This document shows, piece by piece, positions 1-64,000 of a stretch of DNA of 64,000 nucleotides. Positions within the stretch are counted from its first letter, which is position 1. Every line of letters begins with the position of its first letter. The stretch covers positions 27,260 to 91,259 of the forward strand of contig JACMND010000066.1 in NCBI GenBank assembly GCA_014378705.1. The letters are read 5' to 3'. The notes beneath the pieces were generated by a model that made no database searches, was not told the origin of the DNA, and saw only the letters and a list, made by a program, of their open reading frames with translations. The DNA comes from Pedobacter sp. Lineage in GTDB: Bacteria; Bacteroidota; Bacteroidia; Sphingobacteriales; Sphingobacteriaceae. Both the position numbers and the translations under genes were made by a program.

Positions 1-131
1 TTACGGTTAGAATTCTGTAAAGCCTCCAGTTGGTCTGCAAGTATCGATTCACTGTCATATAATAAGCGTCCAATCAGGGTGCTTTTCCCGTCATCCACAC
101 TTCCGGCTGTAAAAAATTTTAATAGATCCAT
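1..131 (-). CDS. cysN: Sulfate adenylyltransferase subunit 1 (CysN); only the N-terminal ~43 codons are present and the gene continues past the left edge
   Basis: The reverse-strand ATG at 131-129 overlaps the cysD stop (TAATG). My translation is [43 protein letters not shown], which carries the GTPase G1 loop GSVDDGKST. The gene sits directly downstream of cysD. Confidence 0.85.
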
Positions 132-1036
132 TAAAAATATCCTCCTTTTTTGCGATCTTCCATAGCTGCTTCTGAGACTTTGTCGTCCATTCTGGCGCCT
201 CGCTCTGAAATTTTAGAAGCTCTTATTTCTTCAATTATATCGTCAATCTGATCCGCGTCCGATTCAATTGCCGCCGTACAGGTCATATCGCCAACCGTTC
301 TAAAACGGACCCTTTTGCTTGAAATAATATCCAGGTCATCCATGTTTAAATGATCGGCTGCAGCCATAATCTGACCATTTCTTGTAATTACATCCCGCTC
401 GTGGGAAAAGTAAATAGAAGGCAATTCAATTTTTTCCCTGCGTATGTAGTTCCAAACATCTAATTCCGTCCAGTTACTGATAGGAAAAACCCGCACATTT
501 TCTCCCTTATGGATTCTGCCATTATAAATACTCCAGAGCTCCGGACGCTGACGTTTGGGATCCCACTGACCAAATTCATCCCGAACAGAGAAAATACGTT
601 CTTTTGCCCTGGCTTTTTCTTCATCACGTCTTGCACCACCAATGCAGGCGTCAAACCCATATTTTAAAATCGTATCCAGCAGAGTAGTAGTTTGAAGCGC
701 ATTTCTGCTGGCGTTCTTTCCTTTCTGCTCTACTACTTTCCCTTCGTTAATACTATCCTGAACGTAACCAACAATCAATTTTTCGTTAATCCGGGATACC
801 ATTTCATCCCTGTAAACAATCGTTTCAGGAAAATTGTGGCCTGTATCAATATGTACCAGCGGAAAAGGAAATTTCCCCGGTCTGAATGCTTTTTCGGCAA
901 GGCGCACTAAGGTGATCGAATCTTTGCCTCCCGAAAACAGCAATGCCGGTTTTTCAAACTGCCCGGCTACTTCCCGCAAAATGTAAATTGCTTCTGCCTC
1001 CAGTTGATCTAAATAATCGGTATCCTGTTGAGTCAT
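131..1036 (-). CDS. cysD: Sulfate adenylyltransferase subunit 2 (CysD)
   Basis: 301-aa ORF with the PP-loop motif SGGKDS ([12 protein letters not shown]). The sequence is CysD-like throughout, and its stop overlaps the cysN start by 1 nt. Confidence 0.95.
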
Positions 1037-1108
1037 TTTCTTTGTATTGAGTATTTAATATTTAGATAGGAGACTATTATTTAATATTCTTTCCAATCAT
1101 TTTTTAAA

Positions 1109-1219
1109 ATTATTTTTTTGAAATCAAGGCTTTAGCTACGATAAACGGTAGTCCCGCTATCCGTTTCAAGCTTTCGGATGAAAAATCGGAAAGGCTTTCC
1201 ACTCCTATCGGGTTTATTT
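1109..1219 (+). repeat. Copy A of a dispersed ~105-nt structured intergenic element, in the cysH-cysD spacer
   Basis: It aligns with 39575-39678 and 54701-54808. Shared 5' box: ATTATTTTTTTGAAATCAAGG, versus GTTAATTTT(T)AG(A/T)AAAGCAGG in the other copies. Shared outer-stem halves: GTCCCGCTATCC and CTCCTATCGGG, followed by TTTATTT. The inner hairpin AGCTTTCGGA / TCGGAAAGGCT has a TGAAAAA loop. Confidence 0.7.
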
Positions 1220-1274
1220 CATTCAGGCATTTCGTTTTTAAGAAAGCTGATTGCTGAAAGCTGGTATCCTAAAG

Positions 1275-1976
1275 CTAACTGCTAACATGCAACCCGCATT
1301 CCTTTTTATCCTGGTCTTCCCACCACCACCTTCCGGCCCTAAAATCTTCACCTTCTTTAACAGCTCGCGTACAAGGGGCACATCCAATACTCGGAAATCC
1401 TTTGTCATGCAATGGGTTGTATGGAATGTTATTTTGCCGGATATACTCTTTAACCTGGTTTAGAGTCCAGTCGAATAACGGGTTATATTTTATCATTCGG
1501 TTAGATTCGTCCGATTCTATGGCTGTCATAGTTTCACGGTTTAAAGATTGTTCGGCACGTATTCCAGTGATCCATATGTCATTTCCGGCCAGGGCACGTT
1601 TTAAAGGTTCCACTTTACGAATTCCGCAGCATTCCTTTCGGTTTTCAACAGATTCGTAAAAGCTGGCCGGGCCTTTACTGCTTACCATTGTTTCTAATGC
1701 CGAGGTATCCGGATAAAAGGCATGGATCTTCTGACCATACTTTTCTAAAGTCCGGTTCCATACATAATATGTTTCTGTAAATAACCGGCCGGTTTCTAAA
1801 GTGAATACTTTTATGGGCAGCTTCTCAGAAAATATCATGTGCGTAATTACCTGGTCTTCCCAGCCAAAACTGGTAGAAAAAATTACTTTACCCGGAAACT
1901 GTTCCGCTAAATAGTTTAGTGATTTTTCTATCCCTAATCCCTGAATACTCCGATATATATTTTCGGCTAGTTTCAT
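1275..1976 (-). CDS. cysH: Adenylyl-sulfate/phosphoadenylyl-sulfate reductase (CysH), Fe-S-type
   Basis: 233 aa with the C-terminal catalytic motif ECGLH. It also has the cysteine pairs CC (KECCGIRK) and CxxC (GCAPCT) known from [4Fe-4S] APS-reductase-type CysH. Its start overlaps the upstream gene's stop by 4 nt. Confidence 0.92.
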   Translation of the reverse strand: MKLAENIYRSIQGLGIEKSLNYLAEQFPGKVIFSTSFGWEDQVITHMIFSEKLPIKVFTLETGRLFTETYYVWNRTLEKYGQKIHAFYPDTSALETMVSSKGPASFYESVENRKECCGIRKVEPLKRALAGNDIWITGIRAEQSLNRETMTAIESDESNRMIKYNPLFDWTLNQVKEYIRQNNIPYNPLHDKGFPSIGCAPCTRAVKEGEDFRAGRWWWEDQDKKECGLHVSS

Positions 1977-3142
1977 ACCTTCGATTCATTTAACGATTTT
2001 ACTATATCATCAATAATATCAGAAGCGTCTTCTAAACCCACAGAAATTCGTACTGTTCCCGGAAAAATTCCGATTTGGGCACGTTCCTCATCACTCAACT
2101 TTGAATGGGTAGTTGAGGCGGGATGCGTAGCAATAGATCTTGAATCGCCCAGGTTAGGGGTTAACATAATCATATCAAGACCATCCATAAATTTGTTGGC
2201 ACGTTCAGAACCACCTTTAACCGTAAAAGTTACCACACCTCCACCTTGTTTCATCTGTCGTTTAGCAAGTTCAAATTGAGGGTGAGACGGGAGAAAAGGA
2301 TACCGGATCTCTTCAATTTCTGGATGTTGTTCCAGAGTTTGAGCCAATTTTAAGGCCGAACCACAATGCCTGTCCATTCGTAATGTTAGGGTTTCCAGGC
2401 TTTTTGAAAGTAACCAGGCATTGAATGCCGACATTGCCGGACCGGTGTGCCGGATAAAAAACATCAACTCTTTCATTAAATCAGCCCGGCCTACAACTAC
2501 CCCACCTAAAACCCGTCCCTGTCCGTCCATATATTTGGTAGCCGAATGACTTACAATGTCAGCACCAAATTCGATGGGTTTTTGCAGATATGGAGTAGCA
2601 AAACAATTATCTACATTGAATATAAACTGATGCTTTTCCTTTAATTTTCCAAGCCATTCCAGGTCTACCAATTCCAAACCCGGATTGGAAGGCGTTTCTA
2701 AAAAAACCATTTTTGTTTCAGGGCGCAATGCTTTTTCAAAATCTTCTGGTTTTGATGCATCTACATAGCTGGTGGTTATTCCCCATCGCGGTAGCAACTG
2801 GGTAAACAACTGGTGTGTAGAGCCAAATACAGAACGAAACGCCACAATATGATCTCCGCTACGCAATAATCCGGCGATAGAAGCAAAAACGGCTGCCATA
2901 CCTGAAGCAAATGCCAGACCTGCCTCTGCGCCTTCCATTTCTACAACCTTGTTGATAAATTCTGAGGTGTTGGGATTGGAATATCTGGAATAAAGGTTGC
3001 CTTCTACTTCCTCCGCAAACATGGCACGTCCGTGCTCGGCATCATCAAAAACAAAGCTGGATGTTAAATACAAAGGCACCGAATGTTCGCGGTTGCTTGT
3101 CCGGGTAGTTTGGCTTCTGATGAGTTTAGACTGTTCTTTCAT
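1973..3142 (-). CDS. PLP-dependent transsulfuration/sulfhydrylation enzyme (O-succinyl/acetyl-homoserine sulfhydrylase or cystathionine gamma-synthase family)
   Basis: 389 aa of the Cys/Met-metabolism PLP family, with the PLP-lysine context HSATKYMDGQG. MetZ, MetB and MetY cannot be told apart by eye. Confidence 0.85.
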   Translation of the reverse strand: MKEQSKLIRSQTTRTSNREHSVPLYLTSSFVFDDAEHGRAMFAEEVEGNLYSRYSNPNTSEFINKVVEMEGAEAGLAFASGMAAVFASIAGLLRSGDHIVAFRSVFGSTHQLFTQLLPRWGITTSYVDASKPEDFEKALRPETKMVFLETPSNPGLELVDLEWLGKLKEKHQFIFNVDNCFATPYLQKPIEFGADIVSHSATKYMDGQGRVLGGVVVGRADLMKELMFFIRHTGPAMSAFNAWLLSKSLETLTLRMDRHCGSALKLAQTLEQHPEIEEIRYPFLPSHPQFELAKRQMKQGGGVVTFTVKGGSERANKFMDGLDMIMLTPNLGDSRSIATHPASTTHSKLSDEERAQIGIFPGTVRISVGLEDASDIIDDIVKSLNESKV

Positions 3143-3211
3143 TTGTGGTGTAAGGTATCAGGTAATGGGTATAAACAATTTTTTTTCTATAGATTGGCTA
3201 AATTACCTGTT

Positions 3212-4714
3212 TTAAATCAAACTCGTAATCGTACCTACTATACTTTTAGCGCTTGCTAAAATCACAATAATCCCAACGGAAACCATAATGGCCTTCACAG
3301 AAATACGGTTTGACAGCCTGGCTGCTATTGGTGATGCGATGGCACTGCCGATAACCAATCCAACCAAGGCATCCCAATGAATTCCGTTTAGCATTGTGAT
3401 AAAAGTAAGCGAGCTCATTAGCGCAATAAAAAACCTTGATAATTTAACCGTACCTAAAGAATATCTCGCATTTCTTCCTCCGGCAATTAATGATGACAAT
3501 ACGATAGAACCCCAGCCTCCTCCACCTACAGCGTCAATAAAACCTCCTCCAAATCCCAAAGGGACAATTCTTTTGATTTTATTGTTTCTGCGTTTTTTTT
3601 CAACTTTAAAGGCTTTTCTAAGTATAACCACTCCCAAGATTAGCGTATAAAGTGAAACCACCGGTTTTGTATAATGACTGTAATGCTCCAGAGATGAAAG
3701 GATAAACGCTCCCATAACAGCCCCGATAATTCCGGGAACAACCAGCAGCCAAAACAAACGCATGTTTACGTTTTTCATTTTAAAGTGCATCCAGCCGGCA
3801 ATACCATTACTCATTATCTCAGAAACATGCACAGCTGTACTTGCTGAAGCCGGTGGTATTCCCATTGACAAAGCGAAAGTAGTTGATGTAACTCCATATG
3901 ACATGCCGATTGCTCCATCAATCATCGCAAATAAAAACCCTGCAATTAAAAAATAATAAAACGCCGGATGAATGTTTGTTAAATAAGTTTTGAAAGCCGG
4001 ATCGTTGTTCCAAAATAATAAAGCAATAATAGCAAGACTAAAAACCAATGATCCCCAAATTAGCCAGCGCATATTTTTACCTGAAAAATGCTTGGGTGGA
4101 GTTGAAACCAGTATGGCTGTGGCTTTATTAAGTTGCTGAACTTTATAAGCAAAATCTCCATTCAGGGTTAATCTTAATTTATTGATCTGCTGCAATGTTT
4201 GATCAAGCTGATCAGGTAAATTTGCTTGTAGAACTTCTTTTAACCGTTTAGCTACTGTTGGGGACTTTCCGTTTGTAGAGATAGCCAGCTTTAAATCGCC
4301 TTTTTTTACAATTGAGCCAAGATAAAAATCGCAAAGTTCAGGCTTATCAGCAACATTAATCAGTAAGCGGCGCTTTCGGCACATCGTGCGGATCAGTTCG
4401 TTTAAAACAGGCTGATTTGTAGCAGTTATAACCAGGTCTTTCTCGTCCAAATCTGTTTCTTCAAAACTCTTATGCAGAATGTTTACACGAGAAAATTTTC
4501 CCTGATATTCTCTAACCGCTGCTGTTACGTGTTCAGCAACAATGGTAATTTTTGTTTGTGGACTATTGTTTAGAATCGCGGTAAGCTTTTCCAGTCCAAC
4601 ATTACCGGCACCAACCAGCAATACATGCAATTGATTTAATTTTAGGAAAACAGGAAATAATTGGTTTCCTGTTATATCTGTTTTTTCATCCGCGATATTA
4701 CTCAGCATATTCAT
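3212..4714 (-). CDS. Fusion protein: N-terminal precorrin-2 dehydrogenase/sirohydrochlorin ferrochelatase (SirC / CysG N-domain-like) joined to a C-terminal TauE/SafE (TSUP, DUF81) membrane permease
   Basis: This is one uninterrupted ORF. The N-terminal ~215 aa carry the Rossmann motif VLLVGAGNVGLEKL and NVADKPELCDF as in the CysG N-domain. The C-terminal ~290 aa are polytopic membrane sequence with Gly-rich TSUP-like segments (GFGGGFIDAVGGGGWG). The longest ORF starts at 4753; I prefer the Met at 4714 or 4708, which shortens the overlap with cobA. Confidence 0.8.
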   Translation of the reverse strand: MNMLSNIADEKTDITGNQLFPVFLKLNQLHVLLVGAGNVGLEKLTAILNNSPQTKITIVAEHVTAAVREYQGKFSRVNILHKSFEETDLDEKDLVITATNQPVLNELIRTMCRKRRLLINVADKPELCDFYLGSIVKKGDLKLAISTNGKSPTVAKRLKEVLQANLPDQLDQTLQQINKLRLTLNGDFAYKVQQLNKATAILVSTPPKHFSGKNMRWLIWGSLVFSLAIIALLFWNNDPAFKTYLTNIHPAFYYFLIAGFLFAMIDGAIGMSYGVTSTTFALSMGIPPASASTAVHVSEIMSNGIAGWMHFKMKNVNMRLFWLLVVPGIIGAVMGAFILSSLEHYSHYTKPVVSLYTLILGVVILRKAFKVEKKRRNNKIKRIVPLGFGGGFIDAVGGGGWGSIVLSSLIAGGRNARYSLGTVKLSRFFIALMSSLTFITMLNGIHWDALVGLVIGSAIASPIAARLSNRISVKAIMVSVGIIVILASAKSIVGTITSLI

Positions 4715-5486
4715 AAAATGCACGTATCGGTTGAAACAACGGATGTAATCCAACTACATCTCCGAAAACAATGATAGCCGGTGAATCAATTTGTTGATCT
4801 TTAGCGGCATCAACAATGGTATCAACGGTTCCGATAGCCAGTTTTTCACCTTTCATAGAACCGCTTTGAATTACCGCAACCGGCAAACGGTTTTTCCCTT
4901 CGTTCTTAAAAATCTCTACAATATCGGCCAACCGCTTTATTCCCATTAAAACAACTACCGTTGCCCGGGATTTAGCCGCATCAAACAAATCCGGAGAAAT
5001 CTTTCCGGACGAGGTTGTGCCTGTTACTACCCAAAAGCTTTCGCTTAAACCGCGATGCGTAACCGGAATGCCTTGCAACCCCGGAACAGCGATAGAACTG
5101 GAAATTCCAGGTATTACTTCCGCAGCAATGCTGTAAGATGCGGCAAAATCCAGTTCTTCAAATCCTCTTCCAAACACAAAGGGATCGCCACCTTTAAGAC
5201 GTACCACGTGGCCGTAATTCAAAGCGTAATCGATCATCAACTTGTTTACTGCATCCTGAGAATATGAATGTTCGCCGGAACGTTTTCCTACAAAAACACG
5301 AGTGGCATGCTCAGGTGCGAATTCCAATAATTCGGGGTTAACCAATGCATCATATAAAACCACATCAGCGGTTTTTAGGGCTTTAATTGCTTTAAGAGTA
5401 ATCAGGTCAGCATCGCCCGGACCGGCTCCAACCAAAGTTATTTTCGGTTCTTTAACCTGGTTTAGTATTGCTGTTTGTTTTATCAT
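4698..5486 (-). CDS. cobA: Uroporphyrinogen-III C-methyltransferase (SUMT)
   Basis: 262 aa with N-terminal LVGAGPGDADLITLKA and GGDPFVFGRG motifs of class III tetrapyrrole methylases. Its start overlaps the sulfite reductase stop by 4 nt. Confidence 0.93.
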   Translation of the reverse strand: MIKQTAILNQVKEPKITLVGAGPGDADLITLKAIKALKTADVVLYDALVNPELLEFAPEHATRVFVGKRSGEHSYSQDAVNKLMIDYALNYGHVVRLKGGDPFVFGRGFEELDFAASYSIAAEVIPGISSSIAVPGLQGIPVTHRGLSESFWVVTGTTSSGKISPDLFDAAKSRATVVVLMGIKRLADIVEIFKNEGKNRLPVAVIQSGSMKGEKLAIGTVDTIVDAAKDQQIDSPAIIVFGDVVGLHPLFQPIRAFYEYAE

Positions 5487-7579
5487 GTAAGCGTCTTCCT
5501 TTCTGCTTTAATCCTGTTCATAAAATCTGTAGCCGCTTCCAAATACTTTGAAGCAAACTTCTCATCAGGTTCTTGTTTATTAATCTGCAAAACCAGATCA
5601 CTAAAATTCATTCCGATTGGTAAATAATTATTTTCTTTATACTGTTCATCAAAATCACGTATAATCCCGCTCTGAGTGCTGCTGTTGATGCCTTTATCCA
5701 GAAGTAATGCTTTCGCGGCACTTACAAATACACTGTAAGCGTGATAAATTGAATCGGCGAAAGCCCTATTTTCATAAGATTCTACAGCCCATTGATACTT
5801 TTCTTCGGTTTCCAATAATAAAGTAGCTACCAGATCGATCATTACACCGGCACATTCTCCCACACCGATTGCTGTACTGAAAATTTCTTCGTGGCCCCAA
5901 TCAACATATTCGTGATCTTTAAGCGATGCAGTATCCGCAAGCGGTTTGAGCATCTGATAGAAATAATCCTTTCCACGACGATCATAATATTCGTTAAAAA
6001 GCTCATCCGCAAAGCTGTTTTCATGATAGTCATCCAACACAAAACGCAATACAATAGCTGCTCTTTTAGATGGGACTTTAATAATTTTTTCGGCTGCACG
6101 CCCGGCTCCGTTGCCTAAAACACCACCGCCTAGTAATACCTGTGCGGCCGGCACCACTTTGCCGTTTGCCTTAATTGAGCTGCCATGAAAACCAATATGT
6201 GCCAGGCCATGCTGTCCGCAGGAATTCATACAACCGCTAATCTTAATTTTAATATCGCGGTTATATACCAGATCTTCATACTCTTCAAATAATACATTTT
6301 CAAGCACTCTGGCGAGTTCAGTACTGTTTGAGATACCCAGGTTGCAGGTATCTGTACCCGGACAAGTGGTTATATCGGCTACACTATCGAACCCGGCAAC
6401 AGCCAATCCCAAGCTGGCCAATCCGGAATATAATTGTGGTAAGGCTTCTTTTCGGATATATTTTAAGAGCAGTCCCTGATTTTGGGTGATCCGGATCTCA
6501 TCAGCAACCAAATCCTTGATCAGGTTGACAAACGCCCTTGCTTTTCCAGTTGGAATATCTCCGGTTGTAACCTTGACAAAGACCCCAAAAAACCCTTTCT
6601 GTTTCTGTTCAAATACATTGGTGGCTATCCATTTTTCGTAATTAAAAACATCTTTTACTTCACTATCAAGGAGTTCTGATAATTCAGGAATGTGCGGAAG
6701 CTCAATTGTATTTCGGTTTATTGTAAATGATTTAAATTTTACAGCGGTTTTTTCTTCTTCAATTAAACGCAATATTTCTGGAAGACCTAACTTTTGGATT
6801 AAAAATTTAAAACGGGCCTTATTCCGGTTGTTACGTTCGCCATATCGGTCGAAAACCCGCAATACATTTTCTGTAAACGGAATCAATTCATCTTCAGGCA
6901 AAAATTCATTTATAGCATGGGCCAAATACGGCTGAGCTCCTAAACCACCACCCAATAAAACTTTAAACCCCCGTTTTTCTTCATCATTTTCTATTCTTAT
7001 TTTTGGGATAAACCCCAAATCATGTATAAAAGAAAAGGCGGTATCCGCATCACTGGAAGAAAATGAAATTTTAAACTTTCGCCCCATTTCCTGGCAAATC
7101 GGATTTCTTAAGAAATATTCAAAAGTTGCCTGGGCATATGGTGAAACATCAAAAGGTTCATCGGGATCAATACCTGCTGTTGGGGATGCCGTTACGTTTC
7201 TAACTGTGTTACCGCAAGCTTCACGCAAAGTAATATCATCCTGCTCAAGCTTTTCCCACAATTCGGGAGTTTTATCGAGGCTTACATAATGAATCTGGAT
7301 ATCCTGACGGGTTGTTAAGTGTAAATTGCTGGACGCATACTCATCAGAAATATCGGCTATGCGCAAAAATTGTTTGAAGGTTACTTTGCCAAACGGAAGT
7401 TTAATCCGAATCATCTGGACACCGGGTTGACGTTGTCCGTAGATACCACGAGCAAGTCTCAGGCTTCTGAATTTGTCATCATGAATTTTACCTTCACGAA
7501 AAAGCCTTATTTTCTTCTCCAGATCTATAATATCTTTCTGAACTATTGGGTCTTCTAATTCGGTTCTAAAACTGTTCAT
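5483..7579 (-). CDS. cysI: Assimilatory sulfite reductase hemoprotein (NiR/SiR ferredoxin-like type) with an extra ~127-aa C-terminal helical extension
   Basis: 698 aa with siroheme-[4Fe-4S] cysteine motifs TCPGTDTC (Cx5C) and GCMNSCGQHG (Cx3C). The canonical end GVGECAG is followed by an additional helical segment. Confidence 0.9.
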   Translation of the reverse strand: MNSFRTELEDPIVQKDIIDLEKKIRLFREGKIHDDKFRSLRLARGIYGQRQPGVQMIRIKLPFGKVTFKQFLRIADISDEYASSNLHLTTRQDIQIHYVSLDKTPELWEKLEQDDITLREACGNTVRNVTASPTAGIDPDEPFDVSPYAQATFEYFLRNPICQEMGRKFKISFSSSDADTAFSFIHDLGFIPKIRIENDEEKRGFKVLLGGGLGAQPYLAHAINEFLPEDELIPFTENVLRVFDRYGERNNRNKARFKFLIQKLGLPEILRLIEEEKTAVKFKSFTINRNTIELPHIPELSELLDSEVKDVFNYEKWIATNVFEQKQKGFFGVFVKVTTGDIPTGKARAFVNLIKDLVADEIRITQNQGLLLKYIRKEALPQLYSGLASLGLAVAGFDSVADITTCPGTDTCNLGISNSTELARVLENVLFEEYEDLVYNRDIKIKISGCMNSCGQHGLAHIGFHGSSIKANGKVVPAAQVLLGGGVLGNGAGRAAEKIIKVPSKRAAIVLRFVLDDYHENSFADELFNEYYDRRGKDYFYQMLKPLADTASLKDHEYVDWGHEEIFSTAIGVGECAGVMIDLVATLLLETEEKYQWAVESYENRAFADSIYHAYSVFVSAAKALLLDKGINSSTQSGIIRDFDEQYKENNYLPIGMNFSDLVLQINKQEPDEKFASKYLEAATDFMNRIKAERKTLT

Positions 7580-7648
7580 ATTATTTCTGTAAGATCTTTA
7601 CCCTATAGCTAAAAAAGTAGCCATTGATTTGATAATAACTTTTTAAGT

Positions 7649-7684
7649 CTAAATTGCAAATATATATAATGTATATAGATTTAG
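7649..7684 (-). promoter_or_regulatory. Candidate promoter/operator of the cys operon: an AT-rich palindrome overlapping a TAnnTTTG-type -7 box
   Basis: CTAAAT (7649-7654) and ATTTAG (7679-7684) are inverted repeats flanking TATATA..TATATA. On the minus strand, TATATTTG (complement of 7657-7664) matches the Bacteroidetes -7 consensus TAnnTTTG. The site lies ~75 nt upstream of the cysI start and directly downstream of the Rrf2 gene. Confidence 0.35.
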
Positions 7685-7705
7685 TAGTCTTTGATCTCAA
7701 AAAAA

Positions 7706-8155
7706 TTAAACTACTTCTATAAAATTATTTTTAAGGCGGTTTTCACGCTCCATAACATCCGCTATACTGGTTTCTGCGAGAATTTTTAGGGATGCATTTC
7801 GTACGTCAACGAATACATCTCTTACTCCGCAGGTACCTTCGTCAATGCATTCTTCGCACCGCTGGTAGAAGTTAAGGCTTACGCATGGCAACAAGGCAAT
7901 GGGACCACCGGTAATACGCAGCACTTGGACCAGGAATATTTCTTTTGGGTCTTTAATTAATTTATAACCTCCACCGGCACCTTTTTTACTATACAACAAA
8001 CCTGCGTTCCGTAAATCGGACAGGATTTGCTCCAGAAATTTTTTAGGAATATGTTCTTCCGCGGCAATACGGGAAATTTGCATCGGCTCGTTACCAAAGT
8101 TCTTCCCCATAATTACAAGGGCTTTAATAGCGTACCGTGTTTTTTTGGAAAGCAT
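7706..8155 (-). CDS. Rrf2-family transcriptional regulator (IscR/CymR-like)
   Basis: 149 aa. The N-terminal MLSKKTRYAIKALV region is a winged HTH typical of Rrf2. A Cys-rich stretch (CVSLNFYQRCEECIDEGTC) is compatible with an Fe-S ligand set. It is the first gene of the sulfur operon. Confidence 0.88.
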   Translation of the reverse strand: MLSKKTRYAIKALVIMGKNFGNEPMQISRIAAEEHIPKKFLEQILSDLRNAGLLYSKKGAGGGYKLIKDPKEIFLVQVLRITGGPIALLPCVSLNFYQRCEECIDEGTCGVRDVFVDVRNASLKILAETSIADVMERENRLKNNFIEVV

Positions 8156-8256
8156 GGTTGGTATTTAGTAATTAAAAGTTAAGAATTAGTTTTGAGATTA
8201 ATTTATTTCGTTTTAATATGTTCATTTATACAAAAAACCAGAATAGTTTTAAAAAA

Positions 8257-11067
8257 TTACCTCAATCTTTGGCTTAAAAACTGACCTGTATAAGAATTCT
8301 TTTGCTTTACCAAATCTTCCGGAACTCCTTCAAATACGATCGTTCCTCCTTTGTCTCCACCTTCCGGTCCGATGTCTATTACCCAATCTGCGCATTTAAT
8401 CACGTCCATGTTATGTTCAATAACAATGATTGTATTTCCCTGATCAATTAAAGCGTTAAACGATTTCAGTAACTTTTTTATATCATGGAAATGAAGCCCG
8501 GTTGTAGGCTCATCGAATATAAAAAGAGTTTTGCTATTATTATTTCCTTTAATAAGGAATGAAGCTAACTTAATCCTTTGAGCCTCACCTCCGGAAAGTG
8601 TATTAGACGACTGACCCAAATGGACATATCCCAAACCTACATCAACCAGAGGCTTTAGTTTGCTGATAATTTTAGGTTCTGAATTGAAGAACTCAAGAGC
8701 ATCATCAATGGTCATTTCCAAAACTTCCGACACATTTTTGTCTCCATAGGTAACATCCAAAACATGTTGTTTAAAACGTTTACCGTTACAAGCCTCACAC
8801 GGAAGGAATATGTCGGCCATAAACTGCATTTCAATTTTAACTTCACCTTCGCCCTGGCAAACATCGCAACGCCCTCCTTCTACATTAAAAGAAAAGGCAG
8901 AAGGTTTTAGTCCCGCTGACTTCGCTGAGGATTGAGATGAAAATAAATTGCGGATCTCATCCCATGCCTTTACATAAGTTACCGGGTTTGACCTTGATGA
9001 CCGGCCGATCGGATTTTGATCTACCATTTCAACCTGCTCTATTTTAGAATAGTCTCCTTCAATACTGTCATACGAACCAGTTTGTTCTCCTGAATACTTG
9101 CCAATGGTCTTTTGTATTGCAGGCTGTAGTATCCGTTTAACTAATGAGGTTTTGCCCGAGCCTGAAACTCCGGTTACAACCGTCAAAACGTTTAATGGAA
9201 ATTTTGCTGTTACACTTTTGAGGTTGTTTTCGCGAGCCCCTTTTACCTCAACAAAATCACTCCATTTACGCCGGTGGGCTGGAATATCAATACTTATATT
9301 TCCATTAAGATATTGGCCTGTTAAACTGTTCTTTTCTTTAAGTATCTCATCAAAAGTACCGGCAAAAATAAGATTTCCACCATTTGTTCCAGCTTCGGGG
9401 CCGATATCAATGATGTGATCTGCGGCATGCATGATCTCTTCTTCATGTTCAACAACTAAAACTGTATTGCCAACATCCCGTAAGGATTTAAGAACGCTGA
9501 TCAGCCGGTGCGTATCACGGGGATGCAAACCAATACTTGGCTCATCCAAAACATAAACAGAACCTACTAAAGAACTGCCCAATGATGTAGCAAGATTAAT
9601 TCGTTGTGATTCGCCGCCTGAAAGCGTATTTGATAAACGGTTTAAAGTTAGATAGCTTAACCCAACATCGTTTAGAAATAATAGACGATTTGTAATTTCA
9701 AGCAATAACCGTTTGCTGATTTTTTGTTGTAAAGCATCCAGTTTAATTTGAGTAAAAAACAACAAAGCAATATCCAGAGGCATCAAAACAATATCTGTAA
9801 TAGACTTTCCTGAAATCTTTACATAAGAAGCATCTTTGCGTAAGCGGCTGCCGAAACATTCCGGACAAATGGTTTTTCCGCGGTAGCGTGAAAGCATAAC
9901 CCGGTACTGTATTTTGTATGTCTGAGTCTCCAGTTCTTTAAAAAAATCATTGAGCCCCTGAAAGTATTTATTACCGGTCCATAACAATTTCTTTTCCTCA
10001 GGCGTTAATTGGCTGTAAGATCGGTGAATAGGAAAGTCAAATTTTAGTGCGCTCTTAACCAATTTATCCAACCATTCTTTCATCTTCTCTCCACGCCATG
10101 GAGCAATTGCGCCATCATACACTGATTTGCTTTTGTCAGGAATCACCAGATCTTCGTCTATGCCAATAATTTTACCATATCCTTCACAAAGTTTACATGC
10201 CCCGTAAGGATTGTTAAAACTGAAAAAATTTGGGTTAGGTTCCTCAAAACGGATCCCATCAAGTTCAAAACGATCGCAAAAATGATGAGATTGGCCGTTT
10301 TCTTCAAGAATGCAATCACCCTTACCTTCAAAAAAAGCGGTTTGAATAGAATCTGCAACTCGGCTTAATGTTTCTTCATTATTGGCCGTAGAAATTCGGT
10401 CGACAACGATCTTAACTTCGTATTCATTTTCCAGTTTTTCACTAGCTATAGATGTATTTTCAAGAACATCTTCAATCTTGGATAACACACCGTTAAGTTG
10501 TACCCTGGTGAATCCTTTTTGTAAAAGCACGGCGAGCTCTTCTTGTAATGAGCGATTATTATGCGGATATAACGGACATAGAATAGTGACTGTTGAATTT
10601 TCAGGAAAGTTAGAAATAAAGTTAACCAGGTCTGTAACCGTGTCCTTTTTTACTATGCCGCCAGATATCGGCGAGTAAGTTTTCCCAATTCTGGAAAACA
10701 AAAGCTTAAGATAATCGTAAATCTCTGTAGAAGTACCAACAGTAGACCGCGGGTTGCTAGTTATTACCTTTTGCTCTATTGCAATTGCCGGAGCAATTCC
10801 TTTAATGTAATCTACATCCGGTTTATTCATACGGCCCATAAACTGCCTGGCGTAAGAAGAAAGGCTTTCTACATAACGGCGTTGACCTTCAGCGTAAAGT
10901 GTATCGAATGCAAGTGACGATTTACCCGAACCTGACATGCCGGTGATGACAACAAATTTATTTTTAGGGATTACTACATCAATATTTTTAAGATTGTGAA
11001 CCCTTGCACCTTTAATTATTATATATTTTCGAGGATCAACTTCCTCTTCTGTATTATCTATACCCAT
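8257..11067 (-). CDS. uvrA: Excinuclease ABC subunit A (UvrA)
   Basis: It has two ABC modules (Walker [10 protein letters not shown] and GVSGSGKTS; signatures LSGGESQR and LSGGEAQR) and zinc modules CKLCEGYG and CDVCQGEG. The start is set at the Met at 11067 (MGIDNTEE...[10 protein letters not shown]); the ORF track extends to 11130. Confidence 0.95.
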
Positions 11068-11314
11068 GAATGAAACTTGCTCTGTATTTATTTTCGTAAT
11101 TAAACTAATAGAACTTTTAATTATAAACAAAATTAAGCCTATAAGATGTTAAAATGATGATTTCAGAATTTTTCTTTGATTTGGAAAAAATTATTGGTTC
11201 TTTTGAGGCTAAATACAAATTATTACGATTTTAAAATAGGAGATTGTCTATCGCATAAAACTTTACATATAACCACTTTTAAACTTAAATGAGGGGATTT
11301 AAAGTAGAAGTACT

Positions 11315-11899
11315 ATGAAGATACAACTGGAGAGTGATCAGGATCTGATTCATCAATATATTGCTGGACAAGAATCATGCCTTGAAGAATTGATCCGAAG
11401 ATATAAATCCAAAATATACACATCTATATATCTGCTGGTAAAAGATACTTACCTCGCTGAAGATATATTTCAAGATACATTTATAAAAGTAATTTTCACT
11501 TTAAAAGCTGGCAAGTATAACGAAGAAGGAAAATTTCTACCCTGGGTTATGCGCATTGCTCATAATTTAGTTATTGACTATTTCCGGCGAGAGAAACGCA
11601 CACCTGTTGTTACAAATGTTGAAGGCTTTGACATATTTGATATTCTGCATCTAAATGAAGAAAGTACAGAAGATAAAATCGTTCGCGAACAAACTCATAC
11701 CGATCTAAAGTGTCTGATCCATCTACTGCCATCCGATCAAAAAGAGGTGCTAATTATGCGCCATTATGGTGAACTTAGTTTTAAAGAAATTGCGGATATT
11801 ACTGGCGTAAGTATAAATACGGCTTTAGGGAGAATGAGGTATGCCCTCAATAACCTGCGTAAAATGATTTTATCTAAAGAAGTTATTTCAAAAACTTAG
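11315..11899 (+). CDS. ECF-type RNA polymerase sigma-70 family factor
   Basis: 194 aa. Region 2 is like DIFQDTFIKV...WVMRIAHNLVIDYFRRE. The region 4 HTH is SFKEIADITGVSINTALGRMRYA. Confidence 0.88.
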   Translation: MKIQLESDQDLIHQYIAGQESCLEELIRRYKSKIYTSIYLLVKDTYLAEDIFQDTFIKVIFTLKAGKYNEEGKFLPWVMRIAHNLVIDYFRREKRTPVVTNVEGFDIFDILHLNEESTEDKIVREQTHTDLKCLIHLLPSDQKEVLIMRHYGELSFKEIADITGVSINTALGRMRYALNNLRKMILSKEVISKT

Positions 11900-11998
11900 T
11901 AAAATAACTTAAATATATATTTGCCGACATAAAATAATGGTAGAATAAAAGCGTTTAGGATATAATTATTTACAATTAATTATCTTTTAAAAACGCGT

Positions 11999-12178
11999 AT
12001 GATAAAAACCTCTACACAATCCGTACATCCATTAATTAAAGAAACGGTATTCCCTGACGAACTTGGCGAGGATGAACTTAAATTCTACAGCTCGATAAAA
12101 CACGATTTAGAAAAACTTAAGCTAAAGCCAAAAAACTCTATTATTGATTATCTTCTTTATTACTCAAGATCATTGTAA
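11999..12178 (+). CDS. Hypothetical 59-aa protein downstream of the ECF sigma gene; below the ORF-track cutoff
   Basis: My translation is MIKTSTQSVHPLIKETVFPDELGEDELKFYSSIKHDLEKLKLKPKNSIIDYLLYYSRSL. It is preceded by a TAnnTTTG-like box (TATATTTG, 11916-11923), and its stop codon lies inside a 20-bp perfect inverted repeat. I recognise no family. Confidence 0.3.
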   Translation: MIKTSTQSVHPLIKETVFPDELGEDELKFYSSIKHDLEKLKLKPKNSIIDYLLYYSRSL

Positions 12179-12216
12179 ATAAAAAAACCCTAACAAGGGT
12201 TTTTTTATTTACAATG
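12171..12216 (+). terminator. Intrinsic terminator: 20-bp perfect inverted repeat
   Basis: CATTGTAAATAAAAAAACCC - TAACAA - GGGTTTTTTTATTTACAATG. The core is a GC-anchored stem followed by a T-run. Confidence 0.7.
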
Positions 12217-12253
12217 ATTTATTTTCAGGTAACACCTCGTTATCTTTGGACAA

Positions 12254-13009
12254 ATGCTAAGAAAAATCCGTTACAATGCTTTTGTCTCTTATTTTTTAAA
12301 GCATCATCCCGAAGCTGAAACAGAGCTTGCTTATTCAAATCCTTACGAGTTACTGGTGGCAGTAATTCTTTCTGCGCAGTGCACAGATAAAAGAATAAAT
12401 CAAGTAACTCCAGAATTTTTTAAGCGCTTTCCAGATATCAATAAACTTTCCAAAGCAAGTATTGAAGATATTTATGAGCTGATAAAAAGTGTCAACTATC
12501 CAAACAACAAATCTAAGCATCTTGCAGGAATGGCAAATATGCTGTTAAGCAACTACAACGGCCGGGTTCCCTCAAATTTTGACGATCTGCTTAAATTACC
12601 TGGGGTTGGCAGAAAAACGGCAAATGTAATAATTTCAGTCTTGTTTAATGCTCCGGCTATGGCGGTAGATACACATGTTTTTAGAGTTGCTAACCGTTTG
12701 GGTTTAACTAAAAATGCTGTCACTCCCCTGGCTGTTGAAATACAATTAACTAAGTATCTTCCTGAAAATCTAATTTATATTGCTCATCATTGGCTTATTT
12801 TGCATGGCCGCTATATATGTATAGCCAGGAACCCGAAGTGTAAAATTTGTCCTCTGACAGATTTCTGCAAATATTATCAACAGCTACAAACTGTTTCAGG
12901 AGCAAAAAGAATACAATCAGATAAGTTGAAAAAAACCAAACTAAATCAACAGCTAAAAGATAGAAAAAGTCTGATTCTTCAACTAAAGAAAATAGAAATT
13001 CAGAAATAA
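12254..13009 (+). CDS. nth: Endonuclease III (Nth) with a Lys-rich C-terminal tail
   Basis: 251 aa with HhH-GPD elements (LPGVGRKTANV) and the [4Fe-4S] loop CIARNPKCKICPLTDFC (Cx6Cx2Cx5C). Confidence 0.93.
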   Translation: MLRKIRYNAFVSYFLKHHPEAETELAYSNPYELLVAVILSAQCTDKRINQVTPEFFKRFPDINKLSKASIEDIYELIKSVNYPNNKSKHLAGMANMLLSNYNGRVPSNFDDLLKLPGVGRKTANVIISVLFNAPAMAVDTHVFRVANRLGLTKNAVTPLAVEIQLTKYLPENLIYIAHHWLILHGRYICIARNPKCKICPLTDFCKYYQQLQTVSGAKRIQSDKLKKTKLNQQLKDRKSLILQLKKIEIQK

Positions 13010-13130
13010 TAACAGTAAGTTTCATTAATTTATTAATAACTTCAACAGTGTAAAACGGACTGATCTAAATGATAAAAAATTTAGTAATTTTGTTTTACAA
13101 AAAATTCTTACAGCGGATTAAACTAAAATA

Positions 13131-14141
13131 ATGAGTAACACAGATAAATTAAAGGCGCTACAGCTTACGCTTGATAAACTTGAAAAATCATATGGAAAAG
13201 GAACCATTATGAAACTTGGTGATGCCGCAATCGAGTCTATAGAATGTATTTCTACCGGTTCTTTAGGGCTGGATATTGCCTTAGGTATTGGCGGTTTACC
13301 TAAGGGTAGAGTAATTGAAATTTACGGACCTGAATCATCAGGAAAAACTACCCTTGCCATTCACGCCATTGCAGAAGCACAAAAAAAAGGCGGAATAGCT
13401 GCGTTTATCGATGCGGAGCATGCATTTGATAAATATTACGCAAAAAAATTAGGAGTTGATGTAGAGAATCTGCTTATTTCGCAACCAGATAATGGTGAGC
13501 AGGCACTTGAAATTGCTGATAATCTGATCCGTTCGGGAGCTATAGATATTATTGTAATTGATTCTGTTGCAGCATTGGTTCCGAAGGCTGAGATTGAAGG
13601 AGAAATGGGAGAATCTAAAATGGGCCTTCAGGCACGTTTAATGTCCCAGGCATTAAGAAAGCTCACAGGCACGATTTCTAAAACCGGGTGTTGCTGCATT
13701 TTTATTAACCAGCTAAGGGAAAAGATCGGAGTGATGTTCGGAAATCCTGAAACCACAACCGGCGGCAATGCCCTAAAATTCTATGCTTCAGTTCGCCTGG
13801 ATATCAGACGGATCTCTCAGATAAAAGAATCTGATGAAGTTTCTGGAAATCGTGTAAAAGTGAAAGTCGTTAAAAATAAAGTGGCGCCTCCGTTTCGTAT
13901 TGCTGAATTCGATATCATGTTTGGTCAAGGCATCTCTAAAGCCGGCGAAATTATAGACCTCGGTGTTGAATATGAAATTATTAAGAAAGCGGGCTCATGG
14001 TTTAGTTATGGCGAAACCAGATTGGGCCAGGGTCGCGATGCTGTTAAACAAATTATTTTGGATAACCCAGATCTGATGGACGAGCTTGAAGTCAAGATTC
14101 GGGCATTAGTAAACGGAGAATTGTTGGAAGAAAAAGTATAA
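13131..14141 (+). CDS. recA: Recombinase RecA
   Basis: 336 aa with Walker [10 protein letters not shown]. The sequence is canonical RecA throughout ([14 protein letters not shown]). Confidence 0.98.
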
Positions 14142-14200
14142 GGACTTAAAAGCGATAGTTTACGGTTTTAAAAAACCTCAATACCAAATTTTATGTTTAC

Positions 14201-14237
14201 AAGCCGCTTTTTCAATTTAAAGAAAGCGGCTTTTTTA
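14201..14237 (+). terminator. Intrinsic terminator after recA
   Basis: AAGCCGCTTT (14201-14210) pairs with AAAGCGGCTT (14223-14232) and is followed by a T-run. Confidence 0.7.
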
Positions 14238-14292
14238 TTTTTAAGATCTATAAAGTTTGGTTAGAATTCTTTACAGACAATTAAATTTTAAA

Positions 14293-15291
14293 TTAAAAAG
14301 GCATTCTTGAAAGAGGCTGCACATTTTGATTAACAAAATCCTTTTCCAAAAATTTATAGTATCCGGTAATAGCAATCATGGCCGCATTATCTGTACAATA
14401 TTCCAATTTAGGTATAAACATTTTCCAGTTATTTTCCTGAGATGCAATTTTTAGAGCATTTCGAAGGCCAGAATTAGCCGAAACGCCACCGGCAATAGAA
14501 ATGTTTTTAATATTATGCTGTGTGGCGGCAATTTTTAATTTATTAATCAGGATAGAAACAATTCTTTGTTGTACTGATGCACAGATATCATTTAAATTTT
14601 CCGTGATAAATCTGCTGTTTTCTTTCACGTGATCTCTTACAAAATACATAATTGAGGTTTTTAAACCACTAAAGCTAAAGTCAAGGCCCGGAATATTTGG
14701 TTCTGGAAATTTAAAAGCCTTTGGGTTACCCTTTTGAGCATAGAAATCAATTAAAGGACCACCCGGATAAGGTAATCCAAGCATCTTGGCCGTTTTATCA
14801 AAAGATTCACCGGCAGCGTCATCCAAGGTTTGCCCGATGACTTCCATTTTATTAAAATCGCTAACTAAAACAATTTGAGTGTGTCCACCGGATACGGTGA
14901 GACATAAAAAAGGAAATGAAGGGTTGTCGTCAATAAAAAGCGATATTATGTGGGCTTGCATGTGATTTATTTCAATAAGAGGAAGATTACCCGCCAATGC
15001 AAAAGCTTTTGCAAAGCACGTACCTACCAGCAAAGAGCCTAATAACCCCGGGCCACGGGTAAATGCTACCGCATCAATATCATTTTTATGTATTTTTGCT
15101 TTTGAGATTGCTTCATAAACAGTAGGAATGATGTTTTGCTGGTGTGCACGTGAGGCAAGTTCTGGTACTACACCTCCATAAAGTTGGTGAACTGCCTGGT
15201 TAGCAACAACATTTGAATGAATATTTCCGTTTATGCAAATTGACGCAGATGTATCATCACAAGAAGATTCTATACCAAGAATTATAGCCAA
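14293..15291 (-). CDS. tsaD: tRNA N6-adenosine threonylcarbamoyltransferase (TsaD/Kae1 family)
   Basis: 332 aa with N-terminal ILGIESSCDDTS, the metal site INHMQAHI and the conserved GGVSAN segment. Confidence 0.95.
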   Translation of the reverse strand: MAIILGIESSCDDTSASICINGNIHSNVVANQAVHQLYGGVVPELASRAHQQNIIPTVYEAISKAKIHKNDIDAVAFTRGPGLLGSLLVGTCFAKAFALAGNLPLIEINHMQAHIISLFIDDNPSFPFLCLTVSGGHTQIVLVSDFNKMEVIGQTLDDAAGESFDKTAKMLGLPYPGGPLIDFYAQKGNPKAFKFPEPNIPGLDFSFSGLKTSIMYFVRDHVKENSRFITENLNDICASVQQRIVSILINKLKIAATQHNIKNISIAGGVSANSGLRNALKIASQENNWKMFIPKLEYCTDNAAMIAITGYYKFLEKDFVNQNVQPLSRMPF

Positions 15292-15363
15292 ACCAGATAA
15301 TTTATTTGTTGTTCAATAAACATATTAATACACAAAATTATCAAAAAACTACTAAAAATAACT

Positions 15364-18300
15364 TTGTGGATCTTAACAACAATTATTTTGTTGTTTGCTG
15401 CATTAATATTCTCTCTTCAATTTAAATCAGTGCAAACCTTTGTAGCCAAAAAGGCTGCAAAATATTTGTCAAAAGAGCTACACACACGCGTTGAAGTTAA
15501 AAGTTTATATATCAAACCCTTTAAGTCTTTAGTTCTAGAAGGATTATATGTACAAGATCTTGAAAATGATACTTTAATTTATTCACCCAAGTTTACTATT
15601 GATATTTCAGAGTTTTCCATTGAACAGAGAATAATTGCTGTAAACCTTGCTCAAATGGACAACGGAAAGTTTTATATTAAACAATACAAAGACTCTGGAA
15701 CCAATTTGCAGTTTATCATAAATTACTTCAATCCAAAGACAAACGAACCCCGCAACACAACCCGCAAAGCGTATGACCTAACGCTTAAAAAAATTGTTTT
15801 GAACAACATCGCATTTAAGTACAAAAACTTTAATACGAGCACAATTATTAAAGGGATCAATTTTAATGATCTTTCGCTTAATCAGTTAAATGCGACCATT
15901 TTAAGTCTTGATACAAAAAAACATTTGTTGGCAGCTCATTTTAAAAATATAAGTTTTTATGAAAAAAGTGGTTTTCATTTAAAAAATCTAACCACGAAAG
16001 CTACAATTGATACCAATCAAATGGAATTTAAAAACCTTTTGCTTGAAACAACCCAAAGCAAATTTTCTAATTATTTGTTTTTAAGTTATAATTCATTTAA
16101 AGATTTTGGTGCTTTTATAAGCAAGGTTTATCTAAAATCGAATTTAACAAATAGTAAAATAAATAGTAAAGACATATCATACTTTGTTCCGCAGCTGCAA
16201 AAAATGAAACTTAATTTGCAGTTAGACGGGAATTTGAGTGGATATATTAATGACTTAAAGGCTAAAAAACTTACGCTTACCATTGGTAAAGCAACCTCTA
16301 TAAAGGGTGACTTTAAAATTAAAGGCCTGCCAAACATAAATCAAACTTCTTTAGACCTTAATTTTTCTAACGTTTCAACAAATAAACGGGACATTGACAA
16401 TATAATTTTCTTGGTTACCGGAAAAAAGAAAGCCATTACACCCCCTGTTTTGCAAAAGTTTGGAAATGTTAGTTTCAAAGGCCGTTTTACCGGTCTTACT
16501 GATAATTTCATTGCTTATGGTGAGTTCAAAACGGCCCTGGGCCGATTAGTTACTGACCTTCAGATGAAAATTCCAACGAAGGGAAACCCTAAATACAGCG
16601 GAATAATTAAAACGTTTGATTTCAATCTTGGAGATTTTTTAAACCAAAAGAGTTTAGGACGGACAACTCTGGTTGCCGAAATAGCGGGAAGTGGATTTAA
16701 CGTTAAAAGTTTAAACGAAAAAGTAATAAGCAATATTTCGTACATAGATATTAAGGGGTACAGGTATTCTAAAATAAAAATTGATGGTACTTTAATTAAC
16801 AATTTTTTCAATGGCAAAATTGACATAAATGATAAAAATGTAAAGTTAGATTTTAACGGGGGCGTAAATTTAAATCCTGAATTACCTGTGTTTAATTTCA
16901 ATGCGGTTATTAGGGGGGCAAATCTTCATGCTTTAAACCTTTTAAAAGATACAGTTCAGATTGATGCGGATTTCAATACTAATTTTACAGGTGATAATCT
17001 TGACAATATTCAAGGCAAATTTGACATACGAAGCATCCGGCTAACAAATACCAGGAACTCATTTGTAGTAGATTCTTTAGCGCTTTCGGCGATTGGAATT
17101 GGAAAAAACAGGGAACTAAAAATCAATTCTGATATTATGGATGCGAGCATTAAAGGCGAATATGACCTTAATACGCTTCCTGGCTATTTTAAATCAGTTG
17201 CAAAAACATACATTCCATCCCTTGATATTAAAAATTTTAAATCCGGTCCGCAAAATTTTCAATTTTCTTTGAATCTTAAATATTTTGAGCCGTTAAGTTT
17301 GCTATTTATTCCCGAATTGAAAATCCCGGAAGGAGCTAGTTTTACAGGGCTATTTAATTCCACAGATAATATCGCTAACCTGAATGGGTTTGCCAAATTG
17401 ATTTCCTACAACAAAATAAAAGTTAATAACTTTATTTTCGATCAGACAACTTCGCCTGTTGCGCTTAGTGTTTTTATGACTTCCGATCGGGTTGATTTAA
17501 CCGATAGTCTGTATATAAAAAACGTAAACATCGCCAATATTTTAAAGAATGACAGTTTAACTCTTAACGTTAAGCTTTCTGATAAAAATGCAGTTAACCA
17601 GCTTGATTTAAATGGTTTAGTCGAGTTTAGCAATGTGGCAGATTCGACCGCTAAATTAAGTATTTTGCCTTCGGATGTAATTATTAACATGGAAATTTGG
17701 CGAATTCAGGATAAGGTTTCATTTCGATTTGAAAATGGAAAAACTATTGTCAAAGACTTTGAACTTTTTAAAGACAATCAACTCCTGACAGTAAATGGGA
17801 TCATTTCAAAAGATCCGAAAGATGAACTTAATATTGGGTTTAATAAATTTCTACTCACCACTTTTAATCCCCTTACCAAACCTCTTGGCATCAATTTAAA
17901 AGGTGAACTTAATGGCACCGCTAAGTTAACTTCAATTAGTAAAACCCCGAGTGTTGAAGCTTCATTAACTATTGATACTTTAAACTTTAACAACATACCA
18001 ATTGGCAATCTAAATTTAGCAGCGGGTTTAGATAATCAAAGTAAACTTATTAACGTAAAGATGGACATCACTAATAACGATGTTAAAACACTTGATGTGG
18101 TAGGCACTTACAACGCCAACAGTGATGAAAATAATTTAAATATGGATGTAAAAATGAGAGATAATCAAGTTATTATCTTTCAACCGTTTCTAAAAAAACT
18201 TGTCTCCAATTTAAAAGGGCTGGTGTCAGCAGATCTTAAAGTTACTGGCAAACTTAAAAACCCTCAAATTAACGGGGAATTAAACCTTAAAAATGCCGGT

Positions 18301-19779
18301 CTAACGGTTAACTATTTAAAAACCCCTTATACGCTTACTGATAAAGTTACAATACAAAACAGTGTTGTAAACCTCTCTAATTTAGTTCTTAAAGATGTGC
18401 GCAATAACGAAGCGATTGCAAATGGAACCGTTGATTTAAAATCGCCAAATACACCAAATATAAATATAACCATTGTTGCCCGAAACTTTATGGCTTTAAA
18501 TACTACAGCCAGAGATAATCCGCTATATTATGGTGTAGCATATGGGACAGGCGTTTTCAGGTTTGATGGACCTACTAATAATTTAAAGATAAACATAGAT
18601 GCAAATACAGAAGTGGGCACTGTTTTTAACATTCCTTTAAATTCTTCTGAAACCGTTGGAGAAAATGACTTTATCACCTTTGTGGCAAAAGACTCTGCCC
18701 TTACAGTTAATAAAACATCGTCTTTTAATGGTTTAGTTATGAACTTTGACCTTCGGGTTGATGAGAAAACAGAAGTAAATATTTTTACTGACTTAGGGAA
18801 ATTGACCGGCCGGGGAAACGCTGGTTTAGATTTGCGGATTACCAGCCTTGGCGATTTTGAGATGTTTGGAGATTATCTTATATCTCAGGGAAAATTTGAA
18901 TTTACAGCCCAGGATTTTATTAATAAAATTTTTGATATAAACCAGGGTGGTTCAATTCGATGGACAGGAAACCCCACTGAGGCAACTATTAATTTAACGG
19001 CCCTTTACAATGTAAGAACCAGTATTAAACCTTTATACATTGCCGCAGGCAGAACTGAAGTTGTGGATCAAAGAGTTTTAGCGGAAGCTATTATGAATCT
19101 TAAAGGTTCACTTTTAAATCCTGTTATTGATTTCGACTTAAATTTTCCTGCTGATACCTACATTAAAGATGAGTTACAAAGTTATTTAAGTGATGTAAAT
19201 AATGTTAATCAACAGGCTCTAAGTTTAATTGTAAGAAGAAGTTTTGCGGAGGGCTCTGGAGCGAACTTAAATTTTGCTACTTCAACAGTACTAAGTGCTG
19301 GAACTGAACTTTTATTTAATAACTTAAATACCGTTATTACTCAAAGTTTAAATTTAAACTTTGTAGATTTTAATATCCGGTCATTAAATGAGGCAAGTGC
19401 ATCTTTTAGACTTTTAGACGGAAGATTAATATTAACCGGAGGAGTAACCGACCGCAGAGGAGTTTTAAATGAATTTAGCGTTCTGGGTAACTCTGTGGCA
19501 AGAGATGTTGAAGCATTGTATTTATTAAATAAAGACGGGAGTTTGGTGTTAAGGGCTTCAAACAGATTGAACAACCGAAATTTATTGAATTTAAACCTGG
19601 GTACAAATAACGATTATGTAAGCGCTATGGGATTGGTTTATCGGCAAGAGTTTGACAATGCTAACGAATTTTTAAAGGCACTAATAAGTCGGAACCGAAA
19701 AGAGAGCCGCAAAAAGTCAAAAGCAAAAGATAGCTCTCCGGCTATTGCCATAACACCAAAAACAGAAACGGAAAAATAA
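15364..19779 (+). CDS. Translocation/assembly module TamB-like protein (very large, N-terminally anchored, Asn/Lys-rich beta-rich protein)
   Basis: 1471 aa with a single N-terminal TM (ILTTIILLFAALIFSL). The composition is long, repetitive and beta-strand-like. It is divergent from tsaD, as is commonly seen in Bacteroidota. The track start is a TTG, so the exact start is uncertain. Confidence 0.72.
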   Translation: MWILTTIILLFAALIFSLQFKSVQTFVAKKAAKYLSKELHTRVEVKSLYIKPFKSLVLEGLYVQDLENDTLIYSPKFTIDISEFSIEQRIIAVNLAQMDNGKFYIKQYKDSGTNLQFIINYFNPKTNEPRNTTRKAYDLTLKKIVLNNIAFKYKNFNTSTIIKGINFNDLSLNQLNATILSLDTKKHLLAAHFKNISFYEKSGFHLKNLTTKATIDTNQMEFKNLLLETTQSKFSNYLFLSYNSFKDFGAFISKVYLKSNLTNSKINSKDISYFVPQLQKMKLNLQLDGNLSGYINDLKAKKLTLTIGKATSIKGDFKIKGLPNINQTSLDLNFSNVSTNKRDIDNIIFLVTGKKKAITPPVLQKFGNVSFKGRFTGLTDNFIAYGEFKTALGRLVTDLQMKIPTKGNPKYSGIIKTFDFNLGDFLNQKSLGRTTLVAEIAGSGFNVKSLNEKVISNISYIDIKGYRYSKIKIDGTLINNFFNGKIDINDKNVKLDFNGGVNLNPELPVFNFNAVIRGANLHALNLLKDTVQIDADFNTNFTGDNLDNIQGKFDIRSIRLTNTRNSFVVDSLALSAIGIGKNRELKINSDIMDASIKGEYDLNTLPGYFKSVAKTYIPSLDIKNFKSGPQNFQFSLNLKYFEPLSLLFIPELKIPEGASFTGLFNSTDNIANLNGFAKLISYNKIKVNNFIFDQTTSPVALSVFMTSDRVDLTDSLYIKNVNIANILKNDSLTLNVKLSDKNAVNQLDLNGLVEFSNVADSTAKLSILPSDVIINMEIWRIQDKVSFRFENGKTIVKDFELFKDNQLLTVNGIISKDPKDELNIGFNKFLLTTFNPLTKPLGINLKGELNGTAKLTSISKTPSVEASLTIDTLNFNNIPIGNLNLAAGLDNQSKLINVKMDITNNDVKTLDVVGTYNANSDENNLNMDVKMRDNQVIIFQPFLKKLVSNLKGLVSADLKVTGKLKNPQINGELNLKNAGLTVNYLKTPYTLTDKVTIQNSVVNLSNLVLKDVRNNEAIANGTVDLKSPNTPNINITIVARNFMALNTTARDNPLYYGVAYGTGVFRFDGPTNNLKINIDANTEVGTVFNIPLNSSETVGENDFITFVAKDSALTVNKTSSFNGLVMNFDLRVDEKTEVNIFTDLGKLTGRGNAGLDLRITSLGDFEMFGDYLISQGKFEFTAQDFINKIFDINQGGSIRWTGNPTEATINLTALYNVRTSIKPLYIAAGRTEVVDQRVLAEAIMNLKGSLLNPVIDFDLNFPADTYIKDELQSYLSDVNNVNQQALSLIVRRSFAEGSGANLNFATSTVLSAGTELLFNNLNTVITQSLNLNFVDFNIRSLNEASASFRLLDGRLILTGGVTDRRGVLNEFSVLGNSVARDVEALYLLNKDGSLVLRASNRLNNRNLLNLNLGTNNDYVSAMGLVYRQEFDNANEFLKALISRNRKESRKKSKAKDSSPAIAITPKTETEK

Positions 19780-20985
19780 TTAAATATTTTTCATAATGGT
19801 ATGTCCCATTTTGTCTCTTTTCGTTTTAAGGTACAATTCGTTGTGTTTGTTAGATTCAATTTCAATTGGCACATTTCCAGTCACCTCCAAACCGTAACCA
19901 ATTAAGCCGGCTCTTTTGGTGGGATTGTTAGACATTAGCAACATTTTTTTAACCCCTAAACTTCTTAACATTTGGGCGCCTATACCGTAATCCCGTTGGT
20001 CCATTTTAAAGCCTAATTGAATATTTGCGTCTACCGTATCAAAACCGTTTTCCTGTAAATTATAGGCATGAAGCTTGTTAATTAGCCCAATACCGCGTCC
20101 TTCCTGATTCATGTAAATAATAATTCCTTTACCGGCTTCTTCAATCATTTCCATGGCCTTATGAAGTTGAGGGCCGCAATCACAACGGCATGAACCAAAA
20201 ATATCACCTGTTATGCATGAACTATGTACTCTAACTAAAATAGGCTCATCAGGTTCCCAACTACCCTTTATGAGCGCCAAATGCTGTTCTCCGGTATTAA
20301 TTTGAGTATACGCAACCATCTCAAAATCACCCCAATCAGTTGGTAATTTAACAGATACTTCTTTTTTAATTAAAGATTCGGTATTTAAACGATAGGATAT
20401 TAGGTCTTCTATAGATATAATTTTTAGATCAAATTGCTTGGATATAGTCAGTAAATCAGGCAAACGGGCCATTTCACCGTCTTCATTCATAATTTCCACA
20501 ATCACTCCCGCCGGTTCAAAACCGGCAAGCCTAGCCAAATCTACTGCTGCCTCTGTATGGCCTGCCCTACGCAAAACTCCGCCCTTTTTTGCTCTTAATG
20601 GAAATATATGCCCGGGACGACCCAATTCTTCTGATTTTGTTTTAGGATTAGTTAAAGCTAAAATAGTTTTAGAACGGTCAGAAGCTGAAATTCCTGTGGT
20701 GCATCCGTGTCCAATAAGGTCAACTGAAACCGTAAAATTTGTTTCGTGTGTGGCAGTATTGCGTCCAACCATCAAATCCAAATGCAATTCGTCACAACGC
20801 TCTTCTGTAATTGGAGCACAAATTAAACCCCGGCCATGTCTGGCCATAAAATTAATTATCTCCGGACTGGCGTTTTCTGCTGCAGTAAGAAAGTCACCTT
20901 CATTTTCACGATCTTCATCATCAACAACGATTACCACTTTACCTGCTCTTATATCAGCTATAGCTTCTTCTATGGTATTTAACAT
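19780..20985 (-). CDS. ribBA: Bifunctional 3,4-dihydroxy-2-butanone-4-phosphate synthase / GTP cyclohydrolase II
   Basis: 401 aa. The DHBP synthase segment is [11 protein letters not shown]; the GTP cyclohydrolase II zinc site is SCRCDCGPQ. Its stop codon abuts the tamB-like stop with zero spacer (TAATTA). Confidence 0.95.
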
Positions 20986-21134
20986 TTAGATTTTTTTTGT
21001 AAGCGGCCTCCAATTACTACAAATCATAATAATTGGTCCGGTTACAAATCTAATTAATTAGTTTGGTAGAGTTTTGCGGTCCACAAGCAATGGGTCAGAC
21101 GATTGCAATAAGAAATAGAACGATACTTTTGATT

Positions 21135-22574
21135 TTATGCCTTTACAGAAAATAACTTTTTAAGCCATTGTTTGTAAAAATCAGGGTCGAAAATTGCAGA
21201 GTCAACTGTGGCTTTATAGGTCAAAAATATGCCCAGAGGAGTTAAAATAATAATCGCAAGCCACATTCCGAAAATTGGCTCCAACGTTCCTTGTTTAACG
21301 AATTTTTCTCCTACCGTAGAAATAATATGGTATAATAAAAAAAATAACACTGACATAACAACCGGCAATCCTAATCCGCCTCTGCGGATGATAGCTCCTA
21401 ATGGAGCGCCAATAAAAAATAGCAATAAACACGAAAACGAGAGAGTAAATTTTTTATGGTATTCTGTAATAAATCCCTTTACCCTATTATTAGTATCGTT
21501 ATTATAGCTTTGTTTTTCATTCATAATCTCCTTTAATGCGCCGACTTGAATTTTAGCGTTTTTTATAGCACTAAGGGTGCTATTTGGTGGAAATAAGTCT
21601 AAAATGTTGTTGTATTTTATTGTTGGCTTACCATTTTTGAGTGGTGTTAATTTGAGATTGTTACTATTAAGATTGTTATAAAAGCCTTTAATATCTCTAA
21701 ATACAGTTGTTTTATTGCTATCAATTTTCATTTGAAAAGAGTCTCTGTAAAAACTAAGTTGTTTTAAGTTTAACATCGCGTAGTTTGATTTAAAAAGATC
21801 TTCATTCGTACGCTGCATCTTAAATCCTGATAAATCAAATTTTTGTTCTGTTTCTTTAAACTTTATTCGCCTAAACTGTTCTCTCGGGTTAAAATTAGTT
21901 CCGCTACCCTGACTTTCTTCATAACGTACGCCATTTTTTAGATATAAAACCAAAGTTTGATCATCGTTGATTCTGAACATACGACCTTCCTTTGCTTTTA
22001 AAACATTATTATTACCATTACTTCCACTGTTATGATCATAAATAATAATATCATTTAATGTCTGCCCATCTTTTCCCAATTTTTTAACACGGATTGAATA
22101 CCCACTAATACTGTTGTTAAATATTCCTTCAGTAATAAGAAAGGACGCTTTTTGATTCCTTACATCATACAGCAAAGAACCCATTTTTAAATTGGCGACA
22201 GGAAGCATGTAATCTGAGAATAAAAAAGCACCGGCGCTGATAAGGCTGATGACAAAAAATAATGGCATCATCGCTTTCTGTAAAGAAATTCCTGCAGATT
22301 TTATAGCAACCAGTTCGTAATTTTCTCCAAGGCTGCCGAAAGTCATTATCGAGGAAAGAAGTATAGCCAACGGCAATGCCATCGCCACATTAGTTGCTGA
22401 GGCATATAAAAGGAGTTCAAGAATTACATACCATTCAAACCCCTTCCCAATCAGATCATCAATGTATTTAAATAAAAATAGCATCAATAAAATGAACATC
22501 ACTATGAAAAAAGTTACTACGAAAGGTCTTAAAAATGCATTTAATACTAACGAATATATTTTTTTCACACGCAA
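21135..22574 (-). CDS. LptF/LptG-family (YjgP/YjgQ) LPS export permease
   Basis: 479 aa with three N-terminal TM helices, a large periplasmic beta-rich insert and three C-terminal TM helices. This topology and length are typical of Bacteroidota LptF/G. Confidence 0.75.
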   Translation of the reverse strand: MRVKKIYSLVLNAFLRPFVVTFFIVMFILLMLFLFKYIDDLIGKGFEWYVILELLLYASATNVAMALPLAILLSSIMTFGSLGENYELVAIKSAGISLQKAMMPLFFVISLISAGAFLFSDYMLPVANLKMGSLLYDVRNQKASFLITEGIFNNSISGYSIRVKKLGKDGQTLNDIIIYDHNSGSNGNNNVLKAKEGRMFRINDDQTLVLYLKNGVRYEESQGSGTNFNPREQFRRIKFKETEQKFDLSGFKMQRTNEDLFKSNYAMLNLKQLSFYRDSFQMKIDSNKTTVFRDIKGFYNNLNSNNLKLTPLKNGKPTIKYNNILDLFPPNSTLSAIKNAKIQVGALKEIMNEKQSYNNDTNNRVKGFITEYHKKFTLSFSCLLLFFIGAPLGAIIRRGGLGLPVVMSVLFFLLYHIISTVGEKFVKQGTLEPIFGMWLAIIILTPLGIFLTYKATVDSAIFDPDFYKQWLKKLFSVKA

Positions 22575-22591
22575 AAATAGGGAATTAACCC

Positions 22592-22987
22592 TTAAGCGCC
22601 TAAAACACCAATCAAATATTGTATTTGATTATCCCAAATAAGCCTTCGATCCTGGATGCTATCTTCAGTTGCAAAATCAGTAATTGAAAGAGCCACATCA
22701 TTAGTCAACTCGTCTTGCAAAATTTCCATTTCAAAATAACAATGGGGCTCATCATCCAAAAACTTAAACTTTACAAGCTTATTATCTTTCATTGAAAGAA
22801 GCTTTGCTTTTTGTGTTTCTCCGTCCCACGTAAAAGTATAAATTTGGTCACGGTAGGATACATCATCCGCAAACCATTGAGCAAGGCCGTTAGGTTCGTT
22901 TAAAAAGCCAAATAAAATCTTTGGTGACGAATTCACTTCGTACTCCATACTGAACTTTTTCTTTTCTAGCATTAGGGGTAATTTCAA
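22592..22987 (-). CDS. START-like/SRPBCC-fold small protein
   Basis: 131 aa. The segment PKILFGFLNEPNGLAQWFADDV...YTFTWDG resembles the START-like domain proteins of Bacteroidota; this rests on recollection. Confidence 0.6.
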   Translation of the reverse strand: MKLPLMLEKKKFSMEYEVNSSPKILFGFLNEPNGLAQWFADDVSYRDQIYTFTWDGETQKAKLLSMKDNKLVKFKFLDDEPHCYFEMEILQDELTNDVALSITDFATEDSIQDRRLIWDNQIQYLIGVLGA

Positions 22988-23074
22988 TTAATTTATCAAG
23001 GAAAAAATGCTTTTTCTTCCTAAAGAAAAGTATTTTCCGCTATATTTGCAACTCTCATTAAATACCTACTGTAC

Positions 23075-23148
23075 GGCGGGGTAGCTCAGATGGTTAGAGC
23101 GCAGGATTCATAACCCTGAGGTCGGCAGTTCGATCCTGCTTCCCGCTA
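23075..23148 (+). tRNA. tRNA-Met: tRNA-Met (anticodon CAT), elongator-like; a lysidine-modified tRNA-Ile2 cannot be excluded
   Basis: 74-nt cloverleaf. Acceptor stem GGCGGGG/TCCCGCT has G1-U72 and G7-U66 wobbles. D arm is GCTC-AGATGGTTA-GAGC. Anticodon arm is CAGGA-TTCATAA-CCCTG with an A31/C39 mismatch. T arm is GGCAG-TTCGATC-CTGCT. No CCA is encoded, and there is no C1xA72 initiator signature. Confidence 0.93.
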
Positions 23149-23151
23149 CTT

Positions 23152-23172
23152 AAAAGCCCTAAATGGGCTTTT
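23152..23172 (+). terminator. Hairpin terminator after the tRNA
   Basis: AAAAGCCC - TAAAT - GGGCTTTT, followed by CTG. Confidence 0.6.
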
Positions 23173-23277
23173 CTGCTAATTGTGGAATATAACAATTTTA
23201 CTTTTATTAGATCATCAATTAAACTATATTTTGCCAGGAAAGATTGAGTTTCCGCAATAGCGATAAAAACCACCTAT

Positions 23278-23943
23278 ATGGAGAATGAAGATGAAATAAA
23301 ACCCGTTTTATTTTGCATTCCTGACATAACCGGCTTTACCAGATTTATAGCTACTGCTGATATAAATTATTCAAAGGAGGTTATTCCAATGCTACTAAGA
23401 AAATTAATTGACGCCAATATCATCAAAATGAATGTTGGAGAGATTGAGGGCGACGCTATCTTTTTTTATAAAAATGGCAGACTACCATCCGTGAGTAAAG
23501 TTGCTGAGCAATGCAAACACTTGTATATGACTTTCTCAAATTTTCTTGTTGACTTAAAAAAAAATAATCCTGTCAACTACGAAAAATACTTAGGTGATAA
23601 CCAATTGGGTTTAAAAATAATAATTCACTACGGCCACATTAGTTTTTCTAATATTAAAGGCCGTGTTAAGTTACTTGGTCAGGACGTAATTATTGCGCAC
23701 AAGCTACTTAAAAATGGTATTAATGAAAATAATTATATTCTATTAACAGAAAAATACCTTTCAAAAATTAGAAACAGGCAAAAATTGCAACAATCATTTC
23801 ATTGGGAAGAACTTCATTCTGGCAGTGAAAAGTATGAGTTTATTGGTGAAGTAAAATACAGATATATTACCCTTGATGAAATGCACTTTATGGACGATGT
23901 TGAATTAATTTCCGGGTTGAAAATTAATAGGATAAAATCATAA
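23278..23943 (+). CDS. Class III nucleotidyl-cyclase-fold protein (DUF2652-like)
   Basis: 221 aa with FCIPDITGFT and EIEGDAIFFY, the two metal-Asp segments of the cyclase homology domain. LKIIIHYGH...GQDVIIAHKLLK corresponds to the G-x-G...VNxAxR segment but has I and K at the canonical N and R positions. Confidence 0.65.
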   Translation: MENEDEIKPVLFCIPDITGFTRFIATADINYSKEVIPMLLRKLIDANIIKMNVGEIEGDAIFFYKNGRLPSVSKVAEQCKHLYMTFSNFLVDLKKNNPVNYEKYLGDNQLGLKIIIHYGHISFSNIKGRVKLLGQDVIIAHKLLKNGINENNYILLTEKYLSKIRNRQKLQQSFHWEELHSGSEKYEFIGEVKYRYITLDEMHFMDDVELISGLKINRIKS

Positions 23944-25105
23944 TTACAACAAAACCAACCGCACTTCCAATCATTCCTCCCATAAAAATATTATAAGACC
24001 AGGTTAAAAACCTGTATTTTCTTACCAAAACACTTCCAAGATGATAAATATCAACAGACATATTATCGTATAACTCTTGTTTGTGATCTTTTAAAACTTT
24101 AATCCGCTCCACAAACTCCTTGATTTGTAAGTGTGCAAAATTGCCGAAAAACAAAATGCTACTATCTTTCTTACTCAACTCATATTTTTCTTTAGAGGTA
24201 ACATTTGGCCTTGCAGATATGATGGCAAAAACAACAGCAAGTAAACTTGATAATAGCAAAAAAGCCATTGGGAAAACAAAACGGATACTCTCTACTCCGC
24301 CGTCAGAAGAAAATACAAAACCTGTTCCAAATAAAGTAATGACAAGGGAGATGATAATGGTGTTAATACTGATCATAATATTGGCCTTATTATCAGCAAT
24401 TGAGGTGAGGTTTATGTGATTATCATAAACTGATCGATACAAAGTTTCTATACCTCTGCCTTCTTTTTTGGGTTTTGCATTTTTTTTCTCATTCTCTGCA
24501 GTTTCGGTATCACTAAGTTTCTTAATCTTTGCATGTTGTTTTCTGATGTTTATCTCTCTTCGCACATTTAATGTTGCAATGGCTTTTTCAGTTTTAAAAT
24601 TTGTTTCAATTAAAAATTGCAATTGAACCTGTGCCCATTCCAATTCAGTATATTTTTTTTGGAGTATTCTCTCCCACTCAATCCGCAAAAGATCAGCACG
24701 ATGATTAAATTTTTTTGTTCCAAGATTTGTATAGTCGGCATCACTTAAAATTTCCTGTAAAGATCCATCTGTTTTTGCTTTATGTTTAGTTGATAAGATC
24801 AGGGTTTCTATTTCTGCAATATCATCATCCGGATAATTGCCTATTAAATATGACTTCATGATAATGATACTGGCTTCTTCGTGATCTTCATAAGTTTCTA
24901 CATAACCAGTATCATGAAACCAGGCAGCCAGCATCAAAACTTCCAAGTCCCGGCTGGTTAGATTATAAGATTTAGCCAGACGTTTACACGCTTTTACTGT
25001 TTCTAATGTATGCGTGTAGTTATGATAAACGTAATCAGCCTTTAATTTCTCTTTAAATAAATTAAATACATATTCCGAAACATCTTTAATCATTTGCCGA
25101 CTCAT
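23924..25105 (-). CDS. HD-domain phosphohydrolase fused to a C-terminal multi-TM domain resembling the Pycsar effector (PycTM/DUF5706-like) module
   Basis: 393 aa. HD motifs are YHNYTH, AAWFHDTGY and SDADY, followed by a Lys-rich linker. The C-terminal module has predicted TM helices NIMISINTIIISLVITLFGTGFVF, FVFPMAFLLLSSLLAVVFAIISA and IFMGGMIGSAVGFVVIMILSY. Its 3' end overlaps the convergent cyclase-like gene by 20 bp. Confidence 0.65.
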   Translation of the reverse strand: MSRQMIKDVSEYVFNLFKEKLKADYVYHNYTHTLETVKACKRLAKSYNLTSRDLEVLMLAAWFHDTGYVETYEDHEEASIIIMKSYLIGNYPDDDIAEIETLILSTKHKAKTDGSLQEILSDADYTNLGTKKFNHRADLLRIEWERILQKKYTELEWAQVQLQFLIETNFKTEKAIATLNVRREINIRKQHAKIKKLSDTETAENEKKNAKPKKEGRGIETLYRSVYDNHINLTSIADNKANIMISINTIIISLVITLFGTGFVFSSDGGVESIRFVFPMAFLLLSSLLAVVFAIISARPNVTSKEKYELSKKDSSILFFGNFAHLQIKEFVERIKVLKDHKQELYDNMSVDIYHLGSVLVRKYRFLTWSYNIFMGGMIGSAVGFVVIMILSY

Positions 25106-25211
25106 TATTATTTTTTGTAATTCTTACTTAATATATAAAACTGTGCCACCTTTCAGTTGTAAACCATGCACTCTGGTATGATTATGGTATTCTATTAATA
25201 AAAAAATTGGT

Positions 25212-26129
25212 ATGAATAAACTTGCAATACTCTTTGTAATCCTAGCTTTAACTTCATGCAATAACCCTTTACAAGAGAATGATTATAATTCTAAAAATAA
25301 AAAAATATTGAATCAAGTTGACCAACCAAAAAATCTAAAAGTGCACGAACTTCCCTCTAAATTAGTAGAAATATCTGGCATTAGTTTTTTGAATAACGAT
25401 ACGTTTTTTGCAATTCAGGACGAAGATGGAATATTATATGAATATAATTTAACCGAAAATAAGATTATAAACGAATTCCAATTTGGCCAGGCTGATGATT
25501 ACGAAGATGTTGTTATCGTAAAGGAGGATGTGTTTATAGTTATAAGTAATGGAACCATTATCAGAATTAGAGATTATCGTTCAGATAACAGAGTAATAAG
25601 TAAATTTAAAACTTCATTAAATAAAAAGAACGATATCGAAGGTTTAACGTTCCAACCGCTTAAAAATCGTTTGTTGTTAGCCGCAAAGGAAGGAGGTCTT
25701 AATCATGATAAAAAAGAGGTTGTTAAGGATATTTACGCATTTGATTTGAATACGATGGAATTAATAGAAAAACCGGTCTATTCAATTAAATTAAATGAAA
25801 TTGAGGAGTATTTTAAAGGAGATGCTTTAATGGAAAGCTCCAGAAAATTCTTAAAAGCTGTAGGTAACAGCAACATGAACAAAATTTTTAAATCATCCGC
25901 AATTACGGTACACCCACAAAATAATACCATTTTTATACTATCATCCATCAATAAACTTATTGCGGTTTTATCAACTGAAGGAAAACTGGTAAGAATAATT
26001 AAGTTTGAAGGAAAGGAGTTTACACAACCTGAAGGAATTTCATTTTCAAAAAATGGAAAACTTTATGTTTCAAATGAAGGCGGAAAACAAGGTATTGGAA
26101 ATGTTATTGAATTAGAATATGCAAATTAA
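25212..26129 (+). CDS. SdiA-regulated/YjiK-like beta-propeller lipoprotein
   Basis: 305 aa with the lipoprotein signal LALTSC. LPSKLVEISGISFLNNDTFFAIQDEDGILYEYNL and the C-terminal EGISFSKNGKLYVSNEGG are typical of the SdiA-regulated family. It overlaps the next ORF by 11 nt. Confidence 0.75.
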   Translation: MNKLAILFVILALTSCNNPLQENDYNSKNKKILNQVDQPKNLKVHELPSKLVEISGISFLNNDTFFAIQDEDGILYEYNLTENKIINEFQFGQADDYEDVVIVKEDVFIVISNGTIIRIRDYRSDNRVISKFKTSLNKKNDIEGLTFQPLKNRLLLAAKEGGLNHDKKEVVKDIYAFDLNTMELIEKPVYSIKLNEIEEYFKGDALMESSRKFLKAVGNSNMNKIFKSSAITVHPQNNTIFILSSINKLIAVLSTEGKLVRIIKFEGKEFTQPEGISFSKNGKLYVSNEGGKQGIGNVIELEYAN

Positions 26130-29100
26130 ATTTTTTCCGTTTGCGTTGCTATTTCTTTCATGTATTTTTTTCCAGGGTTGTACCAGTTTAAAACCATTTT
26201 ATGATAAATCCCAAAAAAAGTGGGAAGCTTCTCACCCACCAGACAGTTCAAAATTAAAATATTCGGTTTTCCTGATCGGCGATGCCGGTAATCCTGACAA
26301 GGATAAACAAGAACCGGTTTTAAAACTTTTGCAATCTCAGTTATTTCCCAAAGATACATTGGTTACCGCCGGCACTGTTTCAGATACGGTTTTTATAAAT
26401 TCTTCTCACCCGGAAGATGTGGTGATATTTCTTGGCGACAACATTTACGAGAGAGGCTTACCTGAAGAAAACGCTTCAGACCGAAAAGAGAAAGAGCGGC
26501 GTATTATATCACAAATGAACGTTGTAAAAAATTTTAAAGGCCGAAGTATAATTATTCCCGGGAATCATGACTGGAATGAAAGCAGTCCCGGCGGTTTAGA
26601 GGCAATAAACAGACAGGAAGCATTTATACAGCACTATCTGGATAGTGCAGATGTATTCTTGCCAAGCAATGGTTGCGGAGGCCCGGTAGAAATTCAGCTA
26701 AATAAAGATCTTGTTGTTATTGTTGTTGATTCTGAGTGGTGGCTCACAAAATATGATAAACCTTTAGCTCCGGATAATGGTTGCAGTGCTGCAAGCCGAC
26801 TTGATTTGATCCAGCAGGTAGAGGATATTGTGATAAGAAATCGTGGTAAAAATATTGTTTATGCTCAGCATCACCCACTTTACAGTAATGGCAGGCATGG
26901 TGGTAATTTTACTTTAAAAGATTATGTTTTTCCCCTAACACTGGTGCGGGATAATTGGTATGTTCCTCTGCCTGTAATTGGTTCCATTTATCCTCTACTT
27001 AGGCAATATGGCGTTTCAAGGCAAGACTTATCAAATAAAGATTACCAGCAACTTAAACGTGGATTGTTATCTGTTTTTGAAGAGCAAAAAAATGTGGTCA
27101 TCGCTGCAGGACATGAGCATGCGCTGCAACTTAACAAATACAAAAATATAAACCACATCATCAGCGGAGCAGGAAGTAAATCAACTTCTATGGCCAAAGG
27201 AAAAAACGCATTGTTTGCCCATGGTGGTGGGGGCTCTAAAGGTTTCGCCCGCCTTAATTATTATGATAATGGTCAATGTTGGGTAGAATTTTGGGAACCC
27301 ATAGGGGATGGTTCCACCGGGAAAGTCATTTTCAGAAACCCGTTGTATGCCATTCCTCCTAAAAATAAAGAAGAGATAAAAGAAGAAAAGCTCATTAGCT
27401 ATAAAGACAGCACCAGAACAGTGGTTGCCGGAAGTGATTATCAAGCCGGAAAATTAAAAAGATGGTTGTTTGGCGAACACTACCGCGACACTTGGGCAAC
27501 CCCTATAAACATTAAATATTTAGATCTTTCAGTATTTGCAGGAGGCTTAACACCTGTAAAAATGGGAGGTGGAAAACAAACTACCAGTTTACAGCTTGAG
27601 GGAAAAGACGGTAACTTATATCAATTTAGAACAGTTGACAAAGATCCCGCCGCACTCTTGCCGGAAGGATTTTTAAAAACTTTTGCTGAGGATTTGGTTC
27701 AGGATCAAATTTCATCTGCCCATCCTTATGGTGCATTAATTATTCCTGTTATGGCAAAAGCAATTGGAATATACCATACAAATCCGCAATTAGTGTATAT
27801 GCCATTTTCAACTCTGCTTGGTCCGTATATACAACAGGTAGGTGGGAAACTAGGAATTATTGAAGCACGTCCGGATGAAGATGTCTCTGATTTTAAGTCT
27901 TTCGGAAACGCGAAAAATGCGGTAAGTACTGCAAAAATGTACAAAGAGGTGCAGAGAGACAATGATAATGAGGTTGATCAGGAAATGTTTTTAAGAGCCC
28001 GTCTTTTTGATTTGTTAATTGGAGATTGGGACAGACATGAAGATCAGTGGCGATGGGCTGAGTTTAAAAAAACTAAAGGCACTTTGTTTAGGCCGATTCC
28101 AAGAGATCGTGATCAGGCTTTTACAAAATTTGACGGCATCATTCCAAGCCTGGTTAGTAAGGTTTTTCCAGATATACAATCTTTTAAAGATCAAATCAAA
28201 AACCCTGTAGATCTGTCTATTGCCTCCAGAAATTTAGATAGAAACCTGTTAAATAAATTATCATTGGATAAATGGAAAGAAACAGCAAAGGATATTGAAA
28301 TAAAGTTAACTGATGCGGTTATTGAACAAGCAGTTGCTGCAATGCCAGTAGAAGTGTTTAAAAACTCCGGCCAGGAAATTATTACAAAATTAAAATCCCG
28401 TCGTGCGCAACTAACCAAGGCCGCAGAGGAATATTACAAGGAGCTTGCTAAAGAAACTTCAATCGCAGGCTCTGATAAAAAGGAATTTATTTTGGTTAAC
28501 CGGCAATCAGAAAGCACTCATGTAACGATTTATAAAATTGATAAGGACGAGAAATTGGATAATAAAATTTATGATCGTGTTTTCGATAACAATCAAACTA
28601 AAGAAATTAATTTGTACGCTTTAAGCGGACTAGACAGTATTATTATTACAGGTTATTCCCTTAATGCCATAAAAATCCGGATAGTTGGCGGTGAAGGAAA
28701 TGATGCTTTTGCTGATCAGGCAACAAATGGCCGCACACTCTATTATGATTTAAATACAGAACAAAATAATATTAATAAAGGTAAAAACACGGCTTTAAGA
28801 CTTTCCAGCAAAAGCTGGATCAACAAATACGATCCAAACTCATTTGCTTACGATAAAGTAGGCGCAAAACCTTTTCTTGATTTCAATTCAGATGACGGTA
28901 TTTTTATTGGAGGTGGTTTCGGCATAAAACATTTTGGCTTCAGAAAAGAACCATATAGTTATGACCAAAGCTTGGTTGGTAATTACGCTCCTAAAACAGG
29001 TGCACATGTAATTCGCTATAAGGCCAATTTTTATTCTTTATTCGCAAGAAATTTTGATGTACTGCTCAATGCACAATACAATGGACCGCTTTATACATTT

Positions 29101-29892
29101 AACTATTATGGTCAGGGAAACTCGACTTTAAATGTTGGAGACGCTATTGACTACTATAGAATAAAGACTAAAAATTTAAGTTTGTCTTCTTACCTGCAAT
29201 ATAGATTTACGAAAGCATTTAAAGTTGGTATTGGACCTGGATACGAGTATTTCAGAGTTGAAAAACCGGAAAACAAATATATAACAAGCCCGGATTTCCC
29301 AGAGAAAGCTGATGTTGAAAATTCATCAAAATTCCTTTCTCTCAGATCATTCGCAGTAATAGATTTTGTAAACAACAGCTTATTTCCAAGCTCAGGGGTA
29401 CGATTAAGAATGGAAGCTAATTATTTAAATGAAATTAAGAATCAGTCAGATAAGTTTCTTCAGCTAAGATCAAGTTTCTCCTTTTATGCAACTCCAAATT
29501 TTAACTTTCCTATTACAGCGGCATTCAGATTTGGCGGAGCGACCAATATAGGTGATTACAAATTCTTTCAGGCCAACTCGCTGGGAAATAATTCAAACCT
29601 ACGAGGGTTCAGAAATAACCGGTTTTCTGGCCGCTCTTATATCTTTCAAAATTCTGAACTGAGGTTTAAGCTTACAAATTACCGGAACTATATTTTCACC
29701 GGCAATTTAGGTGCTTTCGGTTTCTTTGATTCTGGCAGGGTATTTTCAGATAACCCTGAACTTAGCACCTGGCATAAAGCTTATGGCCCGGGAATTTGGT
29801 TTAATTTTTACAATAAGATATTGCTTTCAGCAGGTTACGGAATATCAAAAGAAGGAAATTATATCAGCATTAAAAGTGGTTTAAGCTTTTAA
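26119..29892 (+). CDS. Large outer-membrane protein: N-terminal calcineurin-like metallophosphoesterase domain, unknown middle region and C-terminal Omp85/BamA-type beta-barrel
   Basis: 1257 aa with a signal peptide. Phosphoesterase motifs occur in order: GDAGNPD, GDNIYERG, GNHDW, HHPLYS and GHEHA. The C-terminal ~350 aa show alternating aromatic beta-strand patterns (NSNLRGFRNNRFSGRSYIFQNSELRF...), as in bacterial surface antigen (D15) barrels, and end in SF. Confidence 0.8.
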   Translation: MQIKFFPFALLFLSCIFFQGCTSLKPFYDKSQKKWEASHPPDSSKLKYSVFLIGDAGNPDKDKQEPVLKLLQSQLFPKDTLVTAGTVSDTVFINSSHPEDVVIFLGDNIYERGLPEENASDRKEKERRIISQMNVVKNFKGRSIIIPGNHDWNESSPGGLEAINRQEAFIQHYLDSADVFLPSNGCGGPVEIQLNKDLVVIVVDSEWWLTKYDKPLAPDNGCSAASRLDLIQQVEDIVIRNRGKNIVYAQHHPLYSNGRHGGNFTLKDYVFPLTLVRDNWYVPLPVIGSIYPLLRQYGVSRQDLSNKDYQQLKRGLLSVFEEQKNVVIAAGHEHALQLNKYKNINHIISGAGSKSTSMAKGKNALFAHGGGGSKGFARLNYYDNGQCWVEFWEPIGDGSTGKVIFRNPLYAIPPKNKEEIKEEKLISYKDSTRTVVAGSDYQAGKLKRWLFGEHYRDTWATPINIKYLDLSVFAGGLTPVKMGGGKQTTSLQLEGKDGNLYQFRTVDKDPAALLPEGFLKTFAEDLVQDQISSAHPYGALIIPVMAKAIGIYHTNPQLVYMPFSTLLGPYIQQVGGKLGIIEARPDEDVSDFKSFGNAKNAVSTAKMYKEVQRDNDNEVDQEMFLRARLFDLLIGDWDRHEDQWRWAEFKKTKGTLFRPIPRDRDQAFTKFDGIIPSLVSKVFPDIQSFKDQIKNPVDLSIASRNLDRNLLNKLSLDKWKETAKDIEIKLTDAVIEQAVAAMPVEVFKNSGQEIITKLKSRRAQLTKAAEEYYKELAKETSIAGSDKKEFILVNRQSESTHVTIYKIDKDEKLDNKIYDRVFDNNQTKEINLYALSGLDSIIITGYSLNAIKIRIVGGEGNDAFADQATNGRTLYYDLNTEQNNINKGKNTALRLSSKSWINKYDPNSFAYDKVGAKPFLDFNSDDGIFIGGGFGIKHFGFRKEPYSYDQSLVGNYAPKTGAHVIRYKANFYSLFARNFDVLLNAQYNGPLYTFNYYGQGNSTLNVGDAIDYYRIKTKNLSLSSYLQYRFTKAFKVGIGPGYEYFRVEKPENKYITSPDFPEKADVENSSKFLSLRSFAVIDFVNNSLFPSSGVRLRMEANYLNEIKNQSDKFLQLRSSFSFYATPNFNFPITAAFRFGGATNIGDYKFFQANSLGNNSNLRGFRNNRFSGRSYIFQNSELRFKLTNYRNYIFTGNLGAFGFFDSGRVFSDNPELSTWHKAYGPGIWFNFYNKILLSAGYGISKEGNYISIKSGLSF

Positions 29893-29921
29893 AAGAAAAG
29901 TTTTATCGTTCACATTCGCTA

Positions 29922-32723
29922 TCAAAATAAATCCAATTGTCCGTTGGTGTCTAAATCCACATCATCAGGATTTGTAATCTCCAGTTCAATTTTACGAGGT
30001 GTTTTTTGTTTAGCGTTCATATTTTCAGCTTCCGGCAAAGTAATATTATCTGCCGGTGTATTTTTATCCGTTTCCGGGATGTCCACAGCTAAACTTGACT
30101 TTTCTGAAGCCATGTGTTTAATCCCACCCTCATGTTCATCAAAAACAGTAGGGATTGTTTCTAAGGATATTTCAGCATTTGAATAAAATTCTACAGAAAT
30201 TGGTATTTGCACCGCAACCTCAGGTTCATTCTCTACAATCAATTCAATATTTCTTATTTCAAACGGGCTTAAGCGATTTCCCATGGCCTTCATTCCTTTC
30301 ACATCGATGGCCCCGGCAAGGTTAACTTCAATTATTTCAGGAGACTGTGCCTTTCCTTTAATAACTTCAAACGTCACTTTCGGCAATTTAGAACCGGATA
30401 TTAAAATCAATTTAGAGCCTGATTCTTCAGATATTATTACTGCTTTTTTACCAACTGGTATAATTTCAAAAATAAACCTCTTTAAGTAATAACTTTTTGA
30501 TTTACCATCTAAATGTATCAGGCTAAAAATTTTATTAGAATCATGTTTTTCAATGATTCTCAAATGATCATCAAAATGATTGCTTAGATCAAAGTTATTT
30601 AACTCGTAAACTCCGTCTCGGTTAAGTGTCAGTATCTTATCATTACCATCAAATTCACCAAGATATTTTCCCCTTCCGTCTATGTTCAACCGTTTTAAAA
30701 TTTCGTCGAACCAAATTTTGCGCCCGGCCAAAGTAGAAACGCCCTTACTTTTAAGAGTTACTTTTTTAATCGGAAATTTAGTAACGATGTTTCCCAAAGA
30801 ATTCCTGCCTTTTATAATTTGATGTGCAAAATCGAAATCAAATTGTAACTTCTTTAGTTTAGCATGCGGCTTTAACTGTATAGTTACAACTTCGGCCTCA
30901 CCATTTGGATTTGCTGTGAAATACAATAATTTTGAGCCCTTAGTCCCTTTCCCTGCATCATATTCTTTGTCGCGGTTCACACCCAAAACAGCAAATCTTT
31001 TTATAAAAGCGGCACCTGTTCCACCATCTTTATAAATTACATTGTAAACCGTCCGCTCATCGTTTTTCTTGAATACCTGAGCATAAATAATTCCCTTACC
31101 AACAAAGGTTTTATCTGCAACTTTAGACACGGTAAACTTTCCGTCTTCCCGAAAAACAATAATTTCATCCAAATCTGAGCAATCACAAATAAATTCATCT
31201 TTACGTAAGCCAGTTCCTATAAAACCATCTTCACGGTTTACATATAGTTTTACATTTGCTAAAGCAACTTTAGAAGCCTCTACTCTGTCAAAGGCCCTAA
31301 TTTCTGTCTTACGCTCCCTACCTGCGCCATATTTTGTTCTCAGTTTTTCAAACCAGAAAATTGTATATTCCGTTAGGTGTTTCAGATTTTTATTTACCTC
31401 TTTGATTTCATTTTCAAGAGATTTCATTTGCTCATCCGCCTTTTTAACATCAAAGCGGGTAATACTGCTCATTGGTTTATCAATCAGTTTTTTATAATCA
31501 TCGGCAACAATTTCCCTGTATAAACGAGATAAAAAAGGCGCAAACAGATTGGTTAAAACAACAAAAACAGTATCGAAATTACCCGAATTTTCATACTCAG
31601 GATTTTTATACATGCCCTCTTGAATAAATATCCTAAGCAAAGAACTAAAAAATATTTTTTCCTTTAGCTCGGCCAGCTTAATTTCCAGTTCCTGCTTTAA
31701 AAGAGATTTAGTATGATGCGTACTTTCTGTGAGAATGTCATTCACACTCATAAAATACGGCCTGTCGTTTTTTATGATGCAGGTGTTCGGCGATATAGAA
31801 ACTTCACAATCTGTAAAGGCATATAACGCATCTATAGTAACATCCGGCGAAATTCCAGCTGCCAGATGAATGACAATTTCTACTTCTTTAGCTGTATTGT
31901 CTTCTATCTTTTTAATTTTAATCTTGCCTTTGTCATTGGCGGCAATCACGCTGTCTATTAAACCTCCCGTAGTTGTTGTATACGGAATTTCGGTGATCGC
32001 AAGGGTCTTTTTATCTTTCTCAACAATACGGGCACGAACCCGGATTTTGCCCCCACGCATTCCTTCATTATAATTTGAGAAGTCTGCCATTCCTCCCATT
32101 TGAAAATCAGGTAATAGGGTTGAACTAATCCCTTTTAATACTTCAATAGAGGCATCAATCAACTCAATAAAATTATGGGGCATAATCTTGGTTGCCAATC
32201 CTACGGCAATACCATCAGCACCCTGAGCCAGAAGTAAGGGATATTTAACGGGTAAAGTTACCGGCTCGCGATTGCGGCCGTCATAACTACTTTGCCATTC
32301 GGTAGTATCCGGATTAAACACAACATCTAAAGCAAATTTTGACAAGCGTGCCTCAATGTATCTTGGGGCAGCGGCAGAATCTCCGGTAACGGGATCTCCC
32401 CAGTTTCCCTGCATATCTATCAGCAGGTTTTTTTGGCCTATCTGAACCATGGCATCACCAATTGAGGCATCGCCATGAGGATGGTACTTCATCGTGTTGC
32501 CGATTACATTGGCTGCTTTATTAAAACGGCCGTCATCCATCTCTTTTAAAGAATGAAGTATACGGCGTTGTACAGGCTTTAATCCATCAAAAATATGCGG
32601 AACAGCCCTATCAAGAATCACATAAGAAGCATAATCTAAAAACCAGTTTTCATATAAACCAGAAAGCGGGGTAACAGTATGTAAGGTTTCATCATCATTG
32701 ATGTGTTCAGTCTCGTCACTCAT
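29922..32723 (-). CDS. parC: DNA topoisomerase IV subunit A (GyrA/ParC family) with an acidic C-terminal tail
   Basis: 933 aa with LKPVQRRILH, KYHPHGD and the active-site Tyr context AAPRYIEARL. It is adjacent to parE. Confidence 0.9.
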   Translation of the reverse strand: MSDETEHINDDETLHTVTPLSGLYENWFLDYASYVILDRAVPHIFDGLKPVQRRILHSLKEMDDGRFNKAANVIGNTMKYHPHGDASIGDAMVQIGQKNLLIDMQGNWGDPVTGDSAAAPRYIEARLSKFALDVVFNPDTTEWQSSYDGRNREPVTLPVKYPLLLAQGADGIAVGLATKIMPHNFIELIDASIEVLKGISSTLLPDFQMGGMADFSNYNEGMRGGKIRVRARIVEKDKKTLAITEIPYTTTTGGLIDSVIAANDKGKIKIKKIEDNTAKEVEIVIHLAAGISPDVTIDALYAFTDCEVSISPNTCIIKNDRPYFMSVNDILTESTHHTKSLLKQELEIKLAELKEKIFFSSLLRIFIQEGMYKNPEYENSGNFDTVFVVLTNLFAPFLSRLYREIVADDYKKLIDKPMSSITRFDVKKADEQMKSLENEIKEVNKNLKHLTEYTIFWFEKLRTKYGAGRERKTEIRAFDRVEASKVALANVKLYVNREDGFIGTGLRKDEFICDCSDLDEIIVFREDGKFTVSKVADKTFVGKGIIYAQVFKKNDERTVYNVIYKDGGTGAAFIKRFAVLGVNRDKEYDAGKGTKGSKLLYFTANPNGEAEVVTIQLKPHAKLKKLQFDFDFAHQIIKGRNSLGNIVTKFPIKKVTLKSKGVSTLAGRKIWFDEILKRLNIDGRGKYLGEFDGNDKILTLNRDGVYELNNFDLSNHFDDHLRIIEKHDSNKIFSLIHLDGKSKSYYLKRFIFEIIPVGKKAVIISEESGSKLILISGSKLPKVTFEVIKGKAQSPEIIEVNLAGAIDVKGMKAMGNRLSPFEIRNIELIVENEPEVAVQIPISVEFYSNAEISLETIPTVFDEHEGGIKHMASEKSSLAVDIPETDKNTPADNITLPEAENMNAKQKTPRKIELEITNPDDVDLDTNGQLDLF

Positions 32724-32867
32724 CCTTATTATTGATTCTGTTTGGGATGGGTAAATATAAGTTTTCGGCCTAAATTAGTTCTGAAAACTTACTCACAGCA
32801 TATTAAACAAGTGCTCATTTTAATTTTAATACGAGTTAAATTTAGCAGGAAAGGGTGCCCGGATAAA

Positions 32868-34775
32868 TTATTCATCAAACACCGGCTCCTTCACTAAGGA
32901 TTGACCATTAATTATTTCCGGAACTAAATTTTCTTCCTGAATAAAATCCATTTCGACACGTAAATTTTTAATGATATGTTGCTGCCTGTCAGGTGTATTT
33001 TTGCCCATGTAATATTCAAGCAGGCTTTTGATACTTTGCTCTTTTGACATGATAACCGGATCTAAACGAATGTCTTTTCCAATAAAAAGCTCAAATTCAG
33101 ACGGTGATATTTCACCCAGACCTTTAAACCGGGTAATTTCTGGTTTATTGCCTAATTTGTGAATAGCTTTTTGTCTTTCTTCATCGCTATAACAATAAAT
33201 AGTTTCCTTTTTATTTCGCACCCTAAAAAGTGGTGTTTGCAATATAGAAACATGACCAGCTTTTACAAGATCAGGAAAAAACTGTAGAAAAAAGGTCATT
33301 AGCAACAGCCGGATATGCATCCCATCCACGTCCGCATCAGTAGCAACAACAATGTTATTGTACCGAAGATTATCTAATCCATCTTCAATATTTAAGGCAT
33401 GCTGTAATAAATTGAACTCCTCATTTTCATATACTATTTTCTTGGTTAGCCCATAGCAATTCAGCGGCTTGCCTTTTAAACTAAAAACTGCCTGAGTTTG
33501 TACATCTCTGGACTTTGTGATCGATCCGCTGGCCGAGTCTCCTTCCGTAATAAAAAGTGTTGTTTCTTGCTTACGTTCATGAGTATCTTCAAAATGAATC
33601 TTACAATCACGTAGCTTTCTGTTATGCAAAGAGGCCTTTTTGGCCCTGTCATTAGCGAGTTTTTTTATACCGGCAATATCTTTACGTTCACGTTCAGACT
33701 GCATGATACGTTTCAATAGTGAATCAGCGTCAGATGGGTGCCTGTGTAGATAATCGTCAAGCGATTTTTTTATAAAATCATGGATGAAAGTACGCACGGT
33801 TGGCCCTTCGGGAGCTATGTTTTGAGAGCCTAATTTAGTTTTTGTTTGTGATTCAAATACCGGCTCCTGAACACGTATTGAAATCGCAGAAACAATGGAA
33901 GCCCTGACATCAGCGGAATCAAATTCTTTTTTAAAAAACTCCCGTATTGTTTTGACAACTGCTTCCCTGAAAGCAGCCTGATGCGTACCTCCCTGAGTAG
34001 TGTGCTGTCCGTTTACAAATGAGTAATATTCTTCGCCGTATTGCTGCCCATGTGTCATGGCAACTTCAATATCTTCCCCTTTTAAATGGATAATTGGATA
34101 TCGGATGGTTTCAGAATCTGTATTCCTGGTTAAAAGATCATATAAGCCCCTTTCTGAAAAGAATTTTTTTCCGTTGAAATTAACCGTCAGTCCGGAATTA
34201 AGGAACACGTAATTCCAGATCATACTTTCCACAAATTCAGGAATGTATCTGTAGTGTCGAAATATAGAATCGTCCGGGTAAAAGATGACCAATGTTCCGT
34301 TGCGTTGTGTAGTTTCTATTTCCGGATGATCGGAAATTAATTCTCCCATTGAAAACTCAGCTTTTTTTGTCCGACCGTCACGAAATGACTGAACCACAAA
34401 ACTGGACGACAAGGCATTGGTCGCTTTTGTACCAACCCCGTTTAAACCAACTGATTTTTGGAAAGCTTTAGAATCATACTTGCCACCGGTGTTCATTTTC
34501 GAAACACATTCTACAACTTTTCCAAGCGGAATCCCACGCCCATAATCCCGGATCGAAACCTTTAAATCTGTAACTGTAACTTCTATTGTCCTGCCAGATC
34601 CCATCACGAATTCATCAATTGAATTATCAAGAATCTCTTTTAACAGCACATATATCCCATCATCATAAGCAGAACCATCGCCAAGTTTACCTATGTACAT
34701 CCCCGGACGAAGGCGTATATGCTCTTTCCAATCTAACGATCTGATATTATCTTCACTATATCCCAATTCTGCCAT
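32868..34775 (-). CDS. parE: DNA topoisomerase IV subunit B (GyrB/ParE family)
   Basis: It has GHKL ATPase motifs ([15 protein letters not shown]) and Toprim motifs ([24 protein letters not shown]). The start is set at the Met at 34775 ([11 protein letters not shown]...); the track ORF begins 9 codons earlier. Confidence 0.92.
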
Positions 34776-35035
34776 GTTTAATACAAATTTAATAGAATAC
34801 AAAGGTGCACAGTATAGTTAAATATTAACATTTAAACATTTTAAATCAGTATTTCTATCCGCGTTGTATACATTTTTATATTTCTATGTATAGGAAAATA
34901 GAATTAAATACTTGAGGCTTGCAAACCTAATTGTTTATTAATTTCTCATTGAATTACTAATCAGCACTTTAGTTTACCAACCTTTTTAATGGCATGTTAT
35001 TAGAATTAGTTTTTTTGTTAGCTAATCAATATCAA

Positions 35036-35197
35036 ATGAAAAAGCCAGCGATACCGCCTGAAAATTTACCCAAAAAAGAATGGGAAAATCCCATGAATCC
35101 GGAGAAAGCTGATGATCAGCGAGACCTGGAAAAATTGGAAAGGGCCAAAAAAGAAGCCGATAGAAGAAATAACAATTTAACAGAGGAAGACAATTAA
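35036..35197 (+). CDS. Hypothetical small charged protein (53 aa from MKKPAIPPEN...)
   Basis: Only the ORF itself supports this call. The sequence is low-complexity and Lys/Glu/Asn-rich. The track ORF starts at 34994. I recognise no family. Confidence 0.2.
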   Translation: MKKPAIPPENLPKKEWENPMNPEKADDQRDLEKLERAKKEADRRNNNLTEEDN

Positions 35198-35218
35198 ATA
35201 AACTAATTAACCCAAATC

Positions 35219-35371
35219 ATGAAAAAACAAAACCTTGCATCAGAAAAATTAATCGAGAAATTCGACAATCAATTACGTGATATTTTAGCAGCGGAATTGA
35301 GATCAGTGAGATATGCCAAAACAAAAATTATGAATCATCTTGGCATTCACAAGCACGCTCATGCTGTCTAA
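35219..35371 (+). CDS. Hypothetical 50-aa protein; below the ORF-track cutoff
   Basis: My translation is MKKQNLASEKLIEKFDNQLRDILAAELRSVRYAKTKIMNHLGIHKHAHAV. It lies 21 nt after the previous small ORF. I recognise no family. Confidence 0.2.
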   Translation: MKKQNLASEKLIEKFDNQLRDILAAELRSVRYAKTKIMNHLGIHKHAHAV

Positions 35372-35443
35372 ATTTTATTAATATTAACTACGATAGGACG
35401 TATGGAATAAGCCATACCGTTCTTTTTTAAAGATGAACCTGAT

Positions 35444-35947
35444 TTACCGGCCAAAATCGTCCTGTACCCTAATAATGTCTTCTTCGTCAGAAGGTACTTC
35501 CAGATTTGTGTGTTGCCATATTTCTGCCAACACAGACCAACCCTCCATACCAACCAGACGATGTCTCTCACCTTGTTCGAGTTTTATCAGACCTCCGCTG
35601 TACACCACAGATAATTCACCTTCAATATCCGTAAAGCTGGTAATGACACCCACTTTACCTTTTATTACTTTCCATATTTCTGCTCTGCGGTTATGATATT
35701 GCCAGGATAACCGTGTTCCGGGAGCAACAATTAATATCTTAGGGCTAAGTTTGCCTGAAATGCGCAATCCTTCTACAGGAATACCTTCAAAATAATGCAT
35801 AGCAAATTCTGTAGCCTGGTTTTCATTAATAACAAAAAAACCACCCCATGGGCGGTCTTGATCTTTAGAAATTATTTCAAACCCTTTAAGCTTTAAGTCC
35901 TTCTCTACCTCTATAAATATTTCTGATTTTGCAATTTGTTCTGCCAT
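35444..35947 (-). CDS. Cupin-domain protein, type II phosphomannose-isomerase C-terminal-domain-like
   Basis: DRPWGGFFV and LSWQYHNRRAEIWKVIKG...GERHRL match the cupin motifs of mannose-6-phosphate isomerase type II. The start is placed at the Met at 35947 (MAEQIAK...). Confidence 0.78.
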   Translation of the reverse strand: MAEQIAKSEIFIEVEKDLKLKGFEIISKDQDRPWGGFFVINENQATEFAMHYFEGIPVEGLRISGKLSPKILIVAPGTRLSWQYHNRRAEIWKVIKGKVGVITSFTDIEGELSVVYSGGLIKLEQGERHRLVGMEGWSVLAEIWQHTNLEVPSDEEDIIRVQDDFGR

Positions 35948-36006
35948 ACATACTCCTTTATATGATGGCAATTTACAACTGAAATCTTAAATAATCTAAA
36001 ACAAAA

Positions 36007-36037
36007 AGAAGCTGGCGGATAGTATCCGCCAGCTTCT
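36007..36037. terminator. Bidirectional intrinsic terminator (15-bp perfect arms)
   Basis: AGAAGCTGGCGGATA - G - TATCCGCCAGCTTCT, flanked by an A-run on the left and TTATTTT on the right. It lies directly downstream of the lipoprotein gene. Confidence 0.8.
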
Positions 36038-36069
36038 TTATTTTACTATCCGTTTTTTGAGATTTATTA

Positions 36070-36669
36070 TTATTGCACAACTATTTTTGGGCAACCAAAA
36101 CCACAAGTTTCAAAAACGCCACAACCCGTATTTGTACCTGATTTATAAATGGCTTCAGTATCCACATGTGTTACATTTTTCGTAATTACAAGCTTATAAT
36201 ACGATGATGCAGTTCCTGTGGTGCCAAAATCAAATTTAATATAATTCGCAGAAGAACAATCCTGACTTTTATCTTCCTTAAATTCAGGTGTAAATACAGT
36301 CCAGTTAGTTTTATTAGCGCTATAAGAGGCTTCAACAATATCTCCTAATAAAACACATTTACCTATATCAATTCCCCAATGACTCAGATCCTGTACTGTT
36401 CCACCACTACCATTTCCGGGGTTTTCGTTTTTAATCTCCCAAATCCATACATAGTTACCATTAGCATCTTTATATAAGTCTGAAATGTGAACATTATACG
36501 GGCTACTGGCTGAAATAGAGTTACCTCCAACTTCCATTTTTAATTTATCCGTACATCCTTCCATAACTAAAGGAGAGGCTGGAGTGTCTGCTCTTTTATC
36601 ACAACTTGATAAAGCAGTAAGGCCACCTAATAACAATAACAGTGACGAGGTTTTGATTAAATTTTTCAT
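36070..36669 (-). CDS. Hypothetical lipoprotein with a Cys-rich C-terminus
   Basis: 199 aa with the lipobox LTALSSC and seven Cys residues, including the terminal GCGVFETCGFGCP. It has its own AT-rich upstream region and a strong terminator. I recognise no family. Confidence 0.7.
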   Translation of the reverse strand: MKNLIKTSSLLLLLGGLTALSSCDKRADTPASPLVMEGCTDKLKMEVGGNSISASSPYNVHISDLYKDANGNYVWIWEIKNENPGNGSGGTVQDLSHWGIDIGKCVLLGDIVEASYSANKTNWTVFTPEFKEDKSQDCSSANYIKFDFGTTGTASSYYKLVITKNVTHVDTEAIYKSGTNTGCGVFETCGFGCPKIVVQ

Positions 36670-36910
36670 GAGTTTTAAATTAATTTAAAAAGCATTAAAC
36701 AACCTTGATGCCTTTTTAATTATAAAAAGAATGAATGTTTAAATTATATAAACAAAATTCAAATATGCTTTTAAAAGAGTCATAAAATAGTTTTACATAA
36801 TTATTAGTTAACATAAATGTGATATGAAAATTTCATATTAATTAATTTAAATAAATAGCGTTTCTCAAAGTGGTGAAAAATGAGAAAAATATTCCCTGAT
36901 TTTAAAGAAT

Positions 36911-37819
36911 TTAAGAATTGAAATTTTGTTCAGTAAGGTCGGAAATTGCCGGACCATTAATCAGTTTGCCTCTACAGGTAAACCTAGAGCCATGGCAAGG
37001 GCAATCAAAAGATTTTTCAGCGGCATTCCATTGAACAATACATCCAAGATGTGGACATATTGCCGAGTATTTATGGGTTTGGCCAGCTTCATCTTAATAT
37101 ACAGCATAGAGCTTAAGCCCGGATCTTAAGATCAACTCCCTTCTCCGGCAGAAAGTTCTTCTTCAGAATTAACACTTCCCCTGGCAATGTTATCTCCGTA
37201 TTGAGCAACCATATTTACTGCCTCAGAAATAAAATCACCTGTTACTTTTAAGGTAATTCTGGAAGGGTCATATAGCTTTTCCCATGAATTTTTATTTTCC
37301 AGAATTAGGTCATTGAGCAGGATTCCTGCTATCGTTCCATGTGTAATGCGTTTACCAGAGTCTCCTGTAACAATGTAAATATGTTTACTACCTGGGTTTT
37401 TACCAATAAAGCCCATCGCATCCAACGGTTCCATAACCTGCCCGGACCATTTATAAACCACATCTTTCAAATTGTTGAAACGCTCACGAAGCCAGGATTC
37501 AAGCCGGCTGTACCGCTCTGTTTGAGAAATGTCTTCTTTGTCATCCTGGCCAGTTTTATGATCCTCGCCTCCACAAATTAGCAGATCATTTTCGTTAGCA
37601 AAAGTTTGTAACCTGATATCATGATATGGCATGGTAATCCACCTCTGTCTCTTGATCACGAGATAAATTCTGAAATTTAATTGGTTCGGTTGAATCCAAC
37701 CAGTAAAAAATGGTGGCCCCTGATGTGGCTTTACCTTTTGGATTGTTTATCGGCAGATTCTCTGAAGAATCATAATTTGTTTCCATACAGAAAAGGGTTG
37801 AATATAAGTTAACAACCAA
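36911..37819 (-). pseudogene. Remnant of an FAD-dependent oxidoreductase / Rieske [2Fe-2S] fusion gene (YhfW-like architecture), with an internal deletion, a frameshift and a nonsense codon
   Basis: The N-terminal fragment (METNYDSSENLP...FYWLDS...ETEV) is joined out of frame to the late part of the FAD domain (PYHDIRLQ...LLICGGEDHKTGQ...), so the GxGxxG Rossmann region is missing. After ...LSAGEGS* a frame change gives ELILRSGLKLYAVY*. The sequence then continues DEAGQTHKYSAICPHLGCIVQWNAAEKSFDCPCHGSRF..., which has the Rieske CxH...CxxH motif, and ends at 36911. Confidence 0.85.
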
Positions 37820-37846
37820 AATCAGATTTCGACGGTTTTAGATGGT

Positions 37847-38596
37847 TTATAGCATTTTACTACTTGTATGAAATATTTCAAACCGTTCCCAAAACCCATC
37901 CTGTGGAAGAGGTGCAAAAATGTCTACAGGTTCTAACTTTACTGGATGTAAAAAACGCAGTCGGAGAGCATGTAAACAGATACTTTTTTTTAGGCTTCCG
38001 CGAGGATAGCCATATTTATTGTCGCCTACGATCGGACAATTTAAAGTAGATAGCTGAACTCTTATCTGGTGCGGCCGGCCAGTAATTGGGTCGACCTCAA
38101 TCAAATAGTAACCGCCTGTTTCACCAATAAGTTTATAATTTAACTCAGCCCGTTGACTGCCGGGCACTTCCTGATCATAAGCTTTGGTAACATTTTTCTG
38201 TGGATTTTTTACTAACCAATGCACCAGGTTGCCTTCTTCAATTACCGGCCGGTTACGCACTACCGCCCAATACGTTTTTTTCATCTCCCTATCCTTAAAC
38301 TTCCTATTAACTCTGTCAAGAGATTTGCTGGTTTTGGCAAAAAGGATCACCCCACTTACAGGCCTGTCTAACCGATGAACAACACCCAGGAAAGCCCCGT
38401 TTGGTTTATTATATTTCTTAGCGATGTATTTTTTAACTTTTTCGTCCAGAGATTCATCCCCTGTATCGTCCACCTGAACGATATCACCAGCCCTTTTATT
38501 AACCGCAATTAAGTGATTATCTTCAAAAAGAATATCCTGATTGGTTACATCCAAACCTGTCGGGCACTTCATTTTCTTTTCTTCAAACCTATTCAT
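37847..38596 (-). CDS. RluA-family RNA pseudouridine synthase
   Basis: 249 aa with the catalytic motif HRLDRPVSGVILFAKT and the conserved GRPHQIRVQL. Confidence 0.88.
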   Translation of the reverse strand: MNRFEEKKMKCPTGLDVTNQDILFEDNHLIAVNKRAGDIVQVDDTGDESLDEKVKKYIAKKYNKPNGAFLGVVHRLDRPVSGVILFAKTSKSLDRVNRKFKDREMKKTYWAVVRNRPVIEEGNLVHWLVKNPQKNVTKAYDQEVPGSQRAELNYKLIGETGGYYLIEVDPITGRPHQIRVQLSTLNCPIVGDNKYGYPRGSLKKSICLHALRLRFLHPVKLEPVDIFAPLPQDGFWERFEIFHTSSKML

Positions 38597-38656
38597 TAAT
38601 TTTTTCTATAGCTGTGCAACCAATTTGCATATTTAAATATCAACTCATTCGCACAT

Positions 38657-39472
38657 TCAATACTGCTCTTTCTCATTCGGGAAATCAGATTCTTTTACAT
38701 CTTTAACATAAGCCTGTACTGCTTCGTTAATTTGTTCATACAAATTTATATACTGCCTTAAAAATCGGGGATGAAACCCTTTTGTTAAACCTATCATGTC
38801 GTTTATAACCAGTACCTGACCATCACAATCTAAACCGGCACCAATCCCGATGGTTGGGATTTTTACCGAAGCGGTCACTTCTTTAGCCAGCGATGCAGGA
38901 ATTTTTTCTAGTACTACAGAAAAACATCCGGCATCCTGAAGAACCAAAATATCTTCCTTTAACCTTTTGGCTTCAGCTACTTCTTTTGCCCGCACAGAAT
39001 AGGTGCCAAATTTGTATATAGATTGTGGAGTTAAACCTAAATGGCCCATTACCGGGATGCCGGCAGTAATTATCCTTTCGATTGATTCCCGCACCTCCGC
39101 ACCTCCTTCAAGCTTCACCGCATGCGCACCGGATTCTTTCATTATCCGTATTGCTGAATTCAGCGCTTCTTTGGAATTTCCCTGGTAAGATCCAAAAGGC
39201 AGATCAACCACTACCAAGGCACGTTTTACACCCCGAACAACCGATGCAGCATGATAAATCATCTGGTCCAAAGTAATCGGCAGTGTGGTTTCATGTCCGG
39301 CCATTACATTTGAAGCTGAATCACCAACCAGGATCACATCAATACCTCCATCGTCAACAATGGTGGCCATAGAAAAATCGTAGGCGGTTAACATGGCTAT
39401 TTTCTCTCCCTTTAGCTTCATATCCTGAATGCTATTGGTAGTAATGCGTTTTAGTTCTTTATGAACCGACAT
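38657..39472 (-). CDS. panB: 3-methyl-2-oxobutanoate hydroxymethyltransferase
   Basis: 271 aa with [23 protein letters not shown] and AVKLEGG motifs of PanB. Confidence 0.95.
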
Positions 39473-39574
39473 AGCTTTTTGAGTTGAGTATTTACACCAA
39501 AGGTATATTATGTATTTGAATTGCGCATTTTGTAAAACTGGAATCGACTAAATATAATTACCGTTTTTTATCCC

Positions 39575-39678
39575 GTTAATTTTAGTAAAGCAGGGCTGGT
39601 GCAATTGGCTAATATTAGCCCCGTTATCTGCTGTAGCCCTGATAAAAACAGGGGCTGTCGCTCCTACCGGGTTTATTT
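39575..39678 (+). repeat. Copy B of the dispersed ~105-nt structured intergenic element (panB/carA divergent spacer)
   Basis: GTTAATTTTAGTAAAGCAGGG ... TAGCCCCGTTATCT ... inner hairpin AGCCCTG-ATAAAAA-CAGGGGCT ... CTCCTACCGGGTTTATTT. It has the same architecture as copies A and C, including the bulge immediately 5' of the closing GCT. Confidence 0.7.
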
Positions 39679-39911
39679 ATTTCAAGCCTTTACTCCAAAA
39701 CTTTGCGCAAGTCTTCTAATCATATAATTAATACCGTTTATAACACTTTGATGAAATTGTAAATTTTGTTACCAAATTAAACTTAAAACCTTAGCTTTGA
39801 CCCCCGTGAAGAATGAAGTTTATTTACTTCAAAGTGTTGCCCTAACACTCGCGGATTATTCCGGCAAAACCTCCTTTTTTAAAATTATCTTTTTAACTCA
39901 TCTTACTTTAA

Positions 39912-41012
39912 ATGATTAATTACACCAAATTACCTGCTGTTTTACTTTTAGCCGACGGTACTGTATATCATGGAAAAGCAGCCGGAAAAATCGGTACTAC
40001 TTCTGGTGAAATCTGTTTTAATACGGGCATGACAGGCTATCAGGAGATTTTTACAGATCCCTCCTATTTTGGACAGATCATGGTTACCACCAATGCCCAT
40101 ATTGGAAATTATGGAATCCATCATGATGAAACAGAATCCGGGGCTATAAAAATTGCAGGTTTGGTTTGTAAAAATTTTAACATTACCTACAGCCGCAAAA
40201 TGTCTGAAACATCGATTCAGGATTATTTTCAGGATGAAAATGTCGTAGCAATATCTGATGTGGATACCAGATCTCTGGTTCGTCATATCCGTGATAAAGG
40301 GGCTATGAACGCGATCATTTCATCCGAAATTTTAGATCTGGAAATATTAAAGCAAAAACTACGGGAGGTTCCATCAATGGCCGGCTTGGAATTGTCATCC
40401 CTGGTTTCAACTAAAGAAGCTTACTTTTCCGGTGACGAAAACGGCGGGCTACGGGTTGCAGTATTAGATCTTGGCGTTAAAAAAAATATACTTCGCAATT
40501 TTGATGTGAGAGGCGTTTATGCCAAAATTTTTCCGGCTACAACAACTTTTGAGGAAATGCAAAAATGGAACCCCGACGGGTATTTTATTTCTAATGGTCC
40601 GGGCGATCCAGGGGCAATGCCTTATGCCGTGAATACTGTGAAAGAGATTCTGGACGCGGATAAACCAATGTTCGGTATCTGCCTCGGTCATCAGTTGCTT
40701 GCCCAGGCAAATGATATCGGCACCATGAAAATGTTTAACGGGCACCGCGGATTAAATCATCCCGTAAAAAATATAACTAAGGATCATTGCGAAATGACTT
40801 CTCAAAATCACGGGTTTGGGGTTATCCAGGATGAAGTAAGAAATTCTCAGAGGGTAGAAATTACGCATTTAAATTTAAATGACCAATCTATTGAAGGAAT
40901 ACGAGTGATAGGAAAAAAAGCATTTTCCGTGCAATATCATCCTGAGTCGTCTCCCGGACCACATGATTCCAGGTACTTATTCGATGATTTTGTGGAGATG
41001 ATGAAGAAATAG
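39912..41012 (+). CDS. carA: Carbamoyl-phosphate synthase small (glutaminase) subunit
   Basis: 366 aa with the class I amidotransferase nucleophile GICLGHQLL and the YHPES His/Glu segment. The N-terminal domain is CarA-specific. Confidence 0.95.
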   Translation: MINYTKLPAVLLLADGTVYHGKAAGKIGTTSGEICFNTGMTGYQEIFTDPSYFGQIMVTTNAHIGNYGIHHDETESGAIKIAGLVCKNFNITYSRKMSETSIQDYFQDENVVAISDVDTRSLVRHIRDKGAMNAIISSEILDLEILKQKLREVPSMAGLELSSLVSTKEAYFSGDENGGLRVAVLDLGVKKNILRNFDVRGVYAKIFPATTTFEEMQKWNPDGYFISNGPGDPGAMPYAVNTVKEILDADKPMFGICLGHQLLAQANDIGTMKMFNGHRGLNHPVKNITKDHCEMTSQNHGFGVIQDEVRNSQRVEITHLNLNDQSIEGIRVIGKKAFSVQYHPESSPGPHDSRYLFDDFVEMMKK

Positions 41013-41307
41013 TCAGCAATAAGTTTAAATGTAAGCTTTGTGCTATAGTTTGCGGCTGAAGGTAAAACACGAATGGTCAGGATTAAACTATTCCGATAGA
41101 AACGGGAGCATCACGAGGGATAAATGGGCTATAGTAATTTATCGGGAAGGGGCTTTTTTAAAGCCTTGATTATTCTTTTCCAAATAAAAACAAAAATTTA
41201 AGCAATAGTTTTTAGGTGATTTGTGCTAAAACACAACAATCAGTAGTTAAATTTTACAATTCTATTAAAAACAGTAATTTTGAAGAAGGTTAGTCTTAGT
41301 GTTATAG

Positions 41308-42648
<1,341 letters not shown>

Positions 42649-42863
42649 ATTAAATAAAATTTGGTTAGGTAGATTGTTTAGTATATGTTAATTTGTAGAA
42701 ACTATTTTAGATCTTAATCTGCGTATTTAATTATTAATGTAGTGCCTAACCGATCAGATGCCGTAAACAGTGAATCCGGAGGAATTTACGAGCCGGTACA
42801 AATGGGATTTAATGCCACCTATTTGTTTAGCAAGCTATCCATAAAGTTTTCATATGCATACAC

Positions 42864-42894
42864 ATCCGGGGTTATAAAACACCGGATTTTTTTT
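42864..42894 (+). terminator. Hairpin plus T8 run between eno and the ftsB-like gene
   Basis: ATCCGG (42864-42869) pairs with CCGGAT (42882-42887), followed by TTTTTTTT. The loop is long (12 nt), so this is a weak or partial terminator. Confidence 0.45.
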
Positions 42895-42905
42895 AACTTG
42901 CATCA

Positions 42906-43223
42906 ATGAATAAATTAGTTAATCTTTTTGGTAACAAATATTTTTTAACCACAATCGCATTTGTAGTTTGGATGCTGTTTTTTGACCGCAATGACCTCCT
43001 GTCACAATATGATTATCGCACGGAAGTAGCGAAACTAGAAGCTGAAAAAGATTTTTATATTCTCGAGACAGAGAAAGCAAAAAATGATCTGGACGAGTTA
43101 AGTACAAATAAAGAGAAGCTGGAAAAATTTGCCCGTGAAAAATACCTGATGAAAAAGGAAAATGAGGATGTATTTGTTATTGTGAAGGAAGAGCCCAGGA
43201 AAGAAAAAAAATCGTTCTTTTAG
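42906..43223 (+). CDS. Septum formation initiator (FtsB/DivIC family)
   Basis: 105 aa with one N-terminal TM (FLTTIAFVVWMLFF), then a coiled coil and the conserved FAREKYLMKKENEDVFVI. It follows eno, as in many bacteria. Confidence 0.8.
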   Translation: MNKLVNLFGNKYFLTTIAFVVWMLFFDRNDLLSQYDYRTEVAKLEAEKDFYILETEKAKNDLDELSTNKEKLEKFAREKYLMKKENEDVFVIVKEEPRKEKKSFF

Positions 43224-43275
43224 GGTTGCACTCAATCCCAAATTATCCGCTTTCTTTCAAATAATTTTATTTCAA

Positions 43276-44073
43276 CTACCCACCCAGTTTTTTAAGTATT
43301 TCTACCAGCGATACGGGTGCAGACCATTGAGGATTATGATCTGCTTCCAGTTGTAAAACCGTCCATCTTTTCTTCTTTGCCCGTTCTGCCTGGGTCGCAA
43401 AATCATCAGCCACAGGATTCTTGCCTTTCTCTACAGTGAGTATATAGGTTGTTGGAATTTTTAACCTGCGGCTATTTTTAAGAATAAGCGGATCGGTAAA
43501 AGTTTTAAAAGGATGAGGAACATCTGAAGGAGGCAACTTTCCTGCGGGTACCCAGGGTGGTATCAAAAAACCGTTTACCACCATTATTTTTAGCCCTTCC
43601 GCACGTGATCCTTGTATGCTCATTACACTTTCACCATTTTCAGGCACAAATGCATCCAGGTAAATTAGCTTGGAGATCCTGCCGGGCAAGCTGTCTGCAA
43701 CACCTGTAATTACCATACCACCATAGCTATGGCCAATTAAAATAACATCATGAAGATCTTCAAAAAGGATTGTATTTACCACATCATTTATGTGGGTGCT
43801 TAACCCAACTTCGGTTGTGGCTAAATGCACCCGTTCGCCCTGCCCCGTCAAAGAGGGACGATAAACGACAGCACCTTTTTCTGTAAGCAACGAATCTACT
43901 TTTTTAAATGCCCAGCTCCCGCCCCATGCTCCGTGAACAATTACATAAACCGGTTTAGATGATGACTGGGAGAAAGAAGTTTGAAAAGCACCTGTGAATA
44001 CTAGCAGTAAAAGTAAACGAAAGTAACAGTTTGTAGTTTTGCGACCGTCGGATTTATTAGCAGGAATGTTCAT
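43276..44073 (-). CDS. Secreted alpha/beta-fold hydrolase (esterase)
   Basis: It has the nucleophile elbow GHSYGG and a signal peptide after the Met at 44073 (MNIPANK...LLLLLVFTGAFQTSFSQ). The track ORF extends to 44154. Confidence 0.75.
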   Translation of the reverse strand: MNIPANKSDGRKTTNCYFRLLLLLVFTGAFQTSFSQSSSKPVYVIVHGAWGGSWAFKKVDSLLTEKGAVVYRPSLTGQGERVHLATTEVGLSTHINDVVNTILFEDLHDVILIGHSYGGMVITGVADSLPGRISKLIYLDAFVPENGESVMSIQGSRAEGLKIMVVNGFLIPPWVPAGKLPPSDVPHPFKTFTDPLILKNSRRLKIPTTYILTVEKGKNPVADDFATQAERAKKKRWTVLQLEADHNPQWSAPVSLVEILKKLGG

Positions 44074-44162
44074 CCTTAAAACCGAATTTTTAGTGTTAAC
44101 AAAATTGGAGGCAGAACTCGAGGCCCCGTATATTGCCTTACTGATATCGTGCATAGTTAGCT

Positions 44163-45119
44163 TTAGCTTAGGTTGTTTGTAATTTGATATGCAATTTCAC
44201 GAACATGTTCTTCATCAGTACCGCAACATCCGCCAAATACATTCAGTTGATTTAATGTGTGTTTTAGAATTTTATGCTCATAACCTAGTTCATGCGGATT
44301 CCCTCTGTCTAATACTGTAGCCTCGTCTAATTCAGCGTGGCTTTTACAAGATGAATTTGCCCGAATCCCTTTTATCCGCTTTGTCCATTGCTCATTTTGG
44401 CCATTTTTTAACACCTCTTTAAAGTGTGTTGGGTGTGCACAATTAATCATAAAATACAAAGGAGGTTCCTTTACGCTTGTATCAACTTGCTCAATAACTT
44501 CTTTTAAACTCATTCCTGTAGGTAGCTTGCCATTCGTTTCCACGGTAAAAGAGATTACTACAGGAAGGTTGGCCGCAGCCGCTGCACGAGCAATTCCAAT
44601 AGCTTCTTCTGCATAATTCATTGTAATGGCGGATATCATGTCAACTGGTGTGTGACTAAAAGCTACTATTTGCTCTGAGTGATACTTCTGAGCTTCGTCA
44701 ACAGTCATTAAATTTTCAGGTCGATATCCATCCCCACGAGGACCTACACAGCCACTGATAACAATTGTATTTATTTCAGCCTCAAATTCATTTTTTAAAT
44801 TAACCATTAACTGAATAGCTATTTCGTTAATTTCTGATACTGCTGATTTAGAATAACCAAGTTTTTCAATCCAATCCGGGTTTGCCCGCCATGTTGGGCT
44901 TTCTAAGATAAAACCCATTTTAAGCTCTCTTGCAATTGTCAAATAGCGCTTATAATAATCACTAATCGTGTTGTATCCTTTCTTATCTTTTAATAAATTA
45001 AAAGCTGCAAAGTACGGAAGTTCAAAACCTTCAAGAAAAACCAAAGTTGTTTCAAGTCCACCATCGGTTAAAAATAAATCAGCAGTCTCATTCGGAAGCG
45101 TTGTTTTACCTTTTACCAT
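44163..45119 (-). CDS. Homocysteine S-methyltransferase family protein
   Basis: 318 aa with the Zn-binding GGCCGT near the C-terminus and an ISGCVGPRGDGY segment typical of the Hcy-binding domain. Confidence 0.85.
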   Translation of the reverse strand: MVKGKTTLPNETADLFLTDGGLETTLVFLEGFELPYFAAFNLLKDKKGYNTISDYYKRYLTIARELKMGFILESPTWRANPDWIEKLGYSKSAVSEINEIAIQLMVNLKNEFEAEINTIVISGCVGPRGDGYRPENLMTVDEAQKYHSEQIVAFSHTPVDMISAITMNYAEEAIGIARAAAAANLPVVISFTVETNGKLPTGMSLKEVIEQVDTSVKEPPLYFMINCAHPTHFKEVLKNGQNEQWTKRIKGIRANSSCKSHAELDEATVLDRGNPHELGYEHKILKHTLNQLNVFGGCCGTDEEHVREIAYQITNNLS

Positions 45120-45264
45120 TGGTTAGTTATTGATTGGAAATAATGAAAACACCTTAAGGCAGATCGAGGGAAAATAAACACTTTTCCATCGCCAATACAA
45201 AATTAAAAAAAAGCAAAAGCTTTCATGAAACAGGCCCACCGCTGTTTTTCAAAAACACGAATGT

Positions 45265-46557
45265 TTAATCATTTACAGCCTGACCAACTAATTGTTTAAA
45301 TTTCCAGTTGGTTTCATCATTTGAAATTTCCTGTGTTTGTTTCAATAATATTCCGATAATTTTTTCTTTAGGATCCGCGAAGTAATCGGTGTTAAAATAA
45401 CCTCCCCAGTTAAAAGTACCTAAACTACCCCGGCCACCAAGATCCTGACCTTTCTGATCCAGAACGCCAAAGGCTAAACCATAATACGCCCCAGAATCAC
45501 CCCATAGATTTCCGATTTGATTTGCCATTATAATCCTGACGGTGGTTCTGCTTAACAGACGAACTCCGTTTAATTCGCCATTGTTTAAATACATTTGCAG
45601 AAAAGAGGCGTAATCTTTGGCGGTACTGGAGAGACCGGCACCTCCTGAAAAGAATTTTTTTGCTCCTTTAATCGGATAATCCGGATCGTAAAAAGATTGT
45701 ACCGGAAATTTAATCCATTTATCATCTATTTTAGTTTGAACAGAAACCAATCGGGCAAATTTCGATTCCGGCAAGTAGAACCAGGTATCGTCCATACCCA
45801 AAGGAGTAAATATCCTTTCCTTAAAAAATTGATCTAATGGCTTTCCCGATACTATTTCTACTAAATAACCAAGCACGTCTAAACCTTCGGAATAAGTAAA
45901 CTTTTCTCCGGGTTTGTGATGGAGCGGAAGTTTGGCCAGCTTCTTTATATTCTGTTCAATCGTTACAGGTTCTGTAGTATAAAGATCAACGATCCCTGCT
46001 TTTTTATAGATCTTCTTAAATTTAGCATCCCCATCAATAACTCCGTATCCGATACCTGAAGTATGTGTCAGCAAATGACGAATTGTAATTGGTTTATCGG
46101 TAGGCTTGCTTGTATAGGTCGAATCCTTTTCATTTAAAGAATCCAGAATATGAGCGTTTTTAAACTCTGGAATGTATTTTGAAATCGGATCATCCAATTG
46201 AAATTTCCCTTCTTCCCAAAGCATCATGATGGCTGTTGAGGTAATCGCTTTAGTTTGAGATGCGATCCTAAATATATCATCACGCTTCAAAATTCTTTTA
46301 GATTCGTTGTCAGCCATTCCAAAGGCTTTATAATAAACAATCTTCCCGTTTCTGGCAATCAGCGCAACAGCTCCTGGAATTTGTTTTTCCTTAATCGCAT
46401 TATTTAAAACAACGTCTATGCGGGCCAGGCGTTCAGGCGACATTCCTTCGGCACTTGCTGAATTCTCTGAAAGCGGACTTGATATTTTAATTGATTTTGT
46501 TTGGGAAAAGCTTGTCAGTGCGAAAACTGAGATAAAGAAGGTTAAGATGTATTTCAT
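45265..46557 (-). CDS. Serine hydrolase (class C beta-lactamase / penicillin-binding-protein-like family), secreted
   Basis: 430 aa with a signal peptide. It has the SxxK motif SQTK and the downstream YSE and GGAGL segments. Confidence 0.82.
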   Translation of the reverse strand: MKYILTFFISVFALTSFSQTKSIKISSPLSENSASAEGMSPERLARIDVVLNNAIKEKQIPGAVALIARNGKIVYYKAFGMADNESKRILKRDDIFRIASQTKAITSTAIMMLWEEGKFQLDDPISKYIPEFKNAHILDSLNEKDSTYTSKPTDKPITIRHLLTHTSGIGYGVIDGDAKFKKIYKKAGIVDLYTTEPVTIEQNIKKLAKLPLHHKPGEKFTYSEGLDVLGYLVEIVSGKPLDQFFKERIFTPLGMDDTWFYLPESKFARLVSVQTKIDDKWIKFPVQSFYDPDYPIKGAKKFFSGGAGLSSTAKDYASFLQMYLNNGELNGVRLLSRTTVRIIMANQIGNLWGDSGAYYGLAFGVLDQKGQDLGGRGSLGTFNWGGYFNTDYFADPKEKIIGILLKQTQEISNDETNWKFKQLVGQAVND

Positions 46558-46746
46558 TCCTTTTTTGTTTTGATTTGTTTTGTAACCTGTAATTTAATGT
46601 TCAAGATAAGTTAAATCCTTTAGTGAGATTTTTTTTTATTTTAAAGTTTCAACACTTTTTTTCTAAATAGATTTTTTGAATTTCCGGCGACAAAGAATTA
46701 TATATTTTAAAAAGCTAACCACTAATAAATAAGGTCTGGCAATTAT

Positions 46747-46777
46747 CCGGAGATGCCGTGCCCGGCATAACAAACCG
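46747..46777 (+). repeat. GC-rich hairpin element D (downstream flank of the MBL gene)
   Basis: CCGGAGATGCCGTGCCCGGCATAACAAACCG contains the stem ATGCCG/CGGCAT and is related to 47828-47861. Confidence 0.45.
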
Positions 46778-46819
46778 TAGTTTTAAGCCCAGGTTAATGG
46801 TTGCAATTTTAATACACAC

Positions 46820-47722
46820 TTAGTTTGCCTTAACAGGTGTTACAATGAACTTACCCAAAACCTTTCGATTTGGATATTCACCAGCTTTCTTTAACGTTTC
46901 ATTTAATAATTTAAGGTCCTTTATTTTTAGGGGAAGTATTTGTTCATTCGGCTGATAGGTTGTACCGGTTGTATAGTCTATTCCCCGGGTTTTTGTCATT
47001 TCTATGTGGTTGCCTAAAATATAAGAAACCTTATGTTTTTGAGTAAAGTCAGTTAGTCGTTCAATGCTTAGTTTATAAGATTTCCAATCTTCAATATATA
47101 ACCTGCCCGGATAAAAGCTATCTCCTGTAAAAAGTATTTTCGTTTCATGATCATAAAGTGCGATGGATGATTTTTCGTGTCCCGGAATTGGAAGCACATC
47201 CACAATTCGATTACCTAAATTGATGATACCTTTGCCGGAAGGCCAATTAATTATGTTGAAGAAAGATTTAAGATCATTTACTCCTAATCCAACAACAATC
47301 GTTTTTGATTTATTCCTGAACTGGTTGTCGCCGGCAATATGATCGCCATGCGCATGAGTATGTGCGACGATGAGCTCCACTTCATTGTGTGCCTGCTCCC
47401 ATTTATCAACTATTTTTTTTACTGCATCATACAATGGAAATAACTTTTCATCTTCCGTTGCACCCGTATCCATTAACAATGCTTTCTTATCACCAAACAT
47501 CAAAAATAAAAACGGAGCTTCATAATTGATACACTTGTTCTGTCTTAAAATCCAGGTGTTATCATTTATTTGCATAATTTGAATGGGAAGATCTGCATTT
47601 TGCTTACAATCCGGCGATCCATGATCCCAGGATAGCTTATCAATACGAATTAGGTCTTTTTTAACATTACAAGAAGTTAGTTGTAAAAGGATTACAAATA
47701 AAATAAAAGCCTTCGTAGTCAT
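46820..47722 (-). CDS. MBL-fold metallo-hydrolase, lipoprotein/secreted
   Basis: 300 aa with the motif HTHAHGDH (HxHxDH) and the N-terminal signal LLQLTSC. Confidence 0.85.
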   Translation of the reverse strand: MTTKAFILFVILLQLTSCNVKKDLIRIDKLSWDHGSPDCKQNADLPIQIMQINDNTWILRQNKCINYEAPFLFLMFGDKKALLMDTGATEDEKLFPLYDAVKKIVDKWEQAHNEVELIVAHTHAHGDHIAGDNQFRNKSKTIVVGLGVNDLKSFFNIINWPSGKGIINLGNRIVDVLPIPGHEKSSIALYDHETKILFTGDSFYPGRLYIEDWKSYKLSIERLTDFTQKHKVSYILGNHIEMTKTRGIDYTTGTTYQPNEQILPLKIKDLKLLNETLKKAGEYPNRKVLGKFIVTPVKAN

Positions 47723-47827
47723 ATTTCTGTATTTGAAAAGGGAAAAATTTACTGAGATGACTGTAATTAACCATCATTATTTTATGAAAGATATTCTGTT
47801 GCTTACATCAAGCAAAAAAACAGAATA

Positions 47828-47861
47828 ACCAGATGTCGGGCCAAGCCCGGCAGGACAACCG
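47828..47861 (+). repeat. GC-rich hairpin element E (upstream flank of the MBL gene)
   Basis: ACCAGATGTCGGGCCAAGCCCGGCAGGACAACCG contains the stem TGTCGGGC/GCCCGGCA with one G-U pair. It has the same orientation as element D and the same AGATGyCG...CCCGGCA..ACAA(A)CCG frame. Confidence 0.45.
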
Positions 47862-47885
47862 GAGACCAAACCTAAATTTATTCAT

Positions 47886-49952
47886 TTAAACTTCTCCGTT
47901 CCGCTTCCGCGAAAACCACTCTGTGCTTAATAAAGCAAGTAACAGAAAAAAGATGATTTTATAATTGATCAGGTCTACATATTTACGGTCTTCATATACG
48001 ACCGTTTTTACGTTTTCATCGGCTTTTATCATTTCCGCCAATCGGGATAACTGGCCTGGATAAATCATCTGACCGCCGTGTTGTACCGCCAAAGCAAAAA
48101 GCATTTGATGGTTTGCGGTGGTTTGCTGAAACTCCGCTTGTTCCTGCCTGATAATAAACTTCCCGGCAGCATTGTAATTTTTACTTCCAAGCTTGGTTTT
48201 TGCACTAAAATCGTACTCTCCGGCAGGCAAAATACCGGCATCCAACAAATAAGCGTTCCCGCTTCGTGAAAACAAAAATGAATAGCTTTTGCCTTCTTTA
48301 TTTTTTACAGAAACACCCACATCAGGTGTGTTTAACAACTCAAAAGCATCGTTATACAGTTCTGCATTTAAAATTATGTGTTCATCTTCGTCAAAGGAAT
48401 TTTTGGCAGGATAAACCCTGAATTTTCGTTTATCGTCACGGCTTGAAAGGTATTGCACCGTTTTACTCAACAGTTCGTTTACCGCCTCATGGTTGTTGCT
48501 TTCCAGAAAATCTTCCAACCGCCAGCGCCATATTCCTTCACCAGCTAAAACACCAACTCTGCGTTTCTGATCTTCTCCAAATACAAGCAGTGGAGTGTTA
48601 GTAACCACTTTGCCTATTTGCTGCACAAAAGCAATTGTTCCCGGGTTTTTAAGACCGTAATTGCCATAGGGTGAAATGAGTGGTGAAAAATTTCTCAACT
48701 TAATTTTTGTGTTCTCGCTTATTGTAAAACCATAAAAATCTGGTTGTATCCTGGCAAGTGCTTCCTGGGTTGACCCCGAAGAACTTAGGTTAAGCAAATT
48801 TTGTGATGAAGAAAAAATATTGGTATTGCTTTGGGCACCAAGCACAAACAAAGTGGGTTTACCCTCAACCTGTTTCAAAATTTTTTGTGCAGCGTTGTTT
48901 ACCGATGGTAACTGATGAAGAATAACCAGCCCGGCCTTTTCAATTTGATTGTCGGTCACCTTATCGGCGAAAGCCACCAGCACCTTGTAATTTTTATTTA
49001 TTTCTATAGACTGGCGAAAAGCGGAAACATCAGGATGGGGCGAATTGGCTATGATCAGAACATTTTGGCGTCCATCGATCACCTCTACAAAAATAGTTTG
49101 GGAGTTATTTAATACCGATAGTTCATTGGAAACTGCAGACAAATTAATGCTATATCGTTGAATTCCCTTCCGCCTGGCAGATAACGTTAAAGGAACGGTA
49201 ACCCGATATTCCTCAGAGCTGATGTTCACCGGCCTGGAAAACAAAATCCCTGATTGATCTGATACGCTTAATTTACTGACCGCACCCCCGCTTTGATATG
49301 CTTCAACGCCCACTTCTATCTGAAACTGGTTGTCCAGGTAAGCTATATTATTGTAATTCACATTGGAAATCAAAATGTCTTTTTTAGGAACGGAATCACC
49401 AAGGGCAACTGTATAAACCGGGGCTTTGAGGTTCTTACTTTCATAGATGGGGTTACCACCCTGATTATAGATTCCATCAGAAGCCAATATATCCGCCCCG
49501 ATGTTGCGGTTTGCAAACTCGTTGTCAATCATTTTAAAAACCAAAGAAAGGTTACTTAATCTTTCATCAAATTTAAAGTTGAGCCCCTGTTTTACATTCA
49601 TACCGAAGCTTAAAGATTTTACTTCGTAATCTTTTGAAAGAGTTTTTTCAAGCAGGCGAAGCTGTCTGATATACGTTTCGGTTTTAAAACTGGCAGGCTC
49701 TGAGAGGGCTATTGATGCTGAGTTATCCTGGGCTAAAATAATAATAGGCTTCTCGGTGGTTTTACTTATCGTTTTAAAAGGCGGCGCAAATAGTAGAAAA
49801 GCAATGGTTGCCACTGTAATTGTCCGGAGTCCAAACAGAAAAATGAGCAGCGTTTTATTTAGTCGTGTTTGCCAGCGATAAAGTGCAAACGCGTAAGCAA
49901 TTCCTAATAAAAGGCATCCTAAAAGAGAAAAAAAAATATATGTTGTAGCCAT
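47886..49952 (-). CDS. Conserved hypothetical membrane protein with a vWA-like (DxSxS) segment
   Basis: 688 aa with two N-terminal TM helices followed by IIILAQDNSASI (a DxSxS MIDAS-like motif) and one C-terminal TM. It resembles BatA/vWA-type Bacteroidota proteins by recollection only. Confidence 0.55.
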   Translation of the reverse strand: MATTYIFFSLLGCLLLGIAYAFALYRWQTRLNKTLLIFLFGLRTITVATIAFLLFAPPFKTISKTTEKPIIILAQDNSASIALSEPASFKTETYIRQLRLLEKTLSKDYEVKSLSFGMNVKQGLNFKFDERLSNLSLVFKMIDNEFANRNIGADILASDGIYNQGGNPIYESKNLKAPVYTVALGDSVPKKDILISNVNYNNIAYLDNQFQIEVGVEAYQSGGAVSKLSVSDQSGILFSRPVNISSEEYRVTVPLTLSARRKGIQRYSINLSAVSNELSVLNNSQTIFVEVIDGRQNVLIIANSPHPDVSAFRQSIEINKNYKVLVAFADKVTDNQIEKAGLVILHQLPSVNNAAQKILKQVEGKPTLFVLGAQSNTNIFSSSQNLLNLSSSGSTQEALARIQPDFYGFTISENTKIKLRNFSPLISPYGNYGLKNPGTIAFVQQIGKVVTNTPLLVFGEDQKRRVGVLAGEGIWRWRLEDFLESNNHEAVNELLSKTVQYLSSRDDKRKFRVYPAKNSFDEDEHIILNAELYNDAFELLNTPDVGVSVKNKEGKSYSFLFSRSGNAYLLDAGILPAGEYDFSAKTKLGSKNYNAAGKFIIRQEQAEFQQTTANHQMLFALAVQHGGQMIYPGQLSRLAEMIKADENVKTVVYEDRKYVDLINYKIIFFLLLALLSTEWFSRKRNGEV

Positions 49953-50011
49953 TAGAATTATAGAATTGAGGGATTTTTGAATAATTTATTCAAGATCCAC
50001 CAATTAACTTT

Positions 50012-50734
50012 TTAATCTATCTCAAAATTAGCGTTTACTACTGCGGTAATTTCTTTTCGGATAGAGCTAACATCGTTAATGCCATAATCAGAAGTCATAT
50101 TTGAATTTTCAGGCGTAATTTGTAAAACACCCATACGGGCACTTTTTAATGTGCCCAACTCGCGTCCGGTAGCTTTGGCAATCCGCTGTCCGCGAATCAT
50201 GGCATCTTTTGCAGCTTCGGCTTGTATCTCAATTTTGATATCACCAATTTTAGTATAGTAATATTCCGGCTGATTCACCTGGAAATTAACCCCACGCTCT
50301 ACCAACGAGCTTATTTCCAATGAAATGGCTTTAATGAGTTGTACATCTGCTGACTGTACATCAATCATTTGAGAAGTGGTATAAGAACGTACTTCCATTT
50401 GCTGCCCATTTTGATTAAAATTATAATTGGGATAATTGGTTATGGTTTGAAAATTAATTTTATCAGTAGAAAAACCCTTTGATTGGATATACGCTATCAG
50501 TATCGGCTTCTGTGATTGTAGCCCCCTGAAAGCCTCACTGGCAGTAGCGCCCTGCGCACTCAAAGTTCCGCGTAGAATTCCTAGGTCAGAAATCATCACC
50601 TTTTTTGCGGAACCAGTAACGGTGATAGTTTGGTTTTCGCTCTTCACCTTGCGCCAGGTTCCTGAAAATATTAAAGTGGAAATAACGGTAGCAAGGCCGA
50701 GGATAAGGGATGGAAGAATCAAACGATTAGTCAT
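50012..50734 (-). CDS. SIMPL-domain (DUF541) periplasmic protein
   Basis: 240 aa with an N-terminal anchor, ITVTGSA near the start and a ...VNANFEID end, typical of the SIMPL/26-kDa periplasmic immunogenic protein family. Confidence 0.72.
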   Translation of the reverse strand: MTNRLILPSLILGLATVISTLIFSGTWRKVKSENQTITVTGSAKKVMISDLGILRGTLSAQGATASEAFRGLQSQKPILIAYIQSKGFSTDKINFQTITNYPNYNFNQNGQQMEVRSYTTSQMIDVQSADVQLIKAISLEISSLVERGVNFQVNQPEYYYTKIGDIKIEIQAEAAKDAMIRGQRIAKATGRELGTLKSARMGVLQITPENSNMTSDYGINDVSSIRKEITAVVNANFEID

Positions 50735-50860
50735 ATTTATGTGTTGGTGATTGTGAATTGAAGGTGTGCATTTTAAAGTGAAATCAAAATTGAAGATAAG
50801 AATTTATACCTCAGAATCTTCTCTGTAAGCTGCCAACTCCCGACTGCAAACAGCCCACTC

Positions 50861-51604
50861 CTACAACATTCCCCCGTCAACCGAAATTACCTGGCCGGTG
50901 ATGTAGGTACTCATGTCAGATCCCAGGAAAACACAAAGATTGGCTACATCTTCTGCTTCGCCGGCCCGCTTTAGAGGTATGGCTTGCGCCCAGCCTTCAA
51001 CTATTTTCGGATCAAGCCCTTCGGTCATTTCGGTACGAATAAAACCCGGGGCTACCACATTCGTACGGATATTACGTGAACCCAATTCTTTGGCTATCGA
51101 TTTGGAAAAGCCTATAATTCCTGCTTTCGATGCAGCATAATTTGCCTGACCTGCATTGCCCTGAACGCCTACAACTGAGCTCATATTAATAAAAACCCCT
51201 TTTCTATTCTTCATCATAATTTTTGAAGCGGCTTTGGTAACGTTAAAAATAGACTTCAAATTCACGTTCAGCACTTCATCCCAATTCTCCTCACTCATGC
51301 GCATCAGCAAACCATCCTTGGTGATACCGGCGTTATTTACCACAATATCCAAAGTCCCAAATTCAGCAACTACGTCGTTTATCAATTTTTCGGCTTCATC
51401 AAATTTCGAAGCATCAGAACGGTAACCTTTTACTTTAGTGGCGAAACCCTGCAATTCTTTCTCCAGAGCTTCCCCTTTTTCAATCGATGAAAGATAGGTA
51501 AATGCCACATTTGCACCATGTTCCGCGAATTTCTCCGCAATCTTTCGCCCTATGCCTTTTGATGCGCCGGTAATTAATGCGGTTTTTCCTTCAAGTAATT
51601 TCAT
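50861..51604 (-). CDS. fabG: 3-oxoacyl-[ACP] reductase
   Basis: 247 aa SDR with TGASKGIG, NNAG and the YAASKAG (YxxxK) catalytic motif. Confidence 0.9.
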   Translation of the reverse strand: MKLLEGKTALITGASKGIGRKIAEKFAEHGANVAFTYLSSIEKGEALEKELQGFATKVKGYRSDASKFDEAEKLINDVVAEFGTLDIVVNNAGITKDGLLMRMSEENWDEVLNVNLKSIFNVTKAASKIMMKNRKGVFINMSSVVGVQGNAGQANYAASKAGIIGFSKSIAKELGSRNIRTNVVAPGFIRTEMTEGLDPKIVEGWAQAIPLKRAGEAEDVANLCVFLGSDMSTYITGQVISVDGGML

Positions 51605-51808
51605 ACAGAGATTTAAGATTGTGAAATTATAAATTTAAGTGCAATTCAATACATGTAATTACGTGTGTTGATGATATTACTTTTGATTGAAACGAGCCAT
51701 TTCCGGCAGTTTATAAAACCGGCATGAACATCCGCTACCACATAGCCTGTTTAATTTTATTTGCCTTTTAAGGCGATTCTCTTAGCTTTGCCTAACAAAA
51801 AAAAAGCT

Positions 51809-52681
51809 ATGAGTGTTCTGGTTAATAAAGATTCAAAAGTAATTGTTCAGGGGTTTACCGGCAATGAAGGTACTTACCATGCATCTCAAATGATTGAGTA
51901 TGGCACACAGTTAGTCGGTGGAGTTACACCAGGCAAAGGCGGCCAGTCACATCTCGACAGGCCTGTATTTAACACCGTGAAAGATGCTGTTGATAAAACC
52001 GGAGCCAACGTTTCCATCATCTTTGTGCCACCAGCTTTTGCAGCTGATGCGATTATGGAAGCGGCCGAAGCAGGAATTAAAGTAATTGTTTGCATTACAG
52101 AAGGCATTCCAACAAAAGACATGATACAGGTTAAAGAATATATCTCTGACAGGGATTGCCGTTTAATAGGCCCAAACTGCCCGGGAATTATTACTGCTGA
52201 TGAATCTAAAATCGGGATTATGCCTGGATTTATCTTTAAAAAAGGAACCGTTGGTGTGGTTTCCAAATCCGGCACATTAACTTATGAAGCGGTTGACCAA
52301 GTTGTAAAAGCCGGTTTAGGAATTACCACGGCTATCGGTATTGGAGGAGATCCCATCATCGGAACTACCACCAAAGAAGCTGTTGAACTTTTGATGAACG
52401 ATCCGGAAACGAAAGGCATCATTATGATTGGTGAAATTGGTGGGGGCATGGAAGCGGAGGCTGCGCTTTGGATAAAAGAAAACGGGACCAAGCCTGTTGT
52501 TGGGTTTATTGCCGGACAAACTGCGCCTCCCGGACGAAGAATGGGCCATGCTGGTGCCATTGTTGGCGGTGCCGATGATACAGCCGCGGCAAAAATGAAA
52601 ATTATGCGTGAATGTGGAATCAGGGTTGTAGAATCGCCAGCAGAGATAGGCGAAGCGATGGCAGAAGAGTTACGCAACTAA
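51809..52681 (+). CDS. sucD: Succinate--CoA ligase subunit alpha
   Basis: The start is at the Met at 51809 ([18 protein letters not shown]). It has the phosphohistidine loop MGHAGAI. The track ORF begins 16 codons earlier. Confidence 0.96.
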
Positions 52682-52817
52682 ACATAAACCATTAAAAATT
52701 TATAAATTCTAACCATTCAGGTTGGAATTTTTTTTTGAAAAAATTATTTGTCTCTGTATCCCAATGGAAATCAAAACATACTGAAAACTTGTATGTTAAA
52801 AATATTATCCAAATTTT

Positions 52818-53180
52818 ATGAACTACAATAAACTAACCCCCGAAGAAGAATATGTTATCCTGAAAAAAGGTACGGAAAGACCCTTTACAGGCGAATACGA
52901 TAACTATAAAGAAGCCGGAACTTATATATGCCGGCAGTGCGACAGTCCGTTGTACAAATCAGAGGATAAATTTGACTCGCATTGTGGCTGGCCAAGTTTT
53001 GATGACGAGATTCCCGGAGCGGTTAAAAGAGAAACAGATAGCGACGGCCGTCGTACCGAAATTCTCTGCAACACCTGCGGAGCTCATTTAGGGCATGTTT
53101 TTGAAGGGGAGAAACTTACCTCAAAAAATATCCGTCATTGTGTAAATTCAATCTCAATGAAATTTGTTCCTGCTAAGTAA
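52818..53180 (+). CDS. msrB: Peptide-methionine (R)-S-oxide reductase
   Basis: 120 aa with two CxxC zinc pairs ([16 protein letters not shown]) and the catalytic RHCVNS motif. Confidence 0.93.
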
Positions 53181-53201
53181 ATTACAAAAAAATATAAAAT
53201 A

Positions 53202-53501
53202 ATGGAAATGGTAAAATTTGGATTACTGGCAAAAGTAGTTGCCAAACCTGGAAAAGAACAGGAGGCAGAAAATTTTTTAAAATCGGCTCTTTCTCTCGCT
53301 CAAGCAGAGAAAGGAACTATTCAGTGGTTTGCTTTTAAAATCGATCAGTCAACTTTTGGCATTTTCGACACTTTTGAAACAGAAGATGCAAGACAGGCTC
53401 ACTTGTCAGGGGAAATCGCGAAAGCTTTAATGGCTAAAGCTCCCGATCTTTTTTCTCAAACCCCAGAAATTAACCAAATAGATATATTGGCATCAAAATA
53501 A
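53202..53501 (+). CDS. ABM-domain (antibiotic biosynthesis / quinol monooxygenase-like) protein
   Basis: 99 aa with the size and pattern of a ferredoxin-like ABM fold (VAKPGKEQE...W.AF......F.I.D.F....A...H). Confidence 0.65.
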   Translation: MEMVKFGLLAKVVAKPGKEQEAENFLKSALSLAQAEKGTIQWFAFKIDQSTFGIFDTFETEDARQAHLSGEIAKALMAKAPDLFSQTPEINQIDILASK

Positions 53502-53511
53502 GTCCTACAAA

Positions 53512-53536
53512 AAAGCCGCTTCTCTTCAGCGGCTTT
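53512..53536. terminator. Bidirectional terminator between convergent genes
   Basis: AAAGCCGCT - TCTCTTC - AGCGGCTTT, with an A-run upstream and T-rich sequence downstream. Confidence 0.7.
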
Positions 53537-53564
53537 CATTTAAACATTTTATCTGATAAAGAAT

Positions 53565-53921
53565 TTACTTAACGTAAACTTCTCCCTTGTAGGGTTCAAT
53601 CACACTGTGAAAACTGTACCCGGATAGATGTACCAGATAAAAAGTCATAATATCGCACCAGCAGATCTCATCTTTAAACAGTTCTAATTGTGGTAGAGAT
53701 CCCCGCTGGCAACTCTCTTCTTTATCATAATCATACTCTCCACCATTTTCTTTACACCATTTTAGAAAAAGTTCAAATTCATTGGGATCTGAAAAAACGA
53801 TCTTAAAAAATGTTTCTTCCCGAACGTCTTTTAAATCGTCATTCATATAATGATGATATTTATGACGGTGGCGGATGATTTTTGCGGTACTCATATTTAA
53901 TTTTAATATGGAAGTTGCCAA
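53565..53921 (-). CDS. Hypothetical protein
   Basis: 118-aa ORF whose start may be at the internal MSTAKII.... It has a His-rich N-terminus (RHRHKYHHY) and acidic and Cys-containing segments. I recognise no family. It lies 28 nt downstream of the methyltransferase gene on the same strand. Confidence 0.45.
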   Translation of the reverse strand: MATSILKLNMSTAKIIRHRHKYHHYMNDDLKDVREETFFKIVFSDPNEFELFLKWCKENGGEYDYDKEESCQRGSLPQLELFKDEICWCDIMTFYLVHLSGYSFHSVIEPYKGEVYVK

Positions 53922-53949
53922 TATCAGCTTTTGTTTAATTAAATGTTAT

Positions 53950-54630
53950 TTACCTCTTTCTTGCCCATATAACCGCCCACATAATATTTTTCCAGATAAT
54001 ATCCACCTCAGCAAAACCAGAACTTTCCAACTGTTTTAGGTGCCAGTTAACAGGCGTATGAAAGTCGTGCGCATTCTGATGCTCCATCCACATATCCCAG
54101 TTTTCCTGGGTTGAACCAAGTTTAAATGCTTCTTCTTTCCACCGTGAAATATGTTTGTGATAAATTTCTTCATTTATTCCACGTGTCTGATCGGCAAAAA
54201 TAAATACCCCATTCACGGTTAAGGCGCTAAATATGTCACGGTATAAAATTGTCTTCTCCGCATCCTCTATGTGATGAATCGCAATGCTGGAAAGGATCAG
54301 ATCGTAAGAACCCGGGGCAAGGTGCATCTCCCGAAAGTCGGCCTGTATATACCGGATGTTGGGCTGGCTCATAAAACGCTTCTGACTTTCTTTCAAAATC
54401 TCTTCAGAAAGGTCGAGGGCATCAATTTCGGCTTCCGGAAAATGTTTTAGTATCTGTTCTGTCAAATTTCCGGTTCCGCATCCCAAATCTAAAATCCTTT
54501 TTGGTTTAAAATCTTCAGGGATATAGTGGAACATGTTATAGAGTAGTTCGTTGTAACGCGGCACGCATTTGCTGATTAGATCTGTATATTGGCCGCTTAA
54601 CTGATCGTAAAACGATTGAACTGATTTCAT
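53950..54630 (-). CDS. Class I SAM-dependent methyltransferase
   Basis: 226 aa with SAM-binding motif I ILDLGCGTGN and the post-I acidic residue (DALDLS). Confidence 0.85.
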   Translation of the reverse strand: MKSVQSFYDQLSGQYTDLISKCVPRYNELLYNMFHYIPEDFKPKRILDLGCGTGNLTEQILKHFPEAEIDALDLSEEILKESQKRFMSQPNIRYIQADFREMHLAPGSYDLILSSIAIHHIEDAEKTILYRDIFSALTVNGVFIFADQTRGINEEIYHKHISRWKEEAFKLGSTQENWDMWMEHQNAHDFHTPVNWHLKQLESSGFAEVDIIWKNIMWAVIWARKR

Positions 54631-54700
54631 AAGGTGAGTATTAAGATACGAGATATGAAAATAGAATATTAGTTGTTGTGATAGTTGGTTTTTACAAAAT

Positions 54701-54808
54701 GTTAATTTTTAGAAAAGCAGGTTTCAGCGTATTGATTTAATGGTAGTCCCGCTGTCCACTTTAGCCCCGGCAAAGGGCCGGGAGCTGCCGTTCTCATCGG
54801 GTTTATTT
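54701..54808 (+). repeat. Copy C of the dispersed ~105-nt structured intergenic element (ABC exporter / methyltransferase spacer)
   Basis: GTTAATTTTTAGAAAAGCAGG ... GGTAGTCCCGCTGTCC ... inner hairpin AGCCCCGGC-AAAGG-GCCGGGAGCT ... TTCTCATCGGGTTTATTT. Confidence 0.7.
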
Positions 54809-54851
54809 AACGCAGTTTCGTCAAAGTATATACGTTGGCTGCAGTCGTAAT

Positions 54852-56618
54852 TTATATTTTTCCTATCCCTTCAGAACTAAATTGCAAATCGTACAGTCGT
54901 TTATAATACCCGTTTATTTTTAAAAGCTGCTGATGCGATCCCATTTCTTTGATCTCACCATGATCGAGCACAATAATTTTATCCGCATTTTGAATGGTTG
55001 ATAAGCGATGGGCGATCACAATGGAGGTACGGCCCTGCATTAGTTTAGTAATAGCTTGTTGTATCAGTTCTTCGGTTTCGGTATCCACTGATGACGTTGC
55101 TTCATCAAGCACCAGTATTTTGGGGTTGTAAACCAATGCCCGGATAAATGATATTAATTGTGCCTGTCCGGCAGATAAAGTGGCCCCACGTTCCATCACG
55201 TTATAATCGTAGCCACCGGGTAAGCGTTCTATAAATTCATGCGCCCCTACATCTTTTGCAGCAGCAATAAGTTGCTGCCTTGTAATAGCCGGGTTGCTCA
55301 GGTTAATATTGCCGGCAATGCTATCCGAAAACAGGAAAACATCCTGCAACACCGTCGCAATCTGGCTTCGCAAAAAACTCAACTCATATTCCCTAATGTC
55401 TACCCCATCAACTAACACACTTCCCCTACCAATTTCGTAAAACCGATTAAGTATGTTGATCGTTGATGACTTTCCAGCACCCGTAGCTCCCACCAACGCC
55501 AAAGTTTCGCCGGGTATCACCGTAAATGAAATATCTTTTAAAACCCAATTTTCATCGTTGTAGGCAAACCACACTTTCCTGAATTCAATCTTTCCATTTA
55601 ATACTTTTGGTTTTAATGTACCCTGATTAGCGGTTGATTCTTTGGTATCTAGCACGTTAAAGATTCTCTCAGCTCCAACCATTCCCATTTGTAAGGTGTT
55701 AAACTTGTCAGCCAGTTCGCGTATGGGTTTAAAAAGCATGTTGATATACATAATAAATGCCACGACAACACCGGGGGAAATGTCATTTTGGAGAATAGAC
55801 TTTGAACCGTACCACACAAGCAAACCCAGTGAAATTGCGGAAACTATTTCGACCACTGGAAAAAAAATAGAATAATACCAGTTTGAGCGGATATGTGCAT
55901 CACGATGCCGGGCGTTGATGGTTTTAAATTTTCGCATTTCCTGCCTTTCTCGGGCGAAATAATGGATAATGCTCATGCCGGTTATATGTTCTTGCAAAAA
56001 CGTGTTCAGGTGCGAAACTTCTGTCCGCACAGCCTGGAAAGCAGATTTAATTGCCTCTTTAAAAATAAAAGAAGCAATCATTAAAAAAGGCATTGGAATT
56101 AATACGATGAGTGTAAGCTGCCAGTCAGTATAAAGCATTACTGCGATGATAGCCACAACCTGCAAAATATCTCCTATGATTACAATCAGTCCTTCAGAAA
56201 ATATATCAGCGATAGTTTCCAGGTCAGAAACGGTGCGGGTTATTAACTGACCGATAGGCGTTCGGTCAAAATACTTTAGGCGAAGGCTGCTGATGTGGTT
56301 AAATACGTTTATCCGTAGATCTTTAATTACAGACTGGCCAAGGATATTGGTTAAAAAAGTATGAAAGTACTGAACCCCGGTTTGAACCAACAACAATCCG
56401 ATCATGATCAGCGTCATGATTAAAAGTCCTGAAGAATCGTTTTCAAGAATGAATTTATCCAAAGTGTATTGGATAAGCAGCGGTCGCACGGGAGCTATAA
56501 TTGCCAGGACAATAGTTAAAAGCAAAGACCAGATAAAAATACTCTTATAAGGTTTTACGTATTTAAAAACCCTTATTAAAAGATTTACATCAACTGCCTT
56601 TCCGCTTACTTTAGCCAT
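54852..56618 (-). CDS. ABC transporter, fused permease/ATP-binding protein (MsbA/MdlB-type exporter)
   Basis: 588 aa with six N-terminal TM helices, Walker A GATGAGKSS, signature LSAGQAQ and Walker B ILVLDEATS. Confidence 0.9.
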   Translation of the reverse strand: MAKVSGKAVDVNLLIRVFKYVKPYKSIFIWSLLLTIVLAIIAPVRPLLIQYTLDKFILENDSSGLLIMTLIMIGLLLVQTGVQYFHTFLTNILGQSVIKDLRINVFNHISSLRLKYFDRTPIGQLITRTVSDLETIADIFSEGLIVIIGDILQVVAIIAVMLYTDWQLTLIVLIPMPFLMIASFIFKEAIKSAFQAVRTEVSHLNTFLQEHITGMSIIHYFARERQEMRKFKTINARHRDAHIRSNWYYSIFFPVVEIVSAISLGLLVWYGSKSILQNDISPGVVVAFIMYINMLFKPIRELADKFNTLQMGMVGAERIFNVLDTKESTANQGTLKPKVLNGKIEFRKVWFAYNDENWVLKDISFTVIPGETLALVGATGAGKSSTINILNRFYEIGRGSVLVDGVDIREYELSFLRSQIATVLQDVFLFSDSIAGNINLSNPAITRQQLIAAAKDVGAHEFIERLPGGYDYNVMERGATLSAGQAQLISFIRALVYNPKILVLDEATSSVDTETEELIQQAITKLMQGRTSIVIAHRLSTIQNADKIIVLDHGEIKEMGSHQQLLKINGYYKRLYDLQFSSEGIGKI

Positions 56619-56673
56619 TATTTATTAGTTGGTTGATTGTTAATTTGCTAGATGGTTGGTTGTTTAATAGTTG

Positions 56674-57468
56674 TTACTCCATTTTCCGAATTTTCAATCG
56701 ACTCGGGTATTCCACGGACGTAAGATACAGCCCACATGCCGGAACGGATGCGCCCGCGTTAGAACGGTTTTTACTTAGGATGATCTTCCGAACTTCTTCC
56801 GGGCTAATTTCTTTTCGTCCAACCTGGATTAGGGTTCCTACTATCGCCCTAACCATGTTACGTAAAAAACGGTCGGCCGAAATATAAAAAATCATACCTC
56901 CATCTACATTTTGCCATTCAGCTTTGGTAATGTGGCAATTGTTAGTAAAGGTTTGGGTGTTGGATTTGCTGAAACAACTAAAATCCTGGTACTCCATAAT
57001 GATCAAGGCAGCTTTATTCATTAGTTCCATATCCGGTTTATCACGCAAAAGCCATGATAAACCGAACCTAAACGGGTCTTTCTCAAAATGAATATAATAT
57101 TGATAAGAGCGCTTAACCGCATCAAAACGGGCATGTGCGTTGTCTGCAACTTCTATAATTCTCCTGACGGCGATTTCATACGGAAGAAGGGAATTAAGAC
57201 TGGCCTGAAAGTTATAGGTTGTGGGTTGTGGCTTGTGAGTTGTGGGTTGAACCTCTTCCTGTAAATCAAAATGTGCAAACAACTGCGTTGCATGAACGCC
57301 AGTATCTGTGCGTCCGCAGCCTGTTGTTTCAATATTTTGCCGTAGAATAACGCTCAAAGCTTTATTTAAAATTTCCTGAACACTTACCGCATTTTGCTGG
57401 ACCTGCCAACCATGGTATGCGGTTCCGTTAAAGGCAATTTCAATGAAGTATCTTTTAAAAGTGTTCAA
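56674..57468 (-). CDS. truA: tRNA pseudouridine(38-40) synthase
   Basis: 264 aa with the catalytic GRTDTGVHA. It contains a ~10-aa low-complexity insert (QPTTHKPQPTT) encoded by a heptanucleotide tandem repeat. Confidence 0.92.
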   Translation of the reverse strand: MNTFKRYFIEIAFNGTAYHGWQVQQNAVSVQEILNKALSVILRQNIETTGCGRTDTGVHATQLFAHFDLQEEVQPTTHKPQPTTYNFQASLNSLLPYEIAVRRIIEVADNAHARFDAVKRSYQYYIHFEKDPFRFGLSWLLRDKPDMELMNKAALIIMEYQDFSCFSKSNTQTFTNNCHITKAEWQNVDGGMIFYISADRFLRNMVRAIVGTLIQVGRKEISPEEVRKIILSKNRSNAGASVPACGLYLTSVEYPSRLKIRKME

Positions 57469-57544
57469 GCGGTAAAGGTAATTATCACAATTGAAACTGT
57501 TTGTAAGACCATTGAATTTCTATATTTGCATAAATCGATAAGTA

Positions 57545-58012
57545 ATGCTTCAACGTGTTCAAACTGTTTGGCTATTTTTTGCCACAGCGGCCATATTCAG
57601 TTTATTTTTATTCCCGTATTTACAGGTATTAAATCCCGACAGAACTGCTTTAGCTATCAAAGTGACGGGTGTTTACCAAAATATTAATGGGCAGGTAGTG
57701 CAAACCGAACCGTTTCTGGCTTTAACGATCGTTACTGTTTTATTAGGTTTGCTGCCTTTTGTGATTATTTTTTTTTACCGAAAGCGCAAAAAGCAAATCA
57801 ATATTTGTTACCTGGCTATCATAGCCATCTTAGGATACAGCTTCTGGCTGGTGCAAACCGCAAAGCAGGTTATCGGTAACATAACCCTGCAGATGGATAA
57901 CTATGGAATTGGTGTTATCCTACCCTCCCTGGCCATTTTATTTACTATTCTGGCTTTAAGAGGAATCCGCAAGGATGAAAAGCTGGTGCGCTCGGCGGAT
58001 AGGTTGAGATAG
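57545..58012 (+). CDS. DUF4293-like small membrane protein
   Basis: 155 aa with four TM helices. The N-terminal MLQRVQTVWLFFA... and C-terminal ...VRSADRLR are as I recall for the Bacteroidota DUF4293 family. Confidence 0.6.
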   Translation: MLQRVQTVWLFFATAAIFSLFLFPYLQVLNPDRTALAIKVTGVYQNINGQVVQTEPFLALTIVTVLLGLLPFVIIFFYRKRKKQINICYLAIIAILGYSFWLVQTAKQVIGNITLQMDNYGIGVILPSLAILFTILALRGIRKDEKLVRSADRLR

Positions 58013-58478
58013 GAATGTGTGAGAATTATGCATCATTCTGCTAAAAATGGAATAATCTGACTTATAGTTTCCTGATAGATGTGGCAGCCCCTGATTCTTT
58101 GTCGGCACTAGAGCGGCTAGCAGAGTTACCAATTATAGTACCTTAAATCCTACCTTTCTAAAAATAAAAAAATGATTGAGCTTGGGAGTTAAGGCTGTTT
58201 AAAATAGGAGAAGTATAAAATTTCACCCGCCACCTATGCCCGTTGTATTAAAAAAATTCATTCGGTCCTATCTAAGGAATTTCATTTGATTAAGTGTGAA
58301 GCACCTCTACCGCAGTCCATTCTTTTACCAATCTAAATATTCAATCATTCCAATAATCCATGTAAACCAATTGTTTTCAATAAGTTAACAAAAAAAATTT
58401 TACCAAAAAAGCCGGTTTATTTTTTATACTTTTGCCGACGCTTTAAAGCAATGACGCTTTAGAACTTTACATATTATC

Positions 58479-60356
58479 ATGAACCCATTTAGTACGTTGG
58501 GGATCCGTCATGATATTGTTAATGCCATAACTGAACTAGGTTTTGAAACACCTACACCAATCCAGGAACAAGCCATCCCGGTATTACTTTCAGGCAGCAA
58601 CGATTTAGTCGGATTAGCTCAAACAGGAACCGGTAAAACAGCAGCATTTGGCCTGCCTTTATTAGAATTACTTGATTTTGAAGAAAATTACCCTCAGGCA
58701 CTTATTCTGTGCCCAACCCGTGAACTGTGCTTACAGATCACCAATGATTTGAAAACTTACTCCAAAAACATGAGCAACGTAAACGTTGTGGCAGTTTACG
58801 GAGGCGCCAACATTTCAGATCAATTACGTCAGATTAAACGTGGCGTTCAAATAGTCGTGGCTACGCCAGGCCGCATGTTAGACATCATTAACCGGAAAGC
58901 TATTGACTTTTCTCAAGTAGGTTTTGTTGTTTTAGATGAAGCTGACGAAATGCTGAATATGGGATTTCAGGAAGACATAGACAGTATTTTATCTACTACC
59001 CCAACTGATAAAAAAACATGGTTATTTTCTGCAACGATGCCATCTGAAGTTCGGCGGATCGCGAAAAAATACATGACTGATCCGTTTGAATTAACAATGG
59101 GTACCAAAAATACCGGTAACGTTAATATATCTCACGAGTATTATGTTGTGCGTGCCCGCGACAAGTACGCCGCTTTTAAACGAATCGTTGATTTTAACCC
59201 GGAGATATTCGGTATCGTTTTTTGTCGCACTAAAATAGAAACACAGGAAATTGCGGAAGCGTTAATAAAAGACGGATATAATGCCGATTCTTTGCATGGC
59301 GACCTTTCTCAGCAACAGCGTGATAAAGTAATGAAGCGCTACCGCGAACGCAATTTGCAATTGCTGATTGCAACCGATGTGGCCGCCCGTGGTATTGACG
59401 TGAACGATGTTACTCACGTAATTAACTATTCTTTACCTGATGAACTCGAAAATTACACGCACCGCAGCGGCCGTACAGCACGTGCCGGAAAAATGGGAAT
59501 TTCGATCGCTATTATTAATCAGAAAGAATTAGGCAAGATCCGCCAGATTGAACGTGGTATTGGTAAGCAGTTTACAAAAAGTGAAATACCAAACGGCTTT
59601 GATGTTTGCGAAAAACAATTGTTCGCACTGGTACATAAGGTGCATAATGTTGAGGTTAACGAAGAACAGATTGAACAATACATCCCGCGTATAATGGATG
59701 AATTTAAGGATCTGGAGAAAGAGGAAATCATAAAACGTTTTGCTTCTCTGGAATTTAACCGCTTTCTGGAATACTACAAAAATGCGCCGGACCTGAATGC
59801 TTCATCCCAGGATGACCGCAGCAGTGATCGTGGAGACCGCTCTTTTAAATCAAGCACCAGCGAAGGTTATACACGTTTGTTTATGAACCTTGGTTCGGTT
59901 GATGATTTTACCCGTGGCGATATGCTCGGATTTATTTGTAACAATACCAAAATCAGCGGAAAAAGTGTTGGAAAGATTGATTTAAAAGGTGTATTTACAT
60001 TTTTTGAAGTTGAGAACTCCGTTGTAGAACAGGTTCAGCAAGCATTTAAAACGGTAGACTACCAGGGAAGGGATGTAAGAATAGAACTTGCAGGCGAGCG
60101 TGAAGGAGGAGGAAGCGGACGCGAAAGCGGAAGCCGTGGCGGTTTCAGTCGTGAACGTAGTGGCGGAGGAAGCGGTCACCGTGGCAGAAGTACCGGTGGA
60201 AACCGGGAAGGAAGCAGCCGTGAAGGAAGCAGCCGTGAGGGAAGTGGGTTCAGGGATTTTTCAGGCAAACGTCGTGAAGATCGTGGAAATAGTAGTAGCC
60301 CATCTGGCGGGCCACGCCGTGAAGGCGGAACCGGTGAACGCCGCAGAAGAAACTAA
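58479..60356 (+). CDS. DEAD-box ATP-dependent RNA helicase (DeaD/CsdA-like) with a DbpA-type RNA-binding region and an RG/SR-rich tail
   Basis: 625 aa with a Q-motif region and the AQTGTGKT, DEAD, SAT and HRSGRTARAG motifs. The C-terminal ~85 aa are Gly/Arg/Ser/Glu-rich. Confidence 0.93.
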   Translation: MNPFSTLGIRHDIVNAITELGFETPTPIQEQAIPVLLSGSNDLVGLAQTGTGKTAAFGLPLLELLDFEENYPQALILCPTRELCLQITNDLKTYSKNMSNVNVVAVYGGANISDQLRQIKRGVQIVVATPGRMLDIINRKAIDFSQVGFVVLDEADEMLNMGFQEDIDSILSTTPTDKKTWLFSATMPSEVRRIAKKYMTDPFELTMGTKNTGNVNISHEYYVVRARDKYAAFKRIVDFNPEIFGIVFCRTKIETQEIAEALIKDGYNADSLHGDLSQQQRDKVMKRYRERNLQLLIATDVAARGIDVNDVTHVINYSLPDELENYTHRSGRTARAGKMGISIAIINQKELGKIRQIERGIGKQFTKSEIPNGFDVCEKQLFALVHKVHNVEVNEEQIEQYIPRIMDEFKDLEKEEIIKRFASLEFNRFLEYYKNAPDLNASSQDDRSSDRGDRSFKSSTSEGYTRLFMNLGSVDDFTRGDMLGFICNNTKISGKSVGKIDLKGVFTFFEVENSVVEQVQQAFKTVDYQGRDVRIELAGEREGGGSGRESGSRGGFSRERSGGGSGHRGRSTGGNREGSSREGSSREGSGFRDFSGKRREDRGNSSSPSGGPRREGGTGERRRRN

Positions 60357-60359
60357 TCT

Positions 60360-60411
60360 GTTCGTTAACAAAAAAGCTCCTGAGAAATCAGGAGCTTTTT
60401 TGTTAACGAAC
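60360..60411. terminator. Bidirectional terminator: 24-bp perfect inverted repeat
   Basis: GTTCGTTAACAAAAAAGCTCCTGA - GAAA - TCAGGAGCTTTTTTGTTAACGAAC. It starts 4 nt after the helicase stop and lies between convergent genes. Confidence 0.85.
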
Positions 60412-60499
60412 TTGAAGAACTAAAATTTAAGAAAAACGCTTTGATTTAAAAAAACCCACCGTATTTATTAAATTTTAAAATACTAACTAGATCATTTAT

Positions 60500-61012
60500 C
60501 TAATTATTTACAGTAGTTACAATATCCGCAACCTTACTGTTCTGTCCAAAATATTTAATTAATTTTCCTTTAGGACTATAGATATAAGTAGCCGGATACT
60601 GAACCGGTAAAAATCGGTCGATAAACTGTTGCTTTGCATCTGTTAGCAAAGTTACGTTTGGCTTTCCGTTCATTTTGGAAGCGTATTTTTTCATAAAAAG
60701 TTGAATCCCGGCAAAATTATCCATGGACACCAGGTAAAACTCTGCTTTTTTGAAAACATCAAATTTACCTGACATGGCGTTAATTTCTTTTTGACAGTGA
60801 TCGCAGGTGACATCGAAAAATACAAAAACTATTTTTTTATTAGTTGTCAAATCCTTCCTTGAAAAAGGCTGCCCGTTTACTTTATAAAAAGTAAAATCAG
60901 GAATATTTTGGGCAGGGCCACTTTGAGCGTAAATAGTAGCCGAAATTAAACAGCCGGCAATAAAAATAATCGTTATTAGGAAGTATTTTCTCTGGTGCAT
61001 TTTAGTTATCAA
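60500..61012 (-). CDS. Thioredoxin-fold (TlpA/redoxin-like) protein, secreted
   Basis: 170 aa with a signal peptide and a CxxC active site in FFDVTCDHCQKE. Confidence 0.78.
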   Translation of the reverse strand: MITKMHQRKYFLITIIFIAGCLISATIYAQSGPAQNIPDFTFYKVNGQPFSRKDLTTNKKIVFVFFDVTCDHCQKEINAMSGKFDVFKKAEFYLVSMDNFAGIQLFMKKYASKMNGKPNVTLLTDAKQQFIDRFLPVQYPATYIYSPKGKLIKYFGQNSKVADIVTTVNN

Positions 61013-61070
61013 AACAATATTAAACTCCTAAAATCAAAAAACGAGCCGAAGTTAATCACCCTTTTTTGAT

Positions 61071-62771
61071 TTAAACAGATTTTTTTAATTCCTCAACAGC
61101 ATGATTTGCTGCTCTTGCGGTTAAAGCCATAAAGGTAAGGGATGGGTTTTGGGTTCCGGTTGAGGTCATACATGCTCCATCGGTTACATATACATTTAAA
61201 CAATCATGAAGCTGATTCCACTCATTTAGCAACGAAGTTTTAGGATCTTTGCCCATTCTTACACCACCCATCTCATGAATATCCAAGCCCGGTGCCTGAT
61301 TACTGTCAAAAGACCGAATATTTTTACAACCGGCTTTACTTAGCATCTCGGTTCCCTGCTGTAAAAAATCTTTTAAAAGTTTTTCATCGTTCTCGTCATA
61401 ACCCACGGAAACCGTCAACAACGGTATTCCCCATTCGTCTTTTTTATCTTCGCTCAAGCGCACATGATTTTTTTCAATTGGTATGGTTTCTCCCTGCATC
61501 ATCATGTAAATCTGCCAACCTCCAGGCTCAGAAATAGCATCTTTAAATTCTCCTCCAATTTGATTTCCTGGAGTTGAATGCCCCCAACCTGATCGACCAG
61601 CCGTATAAAAAACCATATATCCTCTCAGGAAATCAGTTTGCTGCTTCCGGACGTTCCTGAAATTAGGCATCATTACCGCTGTAGGCCTTCTTCCATAATA
61701 ATAAGAATCCAGATATCCGTCATATTCGGCAGTTAAAGATCCACGGTAGTTATGAAATGCAACAAATTTACCTAACAAGCCGCTATCGTTTGATAACCCG
61801 TTTGGAAACCGCTCAGATTTTGAATTAAGCAAAATCAGGTTGGTATTTAATGTACTCGCATTTACAAAAATAACTTTTGCAAAATATTCAATTGTTTCCT
61901 TTGTGATTGTATCAATAACCCTTACACCGGAAGCTTTACCGGCTTTTGAATCATAAATTATGGAATGAACCACAGAATGGGGCCTTAAGGTGAGGTTACC
62001 GGTTTTTTTAGCCCAGGGTAATGTAGAGGAGTTGGAGCTGAAATAGCCACCAAACGGGCAGCCACGTTCACATAAATTTCTGGCCTGGCATTTACCGCGA
62101 TCTTGTTGTAAATGGATTTCTTTTGGTTCGGTAAGATGCGCACACCGGCCAATAATCACGTGCCGATCGTCGTAACTTTTCAGAATTTTGTTCTGAATTT
62201 CTTTCTCAACCTGGTTTAATTCCCAGGGTGGTAAGAACTCACCATCAGGCATGGTTTCCAGTCCATCTGAATTACCGCTAATTCCTGCGAAAGTTTCTAC
62301 ATGGCTATACCATGGGGCGATATCGTTGTACCGGATTGGCCAATCAACAGCAAAGCCATCACGTTTTGGGCCTTCAAAATCAAACTTACTCCAGCGCTGC
62401 ACCTGCCTTGCCCATAATAAAGATTTACCGCCGACCTGATAGCCCCTGATCCAGTCATAGGGTTTTTCCTGAATGTAGGGATGCTCTGCATCCTTTACAA
62501 AAAAATGATCCGTAGCTTCGCCATAAGCATAACATTTATTAGCAATTGGATTTTCTGCCGTAACTTTTAAAGGCAATTGGCCATGGTGGGGGAAATCCCA
62601 TGGGTTTTTTGTGCTGGTGGGGTAATCCTGTATATGCTCCACATTTCTGCCTCTTTCAAGAACAAGTGTTTTAAATCCTTTTTCACAAAATTCTTTAGCG
62701 GCCCAGCCTCCGCTGATACCAGATCCGATTACAATCGCATCATAATTATGATCAATATCTTTTGACACCAT
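61071..62771 (-). CDS. GMC-family FAD-dependent oxidoreductase
   Basis: 566 aa with the N-terminal FAD motif DAIVIGSGISGGWAAKE and C-terminal GMC-type segments (HEMGGVRMG, VTDGACM). Confidence 0.85.
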   Translation of the reverse strand: MVSKDIDHNYDAIVIGSGISGGWAAKEFCEKGFKTLVLERGRNVEHIQDYPTSTKNPWDFPHHGQLPLKVTAENPIANKCYAYGEATDHFFVKDAEHPYIQEKPYDWIRGYQVGGKSLLWARQVQRWSKFDFEGPKRDGFAVDWPIRYNDIAPWYSHVETFAGISGNSDGLETMPDGEFLPPWELNQVEKEIQNKILKSYDDRHVIIGRCAHLTEPKEIHLQQDRGKCQARNLCERGCPFGGYFSSNSSTLPWAKKTGNLTLRPHSVVHSIIYDSKAGKASGVRVIDTITKETIEYFAKVIFVNASTLNTNLILLNSKSERFPNGLSNDSGLLGKFVAFHNYRGSLTAEYDGYLDSYYYGRRPTAVMMPNFRNVRKQQTDFLRGYMVFYTAGRSGWGHSTPGNQIGGEFKDAISEPGGWQIYMMMQGETIPIEKNHVRLSEDKKDEWGIPLLTVSVGYDENDEKLLKDFLQQGTEMLSKAGCKNIRSFDSNQAPGLDIHEMGGVRMGKDPKTSLLNEWNQLHDCLNVYVTDGACMTSTGTQNPSLTFMALTARAANHAVEELKKSV

Positions 62772-62779
62772 ATTCCTCT

Positions 62780-64000
62780 TTATAGGTCCAATTTTTCAAC
62801 AACCTTTTCTCCTACCTTTTTACCTTCTTTAACACCCTCATCTACGCTAAAGCGATAATGTATCCCTCCGTAAACCCTGCTAATTGAAGCCTCATCTGCA
62901 GCTTGTACAAATGATTTGAATTTCCGCTTCATCCCGATATATTCAAAGTCACTGGTGTCTTCAAACCTAAAATTATCGCCAAACATCTTAGTCAAAACAG
63001 TTGCCGCAGCTCTTGTAATTGTGCTGTGTCCGCTTGGATATTCCGGGAAAGGAGGTGTTTGCAACATTGGCTGCCACTTATTGTCTATACTTTCGTTGAT
63101 TACAGTAATCGGCCTTATTGTGTTGTGTTTGTATTTTAAGCTCCAGCAACAAATAAAAGCATCGTACATGGCAACTGCTGTTACCGCATAGGCCTTGGCA
63201 GTTATAATCGCATCCGATTTAGAATTTCTACTGGCAATGGCTGCAATCCCCATCCAATGACCACCCGGGGTAATCTTTTTATTCGCAAAACTCATATGGC
63301 CAGAATGCTCCATTACAAACGGGTTATCATCCCAGTAGCGGGCAATGTCTTTTTGCTCCTGTGTAAGATTGTTGGTTAATTTGTAAAGATTTTGAACTTC
63401 TCTATAATATTCACTTTTTACATCCAGGTTGTATTGAGGGGGAGGTGGCAAATCCTGTGCGAGCGTCGCAGAATCCAGTATTAAGGGTTTCATTGTACCC
63501 CAGCACCATTCAACCCCGTCCATATAATCCGGAGGTGTTGGCCGCCACTGACCAGGTTTCTGATTTCCAAGAAATTTAGCCTTACTTCTGCTTTTAAAAT
63601 ACCCATCCTTGGCTGCCATCGCCAAAATTTTTTTTCCAATAGAATCACCAAATGCAACTGAACGATTATAAGTGTCCTCACTTAATGTATTTTTAAATTG
63701 GCCATAAACTTTCGCTTCGTGGGATTTAAGAGAATCAATTGAAAAAACCACTTTATGTACCACGGTAAAAAACGCCTGTGTAGCCGCGAGTGTGAAATTA
63801 TAATCCTTTCCTTTCTCCGGCTCCGGCATGATTACATAACCGTTAAGTTTTGCAGCAATAGAAGCTGACCCTGGTTTTTCAAAACGCATGGCTTCGTAAG
63901 AAGCTAATGAAGAATAGGCATAAATCCGGCTGGCTACTGGTGGTGTGAAAACGTCGTAGATAATAACACGCGTAAGCTTATCTTGGTTCTGGTGAAGGAT
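62780..64000 (-). CDS. PAP2-superfamily / vanadium-haloperoxidase-like protein; the 5' end lies beyond the right edge
   Basis: It has the acid-phosphatase/haloperoxidase motifs KYKHNTIRP (Kx6RP), PSGHS and SRVYGGIHYRFS. The reading frame stays open upstream of the track Met (…ILHQNQDKLTRVIIYDVFTPPVASRIYAYSSLASYEA-MRFEK…) to position 64000. Confidence 0.8.
   Translation of the reverse strand: MLHQNQDKLTRVIIYDVFTPPVASRIYAYSSLASYEAMRFEKPGSASIAAKLNGYVIMPEPEKGKDYNFTLAATQAFFTVVHKVVFSIDSLKSHEAKVYGQFKNTLSEDTYNRSVAFGDSIGKKILAMAAKDGYFKSRSKAKFLGNQKPGQWRPTPPDYMDGVEWCWGTMKPLILDSATLAQDLPPPPQYNLDVKSEYYREVQNLYKLTNNLTQEQKDIARYWDDNPFVMEHSGHMSFANKKITPGGHWMGIAAIASRNSKSDAIITAKAYAVTAVAMYDAFICCWSLKYKHNTIRPITVINESIDNKWQPMLQTPPFPEYPSGHSTITRAAATVLTKMFGDNFRFEDTSDFEYIGMKRKFKSFVQAADEASISRVYGGIHYRFSVDEGVKEGKKVGEKVVEKLDL

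Follow-up and report, generated by a model that had tools for sequence, protein, structure and literature searches.

The window analysed here, the whole 64,000-nucleotide stretch of Pedobacter sp. DNA, contains two convergent open reading frames, one on the forward strand at 23278-23943 (221 aa) and one on the reverse strand at 23924-25105 (393 aa). These and the neighbouring features are as follows.

23075-23149, + strand: tRNA-Met gene
23278-23943, + strand: DUF2652 gene, encoding a short-form DUF2652 protein (221 aa, soluble, predicted class III nucleotidyl-cyclase fold)
23924-23943, no strand: 3' overlap of the convergent reading frames, 20 bp, from the stop codon positions
23924-25105, - strand: HD-PycTM gene (393 aa), encoding a cytoplasmic HD phosphohydrolase that a Lys-rich helical linker joins to a PycTM-type module of three membrane helices
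23927-24457, - strand: PycTM-type module, residues 217-393
24458-24541, - strand: Lys-rich linker, residues 189-216, within a long helix of the model whose confidence falls at 210-220
24731-25018, - strand: HD domain core, residues 30-125 by Pfam; the helical fold covers about residues 1-170
25106-25211, no strand: divergent intergenic region between the HD-PycTM gene and the SdiA-regulated-like gene, 106 bp
25212-26129, + strand: SdiA-regulated/phytase-like beta-propeller gene (305 aa, lipoprotein-like N-terminus), first gene of the divergent operon
26119-29892, + strand: metallophosphoesterase-Omp85 giant gene (1257 aa), second gene of the divergent operon

The forward frame ends with TAA at 23941-23943 and the reverse frame with TTA at 23924-23926 (reverse complement TAA), and because each stop codon falls inside the other frame, the 20-bp overlap claimed for this pair in a preliminary description of the locus is real. 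As the convergent 3' ends overlap, no intergenic terminator is possible, and full-length transcripts of the two genes must therefore be partly mutually antisense. Overlaps of 4-35 bp between the same two genes were found in 47 of 63 related loci. The 106-bp region on the other side of the HD-PycTM gene is likely a control region shared with the SdiA-regulated-like gene; a scan for sigma-70 promoters and terminators gave signal at or below shuffled expectation, with a sigma-70 model that does not cover Bacteroidota promoters. The tRNA-Met, which the preliminary description had placed near the pair, does lie only 128 bp upstream of the DUF2652 start, but its proximity is incidental. It travels with the variable START_2/LptFG/RibBA left flank, no integrase was found in the variable DNA beside it, and we rejected it as an integration site or part of the module.

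Domain composition and predicted folds

The 221-aa protein was assigned to DUF2652 (PF10851) by Pfam profile search (E = 1.1e-32, 112.9 bits against a gathering cut-off of 22.1), and it has no membrane segment (peak 19-residue hydropathy 1.17). Its AlphaFold model (pLDDT 86.3, pTM 0.87) gave 161 matches in the PDB at E <= 1e-3, and all 50 of those listed were class III cyclases, including the Pycsar cUMP synthase 7r65 at rank 30. The predicted structure thus supports the class III nucleotidyl-cyclase fold that had been proposed from sequence segments. Among sequence searches, the Pfam search gave no match to PF00211, the DUF2652 profile found no solved cyclase among PDB sequences (only spurious chance matches to chromodomains), and the PADLOC PycC models matched neither the window protein nor two other DUF2652 proteins. 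The family comprises about 2000 clusters at 50% identity, and most of its members are of a long form with a ligand-binding SRPBCC domain. A free-standing START_2 gene was considered as a split-off SRPBCC domain of the long form, which is unlikely, the gene being present in only about 15 of 63 loci.

The cyclase-motif segments noticed earlier proved to be conserved. Across 82 DUF2652 sequences, D16 (FCIPDITGFT), E55, E57, G58 and D59 (EIEGDAIFFY), K113, H117, K131, G134, H141, K145 and N146 show no variation, and for both metal-binding Asp and the base-pocket residues this extends to distant long-form members. The catalytic positions were assigned by hand mapping onto the canonical class III motifs, because hhalign of the DUF2652 profile to the canonical cyclase of another sampled locus (L090) left the catalytic core unaligned. 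By this mapping, D16 and D59 are the metal Asp (in the F.D..GFT and GD motifs), and Glu55 and Lys131 stand at the base-specifying positions. In canonical class III cyclases, the Asn of the V-N-x-A-x-R helix positions the ribose. Its place is taken here by Ile138, and by I, V or T but never N in all 82 sequences, while the canonical Arg position holds Lys142 in the window protein and Arg in 14 of 17 distant members. The non-canonical I and K reported previously were thus recovered by hand mapping, and both the transition-state Asn and Arg of class III cyclases are lacking from the window protein. Because the Asn position is Ile, Val or Thr throughout the family, cyclase activity of DUF2652 is not assured.

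This substitution raises the alternative that DUF2652 is not a cyclase, and that with the loss of the ribose-positioning Asn it became a nucleotide-binding pseudo-cyclase, or a nucleotidyl transferase with a non-cyclic product, which may modulate the HD enzyme by protein-protein contact. The change of Arg to Lys in the window lineage and the failure of sequence profiles to reach PF00211 or the PDB cyclases point the same way, and the SRPBCC domain of most family members suggests small-molecule sensing. However, across the divergence of more than 1000 clusters the family has strictly retained both metal Asp, the GD hairpin and a basic side chain at the Arg position, which is the pattern of an active enzyme, and the whole predicted fold superposes on active cyclases. 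We consider a non-cyclase improbable.

In the 393-aa protein, both an HD domain (PF01966, E = 4.6e-7, 30.6 bits against a cut-off of 22) and PycTM (PF18967, E = 2.7e-25, 89.3 bits against a cut-off of 27.2) were identified by Pfam, so that all three domain assignments of the preliminary description lie above their cut-offs. Three PADLOC PycTM models (E = 6e-19 to 1e-11) and several CBASS 2TM-effector models align nearly full-length to residues ~223-390. The HD part has the fold and the H...HD...D metal-binding motif of HD superfamily phosphohydrolases, with H28, H32, H64, D65, H75, E76, D122, D124 and E143 invariant in 95 homologues (32-81% identical). A Foldseek search with this domain returned two HD hydrolases of unknown function first and then the cNMP phosphodiesterases PDE5, PDE4 and PDE10 with weak fold similarity (E = 5e-3 to 5e-2); the sequence profile reaches PDE5 weakly (E = 0.12), and a phmmer search of the PDB sequences with the HD region had no matches. 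The similarity to phosphodiesterases may reflect the shared HD core only. The Lys-rich linker is present as described, and the C-terminal module, for which three to four membrane helices had been suggested, is indeed a membrane module but has three segments by hydropathy (TM1 ~243-265, TM2 ~275-298 and TM3 ~371-393), not four. The module starts with a conserved cytoplasmic lead-in (RGIET..R..NH..L..IADNKAN) and has a conserved cytoplasmic loop between TM2 and TM3 (residues 299-368, with LFFGNF and Y..D.Y.LG.VL..KY). The HD-PycTM family holds more than 7000 clusters at 90% identity in Bacteroidota/Ignavibacteriota. No paper mentioning the fusion was found in our literature search, and its members go under the NCBI name 'Pycsar system effector family protein', an automatic annotation that gene context suggests is misleading.

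Chromosomal setting and recurrence of the pair

Gene neighbourhoods were analysed in a total of 170 loci. In the window, the genes around the pair are core genes (RecA, TsaD, TamB, RibBA, LptF/G, ParC/ParE), and the 20 kb to each side contain no mobile or defence genes. Across Sphingobacteriaceae the pair keeps its chromosomal position, and its divergence tracks that of the flanking core gene (r 0.87-0.97). No relatives of either protein were found among 2.9 million viral contigs in IMG/VR, and the PycTM part occurs on three plasmids only, which are large and non-mobilizable. The HD-PycTM loci examined mostly have housekeeping neighbours and no recognised defence cluster. Other PADLOC matches in the window (mad3, mad8, AriA, PtuA, HEC-01A and a type II endonuclease) most likely stem from core proteins, for instance the UvrA-like ATPase and ParC/ParE, an origin taken from Pfam identities and not from a listing of the matched proteins.

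These observations bear on the reading offered in the preliminary description, a divergent Pycsar-like abortive-infection system in which phage would activate the cyclase, the cyclic nucleotide would open a PycTM pore and the cell would die, with HD as a safety catch or second effector. The homology to PycTM is solid and extends to the CBASS 2TM effector models, the predicted cyclase fold resembles PycC (7r65), the NCBI family name agrees, and a cGMP-based Pycsar offshoot with TM effectors is described in the accessible part of a recent preprint. However, the core setting, the divergence parallel to the flanking gene, the absence from IMG/VR and from mobilizable plasmids, the lack of a PADLOC PycC match to DUF2652 and the convergent rather than operonic arrangement all argue against abortive infection, which we regard as quite improbable. 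The pair looks like an inherited chromosomal signalling module and not a mobile anti-phage system.

Every one of the 61 Sphingobacteriaceae loci whose sequence covers the region downstream of DUF2652 has the tail-to-tail arrangement. In this family the whole four-gene block is conserved, and since two further genes to the right are as conserved as the pair, the adjacency there could be inherited synteny alone. Outside the family, the two genes are convergent in an Ignavibacteriae MAG (L083, 61-bp gap) and in L062, and near each other in L068 and L078; the co-directional order is limited to L070 (4-bp overlap) and L068. L054 keeps both genes with four unrelated genes between them. HD-PycTM is the commonest recurrent neighbour of distant DUF2652 genes (4 of 17 loci), the only other family in at least three of these loci being the metallophosphoesterase-Omp85 giant (3 of 17). 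The chance that a given gene falls within 8 kb is ~0.004, so that 4 of 17 corresponds to P ~1e-6, a rough estimate which assumes one copy per ~4-5 Mb genome and independent lineages. The check suggested in the preliminary description, whether the two families adjoin more often than by chance and in which orientation, comes out positive, with several orientations. In 13 of the 17 distant DUF2652 genes, most of which have miscellaneous neighbours, no HD-PycTM gene lay within 8 kb; at DUF2652 genes without HD-PycTM, no cNMP-binding or defence domain occurred among the 25 commonest Pfam families of neighbours. DUF2652 adjoins HD-PycTM in one of 90 diverse HD-PycTM loci. Because DUF2652 is missing from 89 of these 90 and HD-PycTM from 13 of the 17, any coupling of the two is lineage-restricted, and DUF2652 is an optional partner of HD-PycTM. 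An unrelated, membrane-anchored canonical class III cyclase occurs in the HD-PycTM neighbourhood in other lineages (L090, L100 and L151/L159/L168), and that of L090, which stands beside HD-PycTM, has weak PADLOC PycC matches.

The preliminary description had missed that HD-PycTM is far more widespread than DUF2652 and that its main neighbours are an envelope phosphoesterase operon and ppk1. In the 90 diverse loci the commonest neighbours are the divergent SdiA-regulated-like/metallophosphoesterase-Omp85 operon, which accompanies HD-PycTM across Bacteroidota, and ppk1. The operon is directly upstream and divergent in 35 of 67 loci, and ppk1 is directly downstream in 11 of 71. When only the 41 diverse loci with at least 4 kb on each side were counted, the phosphoesterase operon was found in 29, ppk1 in 10 and DUF2652 in none. 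In L083 the neighbourhood also has CHAD and His_Phos_1 genes.

These counts are consistent with a further explanation, that the pair are neighbours by inheritance only. HD-PycTM would then be a membrane-anchored phosphohydrolase of a non-cyclic substrate that serves phosphate, polyphosphate or envelope metabolism together with ppk1 and the metallophosphoesterase-Omp85/SdiA-regulated-like operon, and the role of DUF2652 would be unrelated. The CHAD and His_Phos_1 genes of L083, a conserved Sphingobacteriaceae unit larger than the pair, the miscellaneous neighbours of most distant DUF2652 genes and the separated genes of L054 also agree with it. However, other orders and a further phylum show the two genes as neighbours again, in no fewer than four different arrangements, one of them the operon with the 4-bp overlap; the rough chance estimate, the second, unrelated cyclase family in the same neighbourhood and the homology of the membrane module to a known cNMP-activated effector likewise speak against inheritance alone, which we hold to be unlikely, but to deserve serious consideration.

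A possible nucleotide second-messenger module

The domains, predicted folds, conserved catalytic residues and gene neighbourhoods are most likely those of a chromosomal cyclic-nucleotide module, made up of a cyclase and a membrane receptor/phosphodiesterase and tied to envelope or phosphate physiology. Our preferred reading, held tentatively and with a probability slightly short of even, is that the pair has been passed down vertically with the chromosome and serves as a nucleotide second-messenger module rather than as mobile defence. We infer that soluble DUF2652 would be a divergent class III cyclase that turns an NTP, most likely a purine one, into a cyclic mononucleotide. The inner-membrane HD-PycTM protein would sense this signal from the cytoplasm, through the conserved lead-in and loop of its PycTM-type module, and would in response alter some property of the membrane, for instance ion flux or permeability. 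The intact HD site, fold-related to cNMP phosphodiesterases, would hydrolyse the nucleotide and so end or tune the signal. The output may be tied to the divergent SdiA-regulated-like/metallophosphoesterase-Omp85 envelope operon, joined in many relatives by polyphosphate kinase; because these are the neighbours of HD-PycTM, the physiological theme is probably envelope or phosphate status.

To our knowledge, the PycTM-type membrane module has been described solely in suicide effectors that defend against phage. A bolder proposal, which we put forward as speculation with the odds against it, is that the module has a large housekeeping branch in Bacteroidota/Ignavibacteriota, fused to an HD phosphodiesterase. 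This branch would be gated by a cyclic nucleotide that DUF2652 and canonical class III cyclases could supply interchangeably, and would couple nucleotide signals to the physiology of polyphosphate and of the outer-membrane phosphoesterase. On this view, Pycsar effectors would either descend from a core signalling device or form a sister group to it, and the class III cyclases would gain in DUF2652 a new, active branch that works without the canonical Asn. HD-PycTM is among the larger uncharacterised membrane protein families of Bacteroidota. If the cyclase link is true, a defence-type effector domain would be at work in ordinary physiology, DUF2652 would gain a first function, and the locus would hint that cyclic nucleotides control envelope or phosphate biology in a phylum with little-studied cNMP signalling; if it is false, the locus still serves as a warning not to infer defence systems from their domains only.

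Comparison with known systems

The HD part shares its fold and H...HD...D metal site with HD hydrolases of unknown function (2pq7, 3dto/BH2835, 3djb and 2pjq; profile E = 3.5e-8 to 2pq7, Foldseek E = 5.6e-4 to 2pjq) and, weakly, with the class I cNMP phosphodiesterases PDE5, PDE4 and PDE10 (Foldseek E = 5e-3 to PDE5), but all of these lack a fused membrane module. The membrane part resembles CBASS 2TM effectors, whose PADLOC models match residues ~220-390. In the accessible parts of the sources, these and the TM effectors of Pucsar, a cGMP-based Pycsar offshoot (bioRxiv, 2026), are small membrane modules that nucleotides from a cyclase or CD-NTase switch on; there they differ from HD-PycTM in being defence-island genes, and no report of an HD fusion was found in those parts. 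The Pucsar preprint was not among the papers naming DUF2652 in the literature search.

Canonical class III cyclases (CyaC 1wc4, Cya2 2w01 and Rv1900c 1ybu) have the same predicted fold as DUF2652 (E down to 1.8e-9, TM ~0.6) and two metal-binding Asp in the same motifs, and the DUF2652 Glu four residues ahead of the second Asp recalls guanylyl cyclases. They differ in giving no sequence-profile match and in the transition-state residues, Asn being replaced by Ile and Arg by Lys in the window lineage. A cyclase-like nature of DUF2652 has been published before. Ramakrishnan et al. (2016; Biol Direct 11:27, PMC4886424) inferred that this same Pfam family is related to class III cyclases. Their study of 23 Bacteroidetes proteins described the conserved metal Asp and a Glu-Lys/Arg pair as 'guanylate cyclase-like', predicted GTP as the substrate from the Glu55/Lys131 pair, and listed one adjacent HD (PF01966) gene, in Hymenobacter (their Table 2). 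The PycTM module on the HD partner, the short and long (SRPBCC) forms, the missing Asn, the family-wide convergent overlap and the wider neighbourhood are not in that paper.

Pycsar pairs a PycC pyrimidine cyclase with a PycTM effector (Tal et al., 2021, as summarised in the accessible part of PMC11224242). As in Pycsar, a gene for a predicted class III-fold cyclase adjoins one with a PycTM (PF18967) module, to which canonical PycTM profiles align over almost their full length. Unlike in Pycsar, the cyclase-like protein belongs to DUF2652 and not to the PycC/PF00211 family, and the effector-like protein carries an N-terminal HD phosphohydrolase. Pycsar, which protects against phage by cell death that cCMP or cUMP triggers, is a co-directional two-gene operon with a patchy, mobile, defence-island distribution, whereas the window pair is convergent with overlapping 3' ends in a core, syntenic, non-mobile locus; and where Pycsar uses a pyrimidine, the base-pocket residues of DUF2652 suggest a purine.

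Convergent gene pair and 3' overlap

A preliminary description of the window pointed to a convergent gene pair beside a tRNA gene, and the ORFs, their overlap, the Pfam and PADLOC (defence-system profile models) matches and the hydropathy profile show that the features described are really present:

23075-23149 (+), tRNA-Met, 128 bp upstream of the DUF2652 ORF
23278-23943 (+), DUF2652 ORF, cyclase-like, 221 aa, stop TAA at 23941-23943
23924-25105 (-), HD-PycTM ORF, HD phosphohydrolase with PycTM membrane module, 393 aa, stop the reverse complement of TTA at 23924-23926

The stop codons, read from the sequence, therefore define the 20-bp tail-to-tail coding overlap described before, and the tRNA gene had been placed 130 bp away. 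The convergent overlap is not only real but also conserved, measuring 4-35 bp in 47/63 related loci and most commonly 20 bp. The scanned region contains a single terminator-like hairpin (24000-24014, +), no more than expected by chance. Immediately 3' of tRNA-Met there is a hairpin AAAGCCC-TAAAT-GGGCTTT with a T-rich run (~23152-23176, +), absent from the consensus-scan list, which looks like the tRNA terminator.

Domains, folds and conserved residues

The proposed profile searches matched DUF2652 (E 1.1e-32) in the first protein and HD (E 4.6e-7) and PycTM (E 2.7e-25) in the second, all above curated Pfam cut-offs and in line with the domain content described; NCBIfam added nothing specific for either protein. 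The AlphaFold model of the DUF2652 protein, built from 58 homologues, is confident (pLDDT 86.3, pTM 0.87) and matched 161 PDB chains at E<=1e-3, the best 50 of the 161 being all class III cyclases, with CyaC (1.8e-9) and guanylyl cyclase Cya2 at the top and the Pycsar cUMP synthase 7r65 at rank 30. This structure search of the PDB supports, at the level of a predicted structure, the class III nucleotidyl-cyclase fold recognized earlier. The sequence profile alone reached no solved cyclase in the PDB.

Canonical class III motifs, placed by hand, assign the two metal-binding aspartates to D16 and D59, put E55 four residues ahead of D59 at the position of the Glu in guanylyl cyclases, and place K131 at the second base-pocket position. 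This mapping agrees with Ramakrishnan et al. (2016; PMC4886424), who had suggested a class III cyclase-like nature for DUF2652 proteins, those of Bacteroidetes being 'guanylate cyclase-like' with a Glu-Lys/Arg pair. The canonical Asn and Arg are replaced by Ile138 and Lys142, as had been noticed. Among 82 DUF2652 sequences including distant relatives, only I, V or T occurs where the Asn would be, and D16, E55, D59, K113, H117, K131, H141, K145 and N146 never vary; at the Arg position the window lineage has Lys and 14/17 distant members have Arg. A non-catalytic DUF2652 protein, which the loss of the Asn would favour but the retained metal-binding aspartates would not, seems improbable to us.

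A full HMMER scan for DUF2652 returned 2023 cluster representatives with E<=1e-3, of which 1193 reach E<=1e-10. The 150 best matches are mostly ~355-390 aa long, the extra C-terminal part being an SRPBCC/Polyketide_cyc2 ligand-binding domain (as in the ~360-aa proteins of loci L068, 7986-9050, and L078, 7983-9053); the 221-aa form of the window lacks it and represents a minority architecture. A free-standing START_2 (SRPBCC-superfamily) gene (22592-22987, -) lies across tRNA-Met from the short DUF2652 gene, which is probably a coincidence because only ~15 of 63 related loci have this left flank (RibBA, LptF/G, START_2, tRNA-Met).

Residues ~223-390 of HD-PycTM align almost end-to-end with the PADLOC PycTM and CBASS 2TM-effector models. 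The membrane module described as having 3-4 segments was found, with three by hydropathy (~243-265, 275-298, 371-393), the Lys/Arg-rich linker and the 299-368 loop being placed on the cytoplasmic side. The HD part is modelled confidently (pLDDT >90 for residues ~10-200) and the membrane part moderately. In 95 homologues (32-81% identity) H28, H32, H64, D65, H75, E76, D122, D124 and E143 are invariant, as are many positions of the PycTM module (cytoplasmic lead-in, loop). Among solved structures, the HD region comes closest to HD hydrolases whose function is unknown (profile: 2pq7, 3dto and 3djb; fold: 2pjq). Next in the fold search come numerous PDE5, PDE4 and PDE10 cyclic-nucleotide phosphodiesterases (E 5e-3 to 5e-2), so that the predicted fold is compatible with phosphodiesterase activity, though not proof of it. 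The family is very large, with at least 2819 matches in one search and at least 7049 in another, queried with a protein from a Flavobacteriales MAG (E<=1e-3, each among 8000 scored candidates); named members include Cytophagales, Chitinophagales and Ignavibacteria. Members are ~400 aa, and precomputed Pfam annotation lists both domains for most and PycTM only for some.

Gene neighbourhoods in both directions

In 80 DUF2652 loci from species-representative genomes, HD-PycTM comes after DUF2652, on the opposite strand, in 61/61 Sphingobacteriaceae loci extending past it (genera including Daejeonella, Pedobacter, Pelobium, Desertivirga and Hufsiella; DUF2652 48-73% identical to that of the window). 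The two genes right of the pair, encoding an SdiA-regulated-like beta-propeller and a 1257-aa metallophosphoesterase-Omp85 protein, are equally conserved, and therefore adjacency alone within Sphingobacteriaceae is indistinguishable from inherited synteny. The informative set is 17 distant loci from other orders (33-44% identity), in which HD-PycTM is the commonest recurrent neighbour (4/17), arranged differently each time:

L062, convergent
L070, co-directional, 4-bp overlap
L068, co-directional, one gene between
L078, a few kb apart

The only other family common to at least three distant loci is the metallophosphoesterase-Omp85 giant (3/17). We roughly estimate the probability that a single-copy gene lies within 8 kb by chance at ~0.004 per locus, so 4/17 is very unlikely by chance; the two families are neighbours more often than chance, the question raised at the outset, and in several orientations. 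The convergent pair recurs in an Ignavibacteriae MAG (L083; DUF2652 216 aa). Two Sphingobacteriales MAGs keep both genes but separated, by four unrelated genes (DUF2461, cupin, two unknown; L054, 3984-8931) or by 0.9 kb without a long ORF (L055, 5739-6611).

From the other side, neighbours were annotated by local profile searches in 90 diverse HD-PycTM loci (8 exact-protein look-ups, 2 plasmids, 80 from a metagenome scan), and DUF2652 was a neighbour in 1/90, L083. The most constant companions (window 25212-29892; L081-L170) are the divergent SdiA-regulated/phytase-like beta-propeller and metallophosphoesterase(-Omp85) genes, one or the other occurring in 29/41 loci that have 4 kb or more on each side; the operon lies directly upstream and divergent in 35/67 loci with enough upstream DNA. 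L083 has Metallophos and Omp85 as two separate genes. The ppk1 gene occurs in 10/41 of the former loci, directly downstream (gap <=60 bp) in 11/71, and within 8 kb in 21/90; loci with ppk1 nearby are L062, L068, L081, L083, L085 and 17 metagenome loci within L092-L169. L083 additionally carries CHAD and two His_Phos_1 genes, and these neighbours together hint at a polyphosphate/phosphate link.

Such counts bear on the main alternative, in which HD-PycTM has no partners but the phosphoesterase operon and ppk1, the cyclase merely lying nearby. We regard it as rather unlikely; some HD-PycTM neighbourhoods contain a different, membrane-anchored canonical class III cyclase with Asn and Arg intact:

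L090, 7799-9007, 260 bp downstream of HD-PycTM
L100, 2278-3346, looks split
L151, 3882-4982
L159, 5245-6345
L168, 4596-5696

These enzymes (motifs FIDLRNST, YVGDE, NTASR) occur in the HD-PycTM/phosphoesterase neighbourhood of about three lineages. Of the indirect arguments that HD-PycTM handles the product of a cyclase, the strongest is this recurrence of two unrelated cyclase families beside it. Our tentative preference, held at slightly less than even confidence, is for a chromosomal cyclic-nucleotide module whose function would be embedded in an envelope/phosphate gene neighbourhood: DUF2652 would synthesize the cyclic nucleotide as a lineage-specific, replaceable partner, and HD-PycTM would act at the membrane as both its receptor and the enzyme degrading it.

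Chromosomal setting and relation to Pycsar

Nothing at the locus resembles a defence island. The genes at 5-45 kb of the window encode sulfite reductase, a UvrA-like ATPase, RecA, TsaD, TamB, RibBA, LptF/G, START_2, the pair, the envelope operon, ParC, ParE, CarA and enolase. The PADLOC models AriA/PtuA/HEC-01A and mad3/mad8 also match proteins of this set; the output does not give the matched protein, and matches other than PycTM/2TM most likely come from core proteins, a reminder that such matches need context. Likely sources are the UvrA-like ATPase (8257-11130, -) and ParC/ParE (29922-34802, -). The TamB-family gene (15364-19779, +) lies ~6 kb from the Omp85-domain giant.

In DUF2652 and HD-PycTM, sequence identity to the window counterparts rises and falls with that in the flanking giant gene (r 0.87-0.97, 55-61 loci), as expected for vertical inheritance. 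IMG/VR contained no relative of either protein, the DUF2652 protein of the window and two others matched no PADLOC PycC model, and the PycTM part was found on only three plasmids, large, non-mobilizable and from Cytophagales. Variable DNA of 1.3-3.3 kb separates tRNA-Met from DUF2652 in several related loci (L011, 5708-8000, with CheB-like and DinB-like proteins; L024, 4722-8000, with Fic and CBM9 proteins; also L036 and L061); these inserts and the genes splitting the pair in L054 encode miscellaneous proteins and no integrase, extending the earlier remark that the pair has none. The NCBI product name of the HD-PycTM family is 'Pycsar system effector family protein'; given the core-gene surroundings, the correlation with the flank, and the IMG/VR and PycC results, the Pycsar-like abortive-infection role first suggested for the pair appears improbable.

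The literature searched yielded no mention of DUF5706 or PF18967. Nor was any report found there of a convergent DUF2652/HD-PycTM pair conserved across a family, of a complete PycTM effector module in the HD partner of DUF2652, of the broader conserved surroundings that include the phosphoesterase-Omp85 operon and ppk1, of a canonical cyclase as alternative partner of HD-PycTM, or of a 'defence' domain having a branch with housekeeping character. That DUF2652 is cyclase-like, and that it has an HD neighbour in one case, was already published in 2016 (PMC4886424), and database annotation shows the HD+PycTM architecture.
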